Shown piece by piece: positions 1 to 64,000 of a stretch of 64,000 nt of DNA. Positions within the stretch are counted from its first letter, which is position 1. Each line of letters starts with the position of its first letter. The notes under the pieces are model-generated. The model saw only the letters and a program-made list of their open reading frames with translations, was not told the origin of the DNA and searched no databases. The position numbers and the translations under genes were made by a program. Where the stretch lies: positions 101,761 through 165,760 of the forward strand of contig CAVTGX010000004.1 of NCBI GenBank assembly GCA_963734405.1, given 5' to 3'. Origin of the DNA: an uncultured Actinomycetes bacterium. GTDB taxonomy: Bacteria; Actinomycetota; Thermoleophilia; Solirubrobacterales; 70-9.

Positions 1-200
1 GAGCCGGCGGGCGGCGGCGCGGTCGGCGTCGCCGGCGCGGACGGCGCGGGAGCCGACGCCACGCCGACGACCCGGGGGCTGACGGCGTGAGCCCCTTCGG
101 GCTTCGGAACGATCAGGGTGGCGCCGGCGGCGAGCGGCGGCAGCGCCAGGGCGAGCGCCGCGATGGCGATCGCGACCCCCGGCACACGACCCGTCCTCAC
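1..200 (-). CDS. N-terminus of an exported hypothetical protein; the gene runs off the left window edge
   Basis: GTG at 200..198 follows a GGGAGAAAGG SD-like run. Translation VRTGRVPGVAIAIAALALALPPLAAGA... looks like a signal peptide followed by a Pro/Ala-rich linker. The frame is open to the window edge. Confidence 0.3.
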   Translation of the reverse strand, partial: MRTGRVPGVAIAIAALALALPPLAAGATLIVPKPEGAHAVSPRVVGVASAPAPSAPATPTAPPPAG

Positions 201-316
201 AACGCCTTTCTCCCGCATCACGCGCATTCGCCTCCCTCGCTCGGAATTCACCGCGGGAAGGCTAGGGCCACCGGCGCCTATCTAGACGAACGTTCTGATG
301 CCCCCCTGGACGAAAA

Positions 317-390
317 AGCCCGCCGCCGGGTTCGAACCGGCAACCTCCTGATTACAAATCAGGTGCTCTCCCAGGTTGAGCTAGGCGGGC
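317..390 (-). tRNA. tRNA-Thr (anticodon UGU)
   Basis: The minus strand reads GCCCGCC-TA-GCTC..GAGC-A-CCTGA-TTTGTAA-TCAGG-AGGTT-GCCGG-TTCGAAC-CCGGC-GGCGGGC-T. This is a full cloverleaf with a 7-bp acceptor, a TTCGAAC T-loop and anticodon TGT. CCA is not encoded. Confidence 0.9.
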
Positions 391-411
391 GGGGTGGCGA
401 ATGATGGCGGG

Positions 412-1469
412 ATGGACGTGAGGTTCAGATTCCTCGGGCCCGACCGAGGGTACCGTGCTGACCGAGGCGATCGAAGCCGCCTACGGGAACACCTACGACG
501 TCCGCTGGGTCTACGACGCCGCCGAGGTATCCGCCCGCCTGGCCGACGGCCGCTACGTCTCCTGCGTCGCCGAGACCGCCGAGGGCGAGCTGCTCTGCCA
601 CGAGGGGATGAGCCTGGCGGCGGCCGGGCGACGCGGTCGCGCACTCCGGCCAGGCGGTGACGCTGCCGGCCGCGCGCGGCCAGCACCTCTTCACCCGCGA
701 CCAAGCGCTTCCTGATGGACTGGGCCCGGGAGCGAGGGCCTGGCCGGGATGTTCAGCGAGGCGACCGCCGCCCACCCCTACAGCCAGCGGGCCAACGTCG
801 AGCTCGGCGCCCACGAGACCGGCTTCCTGCTCGGCTGGATCCCGGCCTCGGTCGCCAACGACGCGGCCGCCGGCGCGCCGCGCGCGGCGCCAGTCGGCGG
901 CGCTCTTCTACACGAAGCTGAACGACGGCCACGAGCGCGCGGTCTACGCGCCCGAGCGCCACCACGAGATCGTCGGCCGGACGCTGGAGCTGTGCGAGCT
1001 GCGCGGGCGGCTCGGCGGCGCCGCCCGCCGGGGCCGAGCTGGCCGAGCCGGACCGAGCTGCACGTCGAGGTCGACCCCGACCACAACCTGGCGCTGATCA
1101 CCGTTCGAGACGCCCGGCGCCGACCTCGAGGAGGCGATCGCCGCCGAGCGCCACCACCTCTTCCACCGCGCCGGCCTCGACGCGATCTACGTCGACCTGC
1201 CGCTGGAGACGCCGGCGACGGCCCTCGTCGCCGACCACCTCGAGCGGCTCGGCGTCTCCTACGCCGGCGTCTTCCCCAACCGCCGCACCGACGGCGACGT
1301 GCTGCGGATGCAGTCGCTGCACCGGGTCCGAGTCAAGGCCGACGACATCGCCGTCGCCTCGGACCACGGGCGCGAGCTGCTCGAGTACGTGCTGGCCGAC
1401 CTGCCCGCAGTCAGCGCCCTACAGCCGCCACCTCGCGCGAGGCCAGGTGGGTGCCGACCTTGCGCTTGA
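412..1469 (+). CDS. Two-domain GNAT-like acetyltransferase-family protein; reading frame broken several times in this sequence
   Basis: Protein-like text continues across three plus frames: MDVRFRFLGP / LTEAIEAAYGNTYDVRWVYDAAEV..VAETAEGELLCHEGMS / FSEATAAHPYSQRANVELGAHETGFLLGWIP / ALFYTKLNDGHERAVYAPERHHEIVGRTLELC / DAIYVDLPLETPATALVADHLERLGVSYAGVFPNRRTDGDVLRMQSL. The family call is from memory only. The 3' end is uncertain. Confidence 0.35.
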
Positions 1470-2096
1470 CCCGCTGCAGGGCGTTGTCGACGGTCTTCGT
1501 GTCGCACTCGAGCCGCTCGGCGATCGCCTCGTAGGAGTGGCCGTCGAGGTAGAGCGAGAGGACCCGGCTCTCGAGGTCGGAGAGCACGCCGGAGACGCCG
1601 GAGAGGCAGGAGACGAGGCTCGCCAGCTCTTCGGTCGGCGATCACCTGGTTGACCGGGTCGTGGACGCTCGGCCCGGGCAGGATCTCGTCGAGGGTCGTT
1701 TCGGAGTCGCCCGGCCGCGGCCGGGGTCTGGCTGAAGGAGACGTACTGGTTGAGCGGCGTGTGCTTGTTGCGGGTCGCGGTCTTCACCGCGGTGATGATC
1801 TGGCGGGTGATGCAGAGCTCGGCGAAGTTGCGGAAGCTCGACTCGCGGTCGGTCCGGTAGTCGCGGATCGCCTTGTAGAGGCCGAGCAGGCCCTCCTGGA
1901 TCAGGTCGTCGGACTCGCCGCCGAGCAGGAAGTAGGAGGAGGCCTTGAGCCGGACGAAGCCGCGGTAGCGGCGGACGATCATGTCGTAGGCGTCGGGCCT
2001 GCCGTCCTTGGCGAGGGCGACCAGATAGTGATCATCAAGCTCAGCTTGAGGGTTAGCTTGATGCGCGCGGCGCTGGGCGGCCGCGCGGGAGCGCAT
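1411..2096 (-). CDS. sigH: SigH-type sigma-70 family sigma factor (Bacillus SigH-like); at least 2 frame breaks in the C-terminal half
   Basis: The N-terminal 130 aa are colinear with the SigH region-2 signature (YRGFVRLKASSYFLLGGESDDLIQEGLLGLYKAIRDYRTDRESSFRNFAELCITRQIITAVKTATRNKHTPLN). Region 4 (LSDLESRVLSLYLDGHSYEAIAERLECDTKTVDNALQRVKRKV) continues in other frames, with breaks near 1637 and 1715. It occupies the conserved position next to rlmB-cysS. Confidence 0.75.
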
Positions 2097-2231
2097 TCCT
2101 GCGTAGGCGTAGATAGAGCCACAGATCCTTCTCCTTGCTGAAGGGTCGTGGCGCCGCTTACCTCCCCCGAGGCGCCTCTTATCGACGGGCTACCTCAGAC
2201 TCAAGCTGAGGTTCACCCTTGTTGCGGCGCG

Positions 2232-2259
2232 AGTTTACGGCCGAGCAGAGTTCTGTCAA
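2232..2259 (-). promoter_or_regulatory. Candidate sigma-70-type promoter for the sigH-like gene
   Basis: The minus strand reads TTGACA (2259..2254), a 16-nt spacer, then TAAACT (2237..2232), about 135 nt upstream of the start. Prediction from sequence only. Confidence 0.35.
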
Positions 2260-2320
2260 CCCCAAATTGCGACTTTTGCAACCGCCGTTGCATGTGCATC
2301 GCCTGCCGGACCGGGCCGGC

Positions 2321-2979
2321 TCAGCCGCGCTGGCGGAGCGCCTCGAAGAGCAGCGCGGTCGCCGCCGCGGAGACGTTCAGCGACTCGACCCTGCCGTGCC
2401 GGGGCAGGGCCACCAGGCCGTCGCAGGCGGCGGCGACGCGCGGGCGCAGGCCCTTGCCCTCGCCGCCGAGGACGAGCACGGTCGGGCCGGCCGAGGTCGA
2501 CCCCCCACGGCGTCGGCGTCGGCCTCGGCGTCGGCGCCCCAGATCCAGAAGCCCGCCTCCTTGGCCTCGGCCAGCCAGTCGGCGAGGTTGCGGACGTGGG
2601 CGACCGGCGAGGTGCTCGACCGCGCCGGCCGAGGCCTTGCAGGCGACCGCGGTGACCGCGGCGGCGCGGCGCTCGGGGACGACCACCCCGGCGGCGCCGG
2701 CGAACTCGGCCGAGCGGCAGACGGCGCCGAGGTTGCGCGGGTCCTGAACCTGGTCGAGCGCGACGAGCAGCGGCGCCTCGCCCGCGCAGCAGCGCCGCGC
2801 GGGTCCCCGTACGGGTAGGGATCGACCTCGGCGACGACGCCCTGGTGGTCGGGCGAGCCGCAGAGCCGCTCCAGCTCCGCCGCCGGCGTCTCCGGCGCCC
2901 GCCAGACCCGGTGCACGCGCCGCCTGCCCCGTTCGGCCTCGGCGACGGGCCGGCGGCCGTAGATGATCTGGCTCGCCAT
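2321..2979 (-). CDS. rlmB: TrmH/SpoU-family 23S rRNA 2'-O-methyltransferase (RlmB-like); frame-broken
   Basis: N-terminus MASQIIYGRRPVAEA..; SpoU motifs (DQVQDPRNLGA in an alternate frame, VLVLGGEGKGLRP, LPRHGRVESLNVSAAATALLFE) are spread over three minus frames. It lies directly downstream of cysS, as in Bacillus. Confidence 0.75.
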
Positions 2980-4387
2980 CTAGGCCTTGGGGACGAGCGT
3001 CGGCCCGTCGGCGGAGTCGCGGACCGTCCCACCCCAGCTCGGCCAGCTCGGTCGCGAATCTCGTCGGCGCGCCCGAAGTCCTTCGCCGCCCGAGCCTCCT
3101 CCCGCTCGGCCATCAGCCCCTCGGCCTCGGTCATCGGCCGCCGCCCTCGACCGTCGGCCAAGCGATCCGAGCCCGACCAGCTCCAGCATCTCCGACACGA
3201 CCTCCGACGCCCCAGGCAACCTCCCCCCGATTCGCTTCCCCCACCAGCTCAAACACCTCAGCCATCGCCCTCGGCGTATTGAAGTCGTCAGCCAGCGCAT
3301 CGCGGAAAGCTCTCCAGCGCACCGCCGGCGGAGAGTCCGGGGGGGTCTCGCCGGAGCCTCCCCGCTGTTGCTCCGACGAGGCCCCCCCGGACTCTCCCCC
3401 GACCGGATGCTCTCTGAAGAAATTCCGCAACCGCTCGACCTGCGCCACCGCCTGCTCCATCTGGTCCGGCCCCGAACGCCAGCGGCTGCCGGTAGTGCCC
3501 GGAGATCAGGTAGGCGACGACCGCCTCGCGCCCGTAGCGGTCGAGCGCCTCGGAGAGCTGGAAGATGTTGCCCTCCGATTTCGACATCTTCTCCGCGTCG
3601 GTCTCGACCATCCCGTTGTGCATCCAGATCCGCGCGAACGGCCGGCCGGCCGCCTCGGACTGGGCGATCTCGTTCTCGTGGTGGGGGAAGACGAGGTCCG
3701 AGCCGCCGCCGTGGATCGCGAAGGAGGCGCCCCAGCTCGCGCTCGGCCATCACCGAGCACTCGATGTGCCAGGCGGGCCGGCCGGGGCCCCAGGGCGAGT
3801 CCCAGCTGGTGTCCTCGCCCTCCTTGGTCGCCTTCCAGAGGGCGAAGTCGAGCCGGCTCCTCCTTGAGCGAGGCCGAGCCCGCCTCCTCGCCCTGGTCCA
3901 TGTCCTCCGGGCGGCGGTTGGAGAGCTTGCCGTAGCCGTCGAAGCTGCGCGACCCGGAAGTAGACGTCGCCGCCCGACTCGTAGGCGTGCCCGGCCTCGA
4001 CCAGGTCCGCGATCAGGGCGACGATCCCGTCGATCGTCTCGGTCGCCAGCGGCTCGGCGTCGGGGCGGCCGAGGCCGAGCCGGTCGGTGTCCTCGATGTA
4101 GGCGCGGTCATCCGCGCCGCGAACTCGGCCGAGGGCTCCCCCGCCTCGCGCGGCCGCCGCGGTAGATCTTGTCGTTGATGTCGGTGACGTTGACGACCAG
4201 CTTCGCCGGGTAGCCCTCGGAGCGCAGGAAGCGGGCGCAGCAGCGAGAAGACGACGAAGGGGCGGGCGTTGCCGATGTGGATGCGGCTGTAGACGGTCGG
4301 GCCGCAGGCGTAGATCCCGACCTCCCCGCCGGGGTCGAGCGGCCGCGGCTCGCCGCTGAGCGTGTCCCTGATCCTCACCTCGCGCAT
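2980..4387 (-). CDS. cysS: Cysteine--tRNA ligase; at least 5 frame breaks in this sequence
   Basis: HIGH motif ([16 protein letters not shown]), the [16 protein letters not shown] zinc-site region, [13 protein letters not shown] and KMSKSEGN (KMSKS), and the [12 protein letters not shown] anticodon-binding region are all present, but distributed over all three minus frames. Confidence 0.85.
3330..3397. repeat. 68-bp inverted repeat (perfect 16-bp arms) inside the cysS coding region
   Basis: GGAGAGTCCGGGGGGG (3330..3345) and CCCCCCCGGACTCTCC (3382..3397) are exact reverse complements. The 36-nt spacer is itself partly self-complementary (CTCGCCGGAGC / GCTCCGACGAG). Confidence 0.8.
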
Positions 4388-5277
4388 GCGAGGCTGAGGT
4401 TAGAAGCGTCCGGTAGCCGGCCGTCGAGGCCGCGGACTCGCGGCGCAGCCAGGTCGGCGCGGTCTCCTCGGCCGCCGCCTGGGCCTCGCGCCTGGCGCGC
4501 TTGACGCTCGCCTCGATCTCCTCCTCGGTCGCCTCGCGCGCGCGCTCCTCGCGCCGCTCGGCCTGGATCCGGATCCGGTCGGACTCGACCTGCAGCTGAT
4601 CCTCGGCGCGGGCGCGCGCCGCCTCCTCGGCCTCGCGCTCGACCTTCTCGACCAGCTTGCGGACGCTCTCCTCGGCCTCGCGGCGCACCTCCTCGGTCCC
4701 CTCCATCACCCGCCGCTCGATCTCGGTCTCCAGCCGCACCGCGGTCTCGTGCGACTCCGCGGCGGCGGCCTCGGCGTCGGCGGCGCGCTGCTCGGCCGCG
4801 GCGATGCGCCGGTCGGCCTCGGCCTCGATCTCCTCGCGCGCCTCGCGCGACCCGCCGCTCGACCTCGCTCTCGATGTTGCGCGGACGCCTCGGCGATCGT
4901 GCGGTCGGCGTCGGCCTGGCGTCTCGGCGACGTGGACGAGCCATCGCCTCGCGCTCGAGCTGGGCGCGCCGCTGGAGCTCCTCGAAGGCCTTCTCGGCGC
5001 GGTCGCGGGCCTCCTCGGCGCCGGCGAGGCGGCGACTCGGCCGCGCGCCTGCGCCTCGCGCTCGGCGGCGATCCGCTGGCGGGCCTCGGCCGAGACCTCG
5101 CGCAGGGTCCCCATCGCCCGCTCCTTCAGCTCCGCGCGGACCTTCTCGGCGCGCGCCTCGGCGGCGGCGACCCGCTCCTCGCTGACGCTGGACCCACTCC
5201 AGCGCCTGCTCGGCGACGCCGTGCATGTTCTCGGTGGCCTCTCCGACTTCGCGCAACTGCCTCGCTGGGTCGCTCAT
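4375..5277 (-). CDS. Hypothetical Glu/Ala/Arg-rich coiled-coil protein; frame-broken, 3' end uncertain
   Basis: N-terminus [28 protein letters not shown]. Long heptad-like stretches ([82 protein letters not shown]) continue in a second minus frame. Confidence 0.35.
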
Positions 5278-5365
5278 GCCATCCGCAACCTACTATGGGC
5301 GGAGGAGGATTCCGGCCCCCGCCGCGACCGTAAAGCCCGCAATTTGCGCTGGGCGCTGAAAGACC

Positions 5366-7026
5366 TTAGAGCGGTTGGCTCGTCTCGCGCGCGTGCAGCT
5401 CGCGCTTCAGCACCTTGCCGGTCGCGTTGCGCGGCAGCTCGGCCGAGGAACTCGACCTCGCGCGGGGCCTTGAAGCCGGCCAGGTTGGCCTTGACGTGGG
5501 ACGTTCAACTCCGCGTCGGAGACCTCGACCCCGGCCTCGAGCACGACGAAGGCCTTCAACCGCTGCCCGAACTCGTCGTCCTCGACCCCGATCACGGCCA
5601 CCTCGACGACCGCCTCGAGGTCGGCGAGCAGGTCCTCGACCTCGCGCGGGAAGACGTTCTCGCCGCCGGAGACGATCATCTCGTCGTCGCGCCCGTCGAC
5701 GAAGAGCCGCCCGTCGGAGTCGATGTGGCCGACGTCGCCGCTGGAGAGCAGGCCGTCGATCGACTCCTTGCCGCCGCCGCCGGTGTAGCCCTCGAACGAC
5801 ATGTCGTTGCCGACGAAGATGCGACCGACCTCGCCCTGCGGGACCTCTCGCCCATCCTCGTCGTAGAGGCGGACCACGGTGCCCCGCGGGGGCCGGCCGG
5901 CGGTGCCCGGCGCGGCGCGCAGGTCGCGCGGCGTCGCGACGCTCGCGTAGGCGACCTCGGTCGAGCCGTAGAGGTTGTAGATGGTGTCGCCGAAGCGGTC
6001 CATCCACTCGATCGCCAGCTCGCCCGGGCAGGGCCGAGCCCGAGAGCGAGGTGATCCGCAGCGAGGAGAGGTCGTAGGAGTCCAGGGTCTCCTCGGGCAG
6101 GTCGAGGATCCGCTGGATCATCACCGGCACCGCCGCCAGCACCTGGGCGCGGCTGCGCTCGCACCGCGCGCAGGGTGTCCTCGGGGTCGAAGCGGCGCCG
6201 CAGCACCAGGGTCGAGGCGGTCGGCAGGCTCATGACGAAGTGGAAGAAGCCCCAGGAGTGAAAGAGCGGCGCCGCGACCATCATCGTCTCGCGGGCGCGG
6301 AAGGGGATCCTGTCGATCAGCGCCGCGAGGGTGAAGAGGCCGTCGGGGCTGGTGCGCTGGGCGCCCTTCGGGGTGCCGGTGGTGCCGGAGGTGAGGATGA
6401 CGAAGCGCGGCTTGTCCGGCGGCGGGCGCAGGTCGGAGTCCTCGCCGGCGGCGATCAGCCGCTCGAGGCGTCGGTCTGGGCGGGGGCCTCGCTCTCGGTC
6501 CAGGCGACGATCCGCGCCACCGACTCGTCGACCCCCTCCAGCAGCTCGGCGAACTCCTCGTCGTAGACGAGCGCCTTCGGCCCCTCGCGGCGGGTCACCT
6601 CGGCCAGCTGCGGCCCGGCGAACATCGTGTTCAGGTAGAGGGCGCCGGCGCCGAGCTTGGCCGCCGCCAGGGTCGCCTCGATGAAGCCGCGGTGGTTGCG
6701 GCACATGATCCCGACCCCGTCGCCGTAGCCGATCCCCATCTCCGCGAGGGAGTGGGCGAGCGCGTTGGAGCGCCGGTGCAGCCGCTCGAAGCTGAGCGAG
6801 CCGCGTTCGTCGATCAGGGCGATCTCGTGCGGGTGGTGGATCGCCGCGGTGGCGATCCCGGTCGCCGGAGACGCGCCCCAGCGCAGGAAGGTCGAGCCGA
6901 CCCTGCACCGCCTTGTCGGGGCGCATCGGGGCGAGGATCGCCGGCCTCGCGCAGCACCCTCGCCTCGAACAGCGAGTCGGCGGCCGAGGCACGCAGTTTC
7001 GACGTAGCGGAGCTAAGGATCCCCAT
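5366..7026 (-). CDS. AMP-dependent acyl-CoA synthetase/ligase (FadD-like); frame-broken
   Basis: Motifs seen: AMP-binding TSGTTGTPKGA, YGSTE, GDVGHIDSDGRLFVDGRDDEMIVSGGENVFP, and C-terminal PRNATGKVLKRELH. The N-terminal and central parts sit in other minus frames. Confidence 0.75.
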
Positions 7027-7037
7027 CGAACGGAAGA

Positions 7038-7491
7038 CTATTCGCTCTTCAGCATGGCCACGGCGATGCAGGCGATGCCCTCGCCGCGGCCGATCCAGCC
7101 CATCCCCTCGTTGCGTCGTCGCCTTCACGTTGACCCGTGCCGAGGTGGCGTCGGCGAGCGTGCGCTCCATCTCGGCGCGGTGGGGGCCGAGGCGCGGCTG
7201 CTCGCAGATCAGGGTCGCGTCGACGTTGACGATCGAGCCGCCGATCGTGCCGACGACCGTGCGCAGCATGTCGATCGAGTCGGCGTCGCGCCAGCGCTCG
7301 TCGTCGTCGGGGAACATGGTGCCGATGTCGCCGCCGCCGGCGGCGCCGAGGATCGCGTCGATCACGGCGTGGGTGAGGACGTCGGCGTCGGAGTGGCCGT
7401 CGAGTCCGCGCTCGTGCTCGATCTCGACCCCGCCGAGGACGAGCCGGCGGCCGGGGGCGAAGCGGTGGCTGTCGTAGCCGATCCCGACCAC
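7038..7491 (-). CDS. ispF: 2-C-methyl-D-erythritol 2,4-cyclodiphosphate synthase; one frame break near 7115
   Basis: MVGIGYDSHRF..GHSDADVLTHAVIDAILGA..IGTMFPDDDERWRDADS..NVDATLICEQPRLGPH. The C-terminus (..EGMGWIGRGEGIACIAVAMLKSE) continues in another frame. Confidence 0.85.
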
Positions 7492-7492
7492 G

Positions 7493-8339
7493 TCAACCGA
7501 CCCGGCTGCGGGCGAGCGGCGCGAGGCTGCGCCGGCGGCGCTCGAAGACGCAGATCTCCCCCACCCCGAGGCTGTCGAGGAACTCGATCGCGCGGTCGTA
7601 GGCGAAGCCGACCTGCTCGGGCAGGTGGGCGTCGGAGGAGAGCGCGAAGGGCGCGCCGGCCTCGACGCACATCTCGGCGAAGGCCCGCGCCGGGTAGAGC
7701 TCGCCGACCGGCTTGCGCAGCCCCGCGGTCGAGATCTCGACCGCGATCCCGCTTTCTGCGATCGCCTCCACGGCGGGCTCGTAGAAGTGGCGCAGGTCGC
7801 GGCTCGGCAGCGGCCGGGCCGAGCCCCAGACCTTGACCAGGTCGGGGTGGGCGAGGATGTCGAAGAGGCCGCTGCGCGCGCACCCGGCGAGCGCCTCGAA
7901 GTAACGGCGCCAGATCTCGTCGGGGTCGCCGTCGCCCTCCCAGACGTCCCAGCCCTCGTGGTCGACGGCGGCGTCGCCCTCGCCGACGAAGTGGACCGAG
8001 CCGACGACGTAGTCGAACTCGCGCGCCGCCAGAAGCGCGGCGGTGCGCTCCTCCGCGCCGGGGACGAAGTCGCACTCGATCCCCAGCTTCAGCGGGGTGC
8101 CGCGCACGAACTCGCAGTAGGCGTCGAGATCGTCGGTCGCGTTTTCGACCCAGAGTGGGTGGCGCCAGAGCTCCAGCGCCGCCCGGAAGCGGTAGACGTG
8201 CTCGGAGACGCCCAGCTCCTCGATCGCCGGCCGCGGCCGCGGCGGCCAGGTAGCGGTCCACGTTCCCGGCGGTGAAGGAGCGCTCTGCCGGAAGGCCGTC
8301 GTCGTCGGGGCGCAGGTGCAGGTGGTAGTCGGTCAGCAT
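7493..8339 (-). CDS. PHP-family histidinol-phosphatase-like protein; one frame break near 8225
   Basis: N-terminus MLTDYHLHLRPDD (PHP His motif). Then GIECDF, VGSVHFV, FDILAHPDLVK and ALSSDAHLPEQVG, typical of HisJ/HisK-type PHP phosphatases. Confidence 0.65.
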
Positions 8340-8368
8340 CCCCAGGCAGCCTAGACTTCCCCGGCCCG

Positions 8369-8521
8369 ATGGCGCGCCGTCAGCTACTCATCCTCCTCCT
8401 CGCCTTCGCCGCCGGGACCGCGCTCGCGGGCCTGTTCGGCGCGGTCAGCCTCGGCGTCGCCCTCGGGGTCGGCCAGCTCTGCTTCGCCGGCACCCTGGTC
8501 TGGGTGCTGCTGAGGGACTGA
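8369..8521 (+). CDS. Possible 50-aa small membrane protein
   Basis: ATG..TGA ORF encoding MARRQLLILLLAFAAGTALAGLFGAVSLGVALGVGQLCFAGTLVWVLLRD, two hydrophobic segments. It fills the gap between two minus-strand genes. No homology evidence. Confidence 0.25.
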   Translation: MARRQLLILLLAFAAGTALAGLFGAVSLGVALGVGQLCFAGTLVWVLLRD

Positions 8522-8524
8522 GGA

Positions 8525-9248
8525 TCAGCCGCGCTCGGCCAGCAGCAGCTCGGCCACGCGCAGGTCCAGCGGCGTGGTCACCTTGAGGTTCTCCCCCCGC
8601 ACCGGGTGGATCAGGACCGTGCCGCCGGCCGCCTCGACCAGCATCGCCTCGTCGGTCGCCTCCTCGGGATTCGCCGCCTCCGCCAGCGCCTCCCGCAGCG
8701 CCTCGGTCCGGAACACCTGAGGCGTCTGCGCCGCCCAGAGCCGTCCCCGATCCAACGTCTCCTCGACGACGAGGACTGCATTCGACACCTCTACGGTGGT
8801 CGCAGTCCTCGTCGCGCCGGCGGTCCCGCTCGCGCCAGCGACCCGCTTGATCGTGTCGGTCACCGGCACCGCGGCGATCGCGCCGGCGGCCTCGGGGTTG
8901 GCGTCGAGTTCGGCGACGAGCGCCTCGACCAGGTCGGGGGTCAGCAACGGCCGGGCGGCGTCGTGGATGGCGACCAGGCCGGTGCCCACCGCGGCCAGCG
9001 CGTTCGCCACCGACTGGGCGCGGGTGGCGCCGCCGGGGACGACGCCGAGGTCGTGGCCGCCGAGGTCGTGGACGTGCCCGGGCGGGGCGGCGACGACGAT
9101 CGAGCGCACGGCCTCGCACGCCCGGAAGGCGTCGATCGACCACTCGACCATCGGCCTCCCCGCCAGCGGCACGAAGGCCTTCGGGCCGCCGGCTCCGAGG
9201 CGATCTCCGGAGCCGGCGGCCGCGATGACCGCGGTTGCCGCTGGCGCT
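8525..9248 (-). CDS. ispD: 2-C-methyl-D-erythritol 4-phosphate cytidylyltransferase; start codon unresolved
   Basis: AVIAAAGSGDRLGAGGPKAFVPLAGRPMVEWS..VAIHDAARPL..IAAVPVTDTIK..LWAAQTPQVF..LIHPVRGENLKVTTPLDL. No canonical start lies between the GxG motif and the carD stop at 9249. Confidence 0.85.
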
Positions 9249-9833
9249 CTAGGCGGTCGCCGTGGCGGCGAAGCGCTCCTCCAGCAGGCCGTCGAGGTAC
9301 TCCTCCGCGCCGTCCTCGTCCTTGTCGAGCGCGTACATGAACTCCGAGGCGAGGATCTTCTTCGCCCGCGTGTACATCTGCTTCTCGCCGGTGGAGAGTC
9401 CCTTCTCCATCTCGCGGATCGCCAGGTTGCGAACCACCTCGGCGAGCTCGAAGACATCGCCCGTCTTGATCTTCTCGCGGTTGTACTTGAAGCGCCGGTT
9501 CCAGTTCTTCGGCATCTCGGACACGTCGTCGGTGAGGACAGCTGTGACCTTCTTGATTTCTTCCTCGTCGATGACCCGTCGCAGACCGGCCTTGCCCGCG
9601 TTTTCGCAGGGGACCATCACCGTGAGCTCGTTGTGGAGGATTTTGATCGTGAGGTATTCACGCTCGCTCCCCATCAGCTCGCGGGTCTCTTTCGTCAGCA
9701 CCAGGCCAGCCCCGTGGTGGGGGTAGACGACCTTGTCGCCCTCCTCGAAGTCGCAGACGTATTCCGCGTCCTCCTCGAAGACTGATTCCATTGCCTCGTC
9801 TAGCTCGGAAATCGGTGGCTCCTTTCTTTCCAT
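9249..9833 (-). CDS. carD: CarD-family transcriptional regulator
   Basis: FEEGDKVVYPHHGAGLVL..REYLTIKILHNELTVMVP..GLRRVIDEEEI..NWNRRFKYNREKIKTGD..EVVRNLAIRE. An alternative start (MESVF) is at 9791. Confidence 0.9.
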   Translation of the reverse strand: MERKEPPISELDEAMESVFEEDAEYVCDFEEGDKVVYPHHGAGLVLTKETRELMGSEREYLTIKILHNELTVMVPCENAGKAGLRRVIDEEEIKKVTAVLTDDVSEMPKNWNRRFKYNREKIKTGDVFELAEVVRNLAIREMEKGLSTGEKQMYTRAKKILASEFMYALDKDEDGAEEYLDGLLEERFAATATA

Positions 9834-9848
9834 GACGGCGGGATGCCG

Positions 9849-10961
9849 TCAGCTCTGTAAGTACCGGTCGACCAGATCGACCTCCTGAAGCCGGCGCAGG
9901 CCCTCGCGGATGTCCTTGGCCCGGGTGGGCCCGACTCCGTCGACGGCGGCGAGGTCGGCGTCGGAGGCCGCCAGGACCTCCTCCAACCCGCCCAGCTCGT
10001 GGACGATCTTCTGGACGACAAGCTTGGGGATGCGGGGCACCCGGCCCAGCACCCGGTAGCCGCGCGGGGCGACTGGGAAGTCGAGCGTGTTGAGCTTGCG
10101 GTCGTAGCCCAGCAGCTCGGCCAGGCGGCCGAAGTCGAGCACGTCCTGGTGCGGCATCCGGCTCAGCGCCTGCAGGACACCGGCCAGTCCCTGCTCGGTG
10201 TCTTCCATGCTGTAGTCGCGGATCAGCGCCGTCTTGTCGGCGGCGACGCCGACCATCGTCTCCTCCAGCTGCATCTCGATCAGGCGGCCCTCGGTGCCGA
10301 GCTCGACGATGTAGCGCTCCACCTCGACCGCCATCCGCGTCACCAGCTCGGCCCGCTGGAGCGCGGCGAGGGCGTCGTGCAGGACGCCGCCGCCCTCGAA
10401 CTCCATCACCGTGAGGCGGGCCGAGACCTGGTCCAGCCGCTCGCGGTACTTCTCCAGCGTCGCCAGGCCCTGGTTGGCCTTGGCCAGCACCGCCGGGATG
10501 TCCTGGAGGATGTACTTGGTCCCCTCGACGTAGAGCGAGACGACGTCGCGGCGTTGGGATATCGCGATCACCAGGGCGTCGGTCTGTTTGGAGACGCGCT
10601 CGGCGGTGCGGTGGCGGGTGCCGGTCTCCGAGGAGAGGATCGTCGGGTCCGGCATCAGCTGGACGTTGGCCCAGGCGATCGTCGTCGCCTCGGGGTTGAG
10701 CACGATCGCCCCGTCCATCTTCGCCACCTGGTAGAGCATCGCCGGGGTGTAGTCGACGTCGAGCTTGATCCCGCCCGAGAGCAGGTGGGAGATGTCGTCG
10801 AGGTCGCCGACGACGATCAGGCCGCCGGTGCGGGAGTGGACGATGTTGTCGATTCCCTCGCGCAGCGCGCCGCCCGGGGCAACCACGTCAAGTGCCCTCA
10901 ATAGCCGAGGATCCTGACGTTCAGACAGCTCATGGAGCTCATCCCCGGACAAAGAAGGCAT
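9849..10961 (-). CDS. disA: DNA integrity scanning protein DisA (diadenylate cyclase)
   Basis: Intact 370-aa ORF. DAC domain (TGGLIVVGD, DGAIVL, GTRHRTAERVS), a linker, and a C-terminal HhH domain (LAAVDGVGPTRAKDIREGL). Confidence 0.9.
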   Translation of the reverse strand: MPSLSGDELHELSERQDPRLLRALDVVAPGGALREGIDNIVHSRTGGLIVVGDLDDISHLLSGGIKLDVDYTPAMLYQVAKMDGAIVLNPEATTIAWANVQLMPDPTILSSETGTRHRTAERVSKQTDALVIAISQRRDVVSLYVEGTKYILQDIPAVLAKANQGLATLEKYRERLDQVSARLTVMEFEGGGVLHDALAALQRAELVTRMAVEVERYIVELGTEGRLIEMQLEETMVGVAADKTALIRDYSMEDTEQGLAGVLQALSRMPHQDVLDFGRLAELLGYDRKLNTLDFPVAPRGYRVLGRVPRIPKLVVQKIVHELGGLEEVLAASDADLAAVDGVGPTRAKDIREGLRRLQEVDLVDRYLQS

Positions 10962-11051
10962 CCTCTCTAGGATGGCAAAAAGCGCTCTGGAATGCGGTCC
11001 GCCGATATCCGAGTGGACAGCTCGGGATACTTTTTGTCAAGCCGGCATCGG

Positions 11052-12185
11052 TCATCCGGCCGCGACGAGGTCGCGCTTTGGGTCGATTCCCCAGCGCCCG
11101 CCGACCGCCGCCAGCTCCTCGCTGAGCGGCCACGCGTCGGCCCGCTCGGCGCCCTCGTGGGCGGGGCTGGCGCCCTTCAGCGCCATGCAGCCGGTGTTGT
11201 CGCCGATCGCCCGGATCTCCTCCAGCTCGGCCTCGCCGAGCCGCGGCTCGGCCGGCAGCGCCGCCAGCTCGGCCCGCTTGTCCTCGATCGGGCGCGCCCC
11301 GGCGCCGAGCTCCTGGATCAGGGTCGGGGCGACGCTCCGCACCGCCGGGTGGTCGAGGTTCCACTGGCAGGCGAGCTGGAGCGGGGTCAGCCCGGCTCGC
11401 TCGGCGTGGGGGCGGAGCCGCTCCAGCTTCTCCAGACCGGCCTCGATCCAGCCGGCGGGACGGAAGGCGCGGTGGTCGCCCGCGGCCAGCTCCATCCCAG
11501 GGCGCAGGTCGCCCCAGAAGAGGCCGCCGTAGTCGACGACGCGGGTGAGGACGCTGACCTCGTGCCGGGCGGCGGCGTCCAGGCACAGCTCCCCCGGCCA
11601 GGGCTCCAGCGGGTTGAGGATGATCATCGCCCAGTCGATCCGGTCCCCGAAGCGCTCGAGGCAGGAGATCAGGTCCAGGGTGAAGCCGTTGGCGGGGCCC
11701 GGGGCGACGCCGATCCGCGCCGTCAGGCCGGCCTCGCGCAGCGCCGCCATCCCGTCCCAGACGACCTCGCTGGAGTACCCCGTGCGGTCGGGGTTGTGGA
11801 GCAGCAGCAGGTCGAAGGAGGAGGCGCCGATCCGCTCCAGGCTCGCCTCGGTCGCCATCCGCAGGTAGCCGGCGTAGGCGTCGGGGCCGCGCAGGCGCGG
11901 GTCGGTGAAGCGAGGGAAGCCCCTGGGGCCGTCGCGCTCGCCCTCGTAGAAGTCGTGGCCGACGGCGCCGATCAGGCTGAAGCTCTCCCGCGGCACCCCC
12001 TCCAGGGCCCGGCCCAACACGCGGTCGGCCTCGCCCTGGCCGTAGGCGTCGGCGCTGAGCAGGGTGTCGATTCCGCCGCCGGGGCGCAGCAGCGCGGCCA
12101 GGCGATCCTCGGCGATCGCCTCGCCGAAGCGCAGGAAGCGGCCTCCGCTCCAGGTGCCGATCGCGCTGCGGCCGGGCTCGCGCAC
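11052..12185 (-). CDS. Aldo/keto reductase family oxidoreductase
   Basis: Intact 377-aa ORF with AKR-like motifs (DTLLSADAYGQGEADRVLGRAL, DLLLLHNPD, TLIQELGAG). It occupies the slot where radA sits in Bacillus. Confidence 0.7.
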   Translation of the reverse strand: MREPGRSAIGTWSGGRFLRFGEAIAEDRLAALLRPGGGIDTLLSADAYGQGEADRVLGRALEGVPRESFSLIGAVGHDFYEGERDGPRGFPRFTDPRLRGPDAYAGYLRMATEASLERIGASSFDLLLLHNPDRTGYSSEVVWDGMAALREAGLTARIGVAPGPANGFTLDLISCLERFGDRIDWAMIILNPLEPWPGELCLDAAARHEVSVLTRVVDYGGLFWGDLRPGMELAAGDHRAFRPAGWIEAGLEKLERLRPHAERAGLTPLQLACQWNLDHPAVRSVAPTLIQELGAGARPIEDKRAELAALPAEPRLGEAELEEIRAIGDNTGCMALKGASPAHEGAERADAWPLSEELAAVGGRWGIDPKRDLVAAG

Positions 12186-12195
12186 CGAGCGCCGC

Positions 12196-14790
<2,595 letters not shown>

Positions 14791-14805
14791 AAGAATCCTC
14801 TTCTT

Positions 14806-14822
14806 GGTCGAACCCGGTTGAA
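14806..14822. promoter_or_regulatory. CtsR-operator-like direct heptad repeat in the clpC leader (speculative)
   Basis: GGTCGAA-CCC-GGTTGAA lies 16-32 nt from the clpC start. It resembles the CtsR consensus (A/G)GTCAAA-NAN-(A/G)GTCAAA. No ctsR gene is visible in the window. Confidence 0.2.
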
Positions 14823-14977
14823 CCAGGTTAGTACCGGTAGACGCCCGATCGATATCGGAAGGCGTCCATGTGTGCCTTAACGATACCGGGACCGCTCCCC
14901 CGGCCCACGGCCCCGAGTATGCGCTAACTGCGGGCTTCCACGGGACGAACGGGCCGATCCGGGCACGGAACCGCCGC

Positions 14978-16462
14978 TCAGCCCCGCATCGCCGGGAAGA
15001 GCAGCACCTCGCGCAGCGACGCGGCGCCGGTGAAGAGCATCACCAGGCGGTCGACGCCGAGCCCGACGCCGCCGGTCGGCGGCATCCCCTGTTCGAGCGC
15101 CTCGACGAAGGCCTCGTCGTAGGGCTGGGTCTCCTCGTCGCCGCGCTCCCCCTCGGCGGCCTGCTGCTCGAAGCGGCGGCGCTGCTCGTCGGGGTCGTTC
15201 AGCTCGCTGAAGGAGTTGGCGATCTCCACCCCGCCGGCGAAGGCCTCCCAACGCTCGACCATGCCCTCCTGGGAGCGGTGGGCCTTGGCGAACGGCGACA
15301 GCTCGACCGGGTAGTCGAGGACGAAGGTGGGCTGGATCAGGTGCGGCTCGACCTCCCTGGAGAGCAGGCCGTCGACCAGCTTGCCCCAGCCCTCGGCCGG
15401 GTCGGGCTCGCCGCCCATCGCCGCCGCCAACGCCTCGCGGGTCGGGTGCTCGGCGATGTCGAGGCCGCCGCGCTCGAGGATCGCCTCGCGCAGGGTGACG
15501 CGGCGCCAGGGCGGCGCGAAATCGATCTCGACCTCGCCGCGCCTGACCCGGGTGGTCCCCAGAACCCGCTCGGCGACCTCGGCGAGGAGCAGCTCGAGGT
15601 CGTGCGCGGTCTTCTCGTAGTCGGCGTATGCCTCGTACCACTCGAGCATCGTGAACTCGGGGTTGTGCTTGTGGGAGACGCCCTCGTTGCGGAAGTCCTT
15701 GCCGAGCTCGTAGACCCGGTCCATGCCGCCGACGATCAGCCGCTTCAGGTACAGCTCGGTCGCGATCCGCAGGTAGAAATCGCGGTCGAGGGCGTTGTGG
15801 TGGGTGACGAAGGGGCGCGCCAGGGCGCCGCCGTAGAGCGGCTGGAGCACCGGCGTCTCGGCCTCGGCGTAGCCGTGTTCGTCGAGCCAGCGCCGCAGCT
15901 CGCCGACCGTGCGCGCGCGCACCTCGAAGATCCGGCGGCTCTCCTCGTTGGCGATCAGGTCGAGCTCGCGGCGGCGGAACCGCGTCTCGGTGTCCTCGAG
16001 GCCGTGGAACTTGTCGGGGGGCGGGCGCAGGCTCTTGGCGAGCAGGCGCCAGTGGTCGATCGCGAGCGAGAGCTCGCCGCCGCGCCGGGTCGAGATCGCC
16101 ACCCCCTCGGCGCCGACGATGTCGCCGAGGTCGAGGTCGACCAGGAGCGCGAAGGCCTCCGCGCCGAGCAGGTCCTCGCGGGCGTGCAGCTGGATCTGGC
16201 CGCTGCCGTCGCGGAGGTCGAGGAAGCAGGCCTTGCCGTGGCCGCGGCGGGCGACGATCCGGCCCGCGACCCGGTGGCGGGAGTCGGTCTCCATCCCTTC
16301 CGCCAGCCCCTCGTGGGCGGCGCGGACCTCGGCGATGTCCTCGCGCTGGGAGAACTCGTGCGGGAACGGCTCGACCCCGGCCTCGCGAATCCGCTCCAGC
16401 TTCTCCCGCCGGTCGCGGAGCACGTCGGAGAGCTTGGGCTCGGCGGGCTCGCGGTCACTCAT
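14978..16462 (-). CDS. lysS: Lysine--tRNA ligase (class II)
   Basis: Intact 494-aa ORF. OB-fold N-domain, class II motifs (FRNEG, GGVGLGVDRLVMLF), ELNDPDEQRRRFE. Confidence 0.95.
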   Translation of the reverse strand: MSDREPAEPKLSDVLRDRREKLERIREAGVEPFPHEFSQREDIAEVRAAHEGLAEGMETDSRHRVAGRIVARRGHGKACFLDLRDGSGQIQLHAREDLLGAEAFALLVDLDLGDIVGAEGVAISTRRGGELSLAIDHWRLLAKSLRPPPDKFHGLEDTETRFRRRELDLIANEESRRIFEVRARTVGELRRWLDEHGYAEAETPVLQPLYGGALARPFVTHHNALDRDFYLRIATELYLKRLIVGGMDRVYELGKDFRNEGVSHKHNPEFTMLEWYEAYADYEKTAHDLELLLAEVAERVLGTTRVRRGEVEIDFAPPWRRVTLREAILERGGLDIAEHPTREALAAAMGGEPDPAEGWGKLVDGLLSREVEPHLIQPTFVLDYPVELSPFAKAHRSQEGMVERWEAFAGGVEIANSFSELNDPDEQRRRFEQQAAEGERGDEETQPYDEAFVEALEQGMPPTGGVGLGVDRLVMLFTGAASLREVLLFPAMRG

Positions 16463-16483
16463 GCGGCGCGAGCCTACCGACCG

Positions 16484-16963
16484 TCAGGCTTTCTCGATTT
16501 TGGTGATTTTGAGTTTCTTCTTCGGCCCGCGAGGCACCTCGACGGTGACGACGTCGTTGCGCTTGCGGCCGACCAGGGCTTTGCCGATCGGCGACTCGTT
16601 GGAGAGCTTGTGCTCGGCCGGGTTGGCCTCGGTCGAGCCGACGATCTGGAATTTCTGCGAGTCGCCGGTCTTCTGGTCCTTGACGTGGACGACCGAGCCG
16701 AAACCGACCTCGTCGGTGCCGAGCGCCTTCTCGTCGATCACGGTGGCGCGGCGCAGCCGCTCCTCGAGCTGGGCGATCCGCCCCTCGAGCAGCGCCTGTT
16801 CGTTCTTGGCGTCGTCGTATTCGGCGTTCTCGGAGATGTCGCCGAATTCGCGTGCCTCTTTGATCCGCGCGGCGACCTCGCGGCGCTTCTCGGTCGAGAG
16901 GTACTCGATTTCCTCTTTCAGCTTCTCGAGACCCTCGGGGGTGATGACGGCCTGACGACTCAC
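16484..16963 (-). CDS. greA: Transcription elongation factor GreA
   Basis: VITPEGLEKLKEEIEYL..REVAARIKEAREFGDISENAEYDDAK..ISNESPIGKALVGRK. The likely GTG start is at 16963 or 16969 after a GAGG. The 192-aa ORF-track version is over-extended. Confidence 0.9.
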   Translation of the reverse strand: MSRQAVITPEGLEKLKEEIEYLSTEKRREVAARIKEAREFGDISENAEYDDAKNEQALLEGRIAQLEERLRRATVIDEKALGTDEVGFGSVVHVKDQKTGDSQKFQIVGSTEANPAEHKLSNESPIGKALVGRKRNDVVTVEVPRGPKKKLKITKIEKA

Positions 16964-17074
16964 TTGCACAACCTCGCTTTTTGCTGTGGAAGAAGCCCTG
17001 GAGAGACTCCCAGAGCGAAAAAAACGCCCCGGTGGGCGGACTGCCTCGCCACACCTGGGCACAGAGTCGCGGGA

Positions 17075-18106
17075 TTATAGCGGGGGCGCGGTGGCGGCAT
17101 TCAAGGCCGCTCCACCAACGCCGGCCGGGCTCGCCAGGCCCTCGATCAGCACCCTCGCGCGCGACAGCCCGGCGCTGCGCTGGAGCTCCTCGGCGACCTC
17201 GGCCGGCGCCTGGAGTCGCTCCATGTACCAGGGATAGAACTTGCGCAGGTAGCGCTCGGCGCGTTGGGCGCCGAGGTGCTCCTCGGCCCGGTCGAGGACC
17301 CAGAGCAGCTCGGCCGCGACCTCCTCGCGGGCGGGGGGCTCGGCGCGGGCGCCGGTCAGTTCCTCGAAGACCCAGGGATTGCCGAGCGAGCCGCGGGCGA
17401 TCATCACCGCGTCGGCGCCGGAGGCGCCAAAGGCACGGCGGGCCGCCTCGGCGGTGTCGAGCCCGCCGGAGACGATCACCGGGGCGTCGACCCGCTCCAC
17501 CAGCTCCGCCGTCAGCTCGTAGTCGGGCGCGCCCTTGTGGCCCTTGGTCGCCGCCCGGGGATGGAAGGCGATCGCCGCCACCCCCGCCTCCTCGACGAGG
17601 CGGATCGCCAACTCGAAACCGGAGCGGTCCCCGGCCTCGATGCCCGAGCGCAGCTTCACCGTCACCGGCAGGCCGCTGCCCTCGGCGGCGCCGCGGGCGA
17701 GCGCCAGCGCCAGGTCGGGGTCGCGCAGGAGCTGGGCGCCGGCGCCGGTCCGCCGCACCTTCGGCACCGGGCAGCCCATGTTGATGTCGATCAGGTCGGC
17801 GCCGGCCTCGGCGGCGATCTCCGCCCCGGAGCGCATCACCTCGGCGTCGTGGCCGAACAGCTGCACCGAGACCGGGTGCTCGTCGGGGTGGATGCGGAGC
17901 AGCTCGCGCAGGGTGCGCTCGTTGCGGTAGTGCAGGCCGAAGCTGGAGACCATCTCCGAGACCGCGAGCCCGGCGCCGTGCCGCTTGGCCTGGAGGCGCA
18001 CGAACCAGTTGCCGATCCCGGCCAGGGGCGCGAGCAGGACCCGGTTGGAGATCGGCACCCCGCCGATCTCGAACGGATCCGTCAGCTCATGCCTGATTGC
18101 GGTCAT
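17075..18106 (-). CDS. dus: tRNA-dihydrouridine synthase
   Basis: Intact 343-aa ORF: LAPLAGIGNWFVR, VQLFGHD, DINMGCPVPKV, GGLDTAEAA, MIARGSLGNPWVF. Confidence 0.9.
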   Translation of the reverse strand: MTAIRHELTDPFEIGGVPISNRVLLAPLAGIGNWFVRLQAKRHGAGLAVSEMVSSFGLHYRNERTLRELLRIHPDEHPVSVQLFGHDAEVMRSGAEIAAEAGADLIDINMGCPVPKVRRTGAGAQLLRDPDLALALARGAAEGSGLPVTVKLRSGIEAGDRSGFELAIRLVEEAGVAAIAFHPRAATKGHKGAPDYELTAELVERVDAPVIVSGGLDTAEAARRAFGASGADAVMIARGSLGNPWVFEELTGARAEPPAREEVAAELLWVLDRAEEHLGAQRAERYLRKFYPWYMERLQAPAEVAEELQRSAGLSRARVLIEGLASPAGVGGAALNAATAPPL

Positions 18107-18851
18107 AGATGATGCGCAGCCCCTTCAGGGTAAGCAGGTCGTCGACCTCCTCGATCGTCTCGGTGAAGGGGACGATCGCCGCGGCCAGCCCTCCGGTGGC
18201 GAGGAAGCGCGCCTCGCCCAGCTCCTCCTCGATCCGCCGCGCGACCCCGTCGATCAGCCCGGCGAAGCCGAACACGACCCCGGACTGGATCGCGGCGCGG
18301 CTGGAGCGGCCGATCGCCGCCTCGGGCTCGGCCAGGTCGATGCGGGGGATCCGCGCCGCCCGTTCGACCAGCGCGGTGAGCGAGATCTCCAGGCCCGGCG
18401 CGATCGCGCCGCCGAGGTACTCGCCGGCGGCGGAGACGGCGTCGAAGTTGATCCCGGTGCCGAAGTCGACGACGACGCAGGCGCCGCCGACCCGCTCGTA
18501 GGCGGCGACGGCGTTGACGAGGCGGTCGGCGCCGACCTCCAGCGGGTTGTCGATGCGGATCGCCATCCCGGTCTTGATCCCGGGCCCGACCAGCAGGCAG
18601 TCGGCCTCGAGGTAGCGCTCGGTCAGCTGCTCGTACTGGGTGCCCAGCGGCGGCACCACCGAGGAGACGCAGACCGCGTCGACTTCGTCGAGCCCCATCC
18701 GTCGCAGCGCCATCAGGCCGCCGATGCGCTCCGCCAGCTCGTCGCCGGTGGCCCCCGCCCGGGTCTGAAAGCGCCAGTGCTCGACCAGGCGCTCGCCCTC
18801 GAAGGCGCCGAGATGGGTCTGGGTGTTGCCGACGTCGACGGCGAGAAGCAC
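18087..18851 (-). CDS. coaX: Type III pantothenate kinase
   Basis: VLLAVDVGNTQTH..VDFGTGINFD..GGAIAPGLEIS..ATGGLA. GTG start at 18851, alternative ATG at 18905. The 507-aa ORF-track entry is an upstream over-extension. Confidence 0.85.
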   Translation of the reverse strand: MLLAVDVGNTQTHLGAFEGERLVEHWRFQTRAGATGDELAERIGGLMALRRMGLDEVDAVCVSSVVPPLGTQYEQLTERYLEADCLLVGPGIKTGMAIRIDNPLEVGADRLVNAVAAYERVGGACVVVDFGTGINFDAVSAAGEYLGGAIAPGLEISLTALVERAARIPRIDLAEPEAAIGRSSRAAIQSGVVFGFAGLIDGVARRIEEELGEARFLATGGLAAAIVPFTETIEEVDDLLTLKGLRIIYDRNQA

Positions 18852-18887
18852 GGCGCGATTATCGCGGGATCGGCGGCCCGATAGCGC

Positions 18888-19673
18888 TTGGAAGAGTTTG
18901 CGCATAGGATCGTTCCCGTGAAAGCGCACCTCTATGTCCTGCCCGCCTCGCACCCGGCGTTCACCGCCAGGCTGATGCTGGAGCACAAGGGCATCGCCTA
19001 CAAGCGGACCGACCTGATGCCGGTCGTCTCCAAGGGGGTCCTGCGCGCGGTCGGCTTCCCCGGCGTGACCGTGCCGGCGCTGAAGGTCGACGGGCACAAG
19101 GTCCAGGGCTCGACCGAGATCTCGCGCGAGCTGGACCGGCTTCAGCCCGAGCCGCCCCTGTTCCCCGCCGACCCGCAGCAGCGGGCCGCGGTCGAGGAGG
19201 CCGAGCGCTGGGGCAACGACGTGCTCCAGCCGCCGCTGCGCCAGATCCTCTGGTGGGCGATCAAGCAGGACAAGGAGCCGCTGCGAAGCTACGCCGAAGG
19301 AGCCAAGCTGGGCGTGCCGATATCGCTGGCGATGGCGACCGCGGCGCCGATCGTCGCCCTCTCGGCCCGCTTCAACGAGGCCGACGACGACCACGTCCGC
19401 CGCGGCCTGGCCGAGTTTCCGGCGATGCTGGCGAAGGTCGACGAGTGGATCGCCGCCGGCATCCTCGGCGGCGATCGGCTGAACGCCGCCGACTTCCAGA
19501 TCGCCACCACCCTGCGCCTGGCGATGACCCTCGCCGACCTGCGGCCAGCGATCGAGGACCGCCCCGCCGGCAAGCTGGCGATGCGCGTGATCCCCGACTA
19601 CCCGGGACACACCCCACCGACCCTCCCAGCCGCCTGGCTGGAGCCGCTGCGCGGCGAGCCGGCAGCGGCCTAG
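18888..19673 (+). CDS. Glutathione S-transferase-family protein
   Basis: Thioredoxin-like N-domain (LYVLPASHPAFTARLMLEHKGIAYKR..VPALKVDGHKVQGSTEI) plus a helical C-domain. The likely start is GTG at 18918. Confidence 0.6.
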   Translation: MEEFAHRIVPVKAHLYVLPASHPAFTARLMLEHKGIAYKRTDLMPVVSKGVLRAVGFPGVTVPALKVDGHKVQGSTEISRELDRLQPEPPLFPADPQQRAAVEEAERWGNDVLQPPLRQILWWAIKQDKEPLRSYAEGAKLGVPISLAMATAAPIVALSARFNEADDDHVRRGLAEFPAMLAKVDEWIAAGILGGDRLNAADFQIATTLRLAMTLADLRPAIEDRPAGKLAMRVIPDYPGHTPPTLPAAWLEPLRGEPAAA

Positions 19674-19718
19674 TCGCCGCTTCTGATGCCTTTATGACCC
19701 CATAGAGTCATCAATCGA

Positions 19719-20210
19719 TCAGAAGTCGGGGATGAGGTTCACGCGCTGGCCCGCCGGGAGCGCGGCGAGGGCTTCGGCGAGGCGGGTTCCGTCGGGCAGG
19801 GTCAGCTCGGGGTCGAGCTCCAGCAGGGGGACGAGGACGAAGCGGCGGCTGCGCACCTGCGGGTGGGGCAGGGTCAGGCGCTCGCCGCTCAGCTCCAGGT
19901 CGCCGAGGAGGAGAAGGTCGACGTCGAGCGGGCGCGGGCTGTGGCGGGGTGCGTCGAGGGCGCGACCGCGCTCCGCCTCGACCGCCTTGCAGGCGTCGAG
20001 CAGGGCCTCGGGCTCCAGCTCGGTCCGGATCCGGATCGCGGCGTTGAGGAAGTCGGGCTGGTCGAGGATCTCGCCGACCGGCTCGGTCAGGTAGGCGGAG
20101 GAGACGGCCTCGACCTCGATCCCGCGCTGCGCCAGCAGCTCGATCGCCGCCCGCAGGTGGCCGACGGCGTCGCCGACGTTGGAGCCGAGGCCGAGGTAGC
20201 CGGTGCGCAT
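19719..20210 (-). CDS. folK: 2-amino-4-hydroxy-6-hydroxymethyldihydropteridine diphosphokinase
   Basis: MRTGYLGLGSNVGD..YLTEPVG..DQPDFLNAA..RPLDVDLLL..LTLPHPQVRSRRFVLVPL. Confidence 0.9.
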   Translation of the reverse strand: MRTGYLGLGSNVGDAVGHLRAAIELLAQRGIEVEAVSSAYLTEPVGEILDQPDFLNAAIRIRTELEPEALLDACKAVEAERGRALDAPRHSPRPLDVDLLLLGDLELSGERLTLPHPQVRSRRFVLVPLLELDPELTLPDGTRLAEALAALPAGQRVNLIPDF

Positions 20211-20218
20211 CGGCCCGC

Positions 20219-20641
20219 TCAGGCCTCCGAGGATTCGGCCTCGTCCCCGTCGACCGCGCGCTCCTGGGTGACCTCGACCGCGACCTCCTGAATCGCCAGC
20301 GGCAGCGGCGGCTCGGGCTTGCATGCCCGCACCCGCACAGATTCGCATCCGTAGCGCTCCATCAGACGCTCGCCGATCACCTGGGCGAGGCGCTCCAGGG
20401 TGCGGTAGCTGCGCTCGGTCGCGGCGAGGGCGACGATGTCGCAGACCTGGGCGTAGTCGACCGTGTCCTCGAGGCGGTCGGTGAGGACGGCGTCGCAGTC
20501 GGGCACGTCGAAGGAGACGTCGAACTCGAGCCGTTGCCCGACCTCCTGCTCGGCTTCGGTGACGCCATGGTGGGTGTAGATGGAGAGGCCGCGCAGCTCG
20601 ACTTCGGCGCTCGCCTCGATTCCGTTGCCGTGGGCCTCCAT
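20219..20641 (-). CDS. folB: Dihydroneopterin aldolase
   Basis: LRGLSIYTHHGVTEAEQEVGQRLEFDVSF..DTVDYAQV..YRTLERLAQVI. Lies between folP and folK. Confidence 0.85.
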   Translation of the reverse strand: MEAHGNGIEASAEVELRGLSIYTHHGVTEAEQEVGQRLEFDVSFDVPDCDAVLTDRLEDTVDYAQVCDIVALAATERSYRTLERLAQVIGERLMERYGCESVRVRACKPEPPLPLAIQEVAVEVTQERAVDGDEAESSEA

Positions 20642-20650
20642 CCCGGCAAC

Positions 20651-21433
20651 CTACTCAAGTATCGCCGTGGCGACGGCGAGCGCCTGGGCGACCGCGGCGA
20701 CGTCGTGGACGCGCAGCACCTCGGCTCCCCTGGCGGCGGCCAGGACCGAGGAGGCGATCGTGCCTCCGAGGCGCTCGCCGGGCCCGGAGCCGTCGATCGT
20801 GCCGATGAAGCTCTTGCGCGAGGTGCCGACGACCAGCGGCCGGCCGAGCTCGACCAGCTCCGGCAGGCGCCGCAGCAGCTCGATGTTGTGCTCGACGGTC
20901 TTGCCGAAGCCGATCCCGGGGTCCAGCCAGACCCGCTCCTCGGCCATTCCGGCGGCGACCGCCGCCTCCAGCCGCTTGGCGAGGAAGGCCCTGACCTCGG
21001 CGACGACGTCGTCGTAGGTGGGGCTCTCCTGCATCGTCCGCGGGCTGCCGGCCATGTGCATGAGGACCACCGTCGCCCCGCGCTCGGCGCAGAGCGGGGC
21101 CATCTCGGGATCGCCGCGCATCGCGGTGACGTCGTTGACGATCTCCGCGCCCGCGTCGAGCGCGGCCGCGGCGACCGCCGCCTTGGAGGTGTCGATCGAG
21201 AGCGTCGCGCCGCACCCGGCCAGCCCCTCGACCACCGGCCCGACCCGGCGCAGCTCCTCCTCCACCGCGACCTCCTCGGCCCCCGGCCGGGTCGATTCGC
21301 CGCCGACATCGAGGATCGCCGCCCCCTGCCCGACCAGCTCCTTCCCATGGGCGATCGCCGCGTCGCGGTCCAGGTACAGCCCCCCGTCCGAGAACGAGTC
21401 GGGGGTCACGTTGACCACCCCCATCAGCTTCAC
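20651..21433 (-). CDS. folP: Dihydropteroate synthase
   Basis: MGVVNVTPDSFSDGG..ILDVGGESTRPG..SIDTSK..IVNDV..LDPGIGFGKT..LVVGTSRKSF. Confidence 0.95.
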   Translation of the reverse strand: MKLMGVVNVTPDSFSDGGLYLDRDAAIAHGKELVGQGAAILDVGGESTRPGAEEVAVEEELRRVGPVVEGLAGCGATLSIDTSKAAVAAAALDAGAEIVNDVTAMRGDPEMAPLCAERGATVVLMHMAGSPRTMQESPTYDDVVAEVRAFLAKRLEAAVAAGMAEERVWLDPGIGFGKTVEHNIELLRRLPELVELGRPLVVGTSRKSFIGTIDGSGPGERLGGTIASSVLAAARGAEVLRVHDVAAVAQALAVATAILE

Positions 21434-21441
21434 GGAGGGCT

Positions 21442-23397
<1,956 letters not shown>

Positions 23398-23431
23398 GGG
23401 TGAAATCAGCGTACCAGGGGGGTTTTTCGCT

Positions 23432-23959
23432 CTACTCCGCTAACGCGGCGACGTAATCCAGGTTGCGGTAGCGCTGGCCGTGGTCGAGGCCGTAGCCGAT
23501 CGCGAACCGGTTCGGGATCTCGAAGCCCACGTAGCGCGGCGAGAGGTCGACCCGCAGCCGCTCGGGCTTGGTCAGCAGCGCGCAGACCTCCAGCGAGGCG
23601 GGGTTGCGGGCCTTCAGGTTCCGCATCAGGTAGTGGAGGGTGAGGCCGGAGTCGATGATGTCCTCGACCAGCAGCACGTGGCGGCCCTCGATCGAGGCGT
23701 CGAGGTCCTTGAGGATGCGGACGACGCCCGAGGAATCGGTCTGCGATCCGTAGCTGGAGACCGCCATGAAGTCGATCTCGCAGGGGACGTCGATGCTGCG
23801 CATCAGGTCGGCGAGGAACAGCACCGCGCCCTTCAGCACCCCGACCATCACCAGCTCGCGGCCCTCGTAGTCGCGGCTGACCTCCGCTCCCAGCTCGGCG
23901 ACCCGGCGCCGCAGGTCCTCTTTGGCGACGAGAATCTCGCCGATCGAAGGGTCGCTCAC
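23432..23959 (-). CDS. hpt: Hypoxanthine phosphoribosyltransferase
   Basis: LLVEDIIDSGLTL PRPP-binding motif, with KDLDASIEGRHV upstream of it and GYGLDHGQRYRNL downstream. 175 aa. Confidence 0.9.
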   Translation of the reverse strand: MSDPSIGEILVAKEDLRRRVAELGAEVSRDYEGRELVMVGVLKGAVLFLADLMRSIDVPCEIDFMAVSSYGSQTDSSGVVRILKDLDASIEGRHVLLVEDIIDSGLTLHYLMRNLKARNPASLEVCALLTKPERLRVDLSPRYVGFEIPNRFAIGYGLDHGQRYRNLDYVAALAE

Positions 23960-23994
23960 CCGCCGCAGTCTAGATATAGGGAGGCGGCGGAGCG

Positions 23995-24921
23995 CTAGCC
24001 GAGCTCGGCCCGCAGCAGGCCGCGCTCCAGCACCGCGCGGACGCCGCCGCCGAGGTCGAGCATCGCGGTGCCGGTGCGCCGCAGGCCGACGACCTGCTCG
24101 GCGTAGCGGGCGGCGCCGGGGACGGGACGGCCGGCGGCGCCGTCGGCGAGGCGCTGGAGGACCAGCCTGCGCAGCGCCGGGGGCAGCTCCTCCAGCCGCT
24201 CGATCGCCACCGTGCCGCGGGGCGTGCCGGCCGAGCCGTCGACCTCGGCGTCGACCAGGGCGTCGAGCACCTCGGCCTCGTCGCGCAGCAGCTCCGCCGT
24301 GCGCAGTACGTTCTGGGCGGCGGCGGGATGGATCGCCCCCAGCTCCGGCAGGAGGCCGTGGCGGACGCGGTTGCGGGCGTAGGTCGGCTCGGCGTTGGTG
24401 CGGTCCTCGCGCCAGGCGAGGCCGCGCCGCTCGCAGTAGGAGGTGGTCTCGGCGCGGGTGAACCCGAGCAGCGGCCGGGCCAGGCTGCCGTCGCGCCGGC
24501 GCATCCCCAGCAGGGCGCGGCGGCTGGGCGAGGAGGCGAGGCGGTAGAGGATGGTCTCGACCTGGTCGTCGGCGGTGTGGCCGGTGAGGATCGTCGCCGC
24601 GGAGGGCAGGGCCAGGCGGGCGGCGGCGGAGTAGCGCGCGTCGCGCGCCCAGGACTGGAGGTTGCCGGGGCCCTCGGGGCGCACCGGGCGCTCCACCACC
24701 AGCTCGGCGCCGAGCGACTCGCTCAGCGAGGCGCAGTGGCGCTCGTCCTCGCCTGCCTCCTCCCGCAGCCCGTAGTTGACGTGCAGGGCGGTGACCGCCC
24801 CGGTGCCGGCGGCGCGGACGGCGAGGTCGAGCAGGCAGACCGAGTCCCGGCCGCCGGAGACCATCGCCACGACCGGCGCCCCGGGCTCGATCAGGCCCTC
24901 GGCGAGCACTCGCTCGAGCAT
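23995..24921 (-). CDS. tilS: tRNA(Ile)-lysidine synthase
   Basis: PP-loop VAMVSGGRDSVCLL, HVNYGLR, TGHTADDQVETILYRL, RPLLGFTRAE. The ORF-track 415-aa entry is over-extended upstream. Confidence 0.85.
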   Translation of the reverse strand: MLERVLAEGLIEPGAPVVAMVSGGRDSVCLLDLAVRAAGTGAVTALHVNYGLREEAGEDERHCASLSESLGAELVVERPVRPEGPGNLQSWARDARYSAAARLALPSAATILTGHTADDQVETILYRLASSPSRRALLGMRRRDGSLARPLLGFTRAETTSYCERRGLAWREDRTNAEPTYARNRVRHGLLPELGAIHPAAAQNVLRTAELLRDEAEVLDALVDAEVDGSAGTPRGTVAIERLEELPPALRRLVLQRLADGAAGRPVPGAARYAEQVVGLRRTGTAMLDLGGGVRAVLERGLLRAELG

Positions 24922-24959
24922 CGCGTCGGCGTCCACGCCCTGAGTGTAGGAGCCGCCGC

Positions 24960-26147
24960 TCAGCCGGCCGCGCGCACGATGAACAGCTCGGTCGGCACCG
25001 GGAAGCCCTTGAGGCTGACGTGGCCGATCGGTTCCCGGCTCAGCCCCTGCTTGCCGTCGATCGCCTCCGCCACCCGGTCGGTCACCAGCAACTCGCCGGC
25101 GAGGGCGCGGCTGACCACGCGGTGGGCCAGGTTGACCTGGCTGCCGAAATAGTCGCCGTCGCGATAGACCACCTCGCCGCAATGGATGCCGACCCGGGGC
25201 TGGGGGCGCTGGGGGAAGCGGGCGAGCAGCCCGACCGCCCACTCGGTCAGCGAGGCGGCGTCGGGGGAGACGACCATCACCTCGTCGCCGATCGTCTTCA
25301 CGATCGTCGCCTCCGGCGGCAGGGTCATCTCGACCGTGACGACGAAGTTCTCGACCACGTCGAGCGCCTCCAGGTCGCCCTCCTCCTCGGTGTAGCGGGT
25401 GAAGCCGGTGAGGTCGATGAAGCAGAGCGCCAGCGTCACCCGGCCGAGGTCGGCCGCGACGGCACCGAGGTCGCTCTCCATGTGGCCGACCACGTCCTGC
25501 TCGACGAAGAAGCGCAGGTAGCGCGTGTGCAGGTATTCGGTCAGCGGCGCCGCCAGCGGCAGGATGTCGGCCGCGAGCTCCCCCATCTCCTCGGCCATCT
25601 CCAGCTCCGGTACCGCGTCGCGGATCATCGGTTCGTGGACGTAGAGGTGGAAGAGGCGGACCTCGGCGTCAGCGATCCGCCGCATCGACTGCACGTAGAC
25701 GCGGACCAGCTGGAGGAAGGCGACCAGCGGGAAGCCGGCTGCGAGGACGCGGGCGCAGTGGCGCATCGCGGCGGCGTCGTCGCGGTTGAGCGTGCGCCTG
25801 CGCCCCTTCGGGGTGCCGAGGATGACGAGGATGCGCTCGACCAGCTCCGGCTCCAGGCCGGTTTCCCGAGCGACCTCGGCGACCGTGACCTGCTCGCCGG
25901 GCTCGGTGAACAGCTCTTCGGCGAAGCCGAAGGCGAGCCTTCCCTCGCGCCCGGCGCTGCGCAGGTCCTCGAGCGAGTAGCCCCGCGCCCGCATCCTCGC
26001 CACCACCCGCGCCTGGGCGGCGGCCGTCGCGGTCCAGCGACCGCGCCTGACCGGGACGATCTTTTCCTGCGCCCAGCGTTTCAGGGTGCTGGCCGGGACC
26101 CCCGATCGGCGCGCCGCCTCGCTCAGGGATATGCGCTCGTCGGCCAC
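24960..26147 (-). CDS. MerR-type HTH fused to a class III adenylate/guanylate cyclase domain
   Basis: N-terminus ISLSEAARRSGVPASTLKRWAQEKIV (MerR-like HTH). C-terminal CHD domain with metal-binding Asp residues (CFIDLTGFT, IKTIGDEVMVV) and RVGIHCGEVV..GSQVNLAHRV. Confidence 0.8.
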   Translation of the reverse strand: MADERISLSEAARRSGVPASTLKRWAQEKIVPVRRGRWTATAAAQARVVARMRARGYSLEDLRSAGREGRLAFGFAEELFTEPGEQVTVAEVARETGLEPELVERILVILGTPKGRRRTLNRDDAAAMRHCARVLAAGFPLVAFLQLVRVYVQSMRRIADAEVRLFHLYVHEPMIRDAVPELEMAEEMGELAADILPLAAPLTEYLHTRYLRFFVEQDVVGHMESDLGAVAADLGRVTLALCFIDLTGFTRYTEEEGDLEALDVVENFVVTVEMTLPPEATIVKTIGDEVMVVSPDAASLTEWAVGLLARFPQRPQPRVGIHCGEVVYRDGDYFGSQVNLAHRVVSRALAGELLVTDRVAEAIDGKQGLSREPIGHVSLKGFPVPTELFIVRAAG

Positions 26148-26216
26148 GCCAGCGAGGCTAGCCGGACGACGGGCGGGAAGCGCCGCGGCCCCGCGTGAGG
26201 GCGGGCGGCGGGCCTC

Positions 26217-26957
26217 TCAGCCGGAGCCAAGCGCTTCGGGCTCGACCGCGGGCCGGCGCACCGCCTGAAAGGCCGCGGCGCCGACGATCGCGCTCACGGT
26301 CGGCCCCGGGTCGCCGTCGGCGACCCGGCCCCGGCTGCGGATCTCGGCCCGTTCGACCTTCTCGACCGCTTCTCTCATCGCGGCGTTCACTTCCGCCCAA
26401 CCCTGCCGGTCGACGGTGACCGCGAGGCCGGTGAAGGTGGTGTCCTCTGCGCTGTCCATCGACCCGTTTCCAAGCGCGGTCACGGAGGCGTCGACGAAGC
26501 TCTGGAGCATCGACCCGCGCAGCCCGTTGAGGAGGACGGGCGGCACGCCGGAGTAGTCGACGTGGTCGAAGCTGGCCCGCGGCTTCAGCCGGTAGAAGCG
26601 CTCGACCGCGCCCCGCACCTGGCGCGTGGCGACGAGTTCGGTCACCTCGCATTCCTCGTAGAGCACCCTGAGGTGGTAGGCGACGTTCCCGAGCGGGACG
26701 CCCATCTCTTCGGAGAGCGACTTGGCGCTCGCCCTTTCGCTGACCAGCCGTTCGAGGATCCGCACCCGAAGTGGATGGCTGAGGGCGCGGGCGATGCCGC
26801 TGATGCCGTCCGCCGATCTGTCTCTTCTCTTCTTCTGTCTTGACACGCGAGCCGCCTCTCGGGCGGTCGCGGGTCGTCGGAGCCCTTGCGTCGGGCCGGT
26901 TTGCCGGTTCCGCCCCGTTGCTTCCAGGGGGTTCTGCAACATCAATCGACCACTCAA
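26217..26957 (-). CDS. ArsR-family winged-helix regulator with ~110-aa C-terminal extension
   Basis: ALSHPLRVRILERLVSERASAKSLSEEMGVPLGNVAYHLRVLYE..RGAVERFYR. The likely start is GTG at 26846. Confidence 0.7.
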   Translation of the reverse strand: MSGRLMLQNPLEATGRNRQTGPTQGLRRPATAREAARVSRQKKRRDRSADGISGIARALSHPLRVRILERLVSERASAKSLSEEMGVPLGNVAYHLRVLYEECEVTELVATRQVRGAVERFYRLKPRASFDHVDYSGVPPVLLNGLRGSMLQSFVDASVTALGNGSMDSAEDTTFTGLAVTVDRQGWAEVNAAMREAVEKVERAEIRSRGRVADGDPGPTVSAIVGAAAFQAVRRPAVEPEALGSG

Positions 26958-27071
26958 GCAATCGATTGCCAGTCAGTCTGCTGGAGCGAGAATTTGGGTG
27001 TCAAGCGTCAAACGGTCGAGCTGGTCAACTGATCAAGTTTTCCTAACCGTCGAGAAATCGTCGGCAAACGC

Positions 27072-27657
27072 TCAGAAGAAGGGCACCTCGAAGCAGCTCT
27101 GAGAGGACGAGACCGAGACCGCGGGCTCGCCCGACGCGCGCATCCGCTCGGCGCTGCGGACCTCGACCTCGAGGATCTCCAGAAACGCGCGCTTGTGGAT
27201 CTCCAGCGCTTCCTGGAGCCCCTCCCGATCGAGCGCGCGCAGAGGCGTCCGCGTCACGTGGAAGTTCTCGTCGGAGCCGAGGATGCCCGCCCTCACCGAG
27301 GCGGTGAAGTCGTCGACCGTCGGCTGCATGAAGTCCGCGAGCAGCCCCTCCCTCAGCAGCGGGTCGAGCGCGTCCCACTCCTCGGTGTCGACCAGGTGGC
27401 GCTCGGTGTGCCGGTAGTAGTGCTTGACCGCGCCTCGGACCTTGGTTTCCTTGACCAGCTCGGCGCAGTCGAGGGCGACCAGGCGCTTCGTGTGGTGGCT
27501 GACGTTCGCGACCCTCTCCCCCAGCTCCGCCGCGATTTCCATCGGGCTCGCCGCCCCACGCTCGATCAGGAACAACAGAATCGCCCGCCGCAGTCGGGTG
27601 GGACATCGCCTTGAGGCGGTTCTCGCTCGCCTGTCGTCGCTGTGCCTTGGTAGCCAT
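27072..27657 (-). CDS. ArsR-family winged-helix regulator (paralog of the previous gene); one frame break near 27590
   Basis: MATKAQRRQASENRLKAMSHPT(RLRRAILLF)LIERGAASPMEIAAELGERVANVSHHTKRLVAL..RGAVKHYYR. It has the same C-terminal extension type (EEWDALDPLLREGLL..). Confidence 0.65.
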
Positions 27658-27701
27658 TTGAATCCTCCCTGGATCTTTCTTGAGCGCTAGATCCTAATTG
27701 G

Positions 27702-27755
27702 TTAGTGAGCAGTTTGCGAAGCATCCGAAAGCCCTTTCCGCAAGCACCTCACTAA
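27702..27755. repeat. 54-bp imperfect palindrome upstream of the ArsR-like gene (candidate operator or hairpin)
   Basis: TTAGTGAG (27702..27709) and CTCACTAA (27748..27755) are exact reverse complements, with partially complementary inner arms (TTGCG / CGCAA). It lies 45 nt upstream of the 27657 start. Confidence 0.4.
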
Positions 27756-27974
27756 TGCTGGAACTTCCTTAAGCAAAGTACGGTCCACCGAGCAGGCAAG
27801 GCAACGCAAGGAAGGAGGTGACCGAAAGTGCTACTTGACACCCGGCGGGTATTTCCGACGACGTCGATCGGCAAGGGAGGCTGATTCCACGGCGGCCACC
27901 CCGTCGTAAACAGCGGGCCGACTCCAAAGCGCCACCCGGGGTCGGCCCGCGATCGAAGCTAGGCTCGCGCGGCG

Positions 27975-28643
27975 ATGCCCTCCCGCCTCCGCCCCACCGC
28001 GCCGATCGCCGCCGACGCGATTCTCGTCGGCGACCCAGGGCGCGCCCTGATGCTGGCCCAGGAGCTGCTCGAGCAGCCGAAGATGTGCAACCACGCGCGC
28101 GGGCTCTGGGGGTACACCGGTGACACCGCGGACGGGCTGGAGCTGACCGTGCAGGCGACCGGCATGGGAGGGCCGAGCGCGGCACTGGTCCTCGCCGACC
28201 TGGCGGAGCTGGGGGTGCGCAGGGCGGTGCGGGTCGGCACCTGCACCGCGATCGACCCGGGTCTCGGGCTCGGCGAGCTACAGGCGGTCGAGGAGGCACG
28301 CGCCTGGGGCGGGCCCGGCGAGCGGCGGGGCGAGGCGGTCCATCCCGACGCGCGGCTCGCGGCGGCGCTGCGGGGCGAGCTGGGCGACGGGGCGCGAGCG
28401 GCGACGATCGCCAGCCTCGACACCCCGCACGGTGGCGGCCCGGCGGAGGCGCCTGCGCCGGCCGGGGATGCCGCCGACATGCAGACCGCGGCCGTCCTGT
28501 CCCGGGGCCGGGCGCTGGGGGTGGCCGTCGCGGCGGTCCTGATCGTCACCGAGACGGCAACCGGCGAGCGCCTCGACGACGACGGCGCGGCCGACGCGGC
28601 GAAGCGGGCCGGCAGGGCCGCCGCGTCCGTACTCTCAGCCTAA
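27975..28643 (+). CDS. PNP/UDP-1 family nucleoside phosphorylase
   Basis: ILVGDPGRALMLA..QATGMGGPSAALVLADLAELGVRRAVRVGTC..ADMQTAAV..AAVLIV. Confidence 0.65.
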   Translation: MPSRLRPTAPIAADAILVGDPGRALMLAQELLEQPKMCNHARGLWGYTGDTADGLELTVQATGMGGPSAALVLADLAELGVRRAVRVGTCTAIDPGLGLGELQAVEEARAWGGPGERRGEAVHPDARLAAALRGELGDGARAATIASLDTPHGGGPAEAPAPAGDAADMQTAAVLSRGRALGVAVAAVLIVTETATGERLDDDGAADAAKRAGRAAASVLSA

Positions 28644-28652
28644 GGTCGAAGG

Positions 28653-29006
28653 TTACTCTTTCGCCGTTTTCGCCGCCGCGCGACGGATCGCGCCGAGGTC
28701 GCGGCCGATCTGGTCGATCTGCTCCTCGAGGTCCTCCAGCCGCTGCGAAAAGGAGCGCAGGCGCCGCTCGAGCCGCTCGACGTCGCTGGCGGAGGAGAGG
28801 TTGAGGGCGCTCATCGCCGCCTGCTGGGCCTCGATCGCCTTCTCCCGCGCCCCGAAGGCAGCCGAGATCGCGTTGTGCAGGGTGGGATTGTCGATCAGCG
28901 CTTGCGCCAGCTCGCCGATCGCCTGCTCGCTGCGAGCGCGCAGGCCGTCGTGCTCGGCGCCGACGCCGTCGCGGTCGCGGTCGTCCTCGATGCTCACGTC
29001 GCCCAC
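28653..29006 (-). CDS. Small coiled-coil protein, phasin/COG3937-like
   Basis: 117 aa. C-terminal LSSASDVERLERRLRSFSQRLEDLEEQIDQI matches the pattern of PHA-granule-regulator-like proteins as I recall it. Weak call. Confidence 0.35.
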   Translation of the reverse strand: MGDVSIEDDRDRDGVGAEHDGLRARSEQAIGELAQALIDNPTLHNAISAAFGAREKAIEAQQAAMSALNLSSASDVERLERRLRSFSQRLEDLEEQIDQIGRDLGAIRRAAAKTAKE

Positions 29007-29226
29007 CTCGCGCCATTCATTGACACCAGCTTAACGAGCGCATCCGGCTCGCCTGAAACGCTGCGTGCGCAGGCATGACGTCAACGTTGATTAAGGCCTT
29101 GTTGGGGGGCGCCCGGCGCCGTTGCGCCCCCCCTGGGGAACGGGTAGCGTGGGCTCGCCTGTCGCGCGGGGAGGATGCGGATGCCGTTTCCGCGATCCGT
29201 GAGAGCGGGTACCGAGGCGCACTGGG

Positions 29227-31551
29227 ATGAGATCCAAGCTCGCACTGATCGTCGTACTCGCCGGCTTCCTGGCGCTGTCGGCAATCGGCGTCACCATCGC
29301 CGGCGCCGACTCCCTCGGCGAAGGGACGCCGGTCGCGCCGGGAACGACGACCACGACGACCGTCCCCTCGCTCCAGGCGCCGGCCTGCTCCAACGGCATC
29401 GACGACGACTCCGACGGGCTGATCGACAGCGCCGACCCCAGCTGCGCCTCCCCCTCCGGGACCAGCGAGGCGCCGGCGCCCGGCGGCTCCGCCGGCGCCC
29501 CGGCCGAAGAAGCGCAGCCGGCCGGGGGCGGGAGCGGCGGCGTCAAGCACGGCGCCACGATCGGCGGCGACGCCGCCGCGGGCGGTGTCGTCCACAACCA
29601 GAGCCTCGGCTCCGCCAACGGCGACGCCGGCGGGGTCAGCGCCCCCAGCGCCACCGGGGGCGGCGACCAGCCGCTGGCCGAAGGCCCGAGCGGGGGCGCC
29701 CAATTCGCGCCCGGCGGCACTCCCACCACGGCGAACCCGACGACGATCTTCGCCCCGTTCGGCCCGGCGCCGATCGGGGTGCCGAACTTCGTCATCGACT
29801 CGTTCGAGATCCCGCCCTTCCTGCTGCCGATCTACCAGGCCTGCGGAACCGAATACGGGATCCCCTGGGAGGTGCTCGCCTCGATCAACAAAATCGAGAC
29901 CGGGTTCGGCACCAACCTCAACGTCTCCAGCGCCGGCGCGGTCGGCTGGATGCAGTTCCTGCCTTCGAGCTGGGCAACCTACGGCCTCGACGCCAACGGC
30001 GACGGCCGCAAGGACCCCTACAACCCGGTCGACGCGATCTGCGCCGCGGCGCACTACCTCAAGGTCGCCGGCGGCACCCACGACCTCTACAACGCGATCC
30101 TCGCCTACAACCACGCCGACTGGTACGCGCAGGAGGTTCTCCTCTACGCCCGTGCCTACGGCAAGCTGCCTTCCGACCTGGTCGGCTCGCTGACCGGGCT
30201 GACCGAGGGGGCGCACTTCCCGATCGCCGCCGACGCCCGCTACGCCGACGACATCTCGGCCCGGGCGGCGCTGAAGAGCTCGACCACCGACACTCGCTCC
30301 TACGGCAACGCGGCGGAAGTGATCTCCTCCTCGCCGACGCGGCGCGGCATCAACGTCTTCAGCCGCGAGGGCGCGCCGGTGGTGGCGGTCAACGACGGCG
30401 TCATCCGCAAGCTGGGCAGCTCGCCGAAGCTGGGCAACTTCGTCGTCCTCGAAGACACCTACGGCAACCGCTACACCTACGCCGAGCTGGGCAAGGTCGT
30501 CCGCGGCCACCGCATGGTGGTGACCTCGGCCGGCAAGGAACGCCAGCTCCCGGTCGAAAGCCAGGACCTGCGGCCGCGCCTGCGGGCCCTGCCCGAACGG
30601 GCCGGCGCGCGCGAGGGCGAGACCTCGCCGAAGGCCGGCTCGGGCGCCGCCGCCAGCACCGCGCAGGCTCCCGTCCAGCGGGCCGTTCCCGCGCCGACCG
30701 ACGGCAGGCTGCGGGTCGGCTCGAAGGTGATCGCCGGCACCGTCCTGGCCCGGGTCGCGGCGGCGCGGGGCGGCGTCGACCCGCACATCAACTTCGCGAT
30801 CCGACCGGCCGGGCGGGGCGCCCCGAGGATCGACCCCAAGCCGATCCTCGACGGCTGGAAGCTGCTCGAAGCGACCGCGATCTACCGGGCCAAGGGCAAG
30901 AGCCCGTTCGCCGCGCGACTCAGCGGCGCCGGCGTGCTGCTGCTCTCCAAGGAGGCGCTACAGCAGCGGGTGCTGGCCGACAAGGGCCTCTCGATCTACC
31001 CCTGCGGCCGCAACGACGTCGCCACCGGTCAGATCGACCGCCGGGTGCTGGCGATGCTCGAGTACCTGCGCGCGAAAGGCTTCGAACTGACGATCACCTC
31101 GCTCAAGTGCGGCCACAGCTTCCTCACCAGCTCCGGCAACGTCTCCGAGCACAGCACCGGCGACGCGGTCGACATCGCGGTCATCGACGGAGTGCCGGTG
31201 ACCGGCCACCAGGGGCCGGGGACGCTCACCGATCAGCTGATCCACGACGTGCTCCAGCTCCAGGGCCCGATGCAGCCGCACCAGGTGATCTCGCTCGAGG
31301 ACCTGCCCGGCGAAACCAGCTTCGCCCTGCCCGACCACTTCGACCACGTCCACGTCGGCTACTACGCCCTCGCCGGCGGCAGCCCGCTCGGGGGGCAGTT
31401 CCCGGCGATGCTGAAACCCGAACAGTGGCAGCGCCTGATCCGCAGGCTCGGCGAGATCGAAAACCCGAACGTGCCGGTCGGGCCGTCGCGCTACTCCGTG
31501 CCGGACCGCGAAAAGGGCGGCAACGGCGGCGCGCCCGCCGGCGACGAATAG
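29227..31551 (+). CDS. Secreted three-module cell-wall hydrolase: lytic transglycosylase (SLT_2-like) + degenerate LytM/M23 + LAS (M15/VanY-like) metallopeptidase
   Basis: Signal peptide MRSKLALIVVLAGFLALSAIGVTIAGA. SLT-like INKIETGFG..GWMQFLPSSW. M23-like fold lacking its metal ligands (GINVFSREGAPVVAVNDG.., YTYAELG, PHINFAIRP). C-terminal SEHSTGDAVDI .. DHFDHVHVG (SxHxxGxAxD + HxH). Confidence 0.75.
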   Translation: MRSKLALIVVLAGFLALSAIGVTIAGADSLGEGTPVAPGTTTTTTVPSLQAPACSNGIDDDSDGLIDSADPSCASPSGTSEAPAPGGSAGAPAEEAQPAGGGSGGVKHGATIGGDAAAGGVVHNQSLGSANGDAGGVSAPSATGGGDQPLAEGPSGGAQFAPGGTPTTANPTTIFAPFGPAPIGVPNFVIDSFEIPPFLLPIYQACGTEYGIPWEVLASINKIETGFGTNLNVSSAGAVGWMQFLPSSWATYGLDANGDGRKDPYNPVDAICAAAHYLKVAGGTHDLYNAILAYNHADWYAQEVLLYARAYGKLPSDLVGSLTGLTEGAHFPIAADARYADDISARAALKSSTTDTRSYGNAAEVISSSPTRRGINVFSREGAPVVAVNDGVIRKLGSSPKLGNFVVLEDTYGNRYTYAELGKVVRGHRMVVTSAGKERQLPVESQDLRPRLRALPERAGAREGETSPKAGSGAAASTAQAPVQRAVPAPTDGRLRVGSKVIAGTVLARVAAARGGVDPHINFAIRPAGRGAPRIDPKPILDGWKLLEATAIYRAKGKSPFAARLSGAGVLLLSKEALQQRVLADKGLSIYPCGRNDVATGQIDRRVLAMLEYLRAKGFELTITSLKCGHSFLTSSGNVSEHSTGDAVDIAVIDGVPVTGHQGPGTLTDQLIHDVLQLQGPMQPHQVISLEDLPGETSFALPDHFDHVHVGYYALAGGSPLGGQFPAMLKPEQWQRLIRRLGEIENPNVPVGPSRYSVPDREKGGNGGAPAGDE

Positions 31552-31568
31552 CCGCCAGAATCCGGCCC

Positions 31569-32441
31569 CTGGCCCCCCTGTTCGGATTTGCCCAGCTCGA
31601 CTACGCCGGCACGCTGCCGCTGGCGGACGGCCGCTACCTGGCGCGCGACGCCGAGGGCGAGAGCGTCCTCGTCGTGCGGACCCTGGGCGCCCCGGCGCCG
31701 CCGCCGAAGCGCCGCCGCCGCGCCCGCGGGGCCGACCCTGGCGCCCAGCCCTCCCCCCTGCCGCTCGCGCGCGTCACCGCGATCCGCGCCTTCGCCCCGT
31801 TCGACGCCACGGGCGACGCCGCGCGCTGGCTCGACGAGGCGACCGAGGCCGAGGACACCGCGGACACCCTGGTGGCGGACGCGGTCGCCCTGCTCAACCG
31901 CGCCCTGCACGCGCACGCGGCGGCGGGAGCGGACCCCCACGCCCACGAGCTGACGCCGGAGCGGGCGGTGGCGGTGCGGATCGGCTACGGCAGCGGCGAG
32001 CAGACGGCCGCCGGGGAGTTCGCCGAGGCGCGCGAGGTCGACGTCTGGGCCAGCGGCGCCTCGCGCCGGCGGCGGCGCCAGGAAGACCTGCGCCCGCAGG
32101 AACGGGTCGCCGGGGTGCTGGGCGGCCGCGAGCGGATCGACGCCTGCGAGACGCTCCTGCTGCGCGCCCGCGCCGACCTCGACGCCGGCCGCGAGCGGGA
32201 GGCGGCACTACAGCTGCGGGTCGGCCTGGAGGCGCTGCTGGTCGAGCTGACCGACGCCATCAGGGACCCAGCCCACGAGGAGGACATGGCGATTTTGAGC
32301 GCGCGGCGCGGGGAGGCCGGCGAGGCGGCGAACGTCGCCCTGAGCGGCGAGCTCGACGCCGAGCGCGGGACGAACGTGCGCGAGCTGCTGGAGATCTGCG
32401 AGCGGGTGCTGCGCCGCCGCCGGATCCTCAGCGGTCAGTAA
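31569..32441 (+). CDS. Hypothetical helical protein; start codon uncertain
   Basis: Coding-looking text (LFGFAQLDYAGTLPLADGRYLARDAEGESVLVVR ... LLEICERVLRRRRILSGQ) lies in the frame that reads through from upstream. There is no ATG/GTG/TTG near the apparent N-terminus. Confidence 0.35.
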   Translation: MAPLFGFAQLDYAGTLPLADGRYLARDAEGESVLVVRTLGAPAPPPKRRRRARGADPGAQPSPLPLARVTAIRAFAPFDATGDAARWLDEATEAEDTADTLVADAVALLNRALHAHAAAGADPHAHELTPERAVAVRIGYGSGEQTAAGEFAEAREVDVWASGASRRRRRQEDLRPQERVAGVLGGRERIDACETLLLRARADLDAGREREAALQLRVGLEALLVELTDAIRDPAHEEDMAILSARRGEAGEAANVALSGELDAERGTNVRELLEICERVLRRRRILSGQ

Positions 32442-32456
32442 CCCTCAGGTTGAGGC

Positions 32457-33122
32457 TTAGGCTCCGAGGGCGAGGCGGGCCGAGATCGTCTCGTCCAGCA
32501 GGGACTCGGCGATGTGGTGGGCCTCTTCTAGCGCCACGCCCTCGATCGAGGGGATGCCGATCACGGTCAGACCGGCGGCGCGGGCGGCGGCGACCCCGGT
32601 CGGGGAGTCCTCCAGCGCGACCACAGCGGGGCCGGCCTGTACGCCGAGCCGCCGGCATGCCTCCAGGTAGGGGTCGGGGGCGGGCTTCGGCGCCGCCACC
32701 TCGTGGGCGCTGAGGACGACGTCGAAGCGATCCTCGAAGCCGACCAGCTCCAGCGACCGGCGCACGAAGGCGAGCGGGGAGTTGGAGACGAGGCCGATCG
32801 GGGTCCCCCGCTCCCTCAGCGCGCCGAGCAGCTCGCGGGCGCCGACCATCGCCTCCACCCCGTGCTCCAGCTCGGCGACGACGAGCGCGTTCAGCTCCTC
32901 GATCAGCTCGGCGGCGCGACCCGGCTCGCCCAGCCGCCGTTCCAGCACACCGCCGGCGATCTCGGCCGAGGTGCCGACCAGCTCGCGCTTGTCGGCCGGG
33001 CTGAACTCGGTGCCCCGCCGCTCGAACAGGTCCTCCTCGGCCCTGGTCCAGACCGACTCGGTATCCAGCAGCAGGCCGTCGTTGTCGAAGACGACGGCGT
33101 CGGGGGCGGTGGCGGGCTCCAC
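32457..33122 (-). CDS. HAD-superfamily hydrolase (beta-phosphoglucomutase-like subfamily)
   Basis: VVFDNDGLLLDTE (DxDxT), LVSNS, KPAPDPY, LEDSPTGVAAARAAG. Confidence 0.8.
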   Translation of the reverse strand: MEPATAPDAVVFDNDGLLLDTESVWTRAEEDLFERRGTEFSPADKRELVGTSAEIAGGVLERRLGEPGRAAELIEELNALVVAELEHGVEAMVGARELLGALRERGTPIGLVSNSPLAFVRRSLELVGFEDRFDVVLSAHEVAAPKPAPDPYLEACRRLGVQAGPAVVALEDSPTGVAAARAAGLTVIGIPSIEGVALEEAHHIAESLLDETISARLALGA

Positions 33123-33156
33123 CGCCGCATCATCGCGAACCGGCTAAGTTCGCGGC

Positions 33157-33621
33157 ATGCCGTTCCACGTCGAGATCAGCGCCGGCCTGCATAGGGCCCG
33201 GGTCTTCAACCTCGACCGCGACGACCTGCTCGCGAAGGTGGTCGGGCCCTGGCTGGAGGACCGGCGGATCGAGATGGGCGATCGCGAGTGGGAGCCGCGG
33301 ACCAGCAGCCTGAAGATCCTCGAGGGCCCCCGAATGGAGCAGCCGGACCTCGCCGTCGGGCAGGGCTGGGCGAACGCCGAGCGCGGCTCGGAGAACGTCA
33401 CCCGCGACGTCCTCGCCGCGGCGCCGCCGCCGAGCTTCCCCGACGCGTTCGTGGTCGAGGCCGACTCGCCGGAGGCGGTCACCGCCGACGTGGTCGCCGG
33501 ACACGGCGGCCGGGCGATCCACTGGGGCGAGGCGCGCGGGAGGCTCGACGACCGCGACCCCGAGATCGCGGCCGTCATCCTCGTCCTCAGGCGACCGGGG
33601 TCTGAGAGGCCGCGAAGTTGA
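33157..33621 (+). CDS. Hypothetical protein
   Basis: 154-aa ORF with ATG start and protein-like composition. No motif recognised. Confidence 0.4.
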   Translation: MPFHVEISAGLHRARVFNLDRDDLLAKVVGPWLEDRRIEMGDREWEPRTSSLKILEGPRMEQPDLAVGQGWANAERGSENVTRDVLAAAPPPSFPDAFVVEADSPEAVTADVVAGHGGRAIHWGEARGRLDDRDPEIAAVILVLRRPGSERPRS

Positions 33622-34264
33622 GCGGCGCTCCGCGCGGTACGACCAGCACCGGGAAGGTCGCGGTCTCCACCGCGTAGTCGCTGGCGGCGCTGAGGGTGAC
33701 CTTCCCCGGCGGCGACTCGGGGCGCGAGCCGACCACCAGCAGGTCGACCGGTCCGCCGCCGTGCTCGCCGACGCTGGCGCCGAGGGCGGCCGCGAGGCTC
33801 TCGGCCGTCTCCCTGGCGGCCGGATCGCCCTCGTCGATGACGCCGACCGTGTTGACGCTGACCGATGGGTGCGAGCGCAGCCCCGCCGGGGCGACGGCGA
33901 TCGCCGCCGGCCCGCCCAGCAGCAGTTTGTGGGCCGGGATCCCGGGCTTGACCGTGCCGGGAGCGGTGCGGTACTCGGAGCCGAAGACGATCACGTCGGC
34001 ACCTTCGCGCTGCGCCAGCTCGGCCAGGCCGACGCTGGTGCCGGCGTTGACGACGACGTGGCGGGGCATGTCCGGCGCGCCGACCGAGGCGGCACCGCGG
34101 GCCAGCAGCTCCTCCGCCTCCTTCTCCTCCAGCGCCCCGCCCTGGGAGTGGCGGACGTAGGCGAGCGAGAGCTCGGCCCCGGAGTAGGCGAGCAGCCGGC
34201 CCAGAGCGAGGGCGTCGCGGTCGTTGTCGGTGTCGTCGTAGGAAACGATGATCTTCAGAGCCAT
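33587..34264 (-). CDS. Universal stress protein family (tandem-type)
   Basis: MALKIIVSYDDTDNDRDAL..ADVIVFGSEY..LLVVGSRPESPPGKVTLSAASDYAVETATFPVLVVP. Confidence 0.7.
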   Translation of the reverse strand: MALKIIVSYDDTDNDRDALALGRLLAYSGAELSLAYVRHSQGGALEEKEAEELLARGAASVGAPDMPRHVVVNAGTSVGLAELAQREGADVIVFGSEYRTAPGTVKPGIPAHKLLLGGPAAIAVAPAGLRSHPSVSVNTVGVIDEGDPAARETAESLAAALGASVGEHGGGPVDLLVVGSRPESPPGKVTLSAASDYAVETATFPVLVVPRGAPLNFAASQTPVA

Positions 34265-34361
34265 TTGGAGTGCCTCCTTTCGGTGATCCGTAAGTTCGAC
34301 GACGAGCCTGACATGGATCGAGCATCAGCACAACTCATACTGATGATTGTTAAAATAAGCA

Positions 34362-35279
34362 TTGCTTATGCTGAATACGGTCCGCCTCAACGTCTTTCGG
34401 GAGGTGGTCGCCCATGGCTCCTTCTCGGAGGCGGCCGACGCCCTCTCCTACTCGCAGTCGGCGGTCTCCCAGGCGATCGCGACGCTCGAGGGCGAAGTCG
34501 GCGCGCCGCTGATCGAGCGCAACCGGGGTGGCGCGCGGCCGACGCCGGCCGGGGCGGCGCTGGCCGGCCACGTCGACGGGATCCTGGCCCGGATCGAGAC
34601 CGCCGAGGCGGAGATCGCGGCGATCGCCGCCGGCCGCGGCGGGCGCCTGCGCACGGCCTCCTTCCCGACCGCAGGGGCGACCCTGATGCCGCAGGCGATC
34701 GCCCGCTTCCGCGCCGCCCACCCCGGGGTCGAGGTCACGCTCGCCGAGGGCGAGCCGGAGGAGGTGGCGCCGCGCCTGCGCGCCGGCGAGTTCGACCTGG
34801 CGCTGCTGTATGAGTTCGAGGGCGTCGGGGAGAAGCTCGGCGCCGGGATCCGACGCTTCGAGCTGTTCGATGACCCGCTGCACCTGGCCCTGCCCCGCGA
34901 CCACGCCCTCGCCCGCCGCCGGCGGCCGCGGCTGGAGGACCTGAGCGAGGAGTCCTGGGTGCAGACCTCGGCCTCCAGCCCCTGTGCCCGGCATGTGGTC
35001 CGCTCCTGCCACGCGGCCGGCTTCGAGCCCAACGTCTCCTTCGAGAGCGACGACTACCAGACCGTCCAGGGCCTGGTCGCGGCCGGAGTCGGAGTCGCTC
35101 TGATCCCGGAGCTGGCGCTGTCGACGGTTCGCGAGGACATCGTCGTCCGCTCGCTGGACCCCGAGAGCCCGGTGCGCAAAGTGCTCGCCGCGACCCCCAG
35201 GGGGGCCGCGGCGAGCACCGCGATGGCGACGATGCTGGACCTGCTGCGAGCGGGCGGCGCCGGCCGGCCGCTCTCCTAG
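34362..35279 (+). CDS. LysR-family transcriptional regulator
   Basis: LNVFREVVAHGSFSEAADALSYSQSAVSQAIATLE HTH plus a LysR substrate-binding domain. 305 aa. Confidence 0.9.
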   Translation: MLMLNTVRLNVFREVVAHGSFSEAADALSYSQSAVSQAIATLEGEVGAPLIERNRGGARPTPAGAALAGHVDGILARIETAEAEIAAIAAGRGGRLRTASFPTAGATLMPQAIARFRAAHPGVEVTLAEGEPEEVAPRLRAGEFDLALLYEFEGVGEKLGAGIRRFELFDDPLHLALPRDHALARRRRPRLEDLSEESWVQTSASSPCARHVVRSCHAAGFEPNVSFESDDYQTVQGLVAAGVGVALIPELALSTVREDIVVRSLDPESPVRKVLAATPRGAAASTAMATMLDLLRAGGAGRPLS

Positions 35280-36652
35280 GCGGTCCCTCCCGCCGGCGCG
35301 GGTGGGGGTACGGGAGCCGCGGCGGGAACACCGTCGGGGTATCCGAGCGAGGGAACGTCGGATGGGTACACCTCGTGGCCGTGGACGGCGATGTCGCCTT
35401 CCTCCATCTCGGCCTCGGTCATCCTCAGGGGCACGAAGAGCCCGACCAGCTTGAGCAGGATGAAGGTGCCGATCGAGGAGAACACGATCACCCACAGGGC
35501 GGTCAGCGCCTGCCACTTGAGCAGGTTCAGCCCGCCACCGGAGATCGTCCCGGCGAGGGTCGTTTCGGCCATCGCGCTGTTGGCGAAGACACCGACCAGC
35601 AGGCCGCCGGCCACGCCCGCGAAGCCGTGGGTGTAGACCACGCCGAGGGTGTCGTCGACGTTGCGGAACGGTGCCATCCGGCTCAGGTAGTTGAGCGCGA
35701 AGTAGACAAGCGTGGAGGCGACCACGCCGATCACGATCGCGCCCCATCCGTTGACGAAGCCGGCGCCGGGGGTGATCGCGACGAGGCCGACGATCATCCC
35801 GTTGACGCTGCCGATCAGGCTCGGCTTGCGCCCGGTCAGGTAGTCCCATCCGACCCAGACCAGGAAGGCGACGGCGGTGCAGAGGTTGGTGTTGAGCACC
35901 GCGGCCGAGGCGATGTTGCCGGCCGAGTACCAGTCGCCGCCGTTGAAGCCGTTCCAGCCGAGCCAGAGCAGGCCGGCGCCGACGGCGACCATCGCCAGGT
36001 TGTTCGGCGCGTCGACCTCTCGGTCGCGCTGTAGGCGCGGGCCGATCACCCAGGCCGCGACGAAGCCCGAGACGCCGGCGGCGAGGTGGATCACGTAGCC
36101 GCCGGAGAAGTCGACGGCGCCCTGCTGGGCGAAGTAACCGCCGCCCCAGATCAGGAAGGCGTTGATCGTGTACACGAACACCGTCCAGAGGGCGACGAAC
36201 GGGATCCAGGCCTTGAAGTTGACCCGCCCGAGCACCGAGCCCAACATCAGGATCGGGGTGATCGCGGCGAAGACGATCTGGAAGTAGGCGAGGGTCGACT
36301 GCGGGAATTCGATTTCTTCGGACACCGTCGGCAGGAGGGGTATGTGCCCGTGCCCGAGCTCACTGGCGGAGCTCAGGATCGAGCCCGGCTTGCCCCACAT
36401 GTTGGCCAGGAATTCGCCGCCGCCGGAGCCGAAGATGTGCATCGGCTCGCCGAAGGCCATCCTGAAGGCGAACAGACACCAGAGGATCAGCACGATCGCG
36501 AAGGCGACGAACGCCATCATCATCGAGTTCACAGACCAGCGCTTCTGCATCACTCCGCCGTAGAGGACGACCAGGCCCGGGATGCTCATCAGACCGACCA
36601 GGGTCGCGGCGGTGAGCTGCCATGAGTTGGCGCCTTCGCTCAACCATTCCAT
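35276..36652 (-). CDS. amt: Ammonium transporter (Amt family)
   Basis: About 11 hydrophobic segments. Motifs AVDFSGGYVIHLAAG and YTHGFAGVAGGLLVG. ATG at 36652 after GAAAGGAA. The ORF-track start at 36730 is probably over-extended. Confidence 0.9.
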   Translation of the reverse strand: MEWLSEGANSWQLTAATLVGLMSIPGLVVLYGGVMQKRWSVNSMMMAFVAFAIVLILWCLFAFRMAFGEPMHIFGSGGGEFLANMWGKPGSILSSASELGHGHIPLLPTVSEEIEFPQSTLAYFQIVFAAITPILMLGSVLGRVNFKAWIPFVALWTVFVYTINAFLIWGGGYFAQQGAVDFSGGYVIHLAAGVSGFVAAWVIGPRLQRDREVDAPNNLAMVAVGAGLLWLGWNGFNGGDWYSAGNIASAAVLNTNLCTAVAFLVWVGWDYLTGRKPSLIGSVNGMIVGLVAITPGAGFVNGWGAIVIGVVASTLVYFALNYLSRMAPFRNVDDTLGVVYTHGFAGVAGGLLVGVFANSAMAETTLAGTISGGGLNLLKWQALTALWVIVFSSIGTFILLKLVGLFVPLRMTEAEMEEGDIAVHGHEVYPSDVPSLGYPDGVPAAAPVPPPAPAGGTA

Positions 36653-36779
36653 TGATCCGGTGTTCCTTTCTCGCTTAACGGGCCAACCGGCACTGGCGAT
36701 GGATGCCAGAGCCGGCAAGGTGCCCCCCATTTGACGTGCCCGAAGCCTCGCGCCGCGGCCACGCGCCCACTACGTACAG

Positions 36780-37175
36780 GTGTCTAAAGATCGGGATCCC
36801 CTCTTCGCCCCAATGTCGGAAGCGCGCCCGCGAGCAGCCGATAACCTGCCCCGGATGCCTCTGGAGGAAGGTCACTGGCGGCGCTCGAACACGCCGCTGC
36901 GGCGCCTGACGCGACGCGAGCGAAACGTTGTGCTCGCCGGCCTGGCGGTGACCGTGGTCGCCCTGGCAGCCCTGCTCCTGGCCACCGCGGGCGACACCCA
37001 ACCCGCCCCCGGCCCGGGCTGCATCAGGGTCACGGTGGCCGGCCGCACGGGCGGGGAGCCGGTGCACGCCTGCGGCGCCGAGGCGATCGCAACCTGTAGG
37101 CAGGCCGCGAGGCTCGATGGTCCCTGGGCCGAAGCGGTCTCCGAGGGCTGCGCGGAGGCCTCGATCAGGCGCTGA
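36780..37175 (+). CDS. Hypothetical membrane-anchored Cys-containing protein
   Basis: One TM segment (VVLAGLAVTVVALAALLLA) followed by a small domain with 4 Cys. No family recognised. Confidence 0.4.
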   Translation: MSKDRDPLFAPMSEARPRAADNLPRMPLEEGHWRRSNTPLRRLTRRERNVVLAGLAVTVVALAALLLATAGDTQPAPGPGCIRVTVAGRTGGEPVHACGAEAIATCRQAARLDGPWAEAVSEGCAEASIRR

Positions 37176-37283
37176 GTCGACACCCTGCTTTGGGAGCGAA
37201 TTCGCACCCCGCCTCGACGCGATGCCCTCGACGCCCATTCGCCTTCGACGCTCACCAGCGAGCTTCAGTTTGCACAGCGATTC

Positions 37284-37313
37284 TTGACTTTAGAGCGACG
37301 CGCGACATACGAT
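37284..37313 (+). promoter_or_regulatory. Candidate sigma-70-type promoter for the 37348 gene
   Basis: TTGACT (37284..37289), an 18-nt spacer, then TACGAT (37308..37313), followed by GGGAGAGGAAA before the ATG at 37348. Confidence 0.3.
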
Positions 37314-37347
37314 GGTGCTCCGGACTTGAAGCGGGAGAGGAAAGCGC

Positions 37348-38019
37348 ATGTCAACGTGGATCGGGGACCGGACAGGCTCCAGAATGTCCAGGTTCTTGCT
37401 GGCGGTTGCGATGTCAGTCGCGGTCTGTGGCCTGGCGGCGGCTCCACTCGCCCGGGCAACCGACAAGCTGGCTGCGCCTGGGGCTGTGAAGGGTCAGAAA
37501 ACCACGATCACGGTGAGGCCAGACGGCGAAGCCGGATCGTTCGGACACCAGAGGCTCGAAGTCCTGCACAATGGATCCGTCACCTGTCGTGGTCTTGAAT
37601 TGAAGGGGGCCATTTTCGCGCGAGTCGTGGGACATGTCACCTTTGCGGCCATCGATTTTGGATCCTGCTTTTACCTCGGCAATCGGGCGCGTCTGAACAC
37701 GTCCTCATGTGACATTGTCATTACCAGCGGCGGCCTGGGGATGCTGACGAACCGTGAGAACGGGAGATGCGACCTTAGAATCGAAGTACCAGGCTGCACC
37801 ATCCAGTTGGGTAAGGGTCCGTTCCTCGAGCTTGGCTATCACAACGTGGGTTCCCCCTTTGAAACCACAGCGCTGACCGAACCAGCGGCGATCGGCGGCA
37901 CCGCCATCGGCATTGCCTGTCTGTCCTCCGGCCCCTCTGCGATCGGCCAGTACAAAGGATATCTACGCCTCTCCGCGTCGAGACACGGGAGGAAGAAACC
38001 CTTCACCGTCATTCTCTAG
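37348..38019 (+). CDS. Secreted hypothetical protein
   Basis: Signal peptide MSRFLLAVAMSVAVCGLAAAPLARA (internal Met at 37384 is the likely start). Cys-containing beta-rich mature part. Lower-GC gene. Confidence 0.5.
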   Translation: MSTWIGDRTGSRMSRFLLAVAMSVAVCGLAAAPLARATDKLAAPGAVKGQKTTITVRPDGEAGSFGHQRLEVLHNGSVTCRGLELKGAIFARVVGHVTFAAIDFGSCFYLGNRARLNTSSCDIVITSGGLGMLTNRENGRCDLRIEVPGCTIQLGKGPFLELGYHNVGSPFETTALTEPAAIGGTAIGIACLSSGPSAIGQYKGYLRLSASRHGRKKPFTVIL

Positions 38020-38281
38020 CTCAAGCGCCAGCTAACAATCCTCCGATGTGATCGGGGGTAATTCGCCACCCCCGCCAGCATTGTTCGCCGCGTAGAAGGA
38101 TTGAATTCACGCACAGTCCGCGTCCTTCGCTCATTAAAGCTTGACTACTAATTTAATCTGCGTATATCTCCCTGCCACCGATAGCTCGGAGGGCGACGAG
38201 CGTGGGTGCGAGCGGGGCATCGCTAGGGATCGCGCGGCGGGGCGCCGGGTACCCCAGTCAAGGGGGCCATAGGATTGCGCC

Positions 38282-38683
38282 GTGCCGTTTACGCTCAGGA
38301 ACCTCAAGGAGGACCTGGATGATGTCGGGTCCAACTTCGACGGCGCGCCGGAACTGGAGTTCCGCATGGCGACCAGGGCGCTCGAGCTCGAGCAATCCGG
38401 CCTGGGCTACCAGCGCGTCCCACCCGGCTATCGCTTTCCGTACGGCCACACGCACAAGAAGCAGGAGGAGGTGTACGTGGTCCTGGGCGGGAGTGGGCGG
38501 ATGAAGCTCGACGACGAGATCGTCGAGCTCAGGGAATGGGACGCGGTGCGCGTCCCGCCGGGTACGTGGCGAGGTTACGAGGCCGGGCCGGAGGGCCTCG
38601 AGATCCTCGTCATCGGCGCGCCCAATCTCGGCGAGGCTCCGCGCGAGGACGTCGAGGGCCAGCCCGACTGGTGGGCGGATTAG
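38282..38683 (+). CDS. Cupin-domain protein
   Basis: YGHTHKKQEEVYVVLGGSGRMKLDDEIVEL..DAVRVPPGTWRGYEAG is a typical cupin motif 1 / motif 2 spacing. Confidence 0.65.
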   Translation: MPFTLRNLKEDLDDVGSNFDGAPELEFRMATRALELEQSGLGYQRVPPGYRFPYGHTHKKQEEVYVVLGGSGRMKLDDEIVELREWDAVRVPPGTWRGYEAGPEGLEILVIGAPNLGEAPREDVEGQPDWWAD

Positions 38684-38717
38684 CACCAGGTGGCGACCGC
38701 TCCTGGCGCCGTCGTCC

Positions 38718-39884
38718 CTACACCCCCGCGTGCCCCTCGGCGATCCAGGCGGCGAGCAGCGGATCGATGATCCGCAAGCCCGTGGCGGTCGCCGCGTCCT
38801 CGGCGATCTCGCCACGATCGATCAGCGCCTCGACCGCCCTGCTCACGGCTCCTCCCCGCGAGCCCCCGTGCCGGCGCCCGGCGGCGTAGATGCCCTCGCG
38901 GTCGTCGGCGACTCCGGCGAGCACACGCCGCTGGGAGGTCGGCAGCGCCGACCAGGCGGCCCGCAGCTCGTCGCGAACCTCGCGCATCGCCTGGTCATAG
39001 GCGGCGAGCCAGGTTTCCTCGGTCGCCTCCTCCCCTTCGGGAGTCAGCTCCCAGAGGACGTGGGCGAGCAGCATCGTGCGCTGAGGGTGGCCGCCCGCCG
39101 TGTTGAGCAGCGGCCCGAGCGCGGTGCCGATCCGACGGTCGGTGGTCTCGAAACGGGACGCGAGGTGTTCGGCGACGTCGTCGGGTCGCAGCGGCGGCAG
39201 GTCGACCGGCCCCGCCTGTCCGTAGAAGGCGCGGCGGCGGTCGGAGAAAAGCTCGCGCATCATCCCGACGTGCGAGCCGGCGAATACGTAGCTGGCGGCG
39301 TCGCCGTGGTGCTGGATCTCGGCCCGGATCACGGCGTCGGCGCGCTCCTTGGCGGCAAGGATGTCCTGAAACTCATCGAAGATCACGAGCGTCCGCGTCC
39401 CGTGTTTCGCGTGGAGGCGGGCCGGCAGGGCGAGCCTCTCCACCAGCGGCGGCTCGGCCTGCGGATCGACGCTCGCCTCGACCCTGACCGGAACCGACCC
39501 CCCACCGACCCGGAGGGTGGGACGGAGCAAGCGCCGCGCCCCGGCGAACCAGGTCGCGAGGCGACCCTGAAGCTGATCGACGTAGGCGCGCTCGATCCGC
39601 TGCGCGATGTCGTCGAGCGTGAGGACGCCGAAGAAGTCCACGTAGACCGCCGCCCATCCTTTCTCCGCTCGCGCTTCCTCGGCCACCCGCGAGAGCAGAG
39701 AGGTCTTGCCGTATCGGCGCGGCGCCACAAGGCGGCTGTTGTTGCCGCTGACCGCTCGGCCCAGCAGCAGCGCCGCCTCTCGGTCGCGGTCGAGCAGCTC
39801 GTCGGCGGGGACGGGCTCGCTGTAGCGGAATGGGTTTCTGCTCTCTTTCATAGAGCTAGTTCGCTCGCTAGAATAGAGCATCAT
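38718..39884 (-). CDS. AAA+ ATPase of the Arch_ATPase (PF01637-like) type with C-terminal winged-helix-like tail
   Basis: Walker A APRRYGKTSLL, Walker B LVIFDEFQDI, sensor-like FAGSH. An alternative start (MKESRNPF) is at 39851. Confidence 0.6.
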   Translation of the reverse strand: MMLYSSERTSSMKESRNPFRYSEPVPADELLDRDREAALLLGRAVSGNNSRLVAPRRYGKTSLLSRVAEEARAEKGWAAVYVDFFGVLTLDDIAQRIERAYVDQLQGRLATWFAGARRLLRPTLRVGGGSVPVRVEASVDPQAEPPLVERLALPARLHAKHGTRTLVIFDEFQDILAAKERADAVIRAEIQHHGDAASYVFAGSHVGMMRELFSDRRRAFYGQAGPVDLPPLRPDDVAEHLASRFETTDRRIGTALGPLLNTAGGHPQRTMLLAHVLWELTPEGEEATEETWLAAYDQAMREVRDELRAAWSALPTSQRRVLAGVADDREGIYAAGRRHGGSRGGAVSRAVEALIDRGEIAEDAATATGLRIIDPLLAAWIAEGHAGV

Positions 39885-40240
39885 TTACCGAATTCCACAA
39901 GGGCCTGCAAGGGCGACACCTACATGCCTTCGTGTCGAGCTGCTTCAACAGTGTCCGTGACCTGAAGCCCTGGTCAAAAACTGGTGAGAGCGGGGGAACG
40001 ACTCGACCTTAGAAGCGCGCGAGCCGTGCCGATTGAATCCGCGCTGGATTTCGCTCCACAAGCGGGAAAGCGGCGGGTTCGATAGCCCCCGGCCGGAGGC
40101 TTACCAGAGCCGGCCCCGAAAAGTCGCCTTGATTTTCGCGCCCGGCGGGCTACGTTCGCTGGCCGAATAGACATAAGCGGCCCCCGGCGGCGGGCTAACG
40201 CCAACCGGGGACCTGACCACAAGGAAGGCAGAGCTCCCTT

Positions 40241-40537
40241 ATGGCTGACCAAGACCCTACGTGCCCGGCTACCGCCGCGCACGTCACTACCAATGCCGAT
40301 CTGGACGCTCGCGACCAGGCGGAGGTACTTCGCGAAGTCCTCGACATCTACCCGGAAACGCTGACGCTCGACGAGCTGGTACGGGAGCTGACCGTCGCCT
40401 CCGCCGAGTTCACCGAGCATGACCGAATCCGGCGAGCGGTCCGCGTCCTGACCGCGGGCGGCCTGCTCCACGGGATCGGCGACCTCATCCTCCCGACGAG
40501 GGCCGCCGTCAACTTCCACGACCTGCCCCGAGCATGA
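40241..40537 (+). CDS. Small (98 aa) hypothetical protein, possibly wHTH; translationally coupled to the next gene
   Basis: ATG start. Its stop overlaps the next start (ATGA at 40534..40537). LTLDELVRELT...IRRAVRVLTAGGLLH is winged-helix-like. Confidence 0.45.
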   Translation: MADQDPTCPATAAHVTTNADLDARDQAEVLREVLDIYPETLTLDELVRELTVASAEFTEHDRIRRAVRVLTAGGLLHGIGDLILPTRAAVNFHDLPRA

Positions 40538-41169
40538 CGGGCGCCAATGGAGGTGCCAATCCCGGCCGTGGGAGGGTGCGGCTGCTCGTCGCCCTCGATC
40601 TGCCAGACGTGGTGCGCCACAAGGTCGAGGTGTGGCAGCAGAAGGCGCTGACCGATCCGGCCCTGCGTCACAATCGCGGGCTGCGCATAGTCCTGATGTT
40701 CCTCGGCCACCGTCCCCAGCGGGAAGTCGTTCGCTACCTGGAGGCGATCCAAGAGCTGTGCGCATCCGCCCCTGCGCCCTTGGTCGAGCTGGGAGATGTC
40801 GTGGCGAAAGGCCCTGCGCCGGAGCTTCCTCGCGTGTTCGCCCTGCCGGTCAAGTCACCGGAGGCCAAAGTCCTCCAGATCGGTCTGCGCTCCGTCTTCA
40901 CCAACCAGGGCCTGTACATCTACGAACCCAGGGAGCGGACCTTCTGGCCGCACCTGACGGTCGCGAGGGTGCGGACCGCGGATCACAAGGCGCGCCGACC
41001 CGAGGCGGTTCACGACCTACCCGATCGCCCGATCCCTGCGAGCCTGCGCGGTCCCTTCGAGGGACGAAGCGTTGGCCTCTATCGGTCCGAAATGCGGCCG
41101 AGCGGAGCGCGCTACTCATTGCTGGGCAAGGCCGGCCTGCCCGGACCTACGTGGTCGAGTCCGACCTAG
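40534..41169 (+). CDS. 2H phosphoesterase (LigT/ThpR-like) with a degenerate first HxT motif
   Basis: RLLVALDLPD N-terminus. The first motif position reads LRIVLMFLG (the canonical form would be HxTLxFLG). The second motif is intact (FWPHLTVARV). C-terminal LYRSEMRPSGARYSLL. Confidence 0.6.
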   Translation: MTGANGGANPGRGRVRLLVALDLPDVVRHKVEVWQQKALTDPALRHNRGLRIVLMFLGHRPQREVVRYLEAIQELCASAPAPLVELGDVVAKGPAPELPRVFALPVKSPEAKVLQIGLRSVFTNQGLYIYEPRERTFWPHLTVARVRTADHKARRPEAVHDLPDRPIPASLRGPFEGRSVGLYRSEMRPSGARYSLLGKAGLPGPTWSSPT

Positions 41170-41478
41170 AGGCTCTAGCCGAGCCGCGAGCGTCGCGGCA
41201 TCGATTCGAAAAGGTCACCGCCATGCAAACGCTGCGACGGCCCGCGGCGGCCGGGGCGCAAGAACAGGTAGGACCGCCTGCCGTAGGCGTCACCCCCGGC
41301 TGGTTTATCTCAGTCAGGAAGAATGGTGCACTTGCTCGACCTACATGTAGGAAGTTGAGTTCGAGATCGAAACCCTAGTACTCCTTAGCGGGTCCAAGTA
41401 GCCCGGAGACTTCCATTGATCCTTGAGGACAAGACAGACATCCGCCTCGTTGGTGCCGAACTCCCACTTACTAAGGAG

Positions 41479-41892
41479 TTAACGCCAAACCGAGAACTTC
41501 TTAGTTAGTGGATCGAGGCGACTGGCTTCACCAAAGGTGGCCAGAGCGAGAAACTCGATCTCCTCGGCCGCAGTCTGTTTGGTTTGCTCCTGCTGTGCCT
41601 CCGAGCCTCCGCTCAACATCGTGTCGAGATACGCGGTACAAGGAAGGCCCTCTGTTTCAAGTGCGCTCTTGAGGTTCTTCATTTGTCCGCTGCCACCACG
41701 GAGAACGACTACAGACCAATCGCTTATGGATGGGTATTCGGTGCCATCCGCATCGATATAGGTGACTAGACTTAGATCACTAGAAGGTTGGTAGCTACCA
41801 CCAAGACCGAAGGCCACATGTCCGATCCCGGAAAGCATCTCCGACAACTCCCTCCGCTTGTTCAAGACGATAACGAACTTATGCGGCGTCAT
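41479..41892 (-). CDS. DUF2000-family protein (Pth2-like fold family, as I recall)
   Basis: KFVIVLNKRRELSEMLSGIGHVAFGLG..YIDADGTEYPSIS..VVVLRG..MKNLKSALE..LALATFGEASRLDPLTKKFSVWR matches my memory of the DUF2000 pattern. It overlaps the upstream gene by 14 nt. Confidence 0.55.
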   Translation of the reverse strand: MTPHKFVIVLNKRRELSEMLSGIGHVAFGLGGSYQPSSDLSLVTYIDADGTEYPSISDWSVVVLRGGSGQMKNLKSALETEGLPCTAYLDTMLSGGSEAQQEQTKQTAAEEIEFLALATFGEASRLDPLTKKFSVWR

Positions 41893-43510
41893 CTGTATCC
41901 TCCTGGTCCTTGTTGATTGACGTATTGTCTACGGGAGCATCCCGGCTATTGGCAGTTAGCAGCCTCCTGCTCAGGAGAAACCCCTGCGAAAAATCTGGTC
42001 CGTCTGGGTGAACCTGGAATCGATACACCTGGCGCTGGCCAAGGCGATAGTCGAAAAACGATCCTCCACGCACCGCCTGCACCCCACGGTCAGGGAAGAA
42101 CGTGCTAGTCCAGTGCCAGACGTTGCCAATGCCCTGGACCACGCCAAACGGGCTAGCGCCCTCCCTCTTTTCTGACACTGCGATTGGCGCCACATCTCTA
42201 TCCCAGCCATCAGTACTGATGTTCGCGAGGCGCGAGTCAGGTGGCTGATTGCCCCACGGATACTCTCTCCCGTCAACTCCCCGCACTGCCTTCTCCCACA
42301 TCTCCACGGTCGGCAACTCGGCACCGAGCCAAGCGCAGAATGCAGCCGCGCCGAAATAGTTGACGTAGGTAACAGGGTGATCCGCATATGTGTCGGCGAC
42401 ACTGAACTTGCCGCCAATTTCATTGATCCGGCACTCGTCCACCGGGGAAGAGCCATCGAGGTCGATCCAGGTCACACCGCCTTCACGGCGGTTGCCAAAA
42501 CAGTTGAGGAATACGCAGAATTGTGAATTCGTGATCGAGTAGCGGGTGATCCAATACTCGCCCAGCTCGAGCTCCTCGCCCTTGGGGCCAGGGCCAGATA
42601 CGAAAGGCCCTGCCGGAACTTGCACCAGCTCAAGGACCTCATCGCCCTCGGGCAATGGCAGCGACGCGACCAATAGCTCCCCGTCTCTGCGAGTACGCAG
42701 AGCGTGCCCATCGGCGCTGAGTTGGGCATCGCTGGAGAGGATCGCTTTGTAAGAGTTTCGCTCTGCGCGCAGCGCATCTACCTGCTGCTTCTGGCGGACG
42801 CTAGTCGCCTGCTGGACGCGAATTTCTGATTGCAGGCGCTTGGCTTCGTCGTCGAGGTTCTCGAAGAGCTCGATATTGTCAACGCTGGCCGGGGGGTCGA
42901 GAACGGCTTTCAGACGAAGATCACTGCTGAACAGGATCATCTTTTGGATCGCGTTACGAAGCGTCGCCTCCCAGTTGAGAGCAGACGTGTCGTAGGGAAT
43001 TAGGTTGATGTGGCGCAGATCCGAAGGGACATCCTCGATCTGCTGGGTGATCATGACCACCTTCTTGTTGACTGCGTGACAGAGGCCCAGCTCATACAGC
43101 ACGTTGGCGTTCGCACCAGTCATCTCGGCAACCACCAAATCAGCTCCCAATACCTGTTCCCAGATGGTCTGAATGAATGCTTGAGGGCTGAAGAGCTCGT
43201 CAGAGCGCACTGCATGGAAGCCAGCGTCAAAAACCGCTGGCTTGATGACTCCCTCGTAGTATTCGTTAAAGGGATCGATGAAGGGCATGATCACGAAGAC
43301 ATGACCGTTGCCGTTCTCCCCGTCCTCTGCGGGTTTGGAGCCTCTCGAAGTTGAAAGGGACTTACTCACCTCGTAGCGCTCCCGCCGAAGACTCGCCGGC
43401 AATTCGCGCTCACTCGGCCACTGGTCAACTACTGCGTCGATCTCTGCCAACCGTCGTTCGAGTTGCTCGGTGTCCAGACTGGGTTCCATCCCGTCCATAG
43501 CGCTCGTCAA
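41879..43510 (-). CDS. Fusion protein: nucleoside 2-deoxyribosyltransferase-like (NDT/TIR-like Rossmannoid) domain + coiled coil + FGE-sulfatase (SUMF1-like) domain
   Basis: NDT-like: HVFVIMPF..ADLVVAEMTGANANVLYELGLCHAVNKKVVMI. Coiled coil: LDDEAKRLQSEIRVQQATSVRQKQQVDALRAERN. FGE-sulfatase: HPVTYVNYFGAAAFCAWLG..EYPWGN..GNVWHWT..VRGGSFFD. Confidence 0.65.
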   Translation of the reverse strand: MTSAMDGMEPSLDTEQLERRLAEIDAVVDQWPSERELPASLRRERYEVSKSLSTSRGSKPAEDGENGNGHVFVIMPFIDPFNEYYEGVIKPAVFDAGFHAVRSDELFSPQAFIQTIWEQVLGADLVVAEMTGANANVLYELGLCHAVNKKVVMITQQIEDVPSDLRHINLIPYDTSALNWEATLRNAIQKMILFSSDLRLKAVLDPPASVDNIELFENLDDEAKRLQSEIRVQQATSVRQKQQVDALRAERNSYKAILSSDAQLSADGHALRTRRDGELLVASLPLPEGDEVLELVQVPAGPFVSGPGPKGEELELGEYWITRYSITNSQFCVFLNCFGNRREGGVTWIDLDGSSPVDECRINEIGGKFSVADTYADHPVTYVNYFGAAAFCAWLGAELPTVEMWEKAVRGVDGREYPWGNQPPDSRLANISTDGWDRDVAPIAVSEKREGASPFGVVQGIGNVWHWTSTFFPDRGVQAVRGGSFFDYRLGQRQVYRFQVHPDGPDFSQGFLLSRRLLTANSRDAPVDNTSINKDQEDTDDAA

Positions 43511-43531
43511 TGTGCTCGAATCGAAGGCTGA

Positions 43532-44329
43532 CTACGCGAACTGATAGAGAGGATGATTTGTATCGCGAACGCCGAGGAAACAGGCGGCCGTGACCCGTTC
43601 GCCACTCTTAACGCCGCGGACTCCATGAAGACGAGCCGCGTCAAAGGCGACTAGATCACCTTGACGGGGCGTTATTACGAAGGTTGGATCCCCCAATTTA
43701 TTACGATCGACACCGTAGTCAGTGCGCTTCATACGTTCATACTCCGACTCGCTCTCGATCTTGCCCCAGAACTCGATATCACCTCCCAATCCGGGCGGCG
43801 GGGTTGCTAGGTAAACATTGATGGCAATGCGACGTTGGAGCGAAAGGGAGGCGAGAATCGGCAGTTCGCGCTGGTCGATGTGAGGATTGGCATGTCCCCC
43901 CTCTACCCAACGCCTCACGATCCCCGACAGCATTGGCCTTGCCCCCTGTCGGGCGATCGTTGCCCCTGCCGGCCATGCCTCGTCGGCAAGCAATCGCACG
44001 GTATCGATCGGCGAGAGATATGGGCGAAAAAGCTGGGCGCGGATCGACTCACGCGTCTGCGGTGCCGTTAGAAAGTATTCCTCCTCATGCGTCGGCGACT
44101 GCTCCGCCTCTCCCATTGACGTACCAAGGCTCTGCAAGTCACTCGTCAATGAGTATTCGGAAGCATCACAGGCCTGACGTATCGCCGGCAGCACCGCCTC
44201 GCAGACATCGACTCCATAGAAGCCTCGGTGCCAGACGATGTCTAGCTTTCCTTGCGCCAAGGAAGCAACTGCTGGCGAGTCGAATACCTCGCCTACGTTC
44301 AGTTGGGCGCTCCCCGCTAGAGAGACCAA
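43532..44329 (-). CDS. 2OG-Fe(II) oxygenase superfamily protein
   Basis: HxD (NPHIDQ), distal His (ARLHGV) and RxT (GERVTAAC) at the spacing expected for the jelly-roll facial triad plus the 2OG-binding Arg. TTG start. Confidence 0.6.
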   Translation of the reverse strand: MVSLAGSAQLNVGEVFDSPAVASLAQGKLDIVWHRGFYGVDVCEAVLPAIRQACDASEYSLTSDLQSLGTSMGEAEQSPTHEEEYFLTAPQTRESIRAQLFRPYLSPIDTVRLLADEAWPAGATIARQGARPMLSGIVRRWVEGGHANPHIDQRELPILASLSLQRRIAINVYLATPPPGLGGDIEFWGKIESESEYERMKRTDYGVDRNKLGDPTFVITPRQGDLVAFDAARLHGVRGVKSGERVTAACFLGVRDTNHPLYQFA

Positions 44330-44569
44330 GGCCTCTCCGTTGAATTGGCAACGCTGTATCCCTCCATAAGGAGCGGCAGACTCTCAAACGATGATCTTGC
44401 TGTCAATCACTTAATCGCAATCTTCACATCCTGAACATAAATAGTTTGGTTTGTGGATAGCGTCCCTAGGGGCTTTTATGAAGGCGGGTACCCTCGCCGG
44501 GGTTCTAGACCCTTTCTCGCTCTTCTCGTTGCATCAGGTATACGCGCCGTACTAGGGTCACGCATAGTC

Positions 44570-46036
44570 ATGCCTACCCAGCCTCCGACAGACGAGTTCA
44601 TCGATGATCGGTCTATCGAAGAGAAGGCCGACGATCGCTTCCGCCACGAGGACGTGGTAGCCGAGCTAGCCCACCTTGTGGACAGCCGTGCGGCTCAGAC
44701 GAACATTGCTCTCTTCGCGCCGTGGGGAAGCGGCAAGACTGGCATCTCGAAGCTCCTCCGTTCGCGACTTGAAGATAAGAAAAAGGGACACCGCTATGTC
44801 TACTTCGACGCCTTCAAGCATCGCGATACGTCGCTGCGACGAAGCTTCTTGCGAACCGTTGCCGTTGGGCTCGACGAGGATCCTACCGAGATAGATGCAC
44901 TCTCCAAGGAGGAAATAACCCAGGAACTCGGCACCTCTGATTGGAAGCGCGTTGCAAAGTTCGTCGCCGGAGCCTTGGGAGTCGGCATTGTGCTTATGGC
45001 CCTCCTGAGTCTTGCCCTCGCATGGATTCGCCCGGAGGCCCCAAAGGAAAACTTTGGCGAGAGCTTTGTCCTGATGTTCACCAAGCTGAGCGGCGTCGCG
45101 ACCCTCGTCGCGGCCTTGATCGGCGTGGTTGTCAGCGGCCTGCTCGGAGGAGTAACGGCAACCCGCAAACAGATGCCGCTCTCTGAGGATGATGAGTTCG
45201 AGGACGCTTTCGGCAAGCTGGCAAAGAAGGCCGATCGACTCGTGATCTTCATTGACGAGCTCGACCGCTGCGCGGCCGACGAGGTGGTCGAGACCCTGGA
45301 GACGATGCGGGTTTTTCTCGATGTACCTAACTGCATCTTTATCGTCGCCGCTGATCGACAGGCGCTTGAGGCTGCGTTGCGACGAAAGGCTCGACAGGAG
45401 ACGCCCGCAGACGAAGTTCACCCTTACTTCAGTAGCGCAGGGGCCTACGTCGACAAGATCTTTCAGTTCCAGATCGCGCTGCCCCCTTTGCGCTGGACCG
45501 ATACGGGCGAGTTCGCCGAGAACCTCGTGAAGAATCGCGGGGGGCTCTGGAAAGAGCTACGAGAACGTGACGAAATGCAGGACGTTCTGACGGCACTGAT
45601 TCCCACCCATGTCACCAGTCCCCGTCGCGTCAAGGTGTTGCTCAACTCATATGTGATTGCCCATCGACTTGCTGAACGGCGCGCCAATGCAGAGGAAATG
45701 GCGGACCTATCAGGGCGCGCAGCGGCGCTCGCTCAGCTCGTCTGTCTAGGGGCTGAGTTTCCTCTCTTTGCAGATGAGCTTGAGCGTTTTCCCGAACTGC
45801 CCGCGGCTGCCTTGGCAGTCGCTGAGAGCAGCTACGAGAACAGCCTGCGCACCGAGGCCCCCGAGGTTTGGGAGCGTGCAGTCGACTTCATCGACCGGGG
45901 ACGACCCCTAGTGCCACTCCTCTATGGCAGGCGGGCAAACGGGGAGCAAGTCGAGAACAAGGTGGAATCGCCAGATGACGCGAACGACCCAAAGGACGGC
46001 GATGGTGACAGCACGCCTGAGGAGCCGCAGCAATGA
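44570..46036 (+). CDS. KAP-family P-loop NTPase with two transmembrane helices inserted in the NTPase domain
   Basis: Walker A FAPWGSGKTG. TM segments VAKFVAGALGVGIVLMALLSLALAWI and VATLVAALIGVVVSGLLGGV. Walker B LVIFIDELDRC..FIVAADRQ. The ORF-track start is 44453 (GTG); ATG at 44570 fits the family N-terminus better. Confidence 0.75.
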   Translation: MPTQPPTDEFIDDRSIEEKADDRFRHEDVVAELAHLVDSRAAQTNIALFAPWGSGKTGISKLLRSRLEDKKKGHRYVYFDAFKHRDTSLRRSFLRTVAVGLDEDPTEIDALSKEEITQELGTSDWKRVAKFVAGALGVGIVLMALLSLALAWIRPEAPKENFGESFVLMFTKLSGVATLVAALIGVVVSGLLGGVTATRKQMPLSEDDEFEDAFGKLAKKADRLVIFIDELDRCAADEVVETLETMRVFLDVPNCIFIVAADRQALEAALRRKARQETPADEVHPYFSSAGAYVDKIFQFQIALPPLRWTDTGEFAENLVKNRGGLWKELRERDEMQDVLTALIPTHVTSPRRVKVLLNSYVIAHRLAERRANAEEMADLSGRAAALAQLVCLGAEFPLFADELERFPELPAAALAVAESSYENSLRTEAPEVWERAVDFIDRGRPLVPLLYGRRANGEQVENKVESPDDANDPKDGDGDSTPEEPQQ

Positions 46037-48255
46037 CCGGCGGAGAGACCGGGATCGACGCGATTCTCGCCCGGCAGCGACAGGACCTGATTGCCTATCT
46101 GACCCGGGTCAGGAATCTCCCGGCGCCCACGCGGGACCTTGTCTTTATGCACAGCGAAGCTGGAGTCGCAAGTGGACTGGAGGCTGCCTCATCAGATCGA
46201 TTGGCAGCGATGGCGCGCAATGGTCAGACCGAGGGCCTTGGGGATCTACTTGACAAACTGCCAGCCTCCCAGCAGGAGGCTGCAGTCGCGACCCTTGCGC
46301 GCTGGTCTGGGATTTTTGCTCTCGCGCCAGAGCGCAAAAACGCGGTCACCGTCCTTCTCGCCGCTACCGCGGCGATCGGTGAGCTCAGCGCCGAGACGAC
46401 CGCGTTGGTTACTGGTGCCGTCCTATCATCCCCTGGCGACTTGCCAGCGGGAGCTCTCGGAGACATGGTCCGCCTCGCCCGACGTTGTCGACCGTCCCAG
46501 CGCAGCCAGCTAGTCGCGAAATTGAAAGAGCGAAACGATGTCGTAGAAGACTCGTCGGCCCGAGCCGCGCTTGTCGCGAGCTTTCCGGAGTTCAACAACG
46601 CGGACGATCTCTACGGCGTAGCGATGGCAATGGCGATCGGCCAGATTGACGGGGATGCCACGAAAGAACTCCTGACACTTCCTGAATCCGAGCAGGCAAA
46701 GTTGCTCAAACTTGCTGATCCCAGAGTGCAGGGTTGGATCAACGCAGCGCAGCAAAAAGCCAACAACCCGCCAGAGGGAGAGGAGCCTGAGAGCACCGCA
46801 AGCGTCAACGGATGGCTGTTGCCGGCACTCCAGGTTCTAGAAGATTCCACAATCGCTGTCACGAGATTCGCGATCTGGCTACTACGAGCGGAAAATCCCC
46901 AGTCCGACGCGGAGGTCCAGAATCGACTAAACCTGCTCGCGCCGATCAGCGAGCCTGAGCTACTGCGGCTGATGCTCCAGCGAATGCAGACCGTTCCTCG
47001 CGGAGACCGTGAATCCTGGCTTGAGGCAATCGACCGGTCCGCAATTAACACCGATGCTGTTGCAACACTCGATTCCGTCGCGAGGCAGGTGTGGAGCGAA
47101 CGGATAGCGCCCGAAGCCGACCCGGACAGCTTCGGCGGCATGTTGGATCGTCTCGCCGCCCTCTCAAAAGAACTCCCCGTCGAGGAGAGGAAGTTTCCGC
47201 AGGTCGACGCGGCGATTGGGGAGGCGACTCAAAACCCCATGCAGAGCGACGAGGCGGCGCAAGAGTTTCTCCGAATCTCAACCGCTGCAAATGAATTTGT
47301 AGATCATGAGTTGGCGGACACGACCCAGTGTGCCGATCGTTTTATCACCAGCGCAGCCTCAGCGATGGGTGTACTGCCAATAGGCGAGCTTGAACAGCTA
47401 CCGCAGTTGCGCTCCGCAGCTAGCCACCTACGACACGATTGGCTCTCTGACGCTTCCCCTGCGGCGCTTCAGACGCTACGCGAGGCAGCAACTCAGGAAC
47501 CCGAGGCACGACTCGACGCGACGAAGGCAGAGGCACTTCTCAGCGCCGTTGGTCGACTACGGGAGCAAGGCCAGGAAATTTCGTCTCCCCTTGACCCCAA
47601 CGCCGTCGGAGACCTTGGACGCGACTACGGTGACGGAGCCGACGGAGCGCTCATAGCCTGGCTGGCTTACTTTGACCAGGACGGACTCTGGTCTGTACTC
47701 GCGCCAATGTGGGGGACGCAGATATCACCCGCAGTAAGGCAGGGCTTTGAGACAGCCGCGAAACAGCTTCCGGAGCCCCAACATCAGAAGCTTGCAGAAG
47801 CCGCCTTCGATCAGAGCCTGAGTACCAGCGCACCACCCGCAGCGAACTGGGAGGCAATTGCACTCCCTGAGCTGAGCGGTAGCTGGGTGGTCAGGGCACT
47901 CGCCAAACGAAAGCCCGGCGAAGATCTCGAGCGTTGGCGGATTTTGCTGGAGATCGCGCGCCAGAGGGTCCTGAGCGGAAAAGCGAAGACGCTGGCCGCC
48001 AATGAACTCCTGAAACCGCTTGCGGCCCTTGATTCCGATTCCGCATTTGAACTTGCGCTCGGCAATTTGGAGCTCGCCAGTAAGGACAGTGGTGAAGAGA
48101 TGCTCGCCGGACTAGAACTGACGGGCGACCAAGCGCGCCTCGTCGAGGCCAAGGTCAAGCAGCTTGGCTGGAAGAAAAGTGCAATCTCAAGGCTCCTCGG
48201 CAGTCTCGTAGGCAGCGACGGAGAGCCTGAAAAAGACGAGTCCGAAGGAGCCTGA
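46033..48255 (+). CDS. 740-aa all-alpha (Leu/Ala-rich, repeat-like) hypothetical protein, translationally coupled to the KAP NTPase
   Basis: Its ATG overlaps the KAP TGA (caATGAcc). Uninterrupted ORF in the lower-GC region. No catalytic motif recognised. Confidence 0.6.
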   Translation: MTGGETGIDAILARQRQDLIAYLTRVRNLPAPTRDLVFMHSEAGVASGLEAASSDRLAAMARNGQTEGLGDLLDKLPASQQEAAVATLARWSGIFALAPERKNAVTVLLAATAAIGELSAETTALVTGAVLSSPGDLPAGALGDMVRLARRCRPSQRSQLVAKLKERNDVVEDSSARAALVASFPEFNNADDLYGVAMAMAIGQIDGDATKELLTLPESEQAKLLKLADPRVQGWINAAQQKANNPPEGEEPESTASVNGWLLPALQVLEDSTIAVTRFAIWLLRAENPQSDAEVQNRLNLLAPISEPELLRLMLQRMQTVPRGDRESWLEAIDRSAINTDAVATLDSVARQVWSERIAPEADPDSFGGMLDRLAALSKELPVEERKFPQVDAAIGEATQNPMQSDEAAQEFLRISTAANEFVDHELADTTQCADRFITSAASAMGVLPIGELEQLPQLRSAASHLRHDWLSDASPAALQTLREAATQEPEARLDATKAEALLSAVGRLREQGQEISSPLDPNAVGDLGRDYGDGADGALIAWLAYFDQDGLWSVLAPMWGTQISPAVRQGFETAAKQLPEPQHQKLAEAAFDQSLSTSAPPAANWEAIALPELSGSWVVRALAKRKPGEDLERWRILLEIARQRVLSGKAKTLAANELLKPLAALDSDSAFELALGNLELASKDSGEEMLAGLELTGDQARLVEAKVKQLGWKKSAISRLLGSLVGSDGEPEKDESEGA

Positions 48256-48326
48256 CCGTTTCCCTGCCGACTATATGGCGAACGAAGCTGCGCTCGCTCA
48301 AGCCGGGCGTCAACCACCAGGAGCAG

Positions 48327-49178
48327 GTGGACCACAACTTTGACGACGAGATAGTGGGCATCGGCTGGGGCATCGAGGCGCTGCCCGACGGCGCCTCCTT
48401 GACGGATGTTTTGACCGCGATCGGCTCCCAACCTGAATGGACCAAAGATGCGGTCCACACGGTTCGCCGCTTCGGCGAGGATGCCGAGATCGGCGACTAT
48501 ATTTGGACGCGGGACCTCCACGGCCGTTTCCGGCTTGGGCGCATCGCCGGGGGCTACCGCTACGAGAACACTGAGCTTGCCAAGCGCACCGACACCCATC
48601 AGGTACGCGACTGTGACTGGGCGAATCAGCCGCTCGGTGACCTTGAGGTGCCGGGAGCGGTCATCCGCGGATTCGCTGGCACCTCGACGAGCTTCAGCCG
48701 CATGTGGGACGAGGGCGCGCGCATTTACACGGCATGGCTTTGGGAGAAGCTGCACGGGCGCGACCCTGCTCCACTCAGCTTCACTTACCTGGAGGTTCTC
48801 CGGCAGCTTGAGCCCTACGATCTTGAGGATCTCGTCTACACCTGGATGCAGGTTGCCGAGGACTACCTCGCGCTACCGAAGGCGAGGCGAACCGATACCC
48901 CCGCCTACGAGTGGACGATGCTGAACCGCAAGACCTTTGCGCCGGCGATCGTCCAGGTGAAGTCGGGCAATCAGGCCGTCAACCTTGAGGCGCTCTCGGA
49001 CGCCGCACCCAACGCCGAAACCGTCCTGTTTGCCTGCTCGGCGAGCGGCCAGTTCACTGGGCGTCCGCCCAGAGAGATCCGCCGCATCTCGCCTACTGAA
49101 CTCGTCGACTTCGTGCACGAACACAAGCGCCTGCTCCCACCGCGTGTTCGCACCTGGTTCGAACTCGCGAAAAGCTAG
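48327..49178 (+). CDS. Mrr-like PD-(D/E)xK nuclease-fold protein with an uncharacterised N-terminal domain
   Basis: C-terminal half: LEDLVYTWMQVAEDYLALP..DTPAYEWTML..PAIVQVKSG (D..E..QxK arrangement). The N-terminal ..IVGIGWG.. domain appears to continue upstream (WRTKLRSLKPGVNHQEQ) of any canonical start codon. Confidence 0.5.
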   Translation: MDHNFDDEIVGIGWGIEALPDGASLTDVLTAIGSQPEWTKDAVHTVRRFGEDAEIGDYIWTRDLHGRFRLGRIAGGYRYENTELAKRTDTHQVRDCDWANQPLGDLEVPGAVIRGFAGTSTSFSRMWDEGARIYTAWLWEKLHGRDPAPLSFTYLEVLRQLEPYDLEDLVYTWMQVAEDYLALPKARRTDTPAYEWTMLNRKTFAPAIVQVKSGNQAVNLEALSDAAPNAETVLFACSASGQFTGRPPREIRRISPTELVDFVHEHKRLLPPRVRTWFELAKS

Positions 49179-49191
49179 GTAGCCCTTCAGG

Positions 49192-49818
49192 TTATATCTC
49201 GGCGCCTGCAGGAATCCAGAGAGCCTGCGTTGCTCGCGCCGTCGCCTCGATTGCCGCCGTTGATGCCAGCAAGTCCTCGGGCTTCATATCCTCGGCCCGG
49301 ACGATCTGCTTTTCCACTTCCTTCACCCGCTCTGGCGACACCGCCCCCGTCGCGGCATAGGCATGCTCGTGCCAACCCTCGGGCACGCACCCCGTAGGAA
49401 CTGCGGTCACGAACGCTCCAAACGCACAGGTGATCTCAGGTCCGATCCCGAGCACTTGCCAGCCCTTCTCGTCCTCGGAAACGTCGAGCCGGTTGTAGCT
49501 CAAGTGGACCATCTCCTTGCCGACGCGGCCCTTGACCCGCGAGAGCCGCACGGACATCGCAGGCGCCTTCCACTCGCCGACATAGTCGGAGGCGAGCGCG
49601 TCGGTGCCCTTCATCGGCTTGTCCCGCCAGAGGAAGTCGATCAGATTCCGTGAGTGGACCCCGAAGCTCTCCAGCAAGGCGTTCTCCACAATCGGGTCGT
49701 CCTCGTGGTGCCGGTTCATGAGCTTGACCGTCACCTCGTAGAGCATCCCGGCCTCGTAGAGCAGATGCTTCTCTGCGAAGCGACGCAAACGGTCCACTGG
49801 CGGGCGCTGCCGCGCCAC
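49192..49818 (-). CDS. Hypothetical protein (208 aa), convergent with the KAP operon
   Basis: Clean ORF with ATG start. No family recognised. Confidence 0.45.
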   Translation of the reverse strand: MARQRPPVDRLRRFAEKHLLYEAGMLYEVTVKLMNRHHEDDPIVENALLESFGVHSRNLIDFLWRDKPMKGTDALASDYVGEWKAPAMSVRLSRVKGRVGKEMVHLSYNRLDVSEDEKGWQVLGIGPEITCAFGAFVTAVPTGCVPEGWHEHAYAATGAVSPERVKEVEKQIVRAEDMKPEDLLASTAAIEATARATQALWIPAGAEI

Positions 49819-49941
49819 TACGGATCCCTGCCGTGCCGACCGGCACCGTCCCGGGGCTCGCCGCCGGCGCGAGGTTCGTTCTCCATTGTCATCACCTCAG
49901 CGTAGGGCCGCGGGCGGCTGCGAAATCTAAATTTTTGCCGG

Positions 49942-50180
49942 AAAACGCCGCCTCAAACGACGGATAGGTATGAGGCGAAAAATCGAAGACGATTCGCGAA
50001 TTGGGGGGTCCACTTTTGCTGCTCGGCCCCCTGTTGTTGTAGATGCGGAAATTCGCGACGCAAAACCACGCCTCAAACGACAAAGAGGCATGAAGCGAGC
50101 AGACCGACAGCGGCTGCGGCAAATGTCGGATTCGTCACACAAGACGGTCCACTTTCGCTGCTTCTTGCTCCGTATAGGTG
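49942..50180. repeat. Two tandem, diverged ~120-140-bp units, each with an internal hairpin (iteron/oriT-like)
   Basis: AAAACgcCGCCTCAAACGAC..AGGtATGAgGCGA (from 49942) recurs as AAAACcaCGCCTCAAACGAC..AGGcATGAaGCGA (from 50062). GGTCCACTTTtGCTGCT at 50007 recurs as GGTCCACTTTCGCTGCT at 50146. GCCTCA..TGAGGC forms a stem in unit 1. Confidence 0.6.
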
Positions 50181-50365
50181 TGAGTCCCTTTTACGGAATC
50201 CAAGCCGGGCATCGCAACGGGTCGCCTGGCGGTTCAACTGCCGGGCCGACCGTCAGGTCGCCCCTCGGTTCGCCGGGATGCAGTCGCGAAAGCGCCAGAT
50301 TCGGCAGCACAGCGCGGATTGCGGAACCTGCGCTTTGCCGACATACCTACGTCACCCAGAGGTCG

Positions 50366-53046
50366 GTGCATGAAGGGCGACGGATCGCTCCGATCCGCGG
50401 CCGATGCTGGCGATCTTCGCCGGTGCTCGTGGCCGCCGCCCTCTGGAGCGCCGTGTCGAGCATCCGCGTCGATCAGCTCCTCGCCTCCGCGGCGTCGCTC
50501 GCGCCCTTCGCTCTCGGCGCCCTCGCTATCGCCTCCGCGCTGGCTACACAGCGCTTCCTCGCCACGCGCCGCACGCTTGCGACGCGCGCCGCTGCGTCGC
50601 GGTCGTGCCGGCCGACGAGTTCGACGCGAAGCCCGAGGCCGTCCTGCGCTTCGCCGCCGAGCTGGCCGCGGGCCGATCGCAGCGTGCGCGGCTGGCTCGA
50701 TCGCCGCGCCAGCGCGCTGCGGGTGCAGCTGACCAACGACGCGCGAGGGCCGTCTCGTCTACCTGCTCGAAGTGCCGGACCGCTCGCGCGAGCTGCTGCG
50801 CACGGCGCTGCGCGGCTACGAGGGAGTCGAGCTGCGCGATGCCGCAGAGGTGCTGCGCCGAGCACGAGCAGGCCCGGCGAGACGTCAGTGCTGCGCACCG
50901 AGCTGATCCTGGCCCGCGCCGAGCGTCGAGCCGCTGGCCCGGCTCGACCTCGAGCCCGATCCGCTTGCAGCCCTTCGCCGCGGCGATGGCCTCGCTTCGC
51001 ACCGCAAGACGGCGAGCGCGTCAACGCGTCTGCGTCGACCTGCTGCCGGCAGCGGCGGCGCGCGCCGCTCGCGGCTGCGGCGCCGCCTGAAGCGGCAGGC
51101 GCGGCGGCTACACGGCGAACGGCGCAGCTTGATGGAGGTGCTCGAACGGCGAGCGCCGCCGCGGCACCGCCGACCCCGCCGAGCTGTTCGAGCGCCGCCT
51201 GGTCGGCGCAGGCTCTCGACGCGAAGCTGCGCGATTCCGGCCCGCTCTTCGAGGCGCAGATCCTGCTCCGCTGCGCAGGCCGACCGAGCGCCGCTGCGCA
51301 AAGGTCGCGATGCAGCAGCCTGCTCGCCGCCTTCGAGCCGTTCGCCGCGCAGCAACTGGCTGCGCGCCGTCCGGACTCGGGATCGGCGACGTCGTCTTCT
51401 TCGGCTCCGACTTCCCGACTGCGACGGCGGGGCTTCGACCGCCGCCTCTCCACCGGCCTCTTCCGTCCGGCGCGGCGTAGCGATCCTCACCGCTCGCGAG
51501 GTGGCCGGCTTCCTGAAGCCGCCGACCGTCCACTGCCTCGGCGAGAACGTGTTGCGCTCGGGCACGCTGCTGCCGGCGCCGCCCGAAGCTGCCGACCTTC
51601 GAGAAGGCCAAGGACGACCTGATCCCGCTCGGCCGGGTCGGCGGGGAGGCGCGGCGAGCGGGTCGTCGGGGTCCGCACCGCCGACACCTTCTTCTCCTAC
51701 GTCGCCGGACGCACCCGCTACGGCAAGACCGAGACGGCGATCGCCCAGTTCGTCCACCTGGTCCGCTCGGGCCACGGCGGCCTCTTCCTCGATCCCCACG
51801 GCGACGCCCTGGAGCGGATCAGGCCCTATCTGGACGACGCCGACATCGCCCGGCGGGTGGTCGAGATCGACCTCGGCCCGGCGCGGCTGGAAGCCTGCCC
51901 GGCTGGAACCTCTTCGAGCTGAGCGGCGGCGAGAGCGACGGCAGCCGAGGCGCGGGTCGAGGCGATCGTCGACGCCTTCGCCTCGACCCTGCAATGGGGC
52001 GAGCAGAGCACCCGCGCGATCAACCTGACCACGCAGGCGGCCGCGGCGCTGGCGAGGATCGCCGCCGGTCGCTGCCGCCCGAGCTGGCGCCGACGATCTT
52101 CCAGCTCCCCACCCTGCTCTCCGACGAGCGCTGGCGCGCGCGCCGTCCTGCCCTTCCTGCCGAAGGCCTCGCAGCGCTTCTGGATCGACCGCTTCCCGCT
52201 GCTCGCCGCAAGAGGCGATCACGCCGGTCACCAACCTGGTCGACCGCCTGCGGCACTCGACCCCGATCAGCGCCGCTGCTCGGCCAGAGCCAGAGCACCT
52301 ACCGGGTGCGCGAGGCGATGGACAGCGGGCGAGATCGTCCTCGCCTGCCCAGGCTCGGGCGGCACCCGCGAGCGGCTGCTCGCCAACCTGCTCCTCTTCG
52401 ACCTGCTGCACGCGGCGCGCAGCGAGGTCCGAGCTCGCGCCCGCTGCGCGCAAGCCCTTCTGGGTCTTCCTCGACGAGGTCCAGAGCTACGACGGCGCCG
52501 CCTCGGGCAACCTCGCCGCGCTGCTGGAGCAGAGCGCCAAGTTCGGGCTGCGCGCGGTGCGTGCTGAACCAGAACCCCGAGCGGCTGAACCCGCAGACGT
52601 TGAACGCGCTCGACGACCAACCGCTCGCACCTGCTCGCCACCGCGCTCAACTCCCACGCCGCCGCCCTGCTCACCAAGGAGTGGGGCGGGCCAGCCCGAC
52701 CCGGCGGCGCTGACCAAGCTCGGCGCGCTACCGCTTCGTCGCCCAGGTCACCCACCACGGCGAGCTGAGCAAGCCCTTCGCGCTCGGCGGGGATCAGGGT
52801 CGAGGACGTTCTCGGAGCGCCGGCAGCTCGCGACCGGTGCGCCGGCAGGCGTAGCCGCGACCCGGATGCGAGGTCGGCGAGGTGATCGCCCACCTCGAGA
52901 CGCTCGACGACCGCATCCTCGCCGCGCTCGACGGAGCTGACGGCGCAAGCCGGACGCCGCCGAACGAGTCGACGCCGGCAGGCGAAGGATGGCGCGGCCC
53001 GCTCGGTTCCGCTTTGGGCGCCAACGGGGAGGGCGGGCCACCGTGA
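50366..53046 (+). pseudogene. Conjugative coupling-protein-like P-loop ATPase (TraD/TraG/VirD4-type), with many frame breaks
   Basis: Pieced from three plus frames: an N-terminal hydrophobic segment (VLVAAALWSAVSS..LAPFALGALAIASALA), Walker A FFSYVAGRTRYGKTE, LFLDPHGDALERI, Walker B-like FWVFLDEVQSY, LNQNPERLNPQTLNAL. At least 6 frame switches are needed. The ends are approximate. Confidence 0.45.
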
Positions 53047-53070
53047 GCGATCCGCCACCCTCCGATCGGC

Positions 53071-53929
53071 GTGCCGGAGACGGGGATCGAGGTCATCGCC
53101 TCGCTCGCCCAGCACCGCGTCCTCTCCGCCGCGCAGGTCCGGGCCATCCACCTCCCCGATCGGCAGCTACGCGCTGGGCGCAGAAGGTGCTCGTCCCGAC
53201 TCGGCGAGGCCGGCCTCGCCGGCTACGTCGAGACTCGCCCACGGCTCGCCGCGCCGGCTCTGGCACGTCACCGAGCGCGGCGCTCGACTGGCGCGCGAGG
53301 CCGGCGTGCTTGGACGGCGAGCCGCGGCTGATCGGCGCCGAGGACGCAGCCGGGCCGCTTCAGGCGCACACGCTCGCGGTCAACGACGCCGCGATCTGCT
53401 TCCTCGCGCCGCGCGCGAGCGCGGCGACGAGTTCGGCCCGTTCGCCTGGCGCCACGAGGTCTCCCACCCGCTCACCTACGGCCGCGGTCGGCGGCGGCGC
53501 GCGCTGATCGCCGACGCCGTCTTCACCTATCTGCGGCTCGACCGCGACGGGGTCGCGATCGAGCAGCGCTTCTTCGAGCTCGACCGCGCCACCCTCTCGG
53601 TCGATCGCCTCGCCGCCGAGCTGGCTCGCTACGCAGAGCTGTACCGGCTGGCCGGCGAGGACGGTGAGCCGCTGTGGCGCCTGCGCTATCCGGTCTTCCC
53701 GCCGGTCCATTGCGTGCTCGCCGGGGGAAGCCGAGCCGTGCTGGAGCGCCGCCGCTCGACCGCCATCGCCCTGATGCGAAGCGATCCCCAGCTCGCCCGC
53801 GCGCCGGAGGTGGCGATCTCCTTCTGCCTATTTGAGGATCTGCAAGCCAAAGGCCCGTTCGCCCCGATCTTCCGCGACTTCCGCAACCCCGACCAGCCGA
53901 TCGACTGGCTTGGAGCCAACGCCGCTTGA
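53071..53929 (+). CDS. Replication-relaxation family protein (Replic_Relax-like); 2-3 frame breaks
   Basis: IEVIASLAQHRVLSAAQVRAIH..LGEAGLAGYVE..LQAHTLAVNDAAICF..ALIADAVFTYL..FFELDRATLSVDRLAAELARY..VFPPVHCVL. Confidence 0.55.
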
Positions 53930-54162
53930 GACCACGGGCGAATGGAGCTAAACGTGTCGGGCAGAGTCAGCGGCGGCCCAGCCATGACCGGCGCGACGCT
54001 ACACCGGTCGGCGACCTGAAGGCCAGCATGTCGATCGAGCAGGCGCAACCCGGATCTGCGCTGGACGATCAGCTTCGACGCGAGCAAGCCAAGGCGATCT
54101 TCGACCTGCTTCTGGCGCATCGTCGGAAAAAGGTGACAGAAAAGGTCAGAGATTAAATTGCT

Positions 54163-54774
54163 ATGATCCTAGTTATGTCTGACGTGGATCACGACGGACT
54201 CTATTACGTGGCCGAGGCGCAGGCCGGGTACTTCACCGCTCCGCAGGCGATCGCGGCGCGCATGGACCACAGCACCCTGGCCCACCATGCCCGGCCCGGG
54301 GGGCGATATCTGCGAATCCGGCGAGGGCTCTACAGGCTGCGGCACTTCCCGCCCAGCCCCTACGAGCACGTAATGGCGGCGTGGCTTCCGCTGCGCGATG
54401 CGGGGGCGGTTGTCTCGCACGAGAGCGCCCTCGAACTGCACGATCTCTCCGACGTGAACCCCGACGCCGTTCACCTCTCGCTGCCCCGCTCGGAGCGAGG
54501 GCAGCGCGCCCGCCCCGGCGTTCAACTGCACACGTTGAACGATCCGCCGAAAAAGTCAGAGGTCTGCGAGATCGCCGGCCTGCCGGTGACGCAACCGGAG
54601 CGCACGATCGTCGATGCGCTCGCAACGGGCACCCAGCCCGAGCAAATCCAGATGGCGATCCGCCAGGCCCTGGAGCGAGGGATCGCCACGCCGCGGCGAC
54701 TGCGCACGGCGGCGGCGCGCAGCTCAGCCCGGGTCGGCAAGTTCATCGAGCGCAGCTTGGAGGAAGCGAAATGA
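54163..54774 (+). CDS. AbiEi-type (type IV TA) antitoxin-like transcriptional regulator, no adjacent AbiEii
   Basis: GYFTAPQA..YLRIRRGLYRL..VVSHESALELHDLSDVNPDAVHLSLP matches the AbiEi_4/AbiEi N-terminal domain pattern. Confidence 0.6.
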   Translation: MILVMSDVDHDGLYYVAEAQAGYFTAPQAIAARMDHSTLAHHARPGGRYLRIRRGLYRLRHFPPSPYEHVMAAWLPLRDAGAVVSHESALELHDLSDVNPDAVHLSLPRSERGQRARPGVQLHTLNDPPKKSEVCEIAGLPVTQPERTIVDALATGTQPEQIQMAIRQALERGIATPRRLRTAAARSSARVGKFIERSLEEAK

Positions 54775-54794
54775 GCTTTCCGGCTTTCGCTACT

Positions 54795-55190
54795 TCAAAG
54801 CTCGGCCGGCGATACGACGAAGCCGAGCCGGTCTGCGCCTCGACGCAGGGCGCCGTCGAGCGTCACCAGCCGACAACCGAGAATCTGGGCCAGCGCGACG
54901 TACTCGGCGTCGTAGGTCCTGCCCCAGCCGAACTGCTCGGCGATCTTCCAGGCCGTCCGTCCAAGCTCGGGCTCATCGACGCGACGAACCGGGCAGCCTT
55001 CGAGGCGCTCGTGCTGGACCTTGGCCTGCTCGGCACTGACCTTTCCGTTCAGCAGCCCGAGGTGCATGGTCGAGCGGGCCTCCGACCACATCAGCGCCGG
55101 GGCGACGAGATCATTGTCGCCCAAAGACTTGAAGCCCTCGGCGCTGCCGACCGAGGCAATCGTGACCGTGGCATCGACGACGAGGGTCAA
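54795..55190 (-). CDS. vapC: PIN-domain toxin (VapC-like)
   Basis: LVVDATV (first acidic residue), YDAEYVALA, LVTLDGAL. There is a 4-nt overlap with the upstream small gene. Confidence 0.7.
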   Translation of the reverse strand: MTLVVDATVTIASVGSAEGFKSLGDNDLVAPALMWSEARSTMHLGLLNGKVSAEQAKVQHERLEGCPVRRVDEPELGRTAWKIAEQFGWGRTYDAEYVALAQILGCRLVTLDGALRRGADRLGFVVSPAEL

Positions 55191-55390
55191 CGCCGACCGC
55201 TACGAGCCTCGTGCAGCAGCGCCACCCAGTTCGGCTGCGGCGTGCCGTCCTCGAAGGTCTTCCACGCCTCCGGCAGCCCGACGATGTCGTCCTCGGCTTC
55301 AGGCTCATCGACCACGATGATCCTCGCCCTCGGAACCTGGGGCTCGCTCAGCTTGTCGACCTCACGGTGCAGCTGGTCACGCGTTGCCAT
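55187..55390 (-). CDS. Small antitoxin partner of the PIN toxin
   Basis: MATRDQLHREVDKLSEPQVPRARIIVVD... is about 68 aa and overlaps the vapC start. The ORF-track start at 55435 is probably over-extended. Confidence 0.5.
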   Translation of the reverse strand: MATRDQLHREVDKLSEPQVPRARIIVVDEPEAEDDIVGLPEAWKTFEDGTPQPNWVALLHEARSGRR

Positions 55391-55444
55391 GCCCACCAGT
55401 TTACCGGCCATTCCAGCCGTTCCCACCGACTCCACGAGGAGGCC

Positions 55445-57145
55445 ATGATGCGCAAGTTCGCCTGGTACGGACGCCTATCGACCAAGGACAAGCAGGACCC
55501 GACGATCTCCTTTCCCTCCCAGCGCAACGAGTGCGCCGAGAAGGCCGAGGAGCTGGGTGGCCGGATCGTCTGCGACTTCACCGACCAGGAGGCCGGGCGC
55601 CGCGACGATCGGGTCGGTTGGAGCGAGCTGGTCCGCGAGGCCAAGGAGCCAGACGCACGGCGCTTCGACGCAGTGATCGTCTACTCCACCTCGCGCCTCA
55701 GCCGCGAGCTGTTCCACGCCCTCGCCTACGAGCGCGAGCTGGCCCGGGCCGGTGTCGAGGTCTTCTACGCCCGCAGCGCCGGGGATCAGACCAGCCCCGA
55801 GGGTCGGCTGATCCGCCACATGTTCCAGGCTCTCGACCAGTTCGAGGTCGAGAAGCTGGGCCGCGAGGTGCGGCGCGGCCAGACCGAGAACACCCGCCAG
55901 GGATACCGCAACGGCGGTCGCGCGCCCTACGGATACCGACTGCGGCACGAGGCCCATCCCGATCCGCGCCGAGCCCGCGCCGGAGACACGAAGTCGCGGC
56001 TGGCCCGCGACCCCGAGCAGGCGCCGGTGATCGTCGAGATGTTCCAGCGCTTCCTCTCCGGCTCGGGCTACAAGGAGATCGCCGACCACCTCAACCGCCC
56101 CGGCGGCCCTCCCCCGCCCCGCCACGTCGACTCCAAGCGCAACACGTCGGGAAAGTGGTCGAAGACGACGATCCGCTCGATCCTCGAAAACCACGTCTAC
56201 ACCGGCCGCCTCTACTGGAACCGGCTCGACTTCCGCGCCGTCAAGCAGGGCGATGGGCCACTGGTGCGACGCAGCCCCGAGGAGTGGGTCGAGGCCGACC
56301 AGCGCCATGAGGCGCTGGTCTCCGAGAAGGACTTCGAGCGGGTGCAGGCAGAGATGAAGGCGCGCAGCACCGGCCAAGGCGGCAACCGCCGCCGCTACAC
56401 CCAGAACCGCTTCTACCAGCTGCGCGGCATCGTCCATTGCGCGACTGGCCACAACCCGCTGCGGATGCACGGCAAGCACCGCAAGACCAGCACCTACTAC
56501 GCCTGCGGCTACCGGCTCTCCTACGGCGACACCGCCGCCGAGGCCACCGGCCACGGCAAATGGCAGTACGTCCGCGAGGACAGCCTGCTGACGCTGATCG
56601 ACGCCTTCTTCGCCACGCGGGTCTTCGGCGCCGATCGCCTCGCGCACTTCCGCAAGCAGAGCTCGACCCTGGAGGCGGAACTACAGAGCAAAGACGGCGC
56701 CGAGCGGGAGCGTGCGGGCCGGCAGCTCGGCGAGGTCGAGCAACGGATCGAGCGCCAGCTCGCCGCGATCGAGGCTGGGGTCGATCCAGCCCTCGTTGGC
56801 GAGCGAATCCGCGCCCTGAAATCCGAGCGCCAGGAAGTCGAGGCGGCGATAGCCGAGCTCGACCACGCACAGCGGAACGGCGACAGTTTCGACCCCGACG
56901 AAGCCGTCGCGATCATCGATGCCCTGCCCGACCTATCCAAGGCGCTGGCGGAAGCCGATCCCGAGCTGCGGCGGGCGGTGTTCGAGGCATTCCGGCTGCG
57001 TGTCGAGATCGACCGCAACAGCGGCCTAATACGACTGAAGGCGCTCGTATCGAGCGCCTTCAGTCAAGTAAAGGACCTGAGCGAGCTTTGCTCTACTAAG
57101 GCCATAGCGGGGGCGGGATTCGAACCTGCGACCTTCGGGTTATGA
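55445..57145 (+). CDS. Large serine recombinase (integrase)
   Basis: GAGGAGG RBS plus ATG. Resolvase domain with the catalytic Ser (AWYGRLSTKDKQ), VIVYSTSRLSRE, recombinase domain (GGRAPYGYRL), Cys-rich zinc ribbon (VHCATGH..YYACGYR) and a C-terminal coiled coil. The last 13 codons read through an antisense tRNA T-arm (AGAGFEPATFGL). Confidence 0.85.
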   Translation: MMRKFAWYGRLSTKDKQDPTISFPSQRNECAEKAEELGGRIVCDFTDQEAGRRDDRVGWSELVREAKEPDARRFDAVIVYSTSRLSRELFHALAYERELARAGVEVFYARSAGDQTSPEGRLIRHMFQALDQFEVEKLGREVRRGQTENTRQGYRNGGRAPYGYRLRHEAHPDPRRARAGDTKSRLARDPEQAPVIVEMFQRFLSGSGYKEIADHLNRPGGPPPPRHVDSKRNTSGKWSKTTIRSILENHVYTGRLYWNRLDFRAVKQGDGPLVRRSPEEWVEADQRHEALVSEKDFERVQAEMKARSTGQGGNRRRYTQNRFYQLRGIVHCATGHNPLRMHGKHRKTSTYYACGYRLSYGDTAAEATGHGKWQYVREDSLLTLIDAFFATRVFGADRLAHFRKQSSTLEAELQSKDGAERERAGRQLGEVEQRIERQLAAIEAGVDPALVGERIRALKSERQEVEAAIAELDHAQRNGDSFDPDEAVAIIDALPDLSKALAEADPELRRAVFEAFRLRVEIDRNSGLIRLKALVSSAFSQVKDLSELCSTKAIAGAGFEPATFGL

Positions 57146-57264
57146 GCACGGCCCGCAGGTTCGGCTGGACTACGTAGAGCGCGTTCTAGAGCGGTTTTGC
57201 GAGATCGAACTACGCTGGGATCGGCTTGAATCCGTGGGGGACGTTGCCCCATTTGTTTCCCCAG
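57105..57264 (-). repeat. Copy 1 of a ~160-bp module: 3' half of initiator tRNA (anticodon loop to acceptor end) plus a conserved arm
   Basis: The minus strand reads CTCATAACCCGAAGGTCGCAGGTTCGAATCCCGCCCCCGCTA. The CTCATAACCCGAAGGTCG string is identical to E. coli tRNA-fMet. There is no matching D-arm or 5' acceptor strand upstream. The module is alignable with 59328..59487. Confidence 0.7.
57235..57258 (+). terminator. Hairpin plus T-tract downstream of the recombinase gene (part of the repeated module)
   Basis: TGGGGGA-cgt-TGCCCCA followed by TTTGTTT. The cleaner counterpart TGGGGCA-tgt-TGCCCCA-TTTGTT is at 59459..59481. Confidence 0.3.
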
Positions 57265-57279
57265 TGGCCCACCTACCCG

Positions 57280-57672
57280 CTAACCGAGGCCGCCCGCAAT
57301 CGAGACGCCAGGGAGCTCGGCAAAGCCGTCTTGGTCCAAGCTCGCGACCTGCCGCTCCCGAGCTCGCGCCGTCGCAGCGATGATGAGGTCGTGGGCGCCG
57401 CGCGGCGTTCCAGTCCGCCGGACGTGTGCCAGCAGAGCGGCGTGGGCCTCGGCCACGCCGAGGTCGTAGACCTCGACTGAGACGGCGTCTAGAATCGCCG
57501 CGACAAAGCGCTCGCGTTTCTCCCGCCTGCGCCCCTTCGCCAGCTGAACGCCGACCCTCAGCTCCGCCACGGTGATCGCCGCCACCGCGACGTCGTCGCC
57601 GTCGTCGACCGCCTCTTCCAGTGCACCACCGCCGCGCTCGGCGTCGACCAAGACCGTCGTGTCGAGGATCAG
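57280..57672 (-). CDS. vapC: PIN-domain toxin (VapC-like); N-terminus lacks a canonical start codon
   Basis: (L)ILDTTVLVDAERG..ITVAELRVGV..AHDLIIAATA..VASLDQDGF. The conserved ILDT lies upstream of the ORF-track TTG start. CTGA overlaps the antitoxin stop. Confidence 0.65.
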   Translation of the reverse strand: MILDTTVLVDAERGGGALEEAVDDGDDVAVAAITVAELRVGVQLAKGRRREKRERFVAAILDAVSVEVYDLGVAEAHAALLAHVRRTGTPRGAHDLIIAATARARERQVASLDQDGFAELPGVSIAGGLG

Positions 57673-57920
57673 TCGCGCCAGGGGTCCATCACGGGCTCCA
57701 TGCCCTCGCGAAGCTCCCGCAGCTCGTCCGCCCAGGCAGCGTCAGGCCGGTTGGCGCGAAGCGCCTCCTTGAGCGCCTTCCCGGTCCCGCCACTCGCGGG
57801 ACCGATGGTCGCCACCGCACGACCGTGGCGGACAACCACGTAGGACTCCCCGCCGCGCTCCACGTCGTCCAAGACCTCCGAGAACCGGCGGGAGGCATCG
57901 GTCGCGCTCAATTGCTTCAT
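57669..57920 (-). CDS. Phd/YefM-type antitoxin
   Basis: MKQLSATDASRRFSEVLDDVERGGESYVVVRHGRAVATIGP is a typical Phd/YefM N-terminal fold signature. Confidence 0.7.
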   Translation of the reverse strand: MKQLSATDASRRFSEVLDDVERGGESYVVVRHGRAVATIGPASGGTGKALKEALRANRPDAAWADELRELREGMEPVMDPWRD

Positions 57921-57967
57921 GAAATCAGATTATCAGATCCTGCCGGCCCGACGCCGAGCAAGGAGTG

Positions 57968-59218
57968 CTAGATCCGCTTGATAAGCCTGATCGCTCTGGT
58001 TTGAACGCTGGGATCCCCGCCGGTCGGGGTGAAGATGACCTTGGCAGTGACCTTGACCTGCCCGGTACGACTCAGTAGGCGCCCCGAGCTGCTTTTTGCC
58101 CTGACCGGGAGCCTCACCGTCCCAGATACCCCCGGCGAAAGCCGTCTCGCGAGAAGACCTTTTCCGGCCAGAGACAGTGTTCCGGGCCCAGGGATCTCGG
58201 TTAGCAAGACTCCGGTCCCCTTGTGCTTGTTTCGAATCAGCTTGCCGATACGAAAGGCATTGGAGGGCTTTGCCGGCGGGTCGAGAGCGGTGATCACGAC
58301 CCTGGCGGGATCGGTACGTTCGATCGCGAACAGGACATTGGTCGCGGAGAGAGACGCGAAGCTCGACCCACCACCACCACCGCCGGCCGCACACCCGTTG
58401 GCGCTTCCGCCGGCACCGCCGCCGAAGTAGCCGCCGCCACCCCCGCCGCCCGGCTGAGTGTTGGATCCGGTGGTTCCAGCCGCGCCACCTTGTCCCGGCG
58501 CACCGGGACCGCCCGCGGGTGCGTTGCCAGAGCCGCCGTTGCCGCCCGCTCCCCCCGCCGTCTGCGTGCCCGCCATCCCTCCACCGCCCGGGGTGCTGCC
58601 ACCGCAGGATATGAGCGTCGCGCCCAAGAGGCCGTCTTGCCCGGCGTCGCCTCCCTTGCCACCCATCGACGAGGGGTCTTCACCCGCCCCAAAGGACCCA
58701 CCGCCTCCTCCGCCTCCAGCGACGAAGAGTCGCGAGGCCAGGGTATTTGGCGCACCTTCACAGGTGGCCGCTTGCCTGGAACAGGTTCTGATGTCGGTTG
58801 CCCCGCCACCGCCACCGCCGGGCTTTTCGCGCGTGCCTTCGTTGGAGCCTCCACCCCCGTTGAACCCGCCAGCACCGGTGCCGCCGAGCACGCCATCGAC
58901 GCCGGACCCGCCGACCTCGACGAAGAGGGTCTGCCCGGGCGTGACGGGCAGGACGGCCTCCACTCGACTACCGAAGCCCCCAGCTCCGCCAAGCTCCGGG
59001 GGCTGACCGGTGCCGCTCCCACCCCTCGCGCCCACCGCCTCCACATGGATCGAGTGGACGCCGGCTGGGACGAGATAGGCCTGCTCGGCGCCGGTAAAGC
59101 CAAAGGTCTGCGCCGACGCAGGTTGCGTGCCGGCGATCAAGAGGGCCAGAGTCAGCCCCGAGATCGATTTGAAGGGATGCATCGGTAGCAATACGGCGGG
59201 TAGCACCCGCGGGTTCAT
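57968..59218 (-). CDS. Secreted glycine-rich-domain protein
   Basis: Signal peptide (MHPFKSISGLTLALLIAGTQPASA, alternative start 59182). FGFTGAEQAYLVPAGVHSIHVEAVGARGGSG is followed by long GGxGG tracts and a C-terminal beta-rich tail. Confidence 0.65.
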   Translation of the reverse strand: MNPRVLPAVLLPMHPFKSISGLTLALLIAGTQPASAQTFGFTGAEQAYLVPAGVHSIHVEAVGARGGSGTGQPPELGGAGGFGSRVEAVLPVTPGQTLFVEVGGSGVDGVLGGTGAGGFNGGGGSNEGTREKPGGGGGGATDIRTCSRQAATCEGAPNTLASRLFVAGGGGGGGSFGAGEDPSSMGGKGGDAGQDGLLGATLISCGGSTPGGGGMAGTQTAGGAGGNGGSGNAPAGGPGAPGQGGAAGTTGSNTQPGGGGGGGYFGGGAGGSANGCAAGGGGGGSSFASLSATNVLFAIERTDPARVVITALDPPAKPSNAFRIGKLIRNKHKGTGVLLTEIPGPGTLSLAGKGLLARRLSPGVSGTVRLPVRAKSSSGRLLSRTGQVKVTAKVIFTPTGGDPSVQTRAIRLIKRI

Positions 59219-59327
59219 GCTCGACCGAAGGCGGCGTCGGGTCCGAGCTTCCCGTCGACTGCCTCGCCAAGCCCCATCGCGTCCCCTCGAAGCACGAAAG
59301 CCCCACGATTTGCAGGGCATTTGTGAT

Positions 59328-59487
<160 letters not shown>

Positions 59488-59614
59488 GGAGCGGTCGGCG
59501 CTTACGCCGCCCATCTTCAGCCTCCAGCGGGCCTCTGCCGAGGGGTCTCGACTTCTTCGGCATTGGGGATCATCCACCGATCCGTCCAGGGCCCGGTTCC
59601 ACGAGGATGTGCGC

Positions 59615-60388
59615 ATGGAAGACGCACGGGCTCCCAAGCTTGCCGGCACAGCTGATGGGATGACCCCGGAACAGAAAACGCTGATCGAGCTGGTGGGCGT
59701 CGCCCGCCGCTACGACATGGGCGAGGTGACCGTCACCGCCCTCGAGGACGTGGACCTGCGAATCGAGCGCGGCGAGTTCGTCGTCGTCCTCGGCCCGTCG
59801 GGCAGCGGCAAGACGACCCTGCTGAACATGATCGGCGCCCTCGACTCGCCGACCGAGGGGACGATCCGAATCCGCGGCGAGGACATCGCCGACGCATCGC
59901 GGGCGGATCTGTTCGCCTTCCGCCGCCGGACCGTCAGCTTCATCTTCCAGACCTTCAACCTCTTCCCGGCGCTGACGGCGCTGGAGAACGTCGAGTTCGG
60001 CGCCGACGTCAGCGGCCACGGCGAGGCGCGCGAGGTCGCCGCCGAGACGCTCGACCGCGTCGGGCTGGGATCCCGCGGCGAGCACTTCCCGCACGAGCTG
60101 TCCGGCGGCGAGCAGCAGCGCGTGGCTATCGCCCGGGCGCTGGCGACCCGCAACCCGATCCTGCTCGCGGACGAGCCGACCGGCGAGCTCGACTTCCGCA
60201 CCGGCGTGCAGATCCTCGACCTGCTGCACGAGCAGACCCACACCGAGGACACCGCGGTCCTGGTCGTCACCCACAACCGCGAGATCGCCCGCGTCGCCCA
60301 CCGGGTGATCGAGCTCTCCAGCGGCCGGATCGTCGCCGACGCGCCGAACCCGGGCGGGCCCGCCGAGATCGCCGACCTGCACTGGTGA
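59615..60388 (+). CDS. ABC transporter ATP-binding protein (MacB/LolD-like)
   Basis: GPSGSGKTTLLN, LSGGEQQRVAIARAL, LLADEPTGELD, VTHN. The start is ATG 59615 or 59660. The ORF-track start at 59438 reads through the repeat. Confidence 0.9.
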   Translation: MEDARAPKLAGTADGMTPEQKTLIELVGVARRYDMGEVTVTALEDVDLRIERGEFVVVLGPSGSGKTTLLNMIGALDSPTEGTIRIRGEDIADASRADLFAFRRRTVSFIFQTFNLFPALTALENVEFGADVSGHGEAREVAAETLDRVGLGSRGEHFPHELSGGEQQRVAIARALATRNPILLADEPTGELDFRTGVQILDLLHEQTHTEDTAVLVVTHNREIARVAHRVIELSSGRIVADAPNPGGPAEIADLHW

Positions 60389-62841
60389 GGATGGGACGGC
60401 TCGGATTCTGGCTGCGGTGGTCGCTCCGCGATCTGCGCGGGCGCTGGGCCCTGGTCCTGGCGATCGGGCTGGTGCTGGCGATCGGCATCGGCGTCTACGC
60501 CGGCCTCGGCAGCATGGAGTCCTGGCGGGTCGCCTCCAACGACGCCAGCTTCGAAGCCCTGCACGCCCACGACCTCGAGATCTCGCTGACCGAGGGGACG
60601 AGCGCGCCGGCCGGGTCGCTGTCGGCCCTGGTCCGCGGCATCCCCGCCGCCGGGGAGGTGAAAGCGACCGAGGAGCGCCTGCGCCTGCCGACCCAGGTCG
60701 AGGTGGCGCGCCCGGACGAGGAATCGCTGCTCGTCCCGGCCGAAGTCGTCGGGGCGCCGCTCGGGCCCGACGGGCCGGCGATCGACGGGGTCTACTCCGA
60801 GTCGGGGCGTGCCCTTCGTGCTGGTGACGAAGGCCGCCCGGTCGCCGTGCTCGAGCGTGGCTTCGCCGCCTACCACGACCTGCCGGCACGGGGCGCGGTA
60901 CGCCTCCCCGGCGGCCAGCGCCTCCGGTATGTCGGCGTCGGCGGCTCGCCCGAGTACTTCATCGTCACCCGCCCCGGCGGTGGCGAATTCGGCGGCGCCG
61001 AGGCGCAGTTCGCCGTCCTCTTCACCTCGCTGCGCACGGCGCAGCGGATCGCCGGCGGCCCACCGCAGGTCAATGACGCCGTGCTGCGGCTGCGCGCCGG
61101 GGTCCCCGTGGACACCGTGCGGCGCCGGCTCGAGCGCGCCCTCGCCGGGGCCGGCCTCAGCGGCGAGGTGACGAAGCTGACCGACGAACCCGGCCATCGC
61201 GTCCTCTACAAGGACGCCAGCGGCGACCAGCAGATGTTCGACGTCTTCGCCATCCTGATCCTCGTCGGCGCCGCGCTCGCCGCCTTCAACCTGGCGACCA
61301 GGATCGTCGAGGCGCAGCGGCGCGAGATCGGGATCGGGATGGCGCTCGGGGTGCCGCCGCGCGAGCTGGCGATCCGGCCGCTGCTCCTCGGGCTACAGAT
61401 CGCGGTTGCGGGCACGCTGCTCGGCCTCGCCCTCGGCCTGATGATGGGAGCGATCCTGCGCGGCGTCCTCGAAGACCTGCTGCCGCTGCCGGAGATGCGA
61501 ACGCCCGTTCGAGCCCGGCGTCTTCGCCCGTGCCGCGGCGATCGGCCTGGTGCTGCCGATCCTCGCCACCGCGATCCCGGTCTGGCGCGGCCTGCGGCTG
61601 GCCCCGGTCGAGGCGATCCGGGTCGGCTTCCGCTCCGCCCGCGACAGCGGCGTCGCGGCGCTGGCCAAGCGGCTGCGGCTGCCGGGGTCGAGCATCGCCC
61701 AGATGCCCCTGCGAAACGCCCTGCGCGCCCCCCGACGCACCCTGCTGACGGTGGTCGGGATCGGCGCCGTGCTGAGCGTCCTCGTCGCTTTCATGGGGTT
61801 GATCGACTCCTTCGTCGCCACCATCGACCGCAGCGAAGCCGAGGTCGCCCAGGCAACCCGAAGCGCATCGTCGTCTCACTCGACGGCTTCCACAGCGCCC
61901 GCACGGCGAGGCGGATCGTCGCGACGGCCCCCGGCGTCGCCGCTTCCGAACCGCAGCTCAACCTGCCGGCGAGGCTCTCGGCGCCCGGGGCCGGCAGCTT
62001 TCAGGGCTCGGTCACGTTGCTCGACTTCTCGAGCCCGATCTGGGCGCCGACGATCGTCTCGGGGGCCCCGCCCGCCCCCGGCCGTCCCGAGATCGTGATC
62101 TCCGAAAAGGCCGCCGGGGACCTCGGCGTCGGAGTTGGCGACCGAGTCACGATCTCCTACCCGCGGCGCCAGGGGCCCGTCTTCACCGAGGCGAGGGCGA
62201 GGGTGCGGGTCAGCGGCTTGCACCCCGACCCTTTCCGCACCTTCGCCTACATGGATCCCTCGATCGCAACGCTCGCCGGGTTCCCGGGCGCCGCCAACCA
62301 GGTCTCGGTCACCCCGGAGCCGGGTGTGCCCGAGGGCCGGATCGCGCAAGCCCTCTTTCGCGACCCCGCCGTCGCCTCGGTCCAGCGGGCAACCGCGACG
62401 ACGCAGTTCGTGCGCGAGCGCCTCGACGACTTCATCGGCGTGCTGCGGGTGATCGAGGGATTCGCGCTGGCGCTGGCGCTGTTGATCGCCTTCAACTCCT
62501 CGGCGATCAGCATCGACGAGCGCCGCCGCGAGAACGCAACGATGCTCGCCTTCGGCGTCACTCCCACCAGGGCGATGGCGCTGGCTGTGTTCGAGAGCCT
62601 GATCGCCGGAGTGCTCGGCACCCTCGTCGGTCTGGGCGGCGGCTTCCTCGTCGTCAGTTGGCTGGTTGGCAAAACGCTGCCCGAAACCCTCCCCGACCTC
62701 GGGCTGGTGGTCGAGATCGCACCGGCGTCGCTGCTGGTCGCCGCCGCGGTCGGGGTCGCCTCCGTGGCCCTGGCGCCGCTGCTGAGCGCTCGCCGGATCG
62801 GTCGGATGAACGTCCCCTCGACGCTGCGCGTCATGGAGTGA
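60385..62841 (+). CDS. FtsX-family ABC permease (two FtsX modules); two compensating frame breaks (about 61505 and 61855)
   Basis: The start overlaps the ATPase stop (GTGA: GTG 60385..60387, TGA 60386..60388). Two FtsX-like TM bundles (FDVFAILILVGAALAAFN..; GFALALALLIAFNSSAISIDERRRE..). The middle 350 nt read correctly only in the 61550..62098 frame (LPILATAIPVWRGLRLAPVEAIR). Confidence 0.8.
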   Translation: MRMGRLGFWLRWSLRDLRGRWALVLAIGLVLAIGIGVYAGLGSMESWRVASNDASFEALHAHDLEISLTEGTSAPAGSLSALVRGIPAAGEVKATEERLRLPTQVEVARPDEESLLVPAEVVGAPLGPDGPAIDGVYSESGRALRAGDEGRPVAVLERGFAAYHDLPARGAVRLPGGQRLRYVGVGGSPEYFIVTRPGGGEFGGAEAQFAVLFTSLRTAQRIAGGPPQVNDAVLRLRAGVPVDTVRRRLERALAGAGLSGEVTKLTDEPGHRVLYKDASGDQQMFDVFAILILVGAALAAFNLATRIVEAQRREIGIGMALGVPPRELAIRPLLLGLQIAVAGTLLGLALGLMMGAILRGVLEDLLPLPEMRTPVRARRLRPCRGDRPGAADPRHRDPGLARPAAGPGRGDPGRLPLRPRQRRRGAGQAAAAAGVEHRPDAPAKRPARPPTHPADGGRDRRRAERPRRFHGVDRLLRRHHRPQRSRGRPGNPKRIVVSLDGFHSARTARRIVATAPGVAASEPQLNLPARLSAPGAGSFQGSVTLLDFSSPIWAPTIVSGAPPAPGRPEIVISEKAAGDLGVGVGDRVTISYPRRQGPVFTEARARVRVSGLHPDPFRTFAYMDPSIATLAGFPGAANQVSVTPEPGVPEGRIAQALFRDPAVASVQRATATTQFVRERLDDFIGVLRVIEGFALALALLIAFNSSAISIDERRRENATMLAFGVTPTRAMALAVFESLIAGVLGTLVGLGGGFLVVSWLVGKTLPETLPDLGLVVEIAPASLLVAAAVGVASVALAPLLSARRIGRMNVPSTLRVME

Positions 62842-62973
62842 GGGGCGCGTAGTCGACCCGTTTCTCCCGAGAGCGACGAGGCCGGTGAATCGCCGCCGCC
62901 GATGGCTCCGACCACGACGCCGATCCCGAGCCCGAGTGCGATCGCGAGGAAGATTTGCACCGGGCGACCTGCC

Positions 62974-64000
62974 TCAGCCGCGGTCGTCTTCCCCCAACAT
63001 CGGGCTGGTGGCCGCCGCTGCCACCGGCTGCCGCGGGACCGGAGAGCCCGCCGGCTCGCCGGGCCCCTCCCCGGCCGCCGATCCGTGCCCGAAATGCACG
63101 TCGGGCAGGATCCGGTCGAGCCAGGCCGGTAGATACCAGGCGGCGGCGCCCGCAAGTCGCAGGAACACCGGCAACAGCAGCAGCCGGACCAGGAAGGCGT
63201 CGAGCAGAACGGCGACGCCGAGGATCGTCCCCATCTCCTTCGGTGGCAGCGGCCCCGAGAGGGCGAAGGTGAAGAAGACCGCGACCATCACTCCTCCCGC
63301 GGCGAGGATCACCCGACCCGAGTGAGCGAGTCCGCCGACCATCGCCTCCTTCGCGTCGCCCGAACGCTCCCAGTGCTCGCGCGCCGAGGAGAGAAGGAAG
63401 ACGGTGTAGTCCATCGCGATCGCGAAGATCATCGCGAAGAAGAAGATCGGACCCCAGGCGTCGAGGAAGCCCTGCGATTCGAAGCCGAGCAGGCCGGAGA
63501 GGTGGCCGTGCTGGAAGATCAGCGTCGCGACGCCGAACGCGGCGGCGGTCGAGAGCAGGTTGGCGAGCACCCCGATCGCCGCGATCAGCGGCGCCTGGAA
63601 GGCGACCAGCAGCAGCAGGAAGCCGAGTACGAGGATGACGCCGATCGCCAGCGGCGTCTTCGACGCCAGCGAGGCTTCGAGGTCATGGTTTTCGACTGAG
63701 GGACCGCCGACGAGCGCCGCCGCGGGAAGAACCGCCCGCAACCGGTCGATCGTGGTCGAGGTGGCGTCGGTCGAGGGACCGGTGCCCGGAACCGCCTGGA
63801 TCAGGACCGACCCATCCGCTCCCCTCGCCGGCGCAGACATCGAAGCGATCCCGCGATCGGCCCTCAGTACCGCGACGGTGGCCGCGGCGTCCGCGCGCGG
63901 AGCGGTCACCTGCAGCGTCCCCGGCGCCCCGGGCCCGAAGGCAGCGCTGATCTGCTGGTAGCCAACTCTCGAGGAGTCGCTCTTCGGCACCACCTTGATC
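62974..64000 (-). CDS. MMPL/RND-superfamily membrane transporter, C-terminal part (the gene continues past the right edge)
   Basis: FGVATLIFQHG..GFLDAWGPIFFFAMIFAIAMDYTVFLLS..GGVMVAVFFTFALSG..LLDAFLVRLLLLPVFL. Confidence 0.8.
   Translation of the reverse strand, partial: IKVVPKSDSSRVGYQQISAAFGPGAPGTLQVTAPRADAAATVAVLRADRGIASMSAPARGADGSVLIQAVPGTGPSTDATSTTIDRLRAVLPAAALVGGPSVENHDLEASLASKTPLAIGVILVLGFLLLLVAFQAPLIAAIGVLANLLSTAAAFGVATLIFQHGHLSGLLGFESQGFLDAWGPIFFFAMIFAIAMDYTVFLLSSAREHWERSGDAKEAMVGGLAHSGRVILAAGGVMVAVFFTFALSGPLPPKEMGTILGVAVLLDAFLVRLLLLPVFLRLAGAAAWYLPAWLDRILPDVHFGHGSAAGEGPGEPAGSPVPRQPVAAAATSPMLGEDDRG

Follow-up and report, generated by a model that had tools for sequence, protein, structure and literature searches.

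The 64,000-nucleotide stretch of DNA analysed here (the window) carries a minus-strand operon that we tentatively interpret as a new, horizontally mobile two-gene conflict module, probably directed against phage, in which a ligand-gated N-glycosidase effector is accompanied by a variable third gene. We place this reading slightly short of an even chance. The operon comprises three co-oriented minus-strand open reading frames, which code for a 2OG-Fe(II) oxygenase, a fusion protein of 543 aa and a member of the DUF2000 family. The first-pass annotation had described this three-gene operon, and the ORF coordinates and domain matches confirm it; all four of its domain identifications (2OG, NDT-like, FGE-sulfatase and DUF2000) also hold, that of the NDT-like domain with the help of structure and transitive evidence. 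The features are as follows.

43532..44329, minus strand: 2OG-Fe(II) oxygenase, hydroxylase-type, 265 aa, with H150-x-D152, H235 and R245-x-T247
41879..43510, minus strand: fusion protein, 543 aa as listed, consisting of N-terminal helices, a DRHyd (NDT/DNPH1-like) domain, a fixed-length helix and an FGE-sulfatase (FGS) domain
43328..43510, minus strand: N-terminal helical region of the fusion protein, aa 1-61, with helices 14-28 and 39-56 in the model
42926..43309, minus strand: DRHyd / NDT-DNPH1-like Rossmannoid domain (N-domain), aa 68-195, predicted N-glycosidase
43091..43093, minus strand: E140 codon in YELG, predicted catalytic nucleophile, invariant and aligned to the DNPH1 Glu
42725..42883, minus strand: helical spacer of the fusion protein, aa 210-262, probably a coiled coil
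41957..42643, minus strand: FGS domain (C-type-lectin-like), aa 290-518
41899..41904, minus strand: AGGAGG ribosome-binding site for DUF2000 within the 3' end of the fusion gene, as read from the sequence
41479..41892, minus strand: DUF2000 protein, 137 aa, obligate partner of the fusion protein

The spacing originally given for these genes, a 21-nt gap followed by a 14-nt overlap, is correct for the listed starts, but the 21-nt figure probably is not the true one. The listed TTG start of the fusion gene at 43510 is probably too early; 22/22 homologues begin at the residue aligned to M8, and the catalogued form of the protein has 539 aa. The true start is probably M5 or M8 and, because the corresponding ATG codons lie at 43498 and 43489, the gap between the oxygenase and fusion genes is probably 33-42 nt. 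At the other end of the fusion gene, the 14-nt overlap and the internal AGGAGG, which lies 6 nt upstream of the DUF2000 ATG, indicate that translation of DUF2000 is coupled to that of the fusion gene.

Domains of the fusion protein

The N-terminal helical region is poorly conserved (mean pairwise identity 29%), and in one homologue (P0029) a CHAT domain occupies the N-terminus, ahead of DRHyd-helix-FGS. The identification of the following domain as NDT-like would fail on Pfam alone, because Nuc_deoxyrib_tr (PF05014) scores 17.7 bits on the fusion protein, below its gathering score of 28.8. It is borne out by the relatives, the AlphaFold model and the profile alignment to DNPH1. PF05014 is matched by 50 of the 75 close N-domain relatives at E <= 1e-3 (best 3.6e-9). 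In an AlphaFold model (pLDDT 84, pTM 0.80), the N-domain has a Rossmann-like three-layer NDT/DNPH1 fold, and its best PDB fold matches are NDT (2a0k, 8qc0), DNPH1, BcmB and MilB (Foldseek E = 1.9e-6 to 4e-4, TM 0.57-0.67), at a sequence identity of only 13-23%. In the profile alignment, the AE..(x10)..YELG segment aligns with DNPH1 ADVVVAEVTQPSLGVGYELG, and YE140LG falls on GYELG, the Glu of which we take to be the catalytic nucleophile of DNPH1. E140 is invariant in 23/23 family members, its conservation is at least 90% in a wider set of 75 relatives, and it is predicted to be the catalytic nucleophile here. The NDT fold and the catalytic Glu, both singled out for checking in the first-pass annotation, are thus present, the fold matching NDT/DNPH1 and E140 being retained and aligned to GYELG. 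The other invariant residues of the domain are F72, I74, M75, P76, F77, R102, D104, E129, N134, N136, V137, L138, Y139, L141, G142, D164, L165, R166 and H167.

Comparison with TIR domains gave mixed results. Neither Pfam TIR nor TIR_2 matches the fusion protein, the PADLOC "Effector TIR" model matches it weakly (3.5e-5), and SPARTA TIR domains appear among the fold matches of the N-domain (TM 0.64-0.69), ranked below NDT and DNPH1; its sequence motif is that of NDT/DNPH1 proteins. The N-domain is part of a very large family, with 25,903 cluster representatives matching at E <= 1e-3. Its closest relatives are fused, among others, to conflict-type partners (EAD7, EAD8, bacterial Death-like, CHAT, trypsin, NACHT, AbiJ_NTD5 and PNP_UDP_1) and also to the signalling domains response-regulator receiver (17/75), GAF and PAS, and relatives occur in the lysogeny module of Streptococcus prophages.

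The spacer that follows had been described as a heptad coiled coil. It is predicted as a single helix (residues 212-260), with hydrophobic residues at a fraction of 0.53-0.80 of the a/d heptad positions in the best register vs 0.31-0.51 over all positions, so that a single helix with hydrophobic a/d positions stands, while the coiled coil itself is only probable. The segment measures 53 residues in 21/23 members, at a sequence identity of only 22%.

The C-terminal domain matches Pfam FGE-sulfatase (PF03781) with 103.8 bits over residues 294-511, and PDB profile and fold matches back the fold, the biosynthetic proteins CalU17 and ToxD being among the closest structures. In FGE, the two copper-binding catalytic cysteines (human C336 and C341) follow the GGS motif. 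The profile alignment of the FGS domain to FGE ends before this segment; in the translated sequence, no cysteine follows residue 392, and the only invariant cysteines of the family are C360 and C392. The pair is absent, as the first-pass annotation had thought possible, which makes an FGE enzyme unlikely. An EgtB/OvoA/SenA enzyme is unlikely too, with no DinB domain detected by Pfam and scores of 49.5 vs a cut-off of 360 for NCBIfam egtB and 43.9 vs 420 for SenA. Because both the copper-pair cysteines and a detectable DinB domain are lacking, the FGS domain is probably a binding module rather than an FGE or EgtB enzyme. Its mean identity (63%) compares with 61% for the catalytic N-domain, it has a conserved Arg cluster (R481, R489, R493 and R497), and its C-terminal segment is nearly invariant across the family. 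A DGR-diversified FGS/CLec sensor is rejected on this near-invariance and on the finding of no DGR-type variable/template repeat pair in 36000-52000 of the window. Such conservation would be expected of an enzyme, or of a domain that binds a conserved small ligand, more than of one that senses variable phage proteins. TIR-, kinase-, KAP- and NACHT-FGS fusions also occur among the matches.

DUF2000, third genes and genomic context

The DUF2000 protein matches PF09391 over the entire profile (positions 1-133 of 133; 81.4 bits vs a gathering score of 25), and the profile of its clade matches PDB 2GAX (Atu0240, E = 1.1e-5), presumably classified with Pth2, the fold that the first-pass annotation had proposed for DUF2000. 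In 13/13 distinct loci, a DUF2000 gene adjoins the fusion gene or is separated from it by a single gene; their hosts range from 36 to 69% GC, and the two proteins co-vary (r = 0.82, Mantel 0/5000). This linkage is specific to the DRHyd-FGS fusion family: no DUF2000 gene was found within the flanks of the other retrieved N-domain loci or at the TIR-FGS loci examined. In other settings, DUF2000 recurs with PLP enzymes, as a fusion or as a neighbour. The literature searched yielded no mention of DUF2000, and the terms 2GAX, Atu0240 and PF09391 returned only unrelated papers.

The oxygenase matches Pfam 2OG-FeII_Oxy_3 (PF13640) with 38.9 bits vs a gathering score of 27, and the HxD...H...RxT triad reported for it is sound, H150, D152, H235, R245 and T247 being invariant in five orthologues. 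A WelO5/BesD-type halogenase, marked by HxG/A in place of HxD, is rejected: WelO5 gives a full-length match of 23.7 bits vs a gathering score of 27, and the motif is HxD. Orthologues precede the fusion gene in L004, L006, L089, L092 and L171. Counted over the loci, the oxygenase is present in 5/13, plus one fragment. Beside the pair, the other loci have a PLP enzyme, a B12-radical-SAM enzyme, a caspase-like peptidase or an unknown protein. The metabolic types of the third gene comprise the 2OG oxygenase, Cys_Met_Meta_PP and a haem-oxygenase-like protein, and a further type is B12-radical-SAM with a glutamine amidotransferase and an aspartokinase. Thus, the suggestion of a conserved trio survives for the DUF2000 linkage but not for the oxygenase, which is clade-specific, and the unit is therefore the pair with a variable third gene rather than a fixed trio.

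The DRHyd-FGS/DUF2000 module is rare and patchy across hosts of very different GC. The fusion family counts ~34 proteins in 5.8 billion, and, among 185,579 species genomes, only two Acidobacteriota MAGs and one Leptolyngbya carry its full-length form. In the window, the operon region forms a low-GC island (58-62% vs 72%), and GC3 of the fusion gene is 0.68 vs ~0.93 for host genes, a composition indicating that the operon was recently acquired horizontally. A KAP NTPase of the QatA/PifA/PDC-S20-like type adjoins the island operon. Homologous loci adjoin Avs2, caspase/CHAT genes and recombinases: a full-length Avs2 (1068 bits) ~600 bp downstream in L169; a PD-T4-6-like kinase and a serine recombinase in L006; a VMAP-type HTH with AAA_16, a kinase-TPR protein and a CHAT-TPR protein in L002; an RHS toxin and a weak SIR2_2 match in L001; and a Peptidase_C14 gene that immediately precedes the fusion gene in Leptolyngbya. 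This evidence is anecdotal, a count of ~5/13 loci without a background rate, and ordinary housekeeping neighbours occur at several loci. PADLOC-DB v2 gave no system-level match, hitting the operon only with generic Cas-associated 2OG and TIR effector models and leaving DUF2000 unmatched. The earlier statement that no described system has this composition therefore agrees with PADLOC and the literature searched.

Competing readings and known systems

The first-pass annotation had left the choice between an effector controlled by a sensor and a small-molecule pathway. The N-domain architecture network, the CHAT fusion, the caspase adjacency and the defence-island neighbours tip the balance towards the former, and the latter stays the main rival because DUF2000 elsewhere accompanies amino-acid-tailoring enzymes. 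The conflict reading further draws on the retained NDT fold and active-site Glu, the effector of Retron-Eco1 being an NDT-like N-glycosidase that hydrolyses NAD(P)+ (PMC12673091); on a domain order that obeys "effector at N-terminus, FGS at C-terminus", a strict syntax of conflict proteins (Kaur, Burroughs, Iyer, Aravind 2020, PMC7159879); and on the signs of horizontal acquisition together with the specific 13/13 linkage. Against it stand the strong conservation of the FGS domain, the metabolic types of the third genes, the PLP enzymes that DUF2000 joins elsewhere, the proximity of the FGS domain to CalU17 and ToxD, and the anecdotal neighbour evidence with its housekeeping genes.

In the mechanism that we propose, sensor and effector would be united in a single large chain. 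The C-terminal FGS domain, a C-type-lectin-like fold lacking the FGE copper site, would bind a ligand, and the 53-residue helix, probably a coiled coil, would keep the fusion protein oligomeric and relay the binding event. The NDT/DNPH1-like domain would then cut an N-glycosidic bond via Glu140 in an abundant nucleotide, which may be NAD(P)+ if the Retron-Eco1 effector is a guide, or a (deoxy)nucleoside monophosphate if DNPH1 is. DUF2000 would work together with the fusion protein, either as a regulator or neutraliser or as a hydrolase on the ribose-containing product, and the actinobacterial clade would add the hydroxylase-type oxygenase as an accessory. In this scheme, the role in defence, the substrate, the direction in which the signal passes and any DUF2000 activity are inferences.

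A small-molecule pathway of biosynthesis or salvage appears rather unlikely to us. Its NDT-like domain would free the base of a nucleotide in the manner of MilB, BcmB or LOG, and a small substrate would be bound or processed by the FGS domain, as happens in CalU17, ToxD or EgtB-type proteins; tailoring of an amino-acid- or base-derived intermediate would fall to the oxygenase, PLP or radical-SAM enzyme, and DUF2000 would be a pathway hydrolase or self-protection enzyme. The third gene, where identifiable, is always of a metabolic enzyme type, as this pathway would have it. The same holds for the DUF2000-Cys_Met_Meta_PP fusions (7 proteins), which adjoin a fatty-acid-desaturase-like protein in L003, L172 and L173, and for L001, where the fusion gene is immediately preceded by a desaturase-like protein of that family and a Cys_Met_Meta_PP gene of its own. 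L004 also has DUF2000 in a cluster with PALP, a methyltransferase and ornithine-cyclodeaminase, and a 228-aa gene of this cluster has its homologue in L006, immediately before the oxygenase. The high conservation of an FGS domain structurally closest to CalU17 and ToxD, the MilB and BcmB fold matches, and leuS, which in two unrelated loci is no more than ~2.5 kb away from the module, with an AlaX-like editing protein nearby in one of these loci, point the same way. However, the pair has no conserved association with a core biosynthetic scaffold gene (NRPS, PKS, RiPP precursor or transporter); only the fusion and DUF2000 are invariant, whereas the class of the "tailoring" enzyme differs between loci. 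Moreover, a fixed-length helical spacer and the swapping of a CHAT N-terminus are features of proteins in signalling or conflict rather than of pathway enzymes, neither of the known catalytic centres (FGE Cys pair, EgtB DinB iron site) is present in the FGS domain, and Avs2 and a KAP NTPase are among the neighbours.

Less likely still is a toxin-immunity pair, in which DRHyd-FGS would be a constitutively dangerous nucleotide glycosidase and DUF2000 its dedicated neutraliser, binding the toxin or reversing or removing its product, with the third gene irrelevant to the core. The gene overlap with its internal AGGAGG, the overlaps or short gaps in most other loci, the strict linkage and co-variation, the small downstream DUF2000 and the mobile, patchy distribution would suit such a pair. 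Yet DUF2000 is widespread in quite different enzyme-rich contexts, which is unusual for a dedicated immunity protein, another gene intervenes between DUF2000 and the fusion in L002 and L170, with DUF2000 upstream in L002, and the FGS sensor would have no role. We regard as improbable a housekeeping-type signalling enzyme that produces a nucleobase-type signal, as LOG does for cytokinins, upon an FGS-sensed metabolite and has no conflict role. Many N-domain relatives are fused to receiver, GAF or PAS domains, and the FGS domain is conserved rather than diversifying, but extreme rarity, patchiness and foreign codon usage would be unexpected of a physiological regulator, and the DUF2000 linkage and CHAT/caspase partners would go unexplained.

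Returning to the conflict reading, the fusion protein shares with published N-effector/C-FGS proteins the domain order, a DRHyd/TIR-class domain in the effector position, caspase/CHAT partners, and hosts in actinobacteria, cyanobacteria and other phyla. FGE-sulfatase-like domains also serve as sensors of defence-associated STAND proteins (PMC13581612). Unlike in those systems, there is no vWA-MoxR, STAND or GTPase transducer here, the 53-residue helix joining the domains directly, and the obligate partner is DUF2000, a term absent from PMC7159879 by term search. In contrast to the DGR-diversified CLec/FGE sensors described (PMC10907252), the FGS domain is not hypervariable and has no DGR. With Retron-Eco1 (Ec86) the fusion protein shares an NDT-superfamily domain, whose use as an anti-phage effector is shown there and proposed here; that effector, however, stands alone and is restrained by reverse transcriptase and msDNA, whereas here a helix-FGS fusion occurs without a retron, and the top 50 fold matches include no retron effector. 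TIR-FGS fusions such as P0087 have a similar layout, with a Rossmannoid domain, there of the TIR class, before an FGE-sulfatase domain, but match TIR_2 and have no DUF2000 neighbour. DNPH1/Rcl, the nucleoside 2'-deoxyribosyltransferases and the CMP N-glycosidases MilB and BcmB differ in being single-domain metabolic proteins. The FGE-sulfatase fold is common to the fusion protein, FGE (SUMF1), pFGE (SUMF2), EgtB/OvoA, CalU17 and ToxD; the fusion protein differs from EgtB and OvoA in having no DinB iron domain and from FGE in the missing copper-pair cysteines, in which respect it resembles the inactive pFGE.

Gene layout and domain composition

The three minus-strand open reading frames of the operon lie at the positions proposed in the first-pass annotation:

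Genes of the operon (window coordinates)
43532-44329, minus strand, 2OG-Fe(II) oxygenase gene (265-aa ORF)
41879-43510, minus strand, fusion gene (543-aa ORF)
41479-41892, minus strand, DUF2000 gene (137-aa ORF)

The 14-nt overlap between the fusion and DUF2000 genes is real and, together with an AGGAGG located 6 nt 5' of the DUF2000 ATG, within the fusion gene, argues for translational coupling of DUF2000. The 21-nt gap assigned to the oxygenase and fusion genes holds with the listed TTG start; however, this start is probably too early, since the starts of all 22 homologues align to M8 of the fusion protein and the catalogued version of the window protein has 539 aa. Given the in-frame ATG candidates at 43498 and 43489, the sequence makes a gap of 33-42 nt more likely. 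A promoter and terminator scan returned a site count not above that of shuffled sequence.

On Pfam alone, the assignment of the N-terminal domain of the fusion protein as nucleoside 2'-deoxyribosyltransferase (NDT)-like fails, with a Nuc_deoxyrib_tr (PF05014) score of 17.7 bits against a gathering score of 28.8, but it is rescued by the relatives, the fold and the alignment of the domain. A profile of the domain retrieved 25,903 relatives at E <= 1e-3 from 1.84 billion cluster representatives, and 50 of the 75 closest match PF05014 (best 3.6e-9). The best PDB matches of its AlphaFold model (pLDDT 84, pTM 0.80) are nucleoside 2'-deoxyribosyltransferases, DNPH1, BcmB and MilB, with SPARTA TIR domains slightly behind. 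In the profile alignment, ADLVIAEMTGANANVLYELG of the N-domain falls on ADVVVAEVTQPSLGVGYELG of DNPH1, which places E140, the Glu of the YELG motif, on the residue that we take to be the DNPH1/Rcl nucleophile, so that both the anticipated fold and its predicted catalytic Glu are present. E140 is invariant across the fusion family and at least 90% conserved among the wider N-domain relatives. The N-domain equates to DRHyd in the nomenclature of the Aravind group, a reading that fits the partners to which its relatives are fused (EAD7, EAD8, a bacterial Death-like domain, CHAT, trypsin, NACHT, AbiJ_NTD5 and PNP_UDP_1, as well as receiver, GAF and PAS domains). Five relatives, P0039 and P0041 among them, have an unusual architecture in which the N-glycosidase-like domain is joined to a Cpn60/TCP-1 chaperonin-family domain. 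The gene of another lies between cro and the repressor gene of Streptococcus phage Javan37 (locus L174, 3414-4109), a placement within the lysogeny module that recurs in several Streptococcus agalactiae prophages and is a typical site of prophage-borne defence genes.

In the full-length model, of moderate quality (pLDDT 72), a pair of N-terminal helices precedes the Rossmannoid domain, and one long helix (212-260) separates the latter from the FGE-sulfatase (FGS) domain. In the best heptad register, the a/d positions of the long helix are 0.53-0.80 hydrophobic, compared with 0.31-0.51 over all positions. Its sequence is weakly kept (22% mean identity), and 21 of 23 family members share a length of 53 residues, a constant spacing that suggests a rigid mechanical link between the DRHyd and FGS domains.

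The FGS domain itself is well supported by Pfam (103.8 bits, residues 294-511). True FGE carries a copper-binding Cys pair, and the proposed check of these residues shows the pair to be absent, as the translated fusion protein has no cysteine beyond residue 392. Pfam detected no DinB domain in the fusion protein, and its NCBIfam scores for the EgtB and SenA families are far under the cut-offs. Together with the missing Cys pair, this rules out a true FGE or EgtB enzyme. Structurally, the domain is closest to CalU17, ToxD, pFGE (the inactive paralogue), FGE and EgtB. Mean identity is 63% for the FGS domain and 61% for the catalytic domain, and DGR-type repeats are lacking near the operon; a diversifying DGR target is thereby ruled out. 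An anionic ligand is suggested by four clustered Arg residues that are conserved (R481, R489, R493 and R497). We infer that the FGS domain is a non-catalytic module binding a conserved, possibly anionic, ligand.

The upstream gene product matches 2OG-FeII_Oxy_3 (38.9 bits, Pfam), and the predicted triad (H150-x-D152, H235 and R245-x-T247) is kept in all five orthologues, which points to a hydroxylase-type enzyme. A halogenase is ruled out by the HxD motif and by a WelO5 score under threshold. Searching PDB sequences with the oxygenase yielded nothing useful. The proposed identity of the downstream gene as DUF2000 is borne out over its full length (81.4 bits, Pfam).

Distribution and the conserved fusion/DUF2000 pair

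The full-length fusion family is rare, with about 34 proteins among 5.8 billion. Of 185,579 species genomes, only 3 encode it, two of them Acidobacteriota MAGs and the third from a Leptolyngbya; the JGI metagenome collection contains it at three loci, two of which are near-identical. Phage or plasmid carriage was rejected, as 50,697 phage and 72,556 plasmid records contain no full-length match. Thirteen distinct full-length loci, with GC contents from 36 to 69%, were available for comparison.

Genes accompanying the fusion/DUF2000 pair in the 13 full-length loci and one fragment
Window, L004, L006, L089, L171 (split there) and the fragment L092: 2OG oxygenase upstream of the pair
L008, L009: upstream of the pair, a protein (about 430 aa) that contains the motif HVQAHDLCGH
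L001: Cys_Met_Meta_PP upstream of the pair, with a desaturase-like protein before it
L002: Peptidase_C14 upstream of the fusion; DUF2000 and a haem-oxygenase-like protein further upstream
L170: B12-radical-SAM between fusion and DUF2000; glutamine amidotransferase and aspartokinase downstream
L003, L169: nothing recognisable beside the pair
L091: only about 900 bases upstream, too short to show an upstream gene

All 13 of these loci have a DUF2000 gene next to the fusion gene or separated from it by a single gene, and pairwise identities of the fusion and DUF2000 proteins correlate (r = 0.82, a value reached in none of 5000 Mantel permutations). DUF2000 is absent from the flanks of all other N-domain-only loci compared, from L012, which encodes a short DRHyd-FGS protein without the helix, and from the TIR-FGS loci. 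Its linkage is specific to the helix-bearing DRHyd-FGS family, and a general partnership with N-domain or FGS fusions is ruled out. The trio described in the first-pass annotation therefore survives only in part: the DUF2000 linkage stands, but the 2OG oxygenase is found in only 5 of the 13 full-length loci plus one fragment, which rules out a fixed trio. Because the neighbouring gene varies between loci, the conserved unit is the fusion/DUF2000 pair, and the trio is its actinobacterial variant.

The L170 fusion protein carries an additional N-terminal CHAT domain. The protein of about 430 aa (L008 261-1595 and L009 4678-5964; 61% identity) lies directly 5' of the fusion gene, the position taken by the 2OG oxygenase in the window. 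It has an EEYYADTQ motif in addition to HVQAHDLCGH and no significant match in Pfam, NCBIfam or PADLOC; its only PDB match is short and marginal.

Genomic setting

The operon was acquired horizontally. Its region (window about 40000-50000) has 58-62% GC compared with about 72% for the genome, and the GC3 of the fusion gene is 0.68 versus about 0.93 in host genes. A Replic_Relax gene at 53306-53929, about 9 kb past the operon, suggests an integrated mobile element. The edges of the low-GC island carry no tRNA gene, the only one of the window being at 317-390.

Gene pairs flanking the operon
44453-48255, plus strand, KAP NTPase and 740-aa protein, genes overlapping by 4 nt
40241-41169, plus strand, 98-aa ORF and 211-aa 2H phosphoesterase, 4-nt overlap, convergent with the DUF2000 gene

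Divergent from the operon lies the gene of a KAP-family P-loop NTPase of 527 aa resembling QatA, PifA and PDC-S20 (E about 1e-20 to 1e-25), and the 740-aa protein has no family match; the two may form a separate two-gene defence candidate. The 98-aa ORF weakly matches an MmyB ligand-binding domain, and the 211-aa protein is a LigT/RNA 2',3'-cyclic phosphodiesterase (TIGR02258 E = 4.6e-14, below cut-off). Using phmmer, no homologue of the KAP NTPase, the 740-aa protein, LigT or an AAA ATPase was found in 168 compared loci. Since these neighbours do not recur, they are ruled out as parts of the module. A direct repeat of 50 nt occurs twice at 49929-50098 (76% identity, copies 120 nt apart); the first copy extends to the listed start of an unannotated 550-aa ORF (49970-51622), and the second is just inside it.

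At other loci, genes of a conflict or mobile type border the module: an antiviral STAND gene for full-length Avs2 (L169 3143-7675; PADLOC 1068 bits) about 600 bp downstream of the pair, a PD-T4-6-like kinase and a serine recombinase in L006, a VMAP-type HTH with AAA_16, a kinase-TPR protein and a CHAT-TPR protein in L002, and an RHS toxin in L001.

Conflict module or small-molecule pathway, and the role of DUF2000

We tentatively read the operon as a conflict module, with confidence falling slightly short of even. As a plausible mechanism, the FGS domain would bind its ligand, the fixed helix would hold and couple an oligomer, and the DRHyd domain would then cut NAD(P)+ or a (deoxy)nucleotide via E140. 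The analysis shows what the proteins are composed of and how they fold, that E140 is retained and the FGE cysteines are lost, that the pair is linked and co-varies, that it was acquired horizontally, and which genes surround it; the remaining steps are inferred from comparative evidence. The effector role follows the precedent of Retron-Eco1, whose NDT-like N-glycosidase effector hydrolyses NAD(P)+ (PMC12673091), and the architecture has precedents in the "N-terminal effector, C-terminal FGS" syntax of conflict proteins (PMC7159879) and in the FGE-like sensors of defence-associated STAND proteins (PMC13581612). A small-molecule pathway is the unlikely but serious rival. It would account for the repeated fusion of DUF2000 to Cys_Met_Meta_PP beside a desaturase-like protein, for the presence of DUF2000 within a PALP, methyltransferase and ornithine-cyclodeaminase cluster, and for the identifiable third genes, which encode metabolic enzymes except in L002, where the product is a caspase-like peptidase. 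An FGS domain that is conserved, not diversifying, and has CalU17 and ToxD as its closest structures also favours a pathway, as does the presence of leuS no more than about 2.5 kb away in two loci with LeuRS proteins of only 44% identity. However, the pair lacks a conserved scaffold gene, the class of tailoring enzyme differs between loci, the FGS domain has neither known catalytic centre of the FGE fold, and the helix and CHAT swap resemble signalling or conflict design.

Among known systems, the module comes closest to effector-FGS proteins, a class of predicted conflict proteins, and to NDT-like/TIR-like nucleotide glycosidase effectors. In contrast to these, the module joins its two domains by a helix, has no NTPase transducer and no variability in its FGS domain, and combines an obligate DUF2000 partner with a third position open to swappable oxidative, PLP or peptidase genes. 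In line with the earlier statement that no described system of this composition is known, PADLOC gives no matching system for the operon. If the module serves defence, it would represent a compact sensor-effector design, with an FGS domain wired by a fixed helix to an NDT-type N-glycosidase, the second case after Retron-Eco1 of an NDT-like domain as immune effector, a case in which the ligands sensed by non-catalytic FGE-like domains could be tested, and the first functional handle on DUF2000, a family with a solved structure. If metabolic, it would indicate that a nucleotide glycosidase, an FGE-like protein and amino-acid-tailoring enzymes are connected by chemistry not yet known.

The role of DUF2000 is the weak point of the module interpretation. 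Its only anchor is PDB 2GAX, which is presumably classified with Pth2, and the literature searched yielded no mention of the family, with queries for Atu0240, 2GAX and PF09391 giving unrelated papers only. DUF2000 could regulate or neutralise the fusion protein or, equally, serve as an ester hydrolase for a ribose-linked product. In a far more speculative and rather improbable scheme, it would be a new enzymatic or ligand-sensing part coupling nucleotide N-glycosidase immunity to amino-acid or aminoacyl-tRNA chemistry, e.g., as a Pth2-like ester hydrolase on aminoacyl-/acyl-ribose or charged tRNA, with the swappable oxidative/PLP enzymes making or destroying a modified amino-acid/nucleotide metabolite as a defence; the DUF2000-Cys_Met_Meta_PP fusions, their desaturase-like partner and the leuS/AlaX adjacency in two loci would then belong to one larger undescribed family of systems.

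A fatty-acid-desaturase-like protein (about 400-470 aa) followed by a DUF2000-Cys_Met_Meta_PP fusion recurs among the compared loci and appears to be an undescribed module:

Desaturase-like/Cys_Met_Meta_PP pairs
L003 11704-14860, desaturase-like protein and DUF2000-Cys_Met_Meta_PP
L172 5488-8644, desaturase-like protein and DUF2000-Cys_Met_Meta_PP
L173 2607-5668, desaturase-like protein and DUF2000-Cys_Met_Meta_PP
L001 5265-7997, desaturase-like protein and Cys_Met_Meta_PP, here a separate gene

Neighbours of the L173 pair include an integrase fragment as well as Pepco and CHAT genes. Two unrelated loci (L008 4948-7392 and L171 8243-10702) carry a full-score bacterial leuS at a distance of 1.2-2 kb from DUF2000, and L171 also encodes an AlaX-like editing protein (2642-3343); the leuS placement could reflect chance, an insertion hot spot, or a link of DUF2000 to aminoacyl-tRNA. 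In L008, a second, divergent DUF2000-like gene (3770-4267; Pfam E = 1.5e-4) directly follows the first. In L004 (13264-17099), a second DUF2000 gene clusters with a 228-aa protein, a PALP enzyme, a methyltransferase and an ornithine cyclodeaminase, a cluster that we take to be SbnA/SbnB-like, and the 228-aa protein has a homologue in L006, encoded immediately 5' of the 2OG oxygenase gene.

Follow-up and report, generated by a model that had tools for sequence, protein, structure and literature searches.

We found that the first two genes of a co-directional three-gene string in the window (the whole 64,000-nt stretch of DNA analyzed here) represent the split form of a family of approximately 1,230-aa proteins, in which a KAP NTPase is combined with a predicted α-solenoid. 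The third gene belongs by sequence to the DUF8426 family and appears to have been joined to this pair recently. The three genes share a strand, and each overlaps the next by 4 nt (ATGA and CTGA). We consider it probable that the string comprises two units, of which unit A is the split KAP-solenoid protein encoded by genes 1 and 2 and unit B is gene 3, which is self-contained; the two are not one obligate system.

The first gene (positions 44570..46036, plus strand) codes for a 488-aa protein that matches nearly the entire Pfam KAP_NTPase profile (PF07693; profile positions 7 to 292 of 293, E 8.9e-37, score 127.4 bits where the cut-off is 20). The KAP architecture proposed in an earlier, sequence-only reading of this DNA, with two hydrophobic helices inserted between the Walker motifs, is thereby borne out. 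A Walker A motif, APWGSGKT (aa 50 to 57; nt 44717-44740), is followed by two hydrophobic segments (aa 127 to 156 and 165 to 198; nt 44948-45163; Kyte-Doolittle peaks of 2.47 and 2.26), called as transmembrane (TM) helices by hydropathy only, and then by a Walker B motif, LVIFIDELDR (aa 224 to 233; nt 45239-45268), and the protein ends in an acidic, low-complexity tail. The start of the gene is likely to be the ATG at 44570, which fits the KAP homologs, as these are 480 to 490 aa long and their alignments open at residues 1 to 8. DNA similarity to related loci likewise starts only at about 44570-44600, and we rejected the GTG at 44453 as the start of the KAP protein. Gene 1 and profiles built from genes 2 and 3 had no match when searched against the sequences of solved structures.

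The second gene (46033..48255, plus strand) encodes a protein of 740 aa that is predicted to adopt an all-α, HEAT/ARM-like solenoid fold. Its AF2 model consists entirely of helices (pLDDT 86.8), and Foldseek matched this model to importin-β, the condensin subunit Ycg1, and the A subunit of PP2A. No Pfam, PADLOC, or NCBIfam model matched the protein, in which the earlier reading had seen no catalytic motif. Close homologs are scarce, with just 14 among 5.8 billion proteins, and searches of plasmid and phage collections with gene 2 returned none.

Comparison of related loci revealed how closely these two genes belong together. A KAP gene lies directly upstream of the gene 2 homolog in 13 of the 13 loci found, and the 4-nt overlap recurs in all seven related loci with gene calls. 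The KAP-pair loci are L001 to L008, L010, and L038 to L040, among which the genes of L002, L003, and L039 are 100% identical and L040 breaks off within the KAP gene. In the window, the overlap is the ATGA at 46033..46036 (plus strand) noticed before, and it falls in what is the linker of the fused relatives. These relatives emerged from a search with a profile of gene 2, which matched the representatives of 115 clusters (formed at 50% identity), most of them 1,195 to 1,280 aa in length with the match at approximately residues 470 to 1230. Pfam placed the KAP_NTPase domain at approximately residues 40 to 380 in all eight of the fused relatives tested, and the same hydrophobic segments are present ahead of Walker B. 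When placed end to end, the products of genes 1 and 2 align with the fused relatives as one collinear segment of 1,234 to 1,277 columns at 30 to 38% identity, with gene 2 matching the C-terminal ~740 residues of the ~1,230-aa fusions. Because the two genes are always adjacent and are collinear with single ~1,230-aa proteins, the pair is a split version of one protein. The tight coupling of the 740-aa partner to the KAP gene is thus seen both as strict co-conservation with this KAP clade and as outright fusion in more distant relatives. Further split points exist in the family, one yielding proteins of 667 and 507 aa (confirmed by the profile) and another yielding 848 and 379 aa, the second protein of the latter having no profile match. 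The few members that could be placed taxonomically come from Actinomycetota. PADLOC models cover only the KAP part.

The three genes lie within a low-GC island (41000..50000) that also holds an unrelated set of minus-strand genes. The GC content is 0.56 to 0.63 across 41 to 50 kb, versus approximately 0.72 elsewhere, and the GC3 values of genes 1, 2, and 3 are 0.68, 0.64, and 0.79, against 0.86 to 0.94 for the flanking genes. Some 4 to 8 kb downstream of the cassette is a mobile-element backbone (53306..57145, plus strand) comprising a Replic_Relax fragment (53306-53929), an AbiEi-like gene, and a large serine recombinase (55211-57145). The A/T-richer patch and neighboring mobile-element genes reported at the outset are therefore real. 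Replic_Relax and serine recombinase genes also adjoin the KAP pair in L002 and L004, and L010 has part of the mobile backbone of the window in common. No tRNA gene that could mark an integration site was found in the 30- to 64-kb part of the window, and scans for promoters and terminators gave nothing beyond the shuffled expectation. The convergent ORFs of ~208 to 214 aa located beside the cassette in the window, L002, and L044 were considered as possible homologs of each other and proved to be mutually unrelated.

Gene context, together with analogy to characterized systems, suggests that the KAP-solenoid pair probably functions against phages. In such a role, the NTPase would sit in the membrane, as in Tmn and the KAP-fusion defense proteins tested in 2026, and the solenoid would dock on it via its conserved N-terminal ~130 residues, an interaction to which the gene fusion points, whereas the more variable remainder of the solenoid might bind a phage-derived trigger. 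Trigger binding could then alter NTP turnover, with a membrane-level effect blocking the infection; as the fused relatives stand alone, no separate enzymatic effector would be needed. The analogy to Tmn may not reach as far as mechanism, given that the tested Enterococcus faecalis KAP protein does not show abortive-infection behavior, while PifA and Tmn both exert their effect at the membrane.

Alternatively, the pair might be a nonimmune, membrane-associated NTPase that serves the element or the cell (e.g., in signaling, maintenance, or entry exclusion), with gene 3 as an unrelated neighbor. KAP NTPases have nondefense roles in other lineages. In four loci (the window, L002, L004, and L010), integrative elements bearing Replic_Relax and serine recombinase genes carry the pair as cargo; some relatives lie among housekeeping genes; and no effector domain is recognizable. 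No defense gene is near the loci L040, which has an acyl-CoA dehydrogenase downstream, and L041. Against such a role, CBASS with AbiE, a TIR gene, a Z1/HATPase/methylase/Vsr set, and a HEPN gene are recurrent neighbors of the pair or of its fused relatives. Moreover, the family is rare, patchy, and situated in low-GC patches, and locus comparison shows the solenoid evolving faster than the NTPase part, all of which is typical of defense genes. KAP fusions of the same general design have also been found to protect against phage (PMC13552941). On balance, we regard a nonimmune function as unlikely.

The third gene (48252..49178, plus strand; 308 aa if the CTG at 48252 is the start) matches the PADLOC model PDLC04816 over profile positions 2 to 294 of 299 (E 4.4e-55), and its homologs bear the precomputed annotation PF28530. 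By these sequence matches, it is a member of DUF8426, which PADLOC catalogs as the single-gene phage-defense candidate PDC-S02. The contention that the locus has a composition unmatched by any named system stands for the 740-aa protein, for which there is no PADLOC, Pfam, or NCBIfam model, and falls for gene 3, which already has a name. The AF2 model of the protein (pLDDT 88.6) displays a YTH/PUA-like N-terminal domain followed by an α-β-β-β-α-β C-terminal domain, whose predicted elements are H195-209, E212-214, E229-232, E238-244, H252-258, and E265-270. In the family alignment, E199, D200, E227, and Q242-x-K244 (residues numbered from nt 48231) are invariant and D222 is present in at least 90% of the sequences, while the N-terminal domain features invariant tryptophans at 46, 70, 92, and 130. 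Foldseek related the N-terminal domain to YTH domains (E 4e-3 to 0.03, probability 0.96 to 0.99, target-normalized TM score 0.43 to 0.60), and it matched gene 3 weakly to MspJI, FokI, Bax1, and VcaM4I (E 5e-3 to 0.3, probability 0.1 to 0.5). The predicted topology and these weak fold matches make a PD-(D/E)xK-type core plausible for the C-terminal domain. Of the original characterization of this region as a PD-(D/E)xK/Mrr core, the first half remains plausible; the Mrr half does not hold at the sequence level, as no match to Pfam Mrr_cat (PF04471) was obtained at E ≤ 0.01 and hhalign gave a probability of 0.1 against the Mrr_cat protein of L006. No homology was found to the genes downstream of the pair in L006 and L001 either. 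On the strength of the models, gene 3 most likely codes for a nuclease that works in the manner of type IV restriction enzymes, in which a YTH/PUA-like reader of modifications is coupled to a PD-(D/E)xK-like core.

The junction between genes 2 and 3 has an unusual form. The longest ORF with a canonical start is 48327-49178 (GTG; 283 aa), but the family-conserved segment IWRTKLRSLKPGV sits upstream of this GTG, and no ATG, GTG, or TTG occurs in frame between the stop at 48228-48230 and the conserved N terminus; the initial reading was correct on this point. We compared the junction with the stand-alone gene 3 loci L009 and L011 and with L038, where the pair occurs without gene 3. In this comparison, gene 3 is joined precisely at its start codon, and the place of the ATG of the stand-alone homologs is occupied by a CTG (48252-48254) that overlaps the TGA stop of gene 2 (48253-48255) to form CTGA (48252..48255, plus strand). 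This looks like a single recent fusion event, in which a TGA(CC) microhomology would have served to link gene 3 to the stop of gene 2 in the lineage of the window, L005, and L010. Since the ATG has become CTG, translation of gene 3 probably depends on reinitiation following gene 2. Initiation at CTG is rare. No suitably spaced ribosome-binding site precedes the CTG at 48252; the sequence GAAGGAG was discarded as a candidate, as it ends merely 2 nt from the CTG and is missing in L010. An ORF2-ORF3 fusion protein produced by a −1 frameshift was likewise dropped because there is no slippery heptamer ahead of the stop (GAAGGAGCCTGA in the window and GAAGAAACCTGA in L010).

The absence of an in-frame canonical start upstream of the conserved N terminus raises the alternative that gene 3 is dead or dying, its translation having ended when the fusion removed its start codon, and the first canonical start, the GTG at 48327, would cut away a conserved strand of the predicted fold. 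We nevertheless regard this as very unlikely, as the frame is intact across 308 codons in all three fused loci and the gene is still under purifying selection. The dN/dS of gene 3 since the fusion is 0.13 between the window and L010 (52.5 synonymous and 25.5 nonsynonymous changes), the same as that of gene 2, and 0.10 between the window and L005; these values are equal to or below those of gene 2, and the changes counted are all subsequent to the fusion.

The distribution of gene 3 bears on whether it is part of a larger system. The nuclease-like gene had been put forward as a third component, but it is not a conserved one, and so fails the co-conservation check that the earlier reading itself had set. 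Of the 10 distinct KAP-pair lineages, just 3 (those of the window, L005, and L010) carry it; the other seven lack it, and six lineages have no downstream nuclease gene of any kind. Conversely, gene 3 homologs occur at 29 genome loci, of which 28 lack the KAP pair, with L010 as the sole exception, and these 29 loci have no conserved neighbor, no neighbor family being present in more than three of them. A genuine three-component system, in which infection is sensed by the KAP NTPase in the membrane together with the solenoid, and these two then activate or license the nuclease encoded downstream as their effector, can draw on the co-directional arrangement with 4-nt overlaps at either junction and its maintenance under purifying selection in three diverged loci. 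Furthermore, as gene 3 is without its own start codon, its expression probably depends on gene 2. In L006, the pair is followed after 40 nt by another kind of nuclease gene (Mrr_cat). The presence of a restriction-type nuclease gene directly after the pair, in the same orientation, in two lineages that are independent of each other (DUF8426 in the window and Mrr_cat in L006) leaves some room for functional cooperation, and Tmn has been reported to activate other defense nucleases via ATP depletion (PMC13001434). However, apart from the distribution noted above, the fused relatives are solitary genes, gene 3 has a predicted reader domain of its own, its GC3 is unlike that of genes 1 and 2, and the junction resembles one recent fusion event. 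A three-component system thus appears quite unlikely to us. Under the favored organization into two units, the tying of the gene 3 start to gene 2 through CTGA would cause both units to be co-expressed in the lineage of the window, L005, and L010.

A more speculative idea, and one that we hold to be rather improbable, is that the split KAP-solenoid module has captured a stand-alone reader-nuclease, with the CTGA overlap tying translation of the nuclease to the solenoid gene, such that a three-part system has been caught at its origin. As part of the same idea, the boundary between NTPase and solenoid might also be a recombination joint at which sensor arms, with the attached nuclease, and NTPase cores are reassorted. 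Consistent with such a joint, the identity between the window and L005 jumps from a range of 81-91% over the KAP gene to one of 91-100% from about 46100 on, and the ATGA overlap coincides with this breakpoint.

Recognition of membrane-embedded P-loop NTPases with solenoid arms as phage sensors and effectors is very recent, the work on Tmn and that on the KAP fusions both dating to 2026. The locus defines an uncataloged KAP-based family of Tmn-like design with about 115 clusters and supplies a natural split form, with the NTPase core and the putative sensor arm as separate proteins, which should be handy for tests of arm-core communication and for arm swapping. It is also a clean example of two candidate defense genes becoming one translation unit, with the start codon of one overwritten by the stop codon of the gene upstream, and it illustrates how adjacency and overlap, taken alone, would have led to a wrong call of a three-gene system.

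Among known systems, the closest architecture to the pair is that of Tmn, reportedly described as a transmembrane P-loop NTPase by Gao et al. in 2020. The P-loop NTPase of Tmn is membrane bound through two TM helices inserted in it, and its HEAT/ARM solenoid arm binds a phage trigger (PMC13001434). Both share the two TM helices between Walker A and Walker B and a long HEAT/ARM-like α-solenoid, which is cytosolic and trigger binding in Tmn and predicted here, and the fused relatives further resemble Tmn in being single polypeptides of ~1,200 aa encoded by lone genes in defense-type contexts. Unlike in Tmn, the solenoid is a separate gene in the window, although it is in the same polypeptide in the ~1,230-aa relatives. 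Decamer formation in the membrane, trigger-stimulated ATP turnover, Mg2+ export, and plasmolysis are features of Tmn. The sequence-only reading had invoked Tmn as a KAP-family precedent. By the PADLOC and Pfam models searched, gene 1 is not a member of the Tmn family: it has no PADLOC Tmn match even at E ≤ 10 and no match to Pfam YobI-ATPase (PF20693) at E ≤ 0.01. One fused relative scored 20 bits against PF20693, under the cut-off of 27. A 2026 preprint assigns Tmn itself to the YobI family and not to KAP (PMC13001434).

KAP NTPases fused to C-terminal regions of unknown nature protect against phage, with both Walker B and the C-terminal region being required (PMC13552941). These proteins and the fused relatives, or the two genes of the window, have in common a KAP domain with TM helices, a large domain-less C-terminal region, and a link to mobile DNA bearing serine recombinases. 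The likeness is one of design; the tested proteins are from Firmicutes and have different, shorter C-terminal regions (~320 aa) compared with the 740-aa solenoid that is split off here. PifA of the F plasmid, QatA of QatABCD, and PDC-S20 share the KAP domain with gene 1 (PADLOC E ~1e-21 each), and membership in PifA or QatA was rejected. Gene 1 aligns with just positions 4 to 312 of the 720-position PifA profile, and PifA finds no match in gene 2. QatA scored 87.4 bits against an NCBIfam cut-off of 600, and the QatB, QatC, and QatD models matched none of the scanned window ORFs. PDC-S20 (E ~3e-21) aligned in two partial stretches (e.g., profile positions 175 to 336 of 450), no better than PifA or QatA.

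With the type IV enzymes MspJI and VcaM4I, gene 3 shares a predicted two-domain layout in which the nuclease domain comes after a PUA-superfamily (YTH-like) reader, and Foldseek matched its whole chain weakly to MspJI (E 5e-3) and VcaM4I. There is no sequence similarity between them, the predicted reader of gene 3 is YTH-like and not SRA-like, and its proposed motif, D...E...QxK, departs from the canonical D...(D/E)xK. To PDC-S02, gene 3 corresponds in its full-length match, its length, its conserved residues, and the solitary genomic habit; the version in the lineage of the window differs in that its ATG is gone and that it is fused to the gene 2 stop.

The two-gene core of this locus, a KAP-family NTPase (gene 1, 44570-46036, plus strand, 488 aa) followed by a 740-aa protein (gene 2, 46033-48255, plus strand), is real. 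Checking the features listed for these genes and for gene 3 (48252-49178, plus strand) showed the sequence-only reading to be accurate as a description. Gene 1 matches the Pfam KAP_NTPase profile (E = 8.9e-37) and has the full architecture described, with a Walker A motif (APWGSGKT, aa 50-57), two inserted hydrophobic segments (aa 127-156 and 165-198), and a Walker B motif (LVIFIDELDR, aa 224-233). Gene 2 starts inside an ATGA overlap (46033-46036), as claimed, and the family-conserved N terminus of gene 3 (IWRTKLRSLKPGV) indeed precedes any canonical start, there being no in-frame ATG, GTG, or TTG for it upstream of GTG 48327, from which the longest canonical ORF runs. We place the start of gene 1 at ATG 44570, since its homologs (480-490 aa) align from their first residues and the DNA similarity of the window to comparison loci L005 and L010 begins only at ~44570-44600. 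Homolog length and alignment and this limit of DNA similarity all disfavor the alternative start GTG 44453.

Gene 2 has no match in Pfam, NCBIfam, or PADLOC, the last searched to E <= 10. AF2 models it (pLDDT 86.8) as one uninterrupted alpha-solenoid, for which Foldseek retrieved only generic HEAT/ARM proteins (importin-beta, condensin Ycg1, and PP2A-A) with low TM-scores. The N-terminal ~130 residues are its best-conserved part and the only part covered by many partial matches in distant relatives. Across loci it diverges faster than gene 1 (55% versus 75-79% identity in L007 and L008).

Several observations show that genes 1 and 2 represent one protein split in two; in this split form, they belong to an uncatalogued KAP-solenoid family. 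Only 14 close homologs of gene 2 were found among 5.8 billion proteins, and a KAP gene lies directly upstream in every recovered locus (L001-L008, L010, and L038-L040, the genes of L002, L003, and L039 being 100% identical and the L040 sequence breaking off within the KAP gene), with a 4-nt overlap in 7 of the 7 loci with gene calls. A gene 2 profile run against 1.84 billion cluster representatives found 115 proteins, most of them 1,195-1,280 aa long and matched at ~residues 470-1230; all eight tested have KAP_NTPase at ~residues 40-380. These fused relatives share with gene 1 the hydrophobic segments ahead of Walker B, and genes 1 and 2 placed end to end give one continuous alignment with them (1,234-1,277 columns, 30-38% identity), the split falling within an acidic, low-complexity linker. 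Because of this gene-fusion evidence, the two products are very likely physical and functional partners. Other split points occur: L042 (8001-11472) has a profile-confirmed 667+507-aa split (the two genes overlap by 56 nt, and a frameshift or a pseudogene may explain this case), and L041 (8001-11703, Streptomyces violaceoruber) has an 848+379-aa split with a 16-nt gap, the 379-aa second protein having no match to the gene 2 profile.

At the nucleotide level, the KAP gene of the window is 81-91% identical to that of L005, and genes 2 and 3 are 91-100% identical. The jump at ~46000-46100, the gene 1/gene 2 boundary, together with the contrast in dS (0.72 for gene 1, 0.07 for gene 2, and 0.04 for gene 3), marks a recombination breakpoint that coincides exactly with the split.

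The proposal that genes 1-3 form a three-gene defense system is not supported. Gene 3 belongs to DUF8426 (at least 144 homologs, ~313 aa) and matches the whole PADLOC profile PDC-S02 (E = 4.4e-55), one of the PDC systems, a set of 145 candidates from "guilt-by-embedding." In species-representative genomes, 28 of 29 loci with a gene 3 homolog are without the KAP pair, the exception being L010, and no gene family is common to more than three of the 29 neighborhoods. Conversely, the only KAP pairs followed by gene 3 are those of the window, L005, and L010, whose gene 2 sequences are at least 90% identical. Elsewhere this position holds unrelated small ORFs (L001 and L038), convergent genes (L002, L004, L007, and L040), or a gap of >1 kb (L008). 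In L006, whose gene 2 is 84% identical, it is occupied on the same strand, 40 nt after gene 2, by a gene (5451-6347) whose 298-aa product carries Mrr_cat at its N terminus (E = 2.6e-10) and has no sequence relation to gene 3. The 2.46-Mb Solirubrobacterales contig of L001 also has a stand-alone gene 3 homolog (L029) ~1 Mb away. Gene 3 is a known candidate and a separate unit.

The junction indicates that gene 3 was joined recently and precisely to the cassette. Stand-alone homologs read GCC ATG ACC GAC ATC GTT TCC CCG CCG ACC ATA TGG; gene 2 of L038, which is without gene 3, ends in ACC TGA followed by unrelated DNA; and the window reads AGC CTG ACC GTT TCC CTG CCG ACT ATA TGG, which places the join at the shared TGA(CC). 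The ancestral ATG has become CTG (48252-48254), overlapping the gene 2 stop (48253-48255), and all three fused loci have the same junction. Since their divergence, gene 3 of the window and of L010 have accumulated 52.5 synonymous and 25.5 nonsynonymous changes; the dN/dS of 0.13, the same as that of gene 2, argues that gene 3 is still expressed. Reinitiation at CTG once gene 2 terminates would be the simplest route to its translation.

The reading of gene 3 as Mrr-like finds no sequence link to Mrr_cat. For the AF2 model (pLDDT 88.6), Foldseek matches the N-terminal domain to YTH domains (probability 0.96-0.99, E = 4e-3 to 0.03) and, at weak scores, the whole chain to proteins that include MspJI, FokI, VcaM4I, and Bax1; the C-terminal domain has the order alpha-beta-beta-beta-alpha-beta. 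Invariant residues are E199, D200, E227, Q242, and K244; D222 is kept in at least 90% of sequences. The best reading of this model is a predicted modification-reading, type IV-like nuclease.

GC content is ~0.72 over the window and 0.56-0.63 in the 41-50 kb patch; third-position GC is 0.68, 0.64, and 0.79 in genes 1, 2, and 3 and 0.86-0.94 in flanking genes. Named relatives of the three genes are mostly from Solirubrobacterales or other Thermoleophilia, which makes Solirubrobacterales the probable source order of the window. The interval 53.3-57.1 kb contains a Replic_Relax fragment (53306-53929, matching part of the profile only), a gene resembling AbiEi, and a large serine recombinase, and Replic_Relax and serine recombinase genes likewise accompany the KAP pair in L002 and L004. 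A 550-aa ORF within 49970-53300 has patchy, partly overlapping matches to L002, L003, L010, and L039, which fall in or just upstream of the 874-aa gene preceding Replic_Relax in L002; the element backbone here may have undergone frameshifts or decay. Convergent on gene 3 is a 208-aa ORF (49192-49818, minus strand) without a Pfam or PADLOC match. L010 conserves it (87.5%), along with part of the region beyond, and a more distant counterpart (49%) occurs in L016, where gene 3 has a stand-alone homolog.

Immediately upstream of the KAP gene, the low-GC patch holds a minus-strand three-gene set (41479-44329) coding for a 2OG-Fe(II) oxygenase (43532-44329), a DUF2000 protein (41479-41892), and a 543-aa protein (41879-43510) whose N terminus is weakly TIR/nucleoside 2-deoxyribosyltransferase-like and whose C terminus carries an FGE-sulfatase (C-lectin-fold) domain. 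At other loci the KAP pair has no such set beside it, and the three genes may constitute an effector-plus-sensor conflict module of their own. The same sensor-type domain occurs in a 778-aa homolog (P0316) combining KAP_NTPase with FGE-sulfatase. At the patch edge are a 388-aa protein (38718-39884, minus strand) and a 211-aa protein (40534-41169, plus strand) with weak AAA/ATPase_2-type and 2H-phosphoesterase (LigT-like) matches, respectively, below curated thresholds.

For both the KAP pair and gene 3, we infer a defense function and its mechanism. CBASS and AbiE adjoin the KAP pair in L001, where it is flanked on one side by four CBASS-type genes (SMODS, ThiF, JAB, and SAVED; 2715-6956) and on the other by an AbiEi/AbiEii pair (13148-14832) next to an integrase. 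Other neighbors of the pair or its fused relatives include a TIR gene, a large NACHT-like ATPase, Z1/HATPase/methylase/Vsr genes, a HEPN gene, and integrative-element genes; two contexts have no nearby defense gene. In a 2026 paper, fusions of KAP NTPases with unknown C-terminal regions conferred phage protection that required Walker B as well as the C-terminal region (PMC13552941).

The PADLOC models for PifA, QatA, and PDC-S20 align with gene 1 only in its NTPase part (~1e-21), QatA identity being rejected by an NCBIfam score of 87 bits against a cutoff of 600, and no Tmn or YobI model matches. In architecture, the KAP-solenoid family is closest to Tmn. According to a 2026 preprint (PMC13001434), Tmn is an NTPase of the membrane that carries two inserted TM helices, binds the phage trigger RIIB through a HEAT/ARM solenoid arm, and activates other defense nucleases by depleting ATP. 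The overall design is the same, but the KAP-solenoid family is built on a KAP core and, in the clade of the window, is split into two genes.
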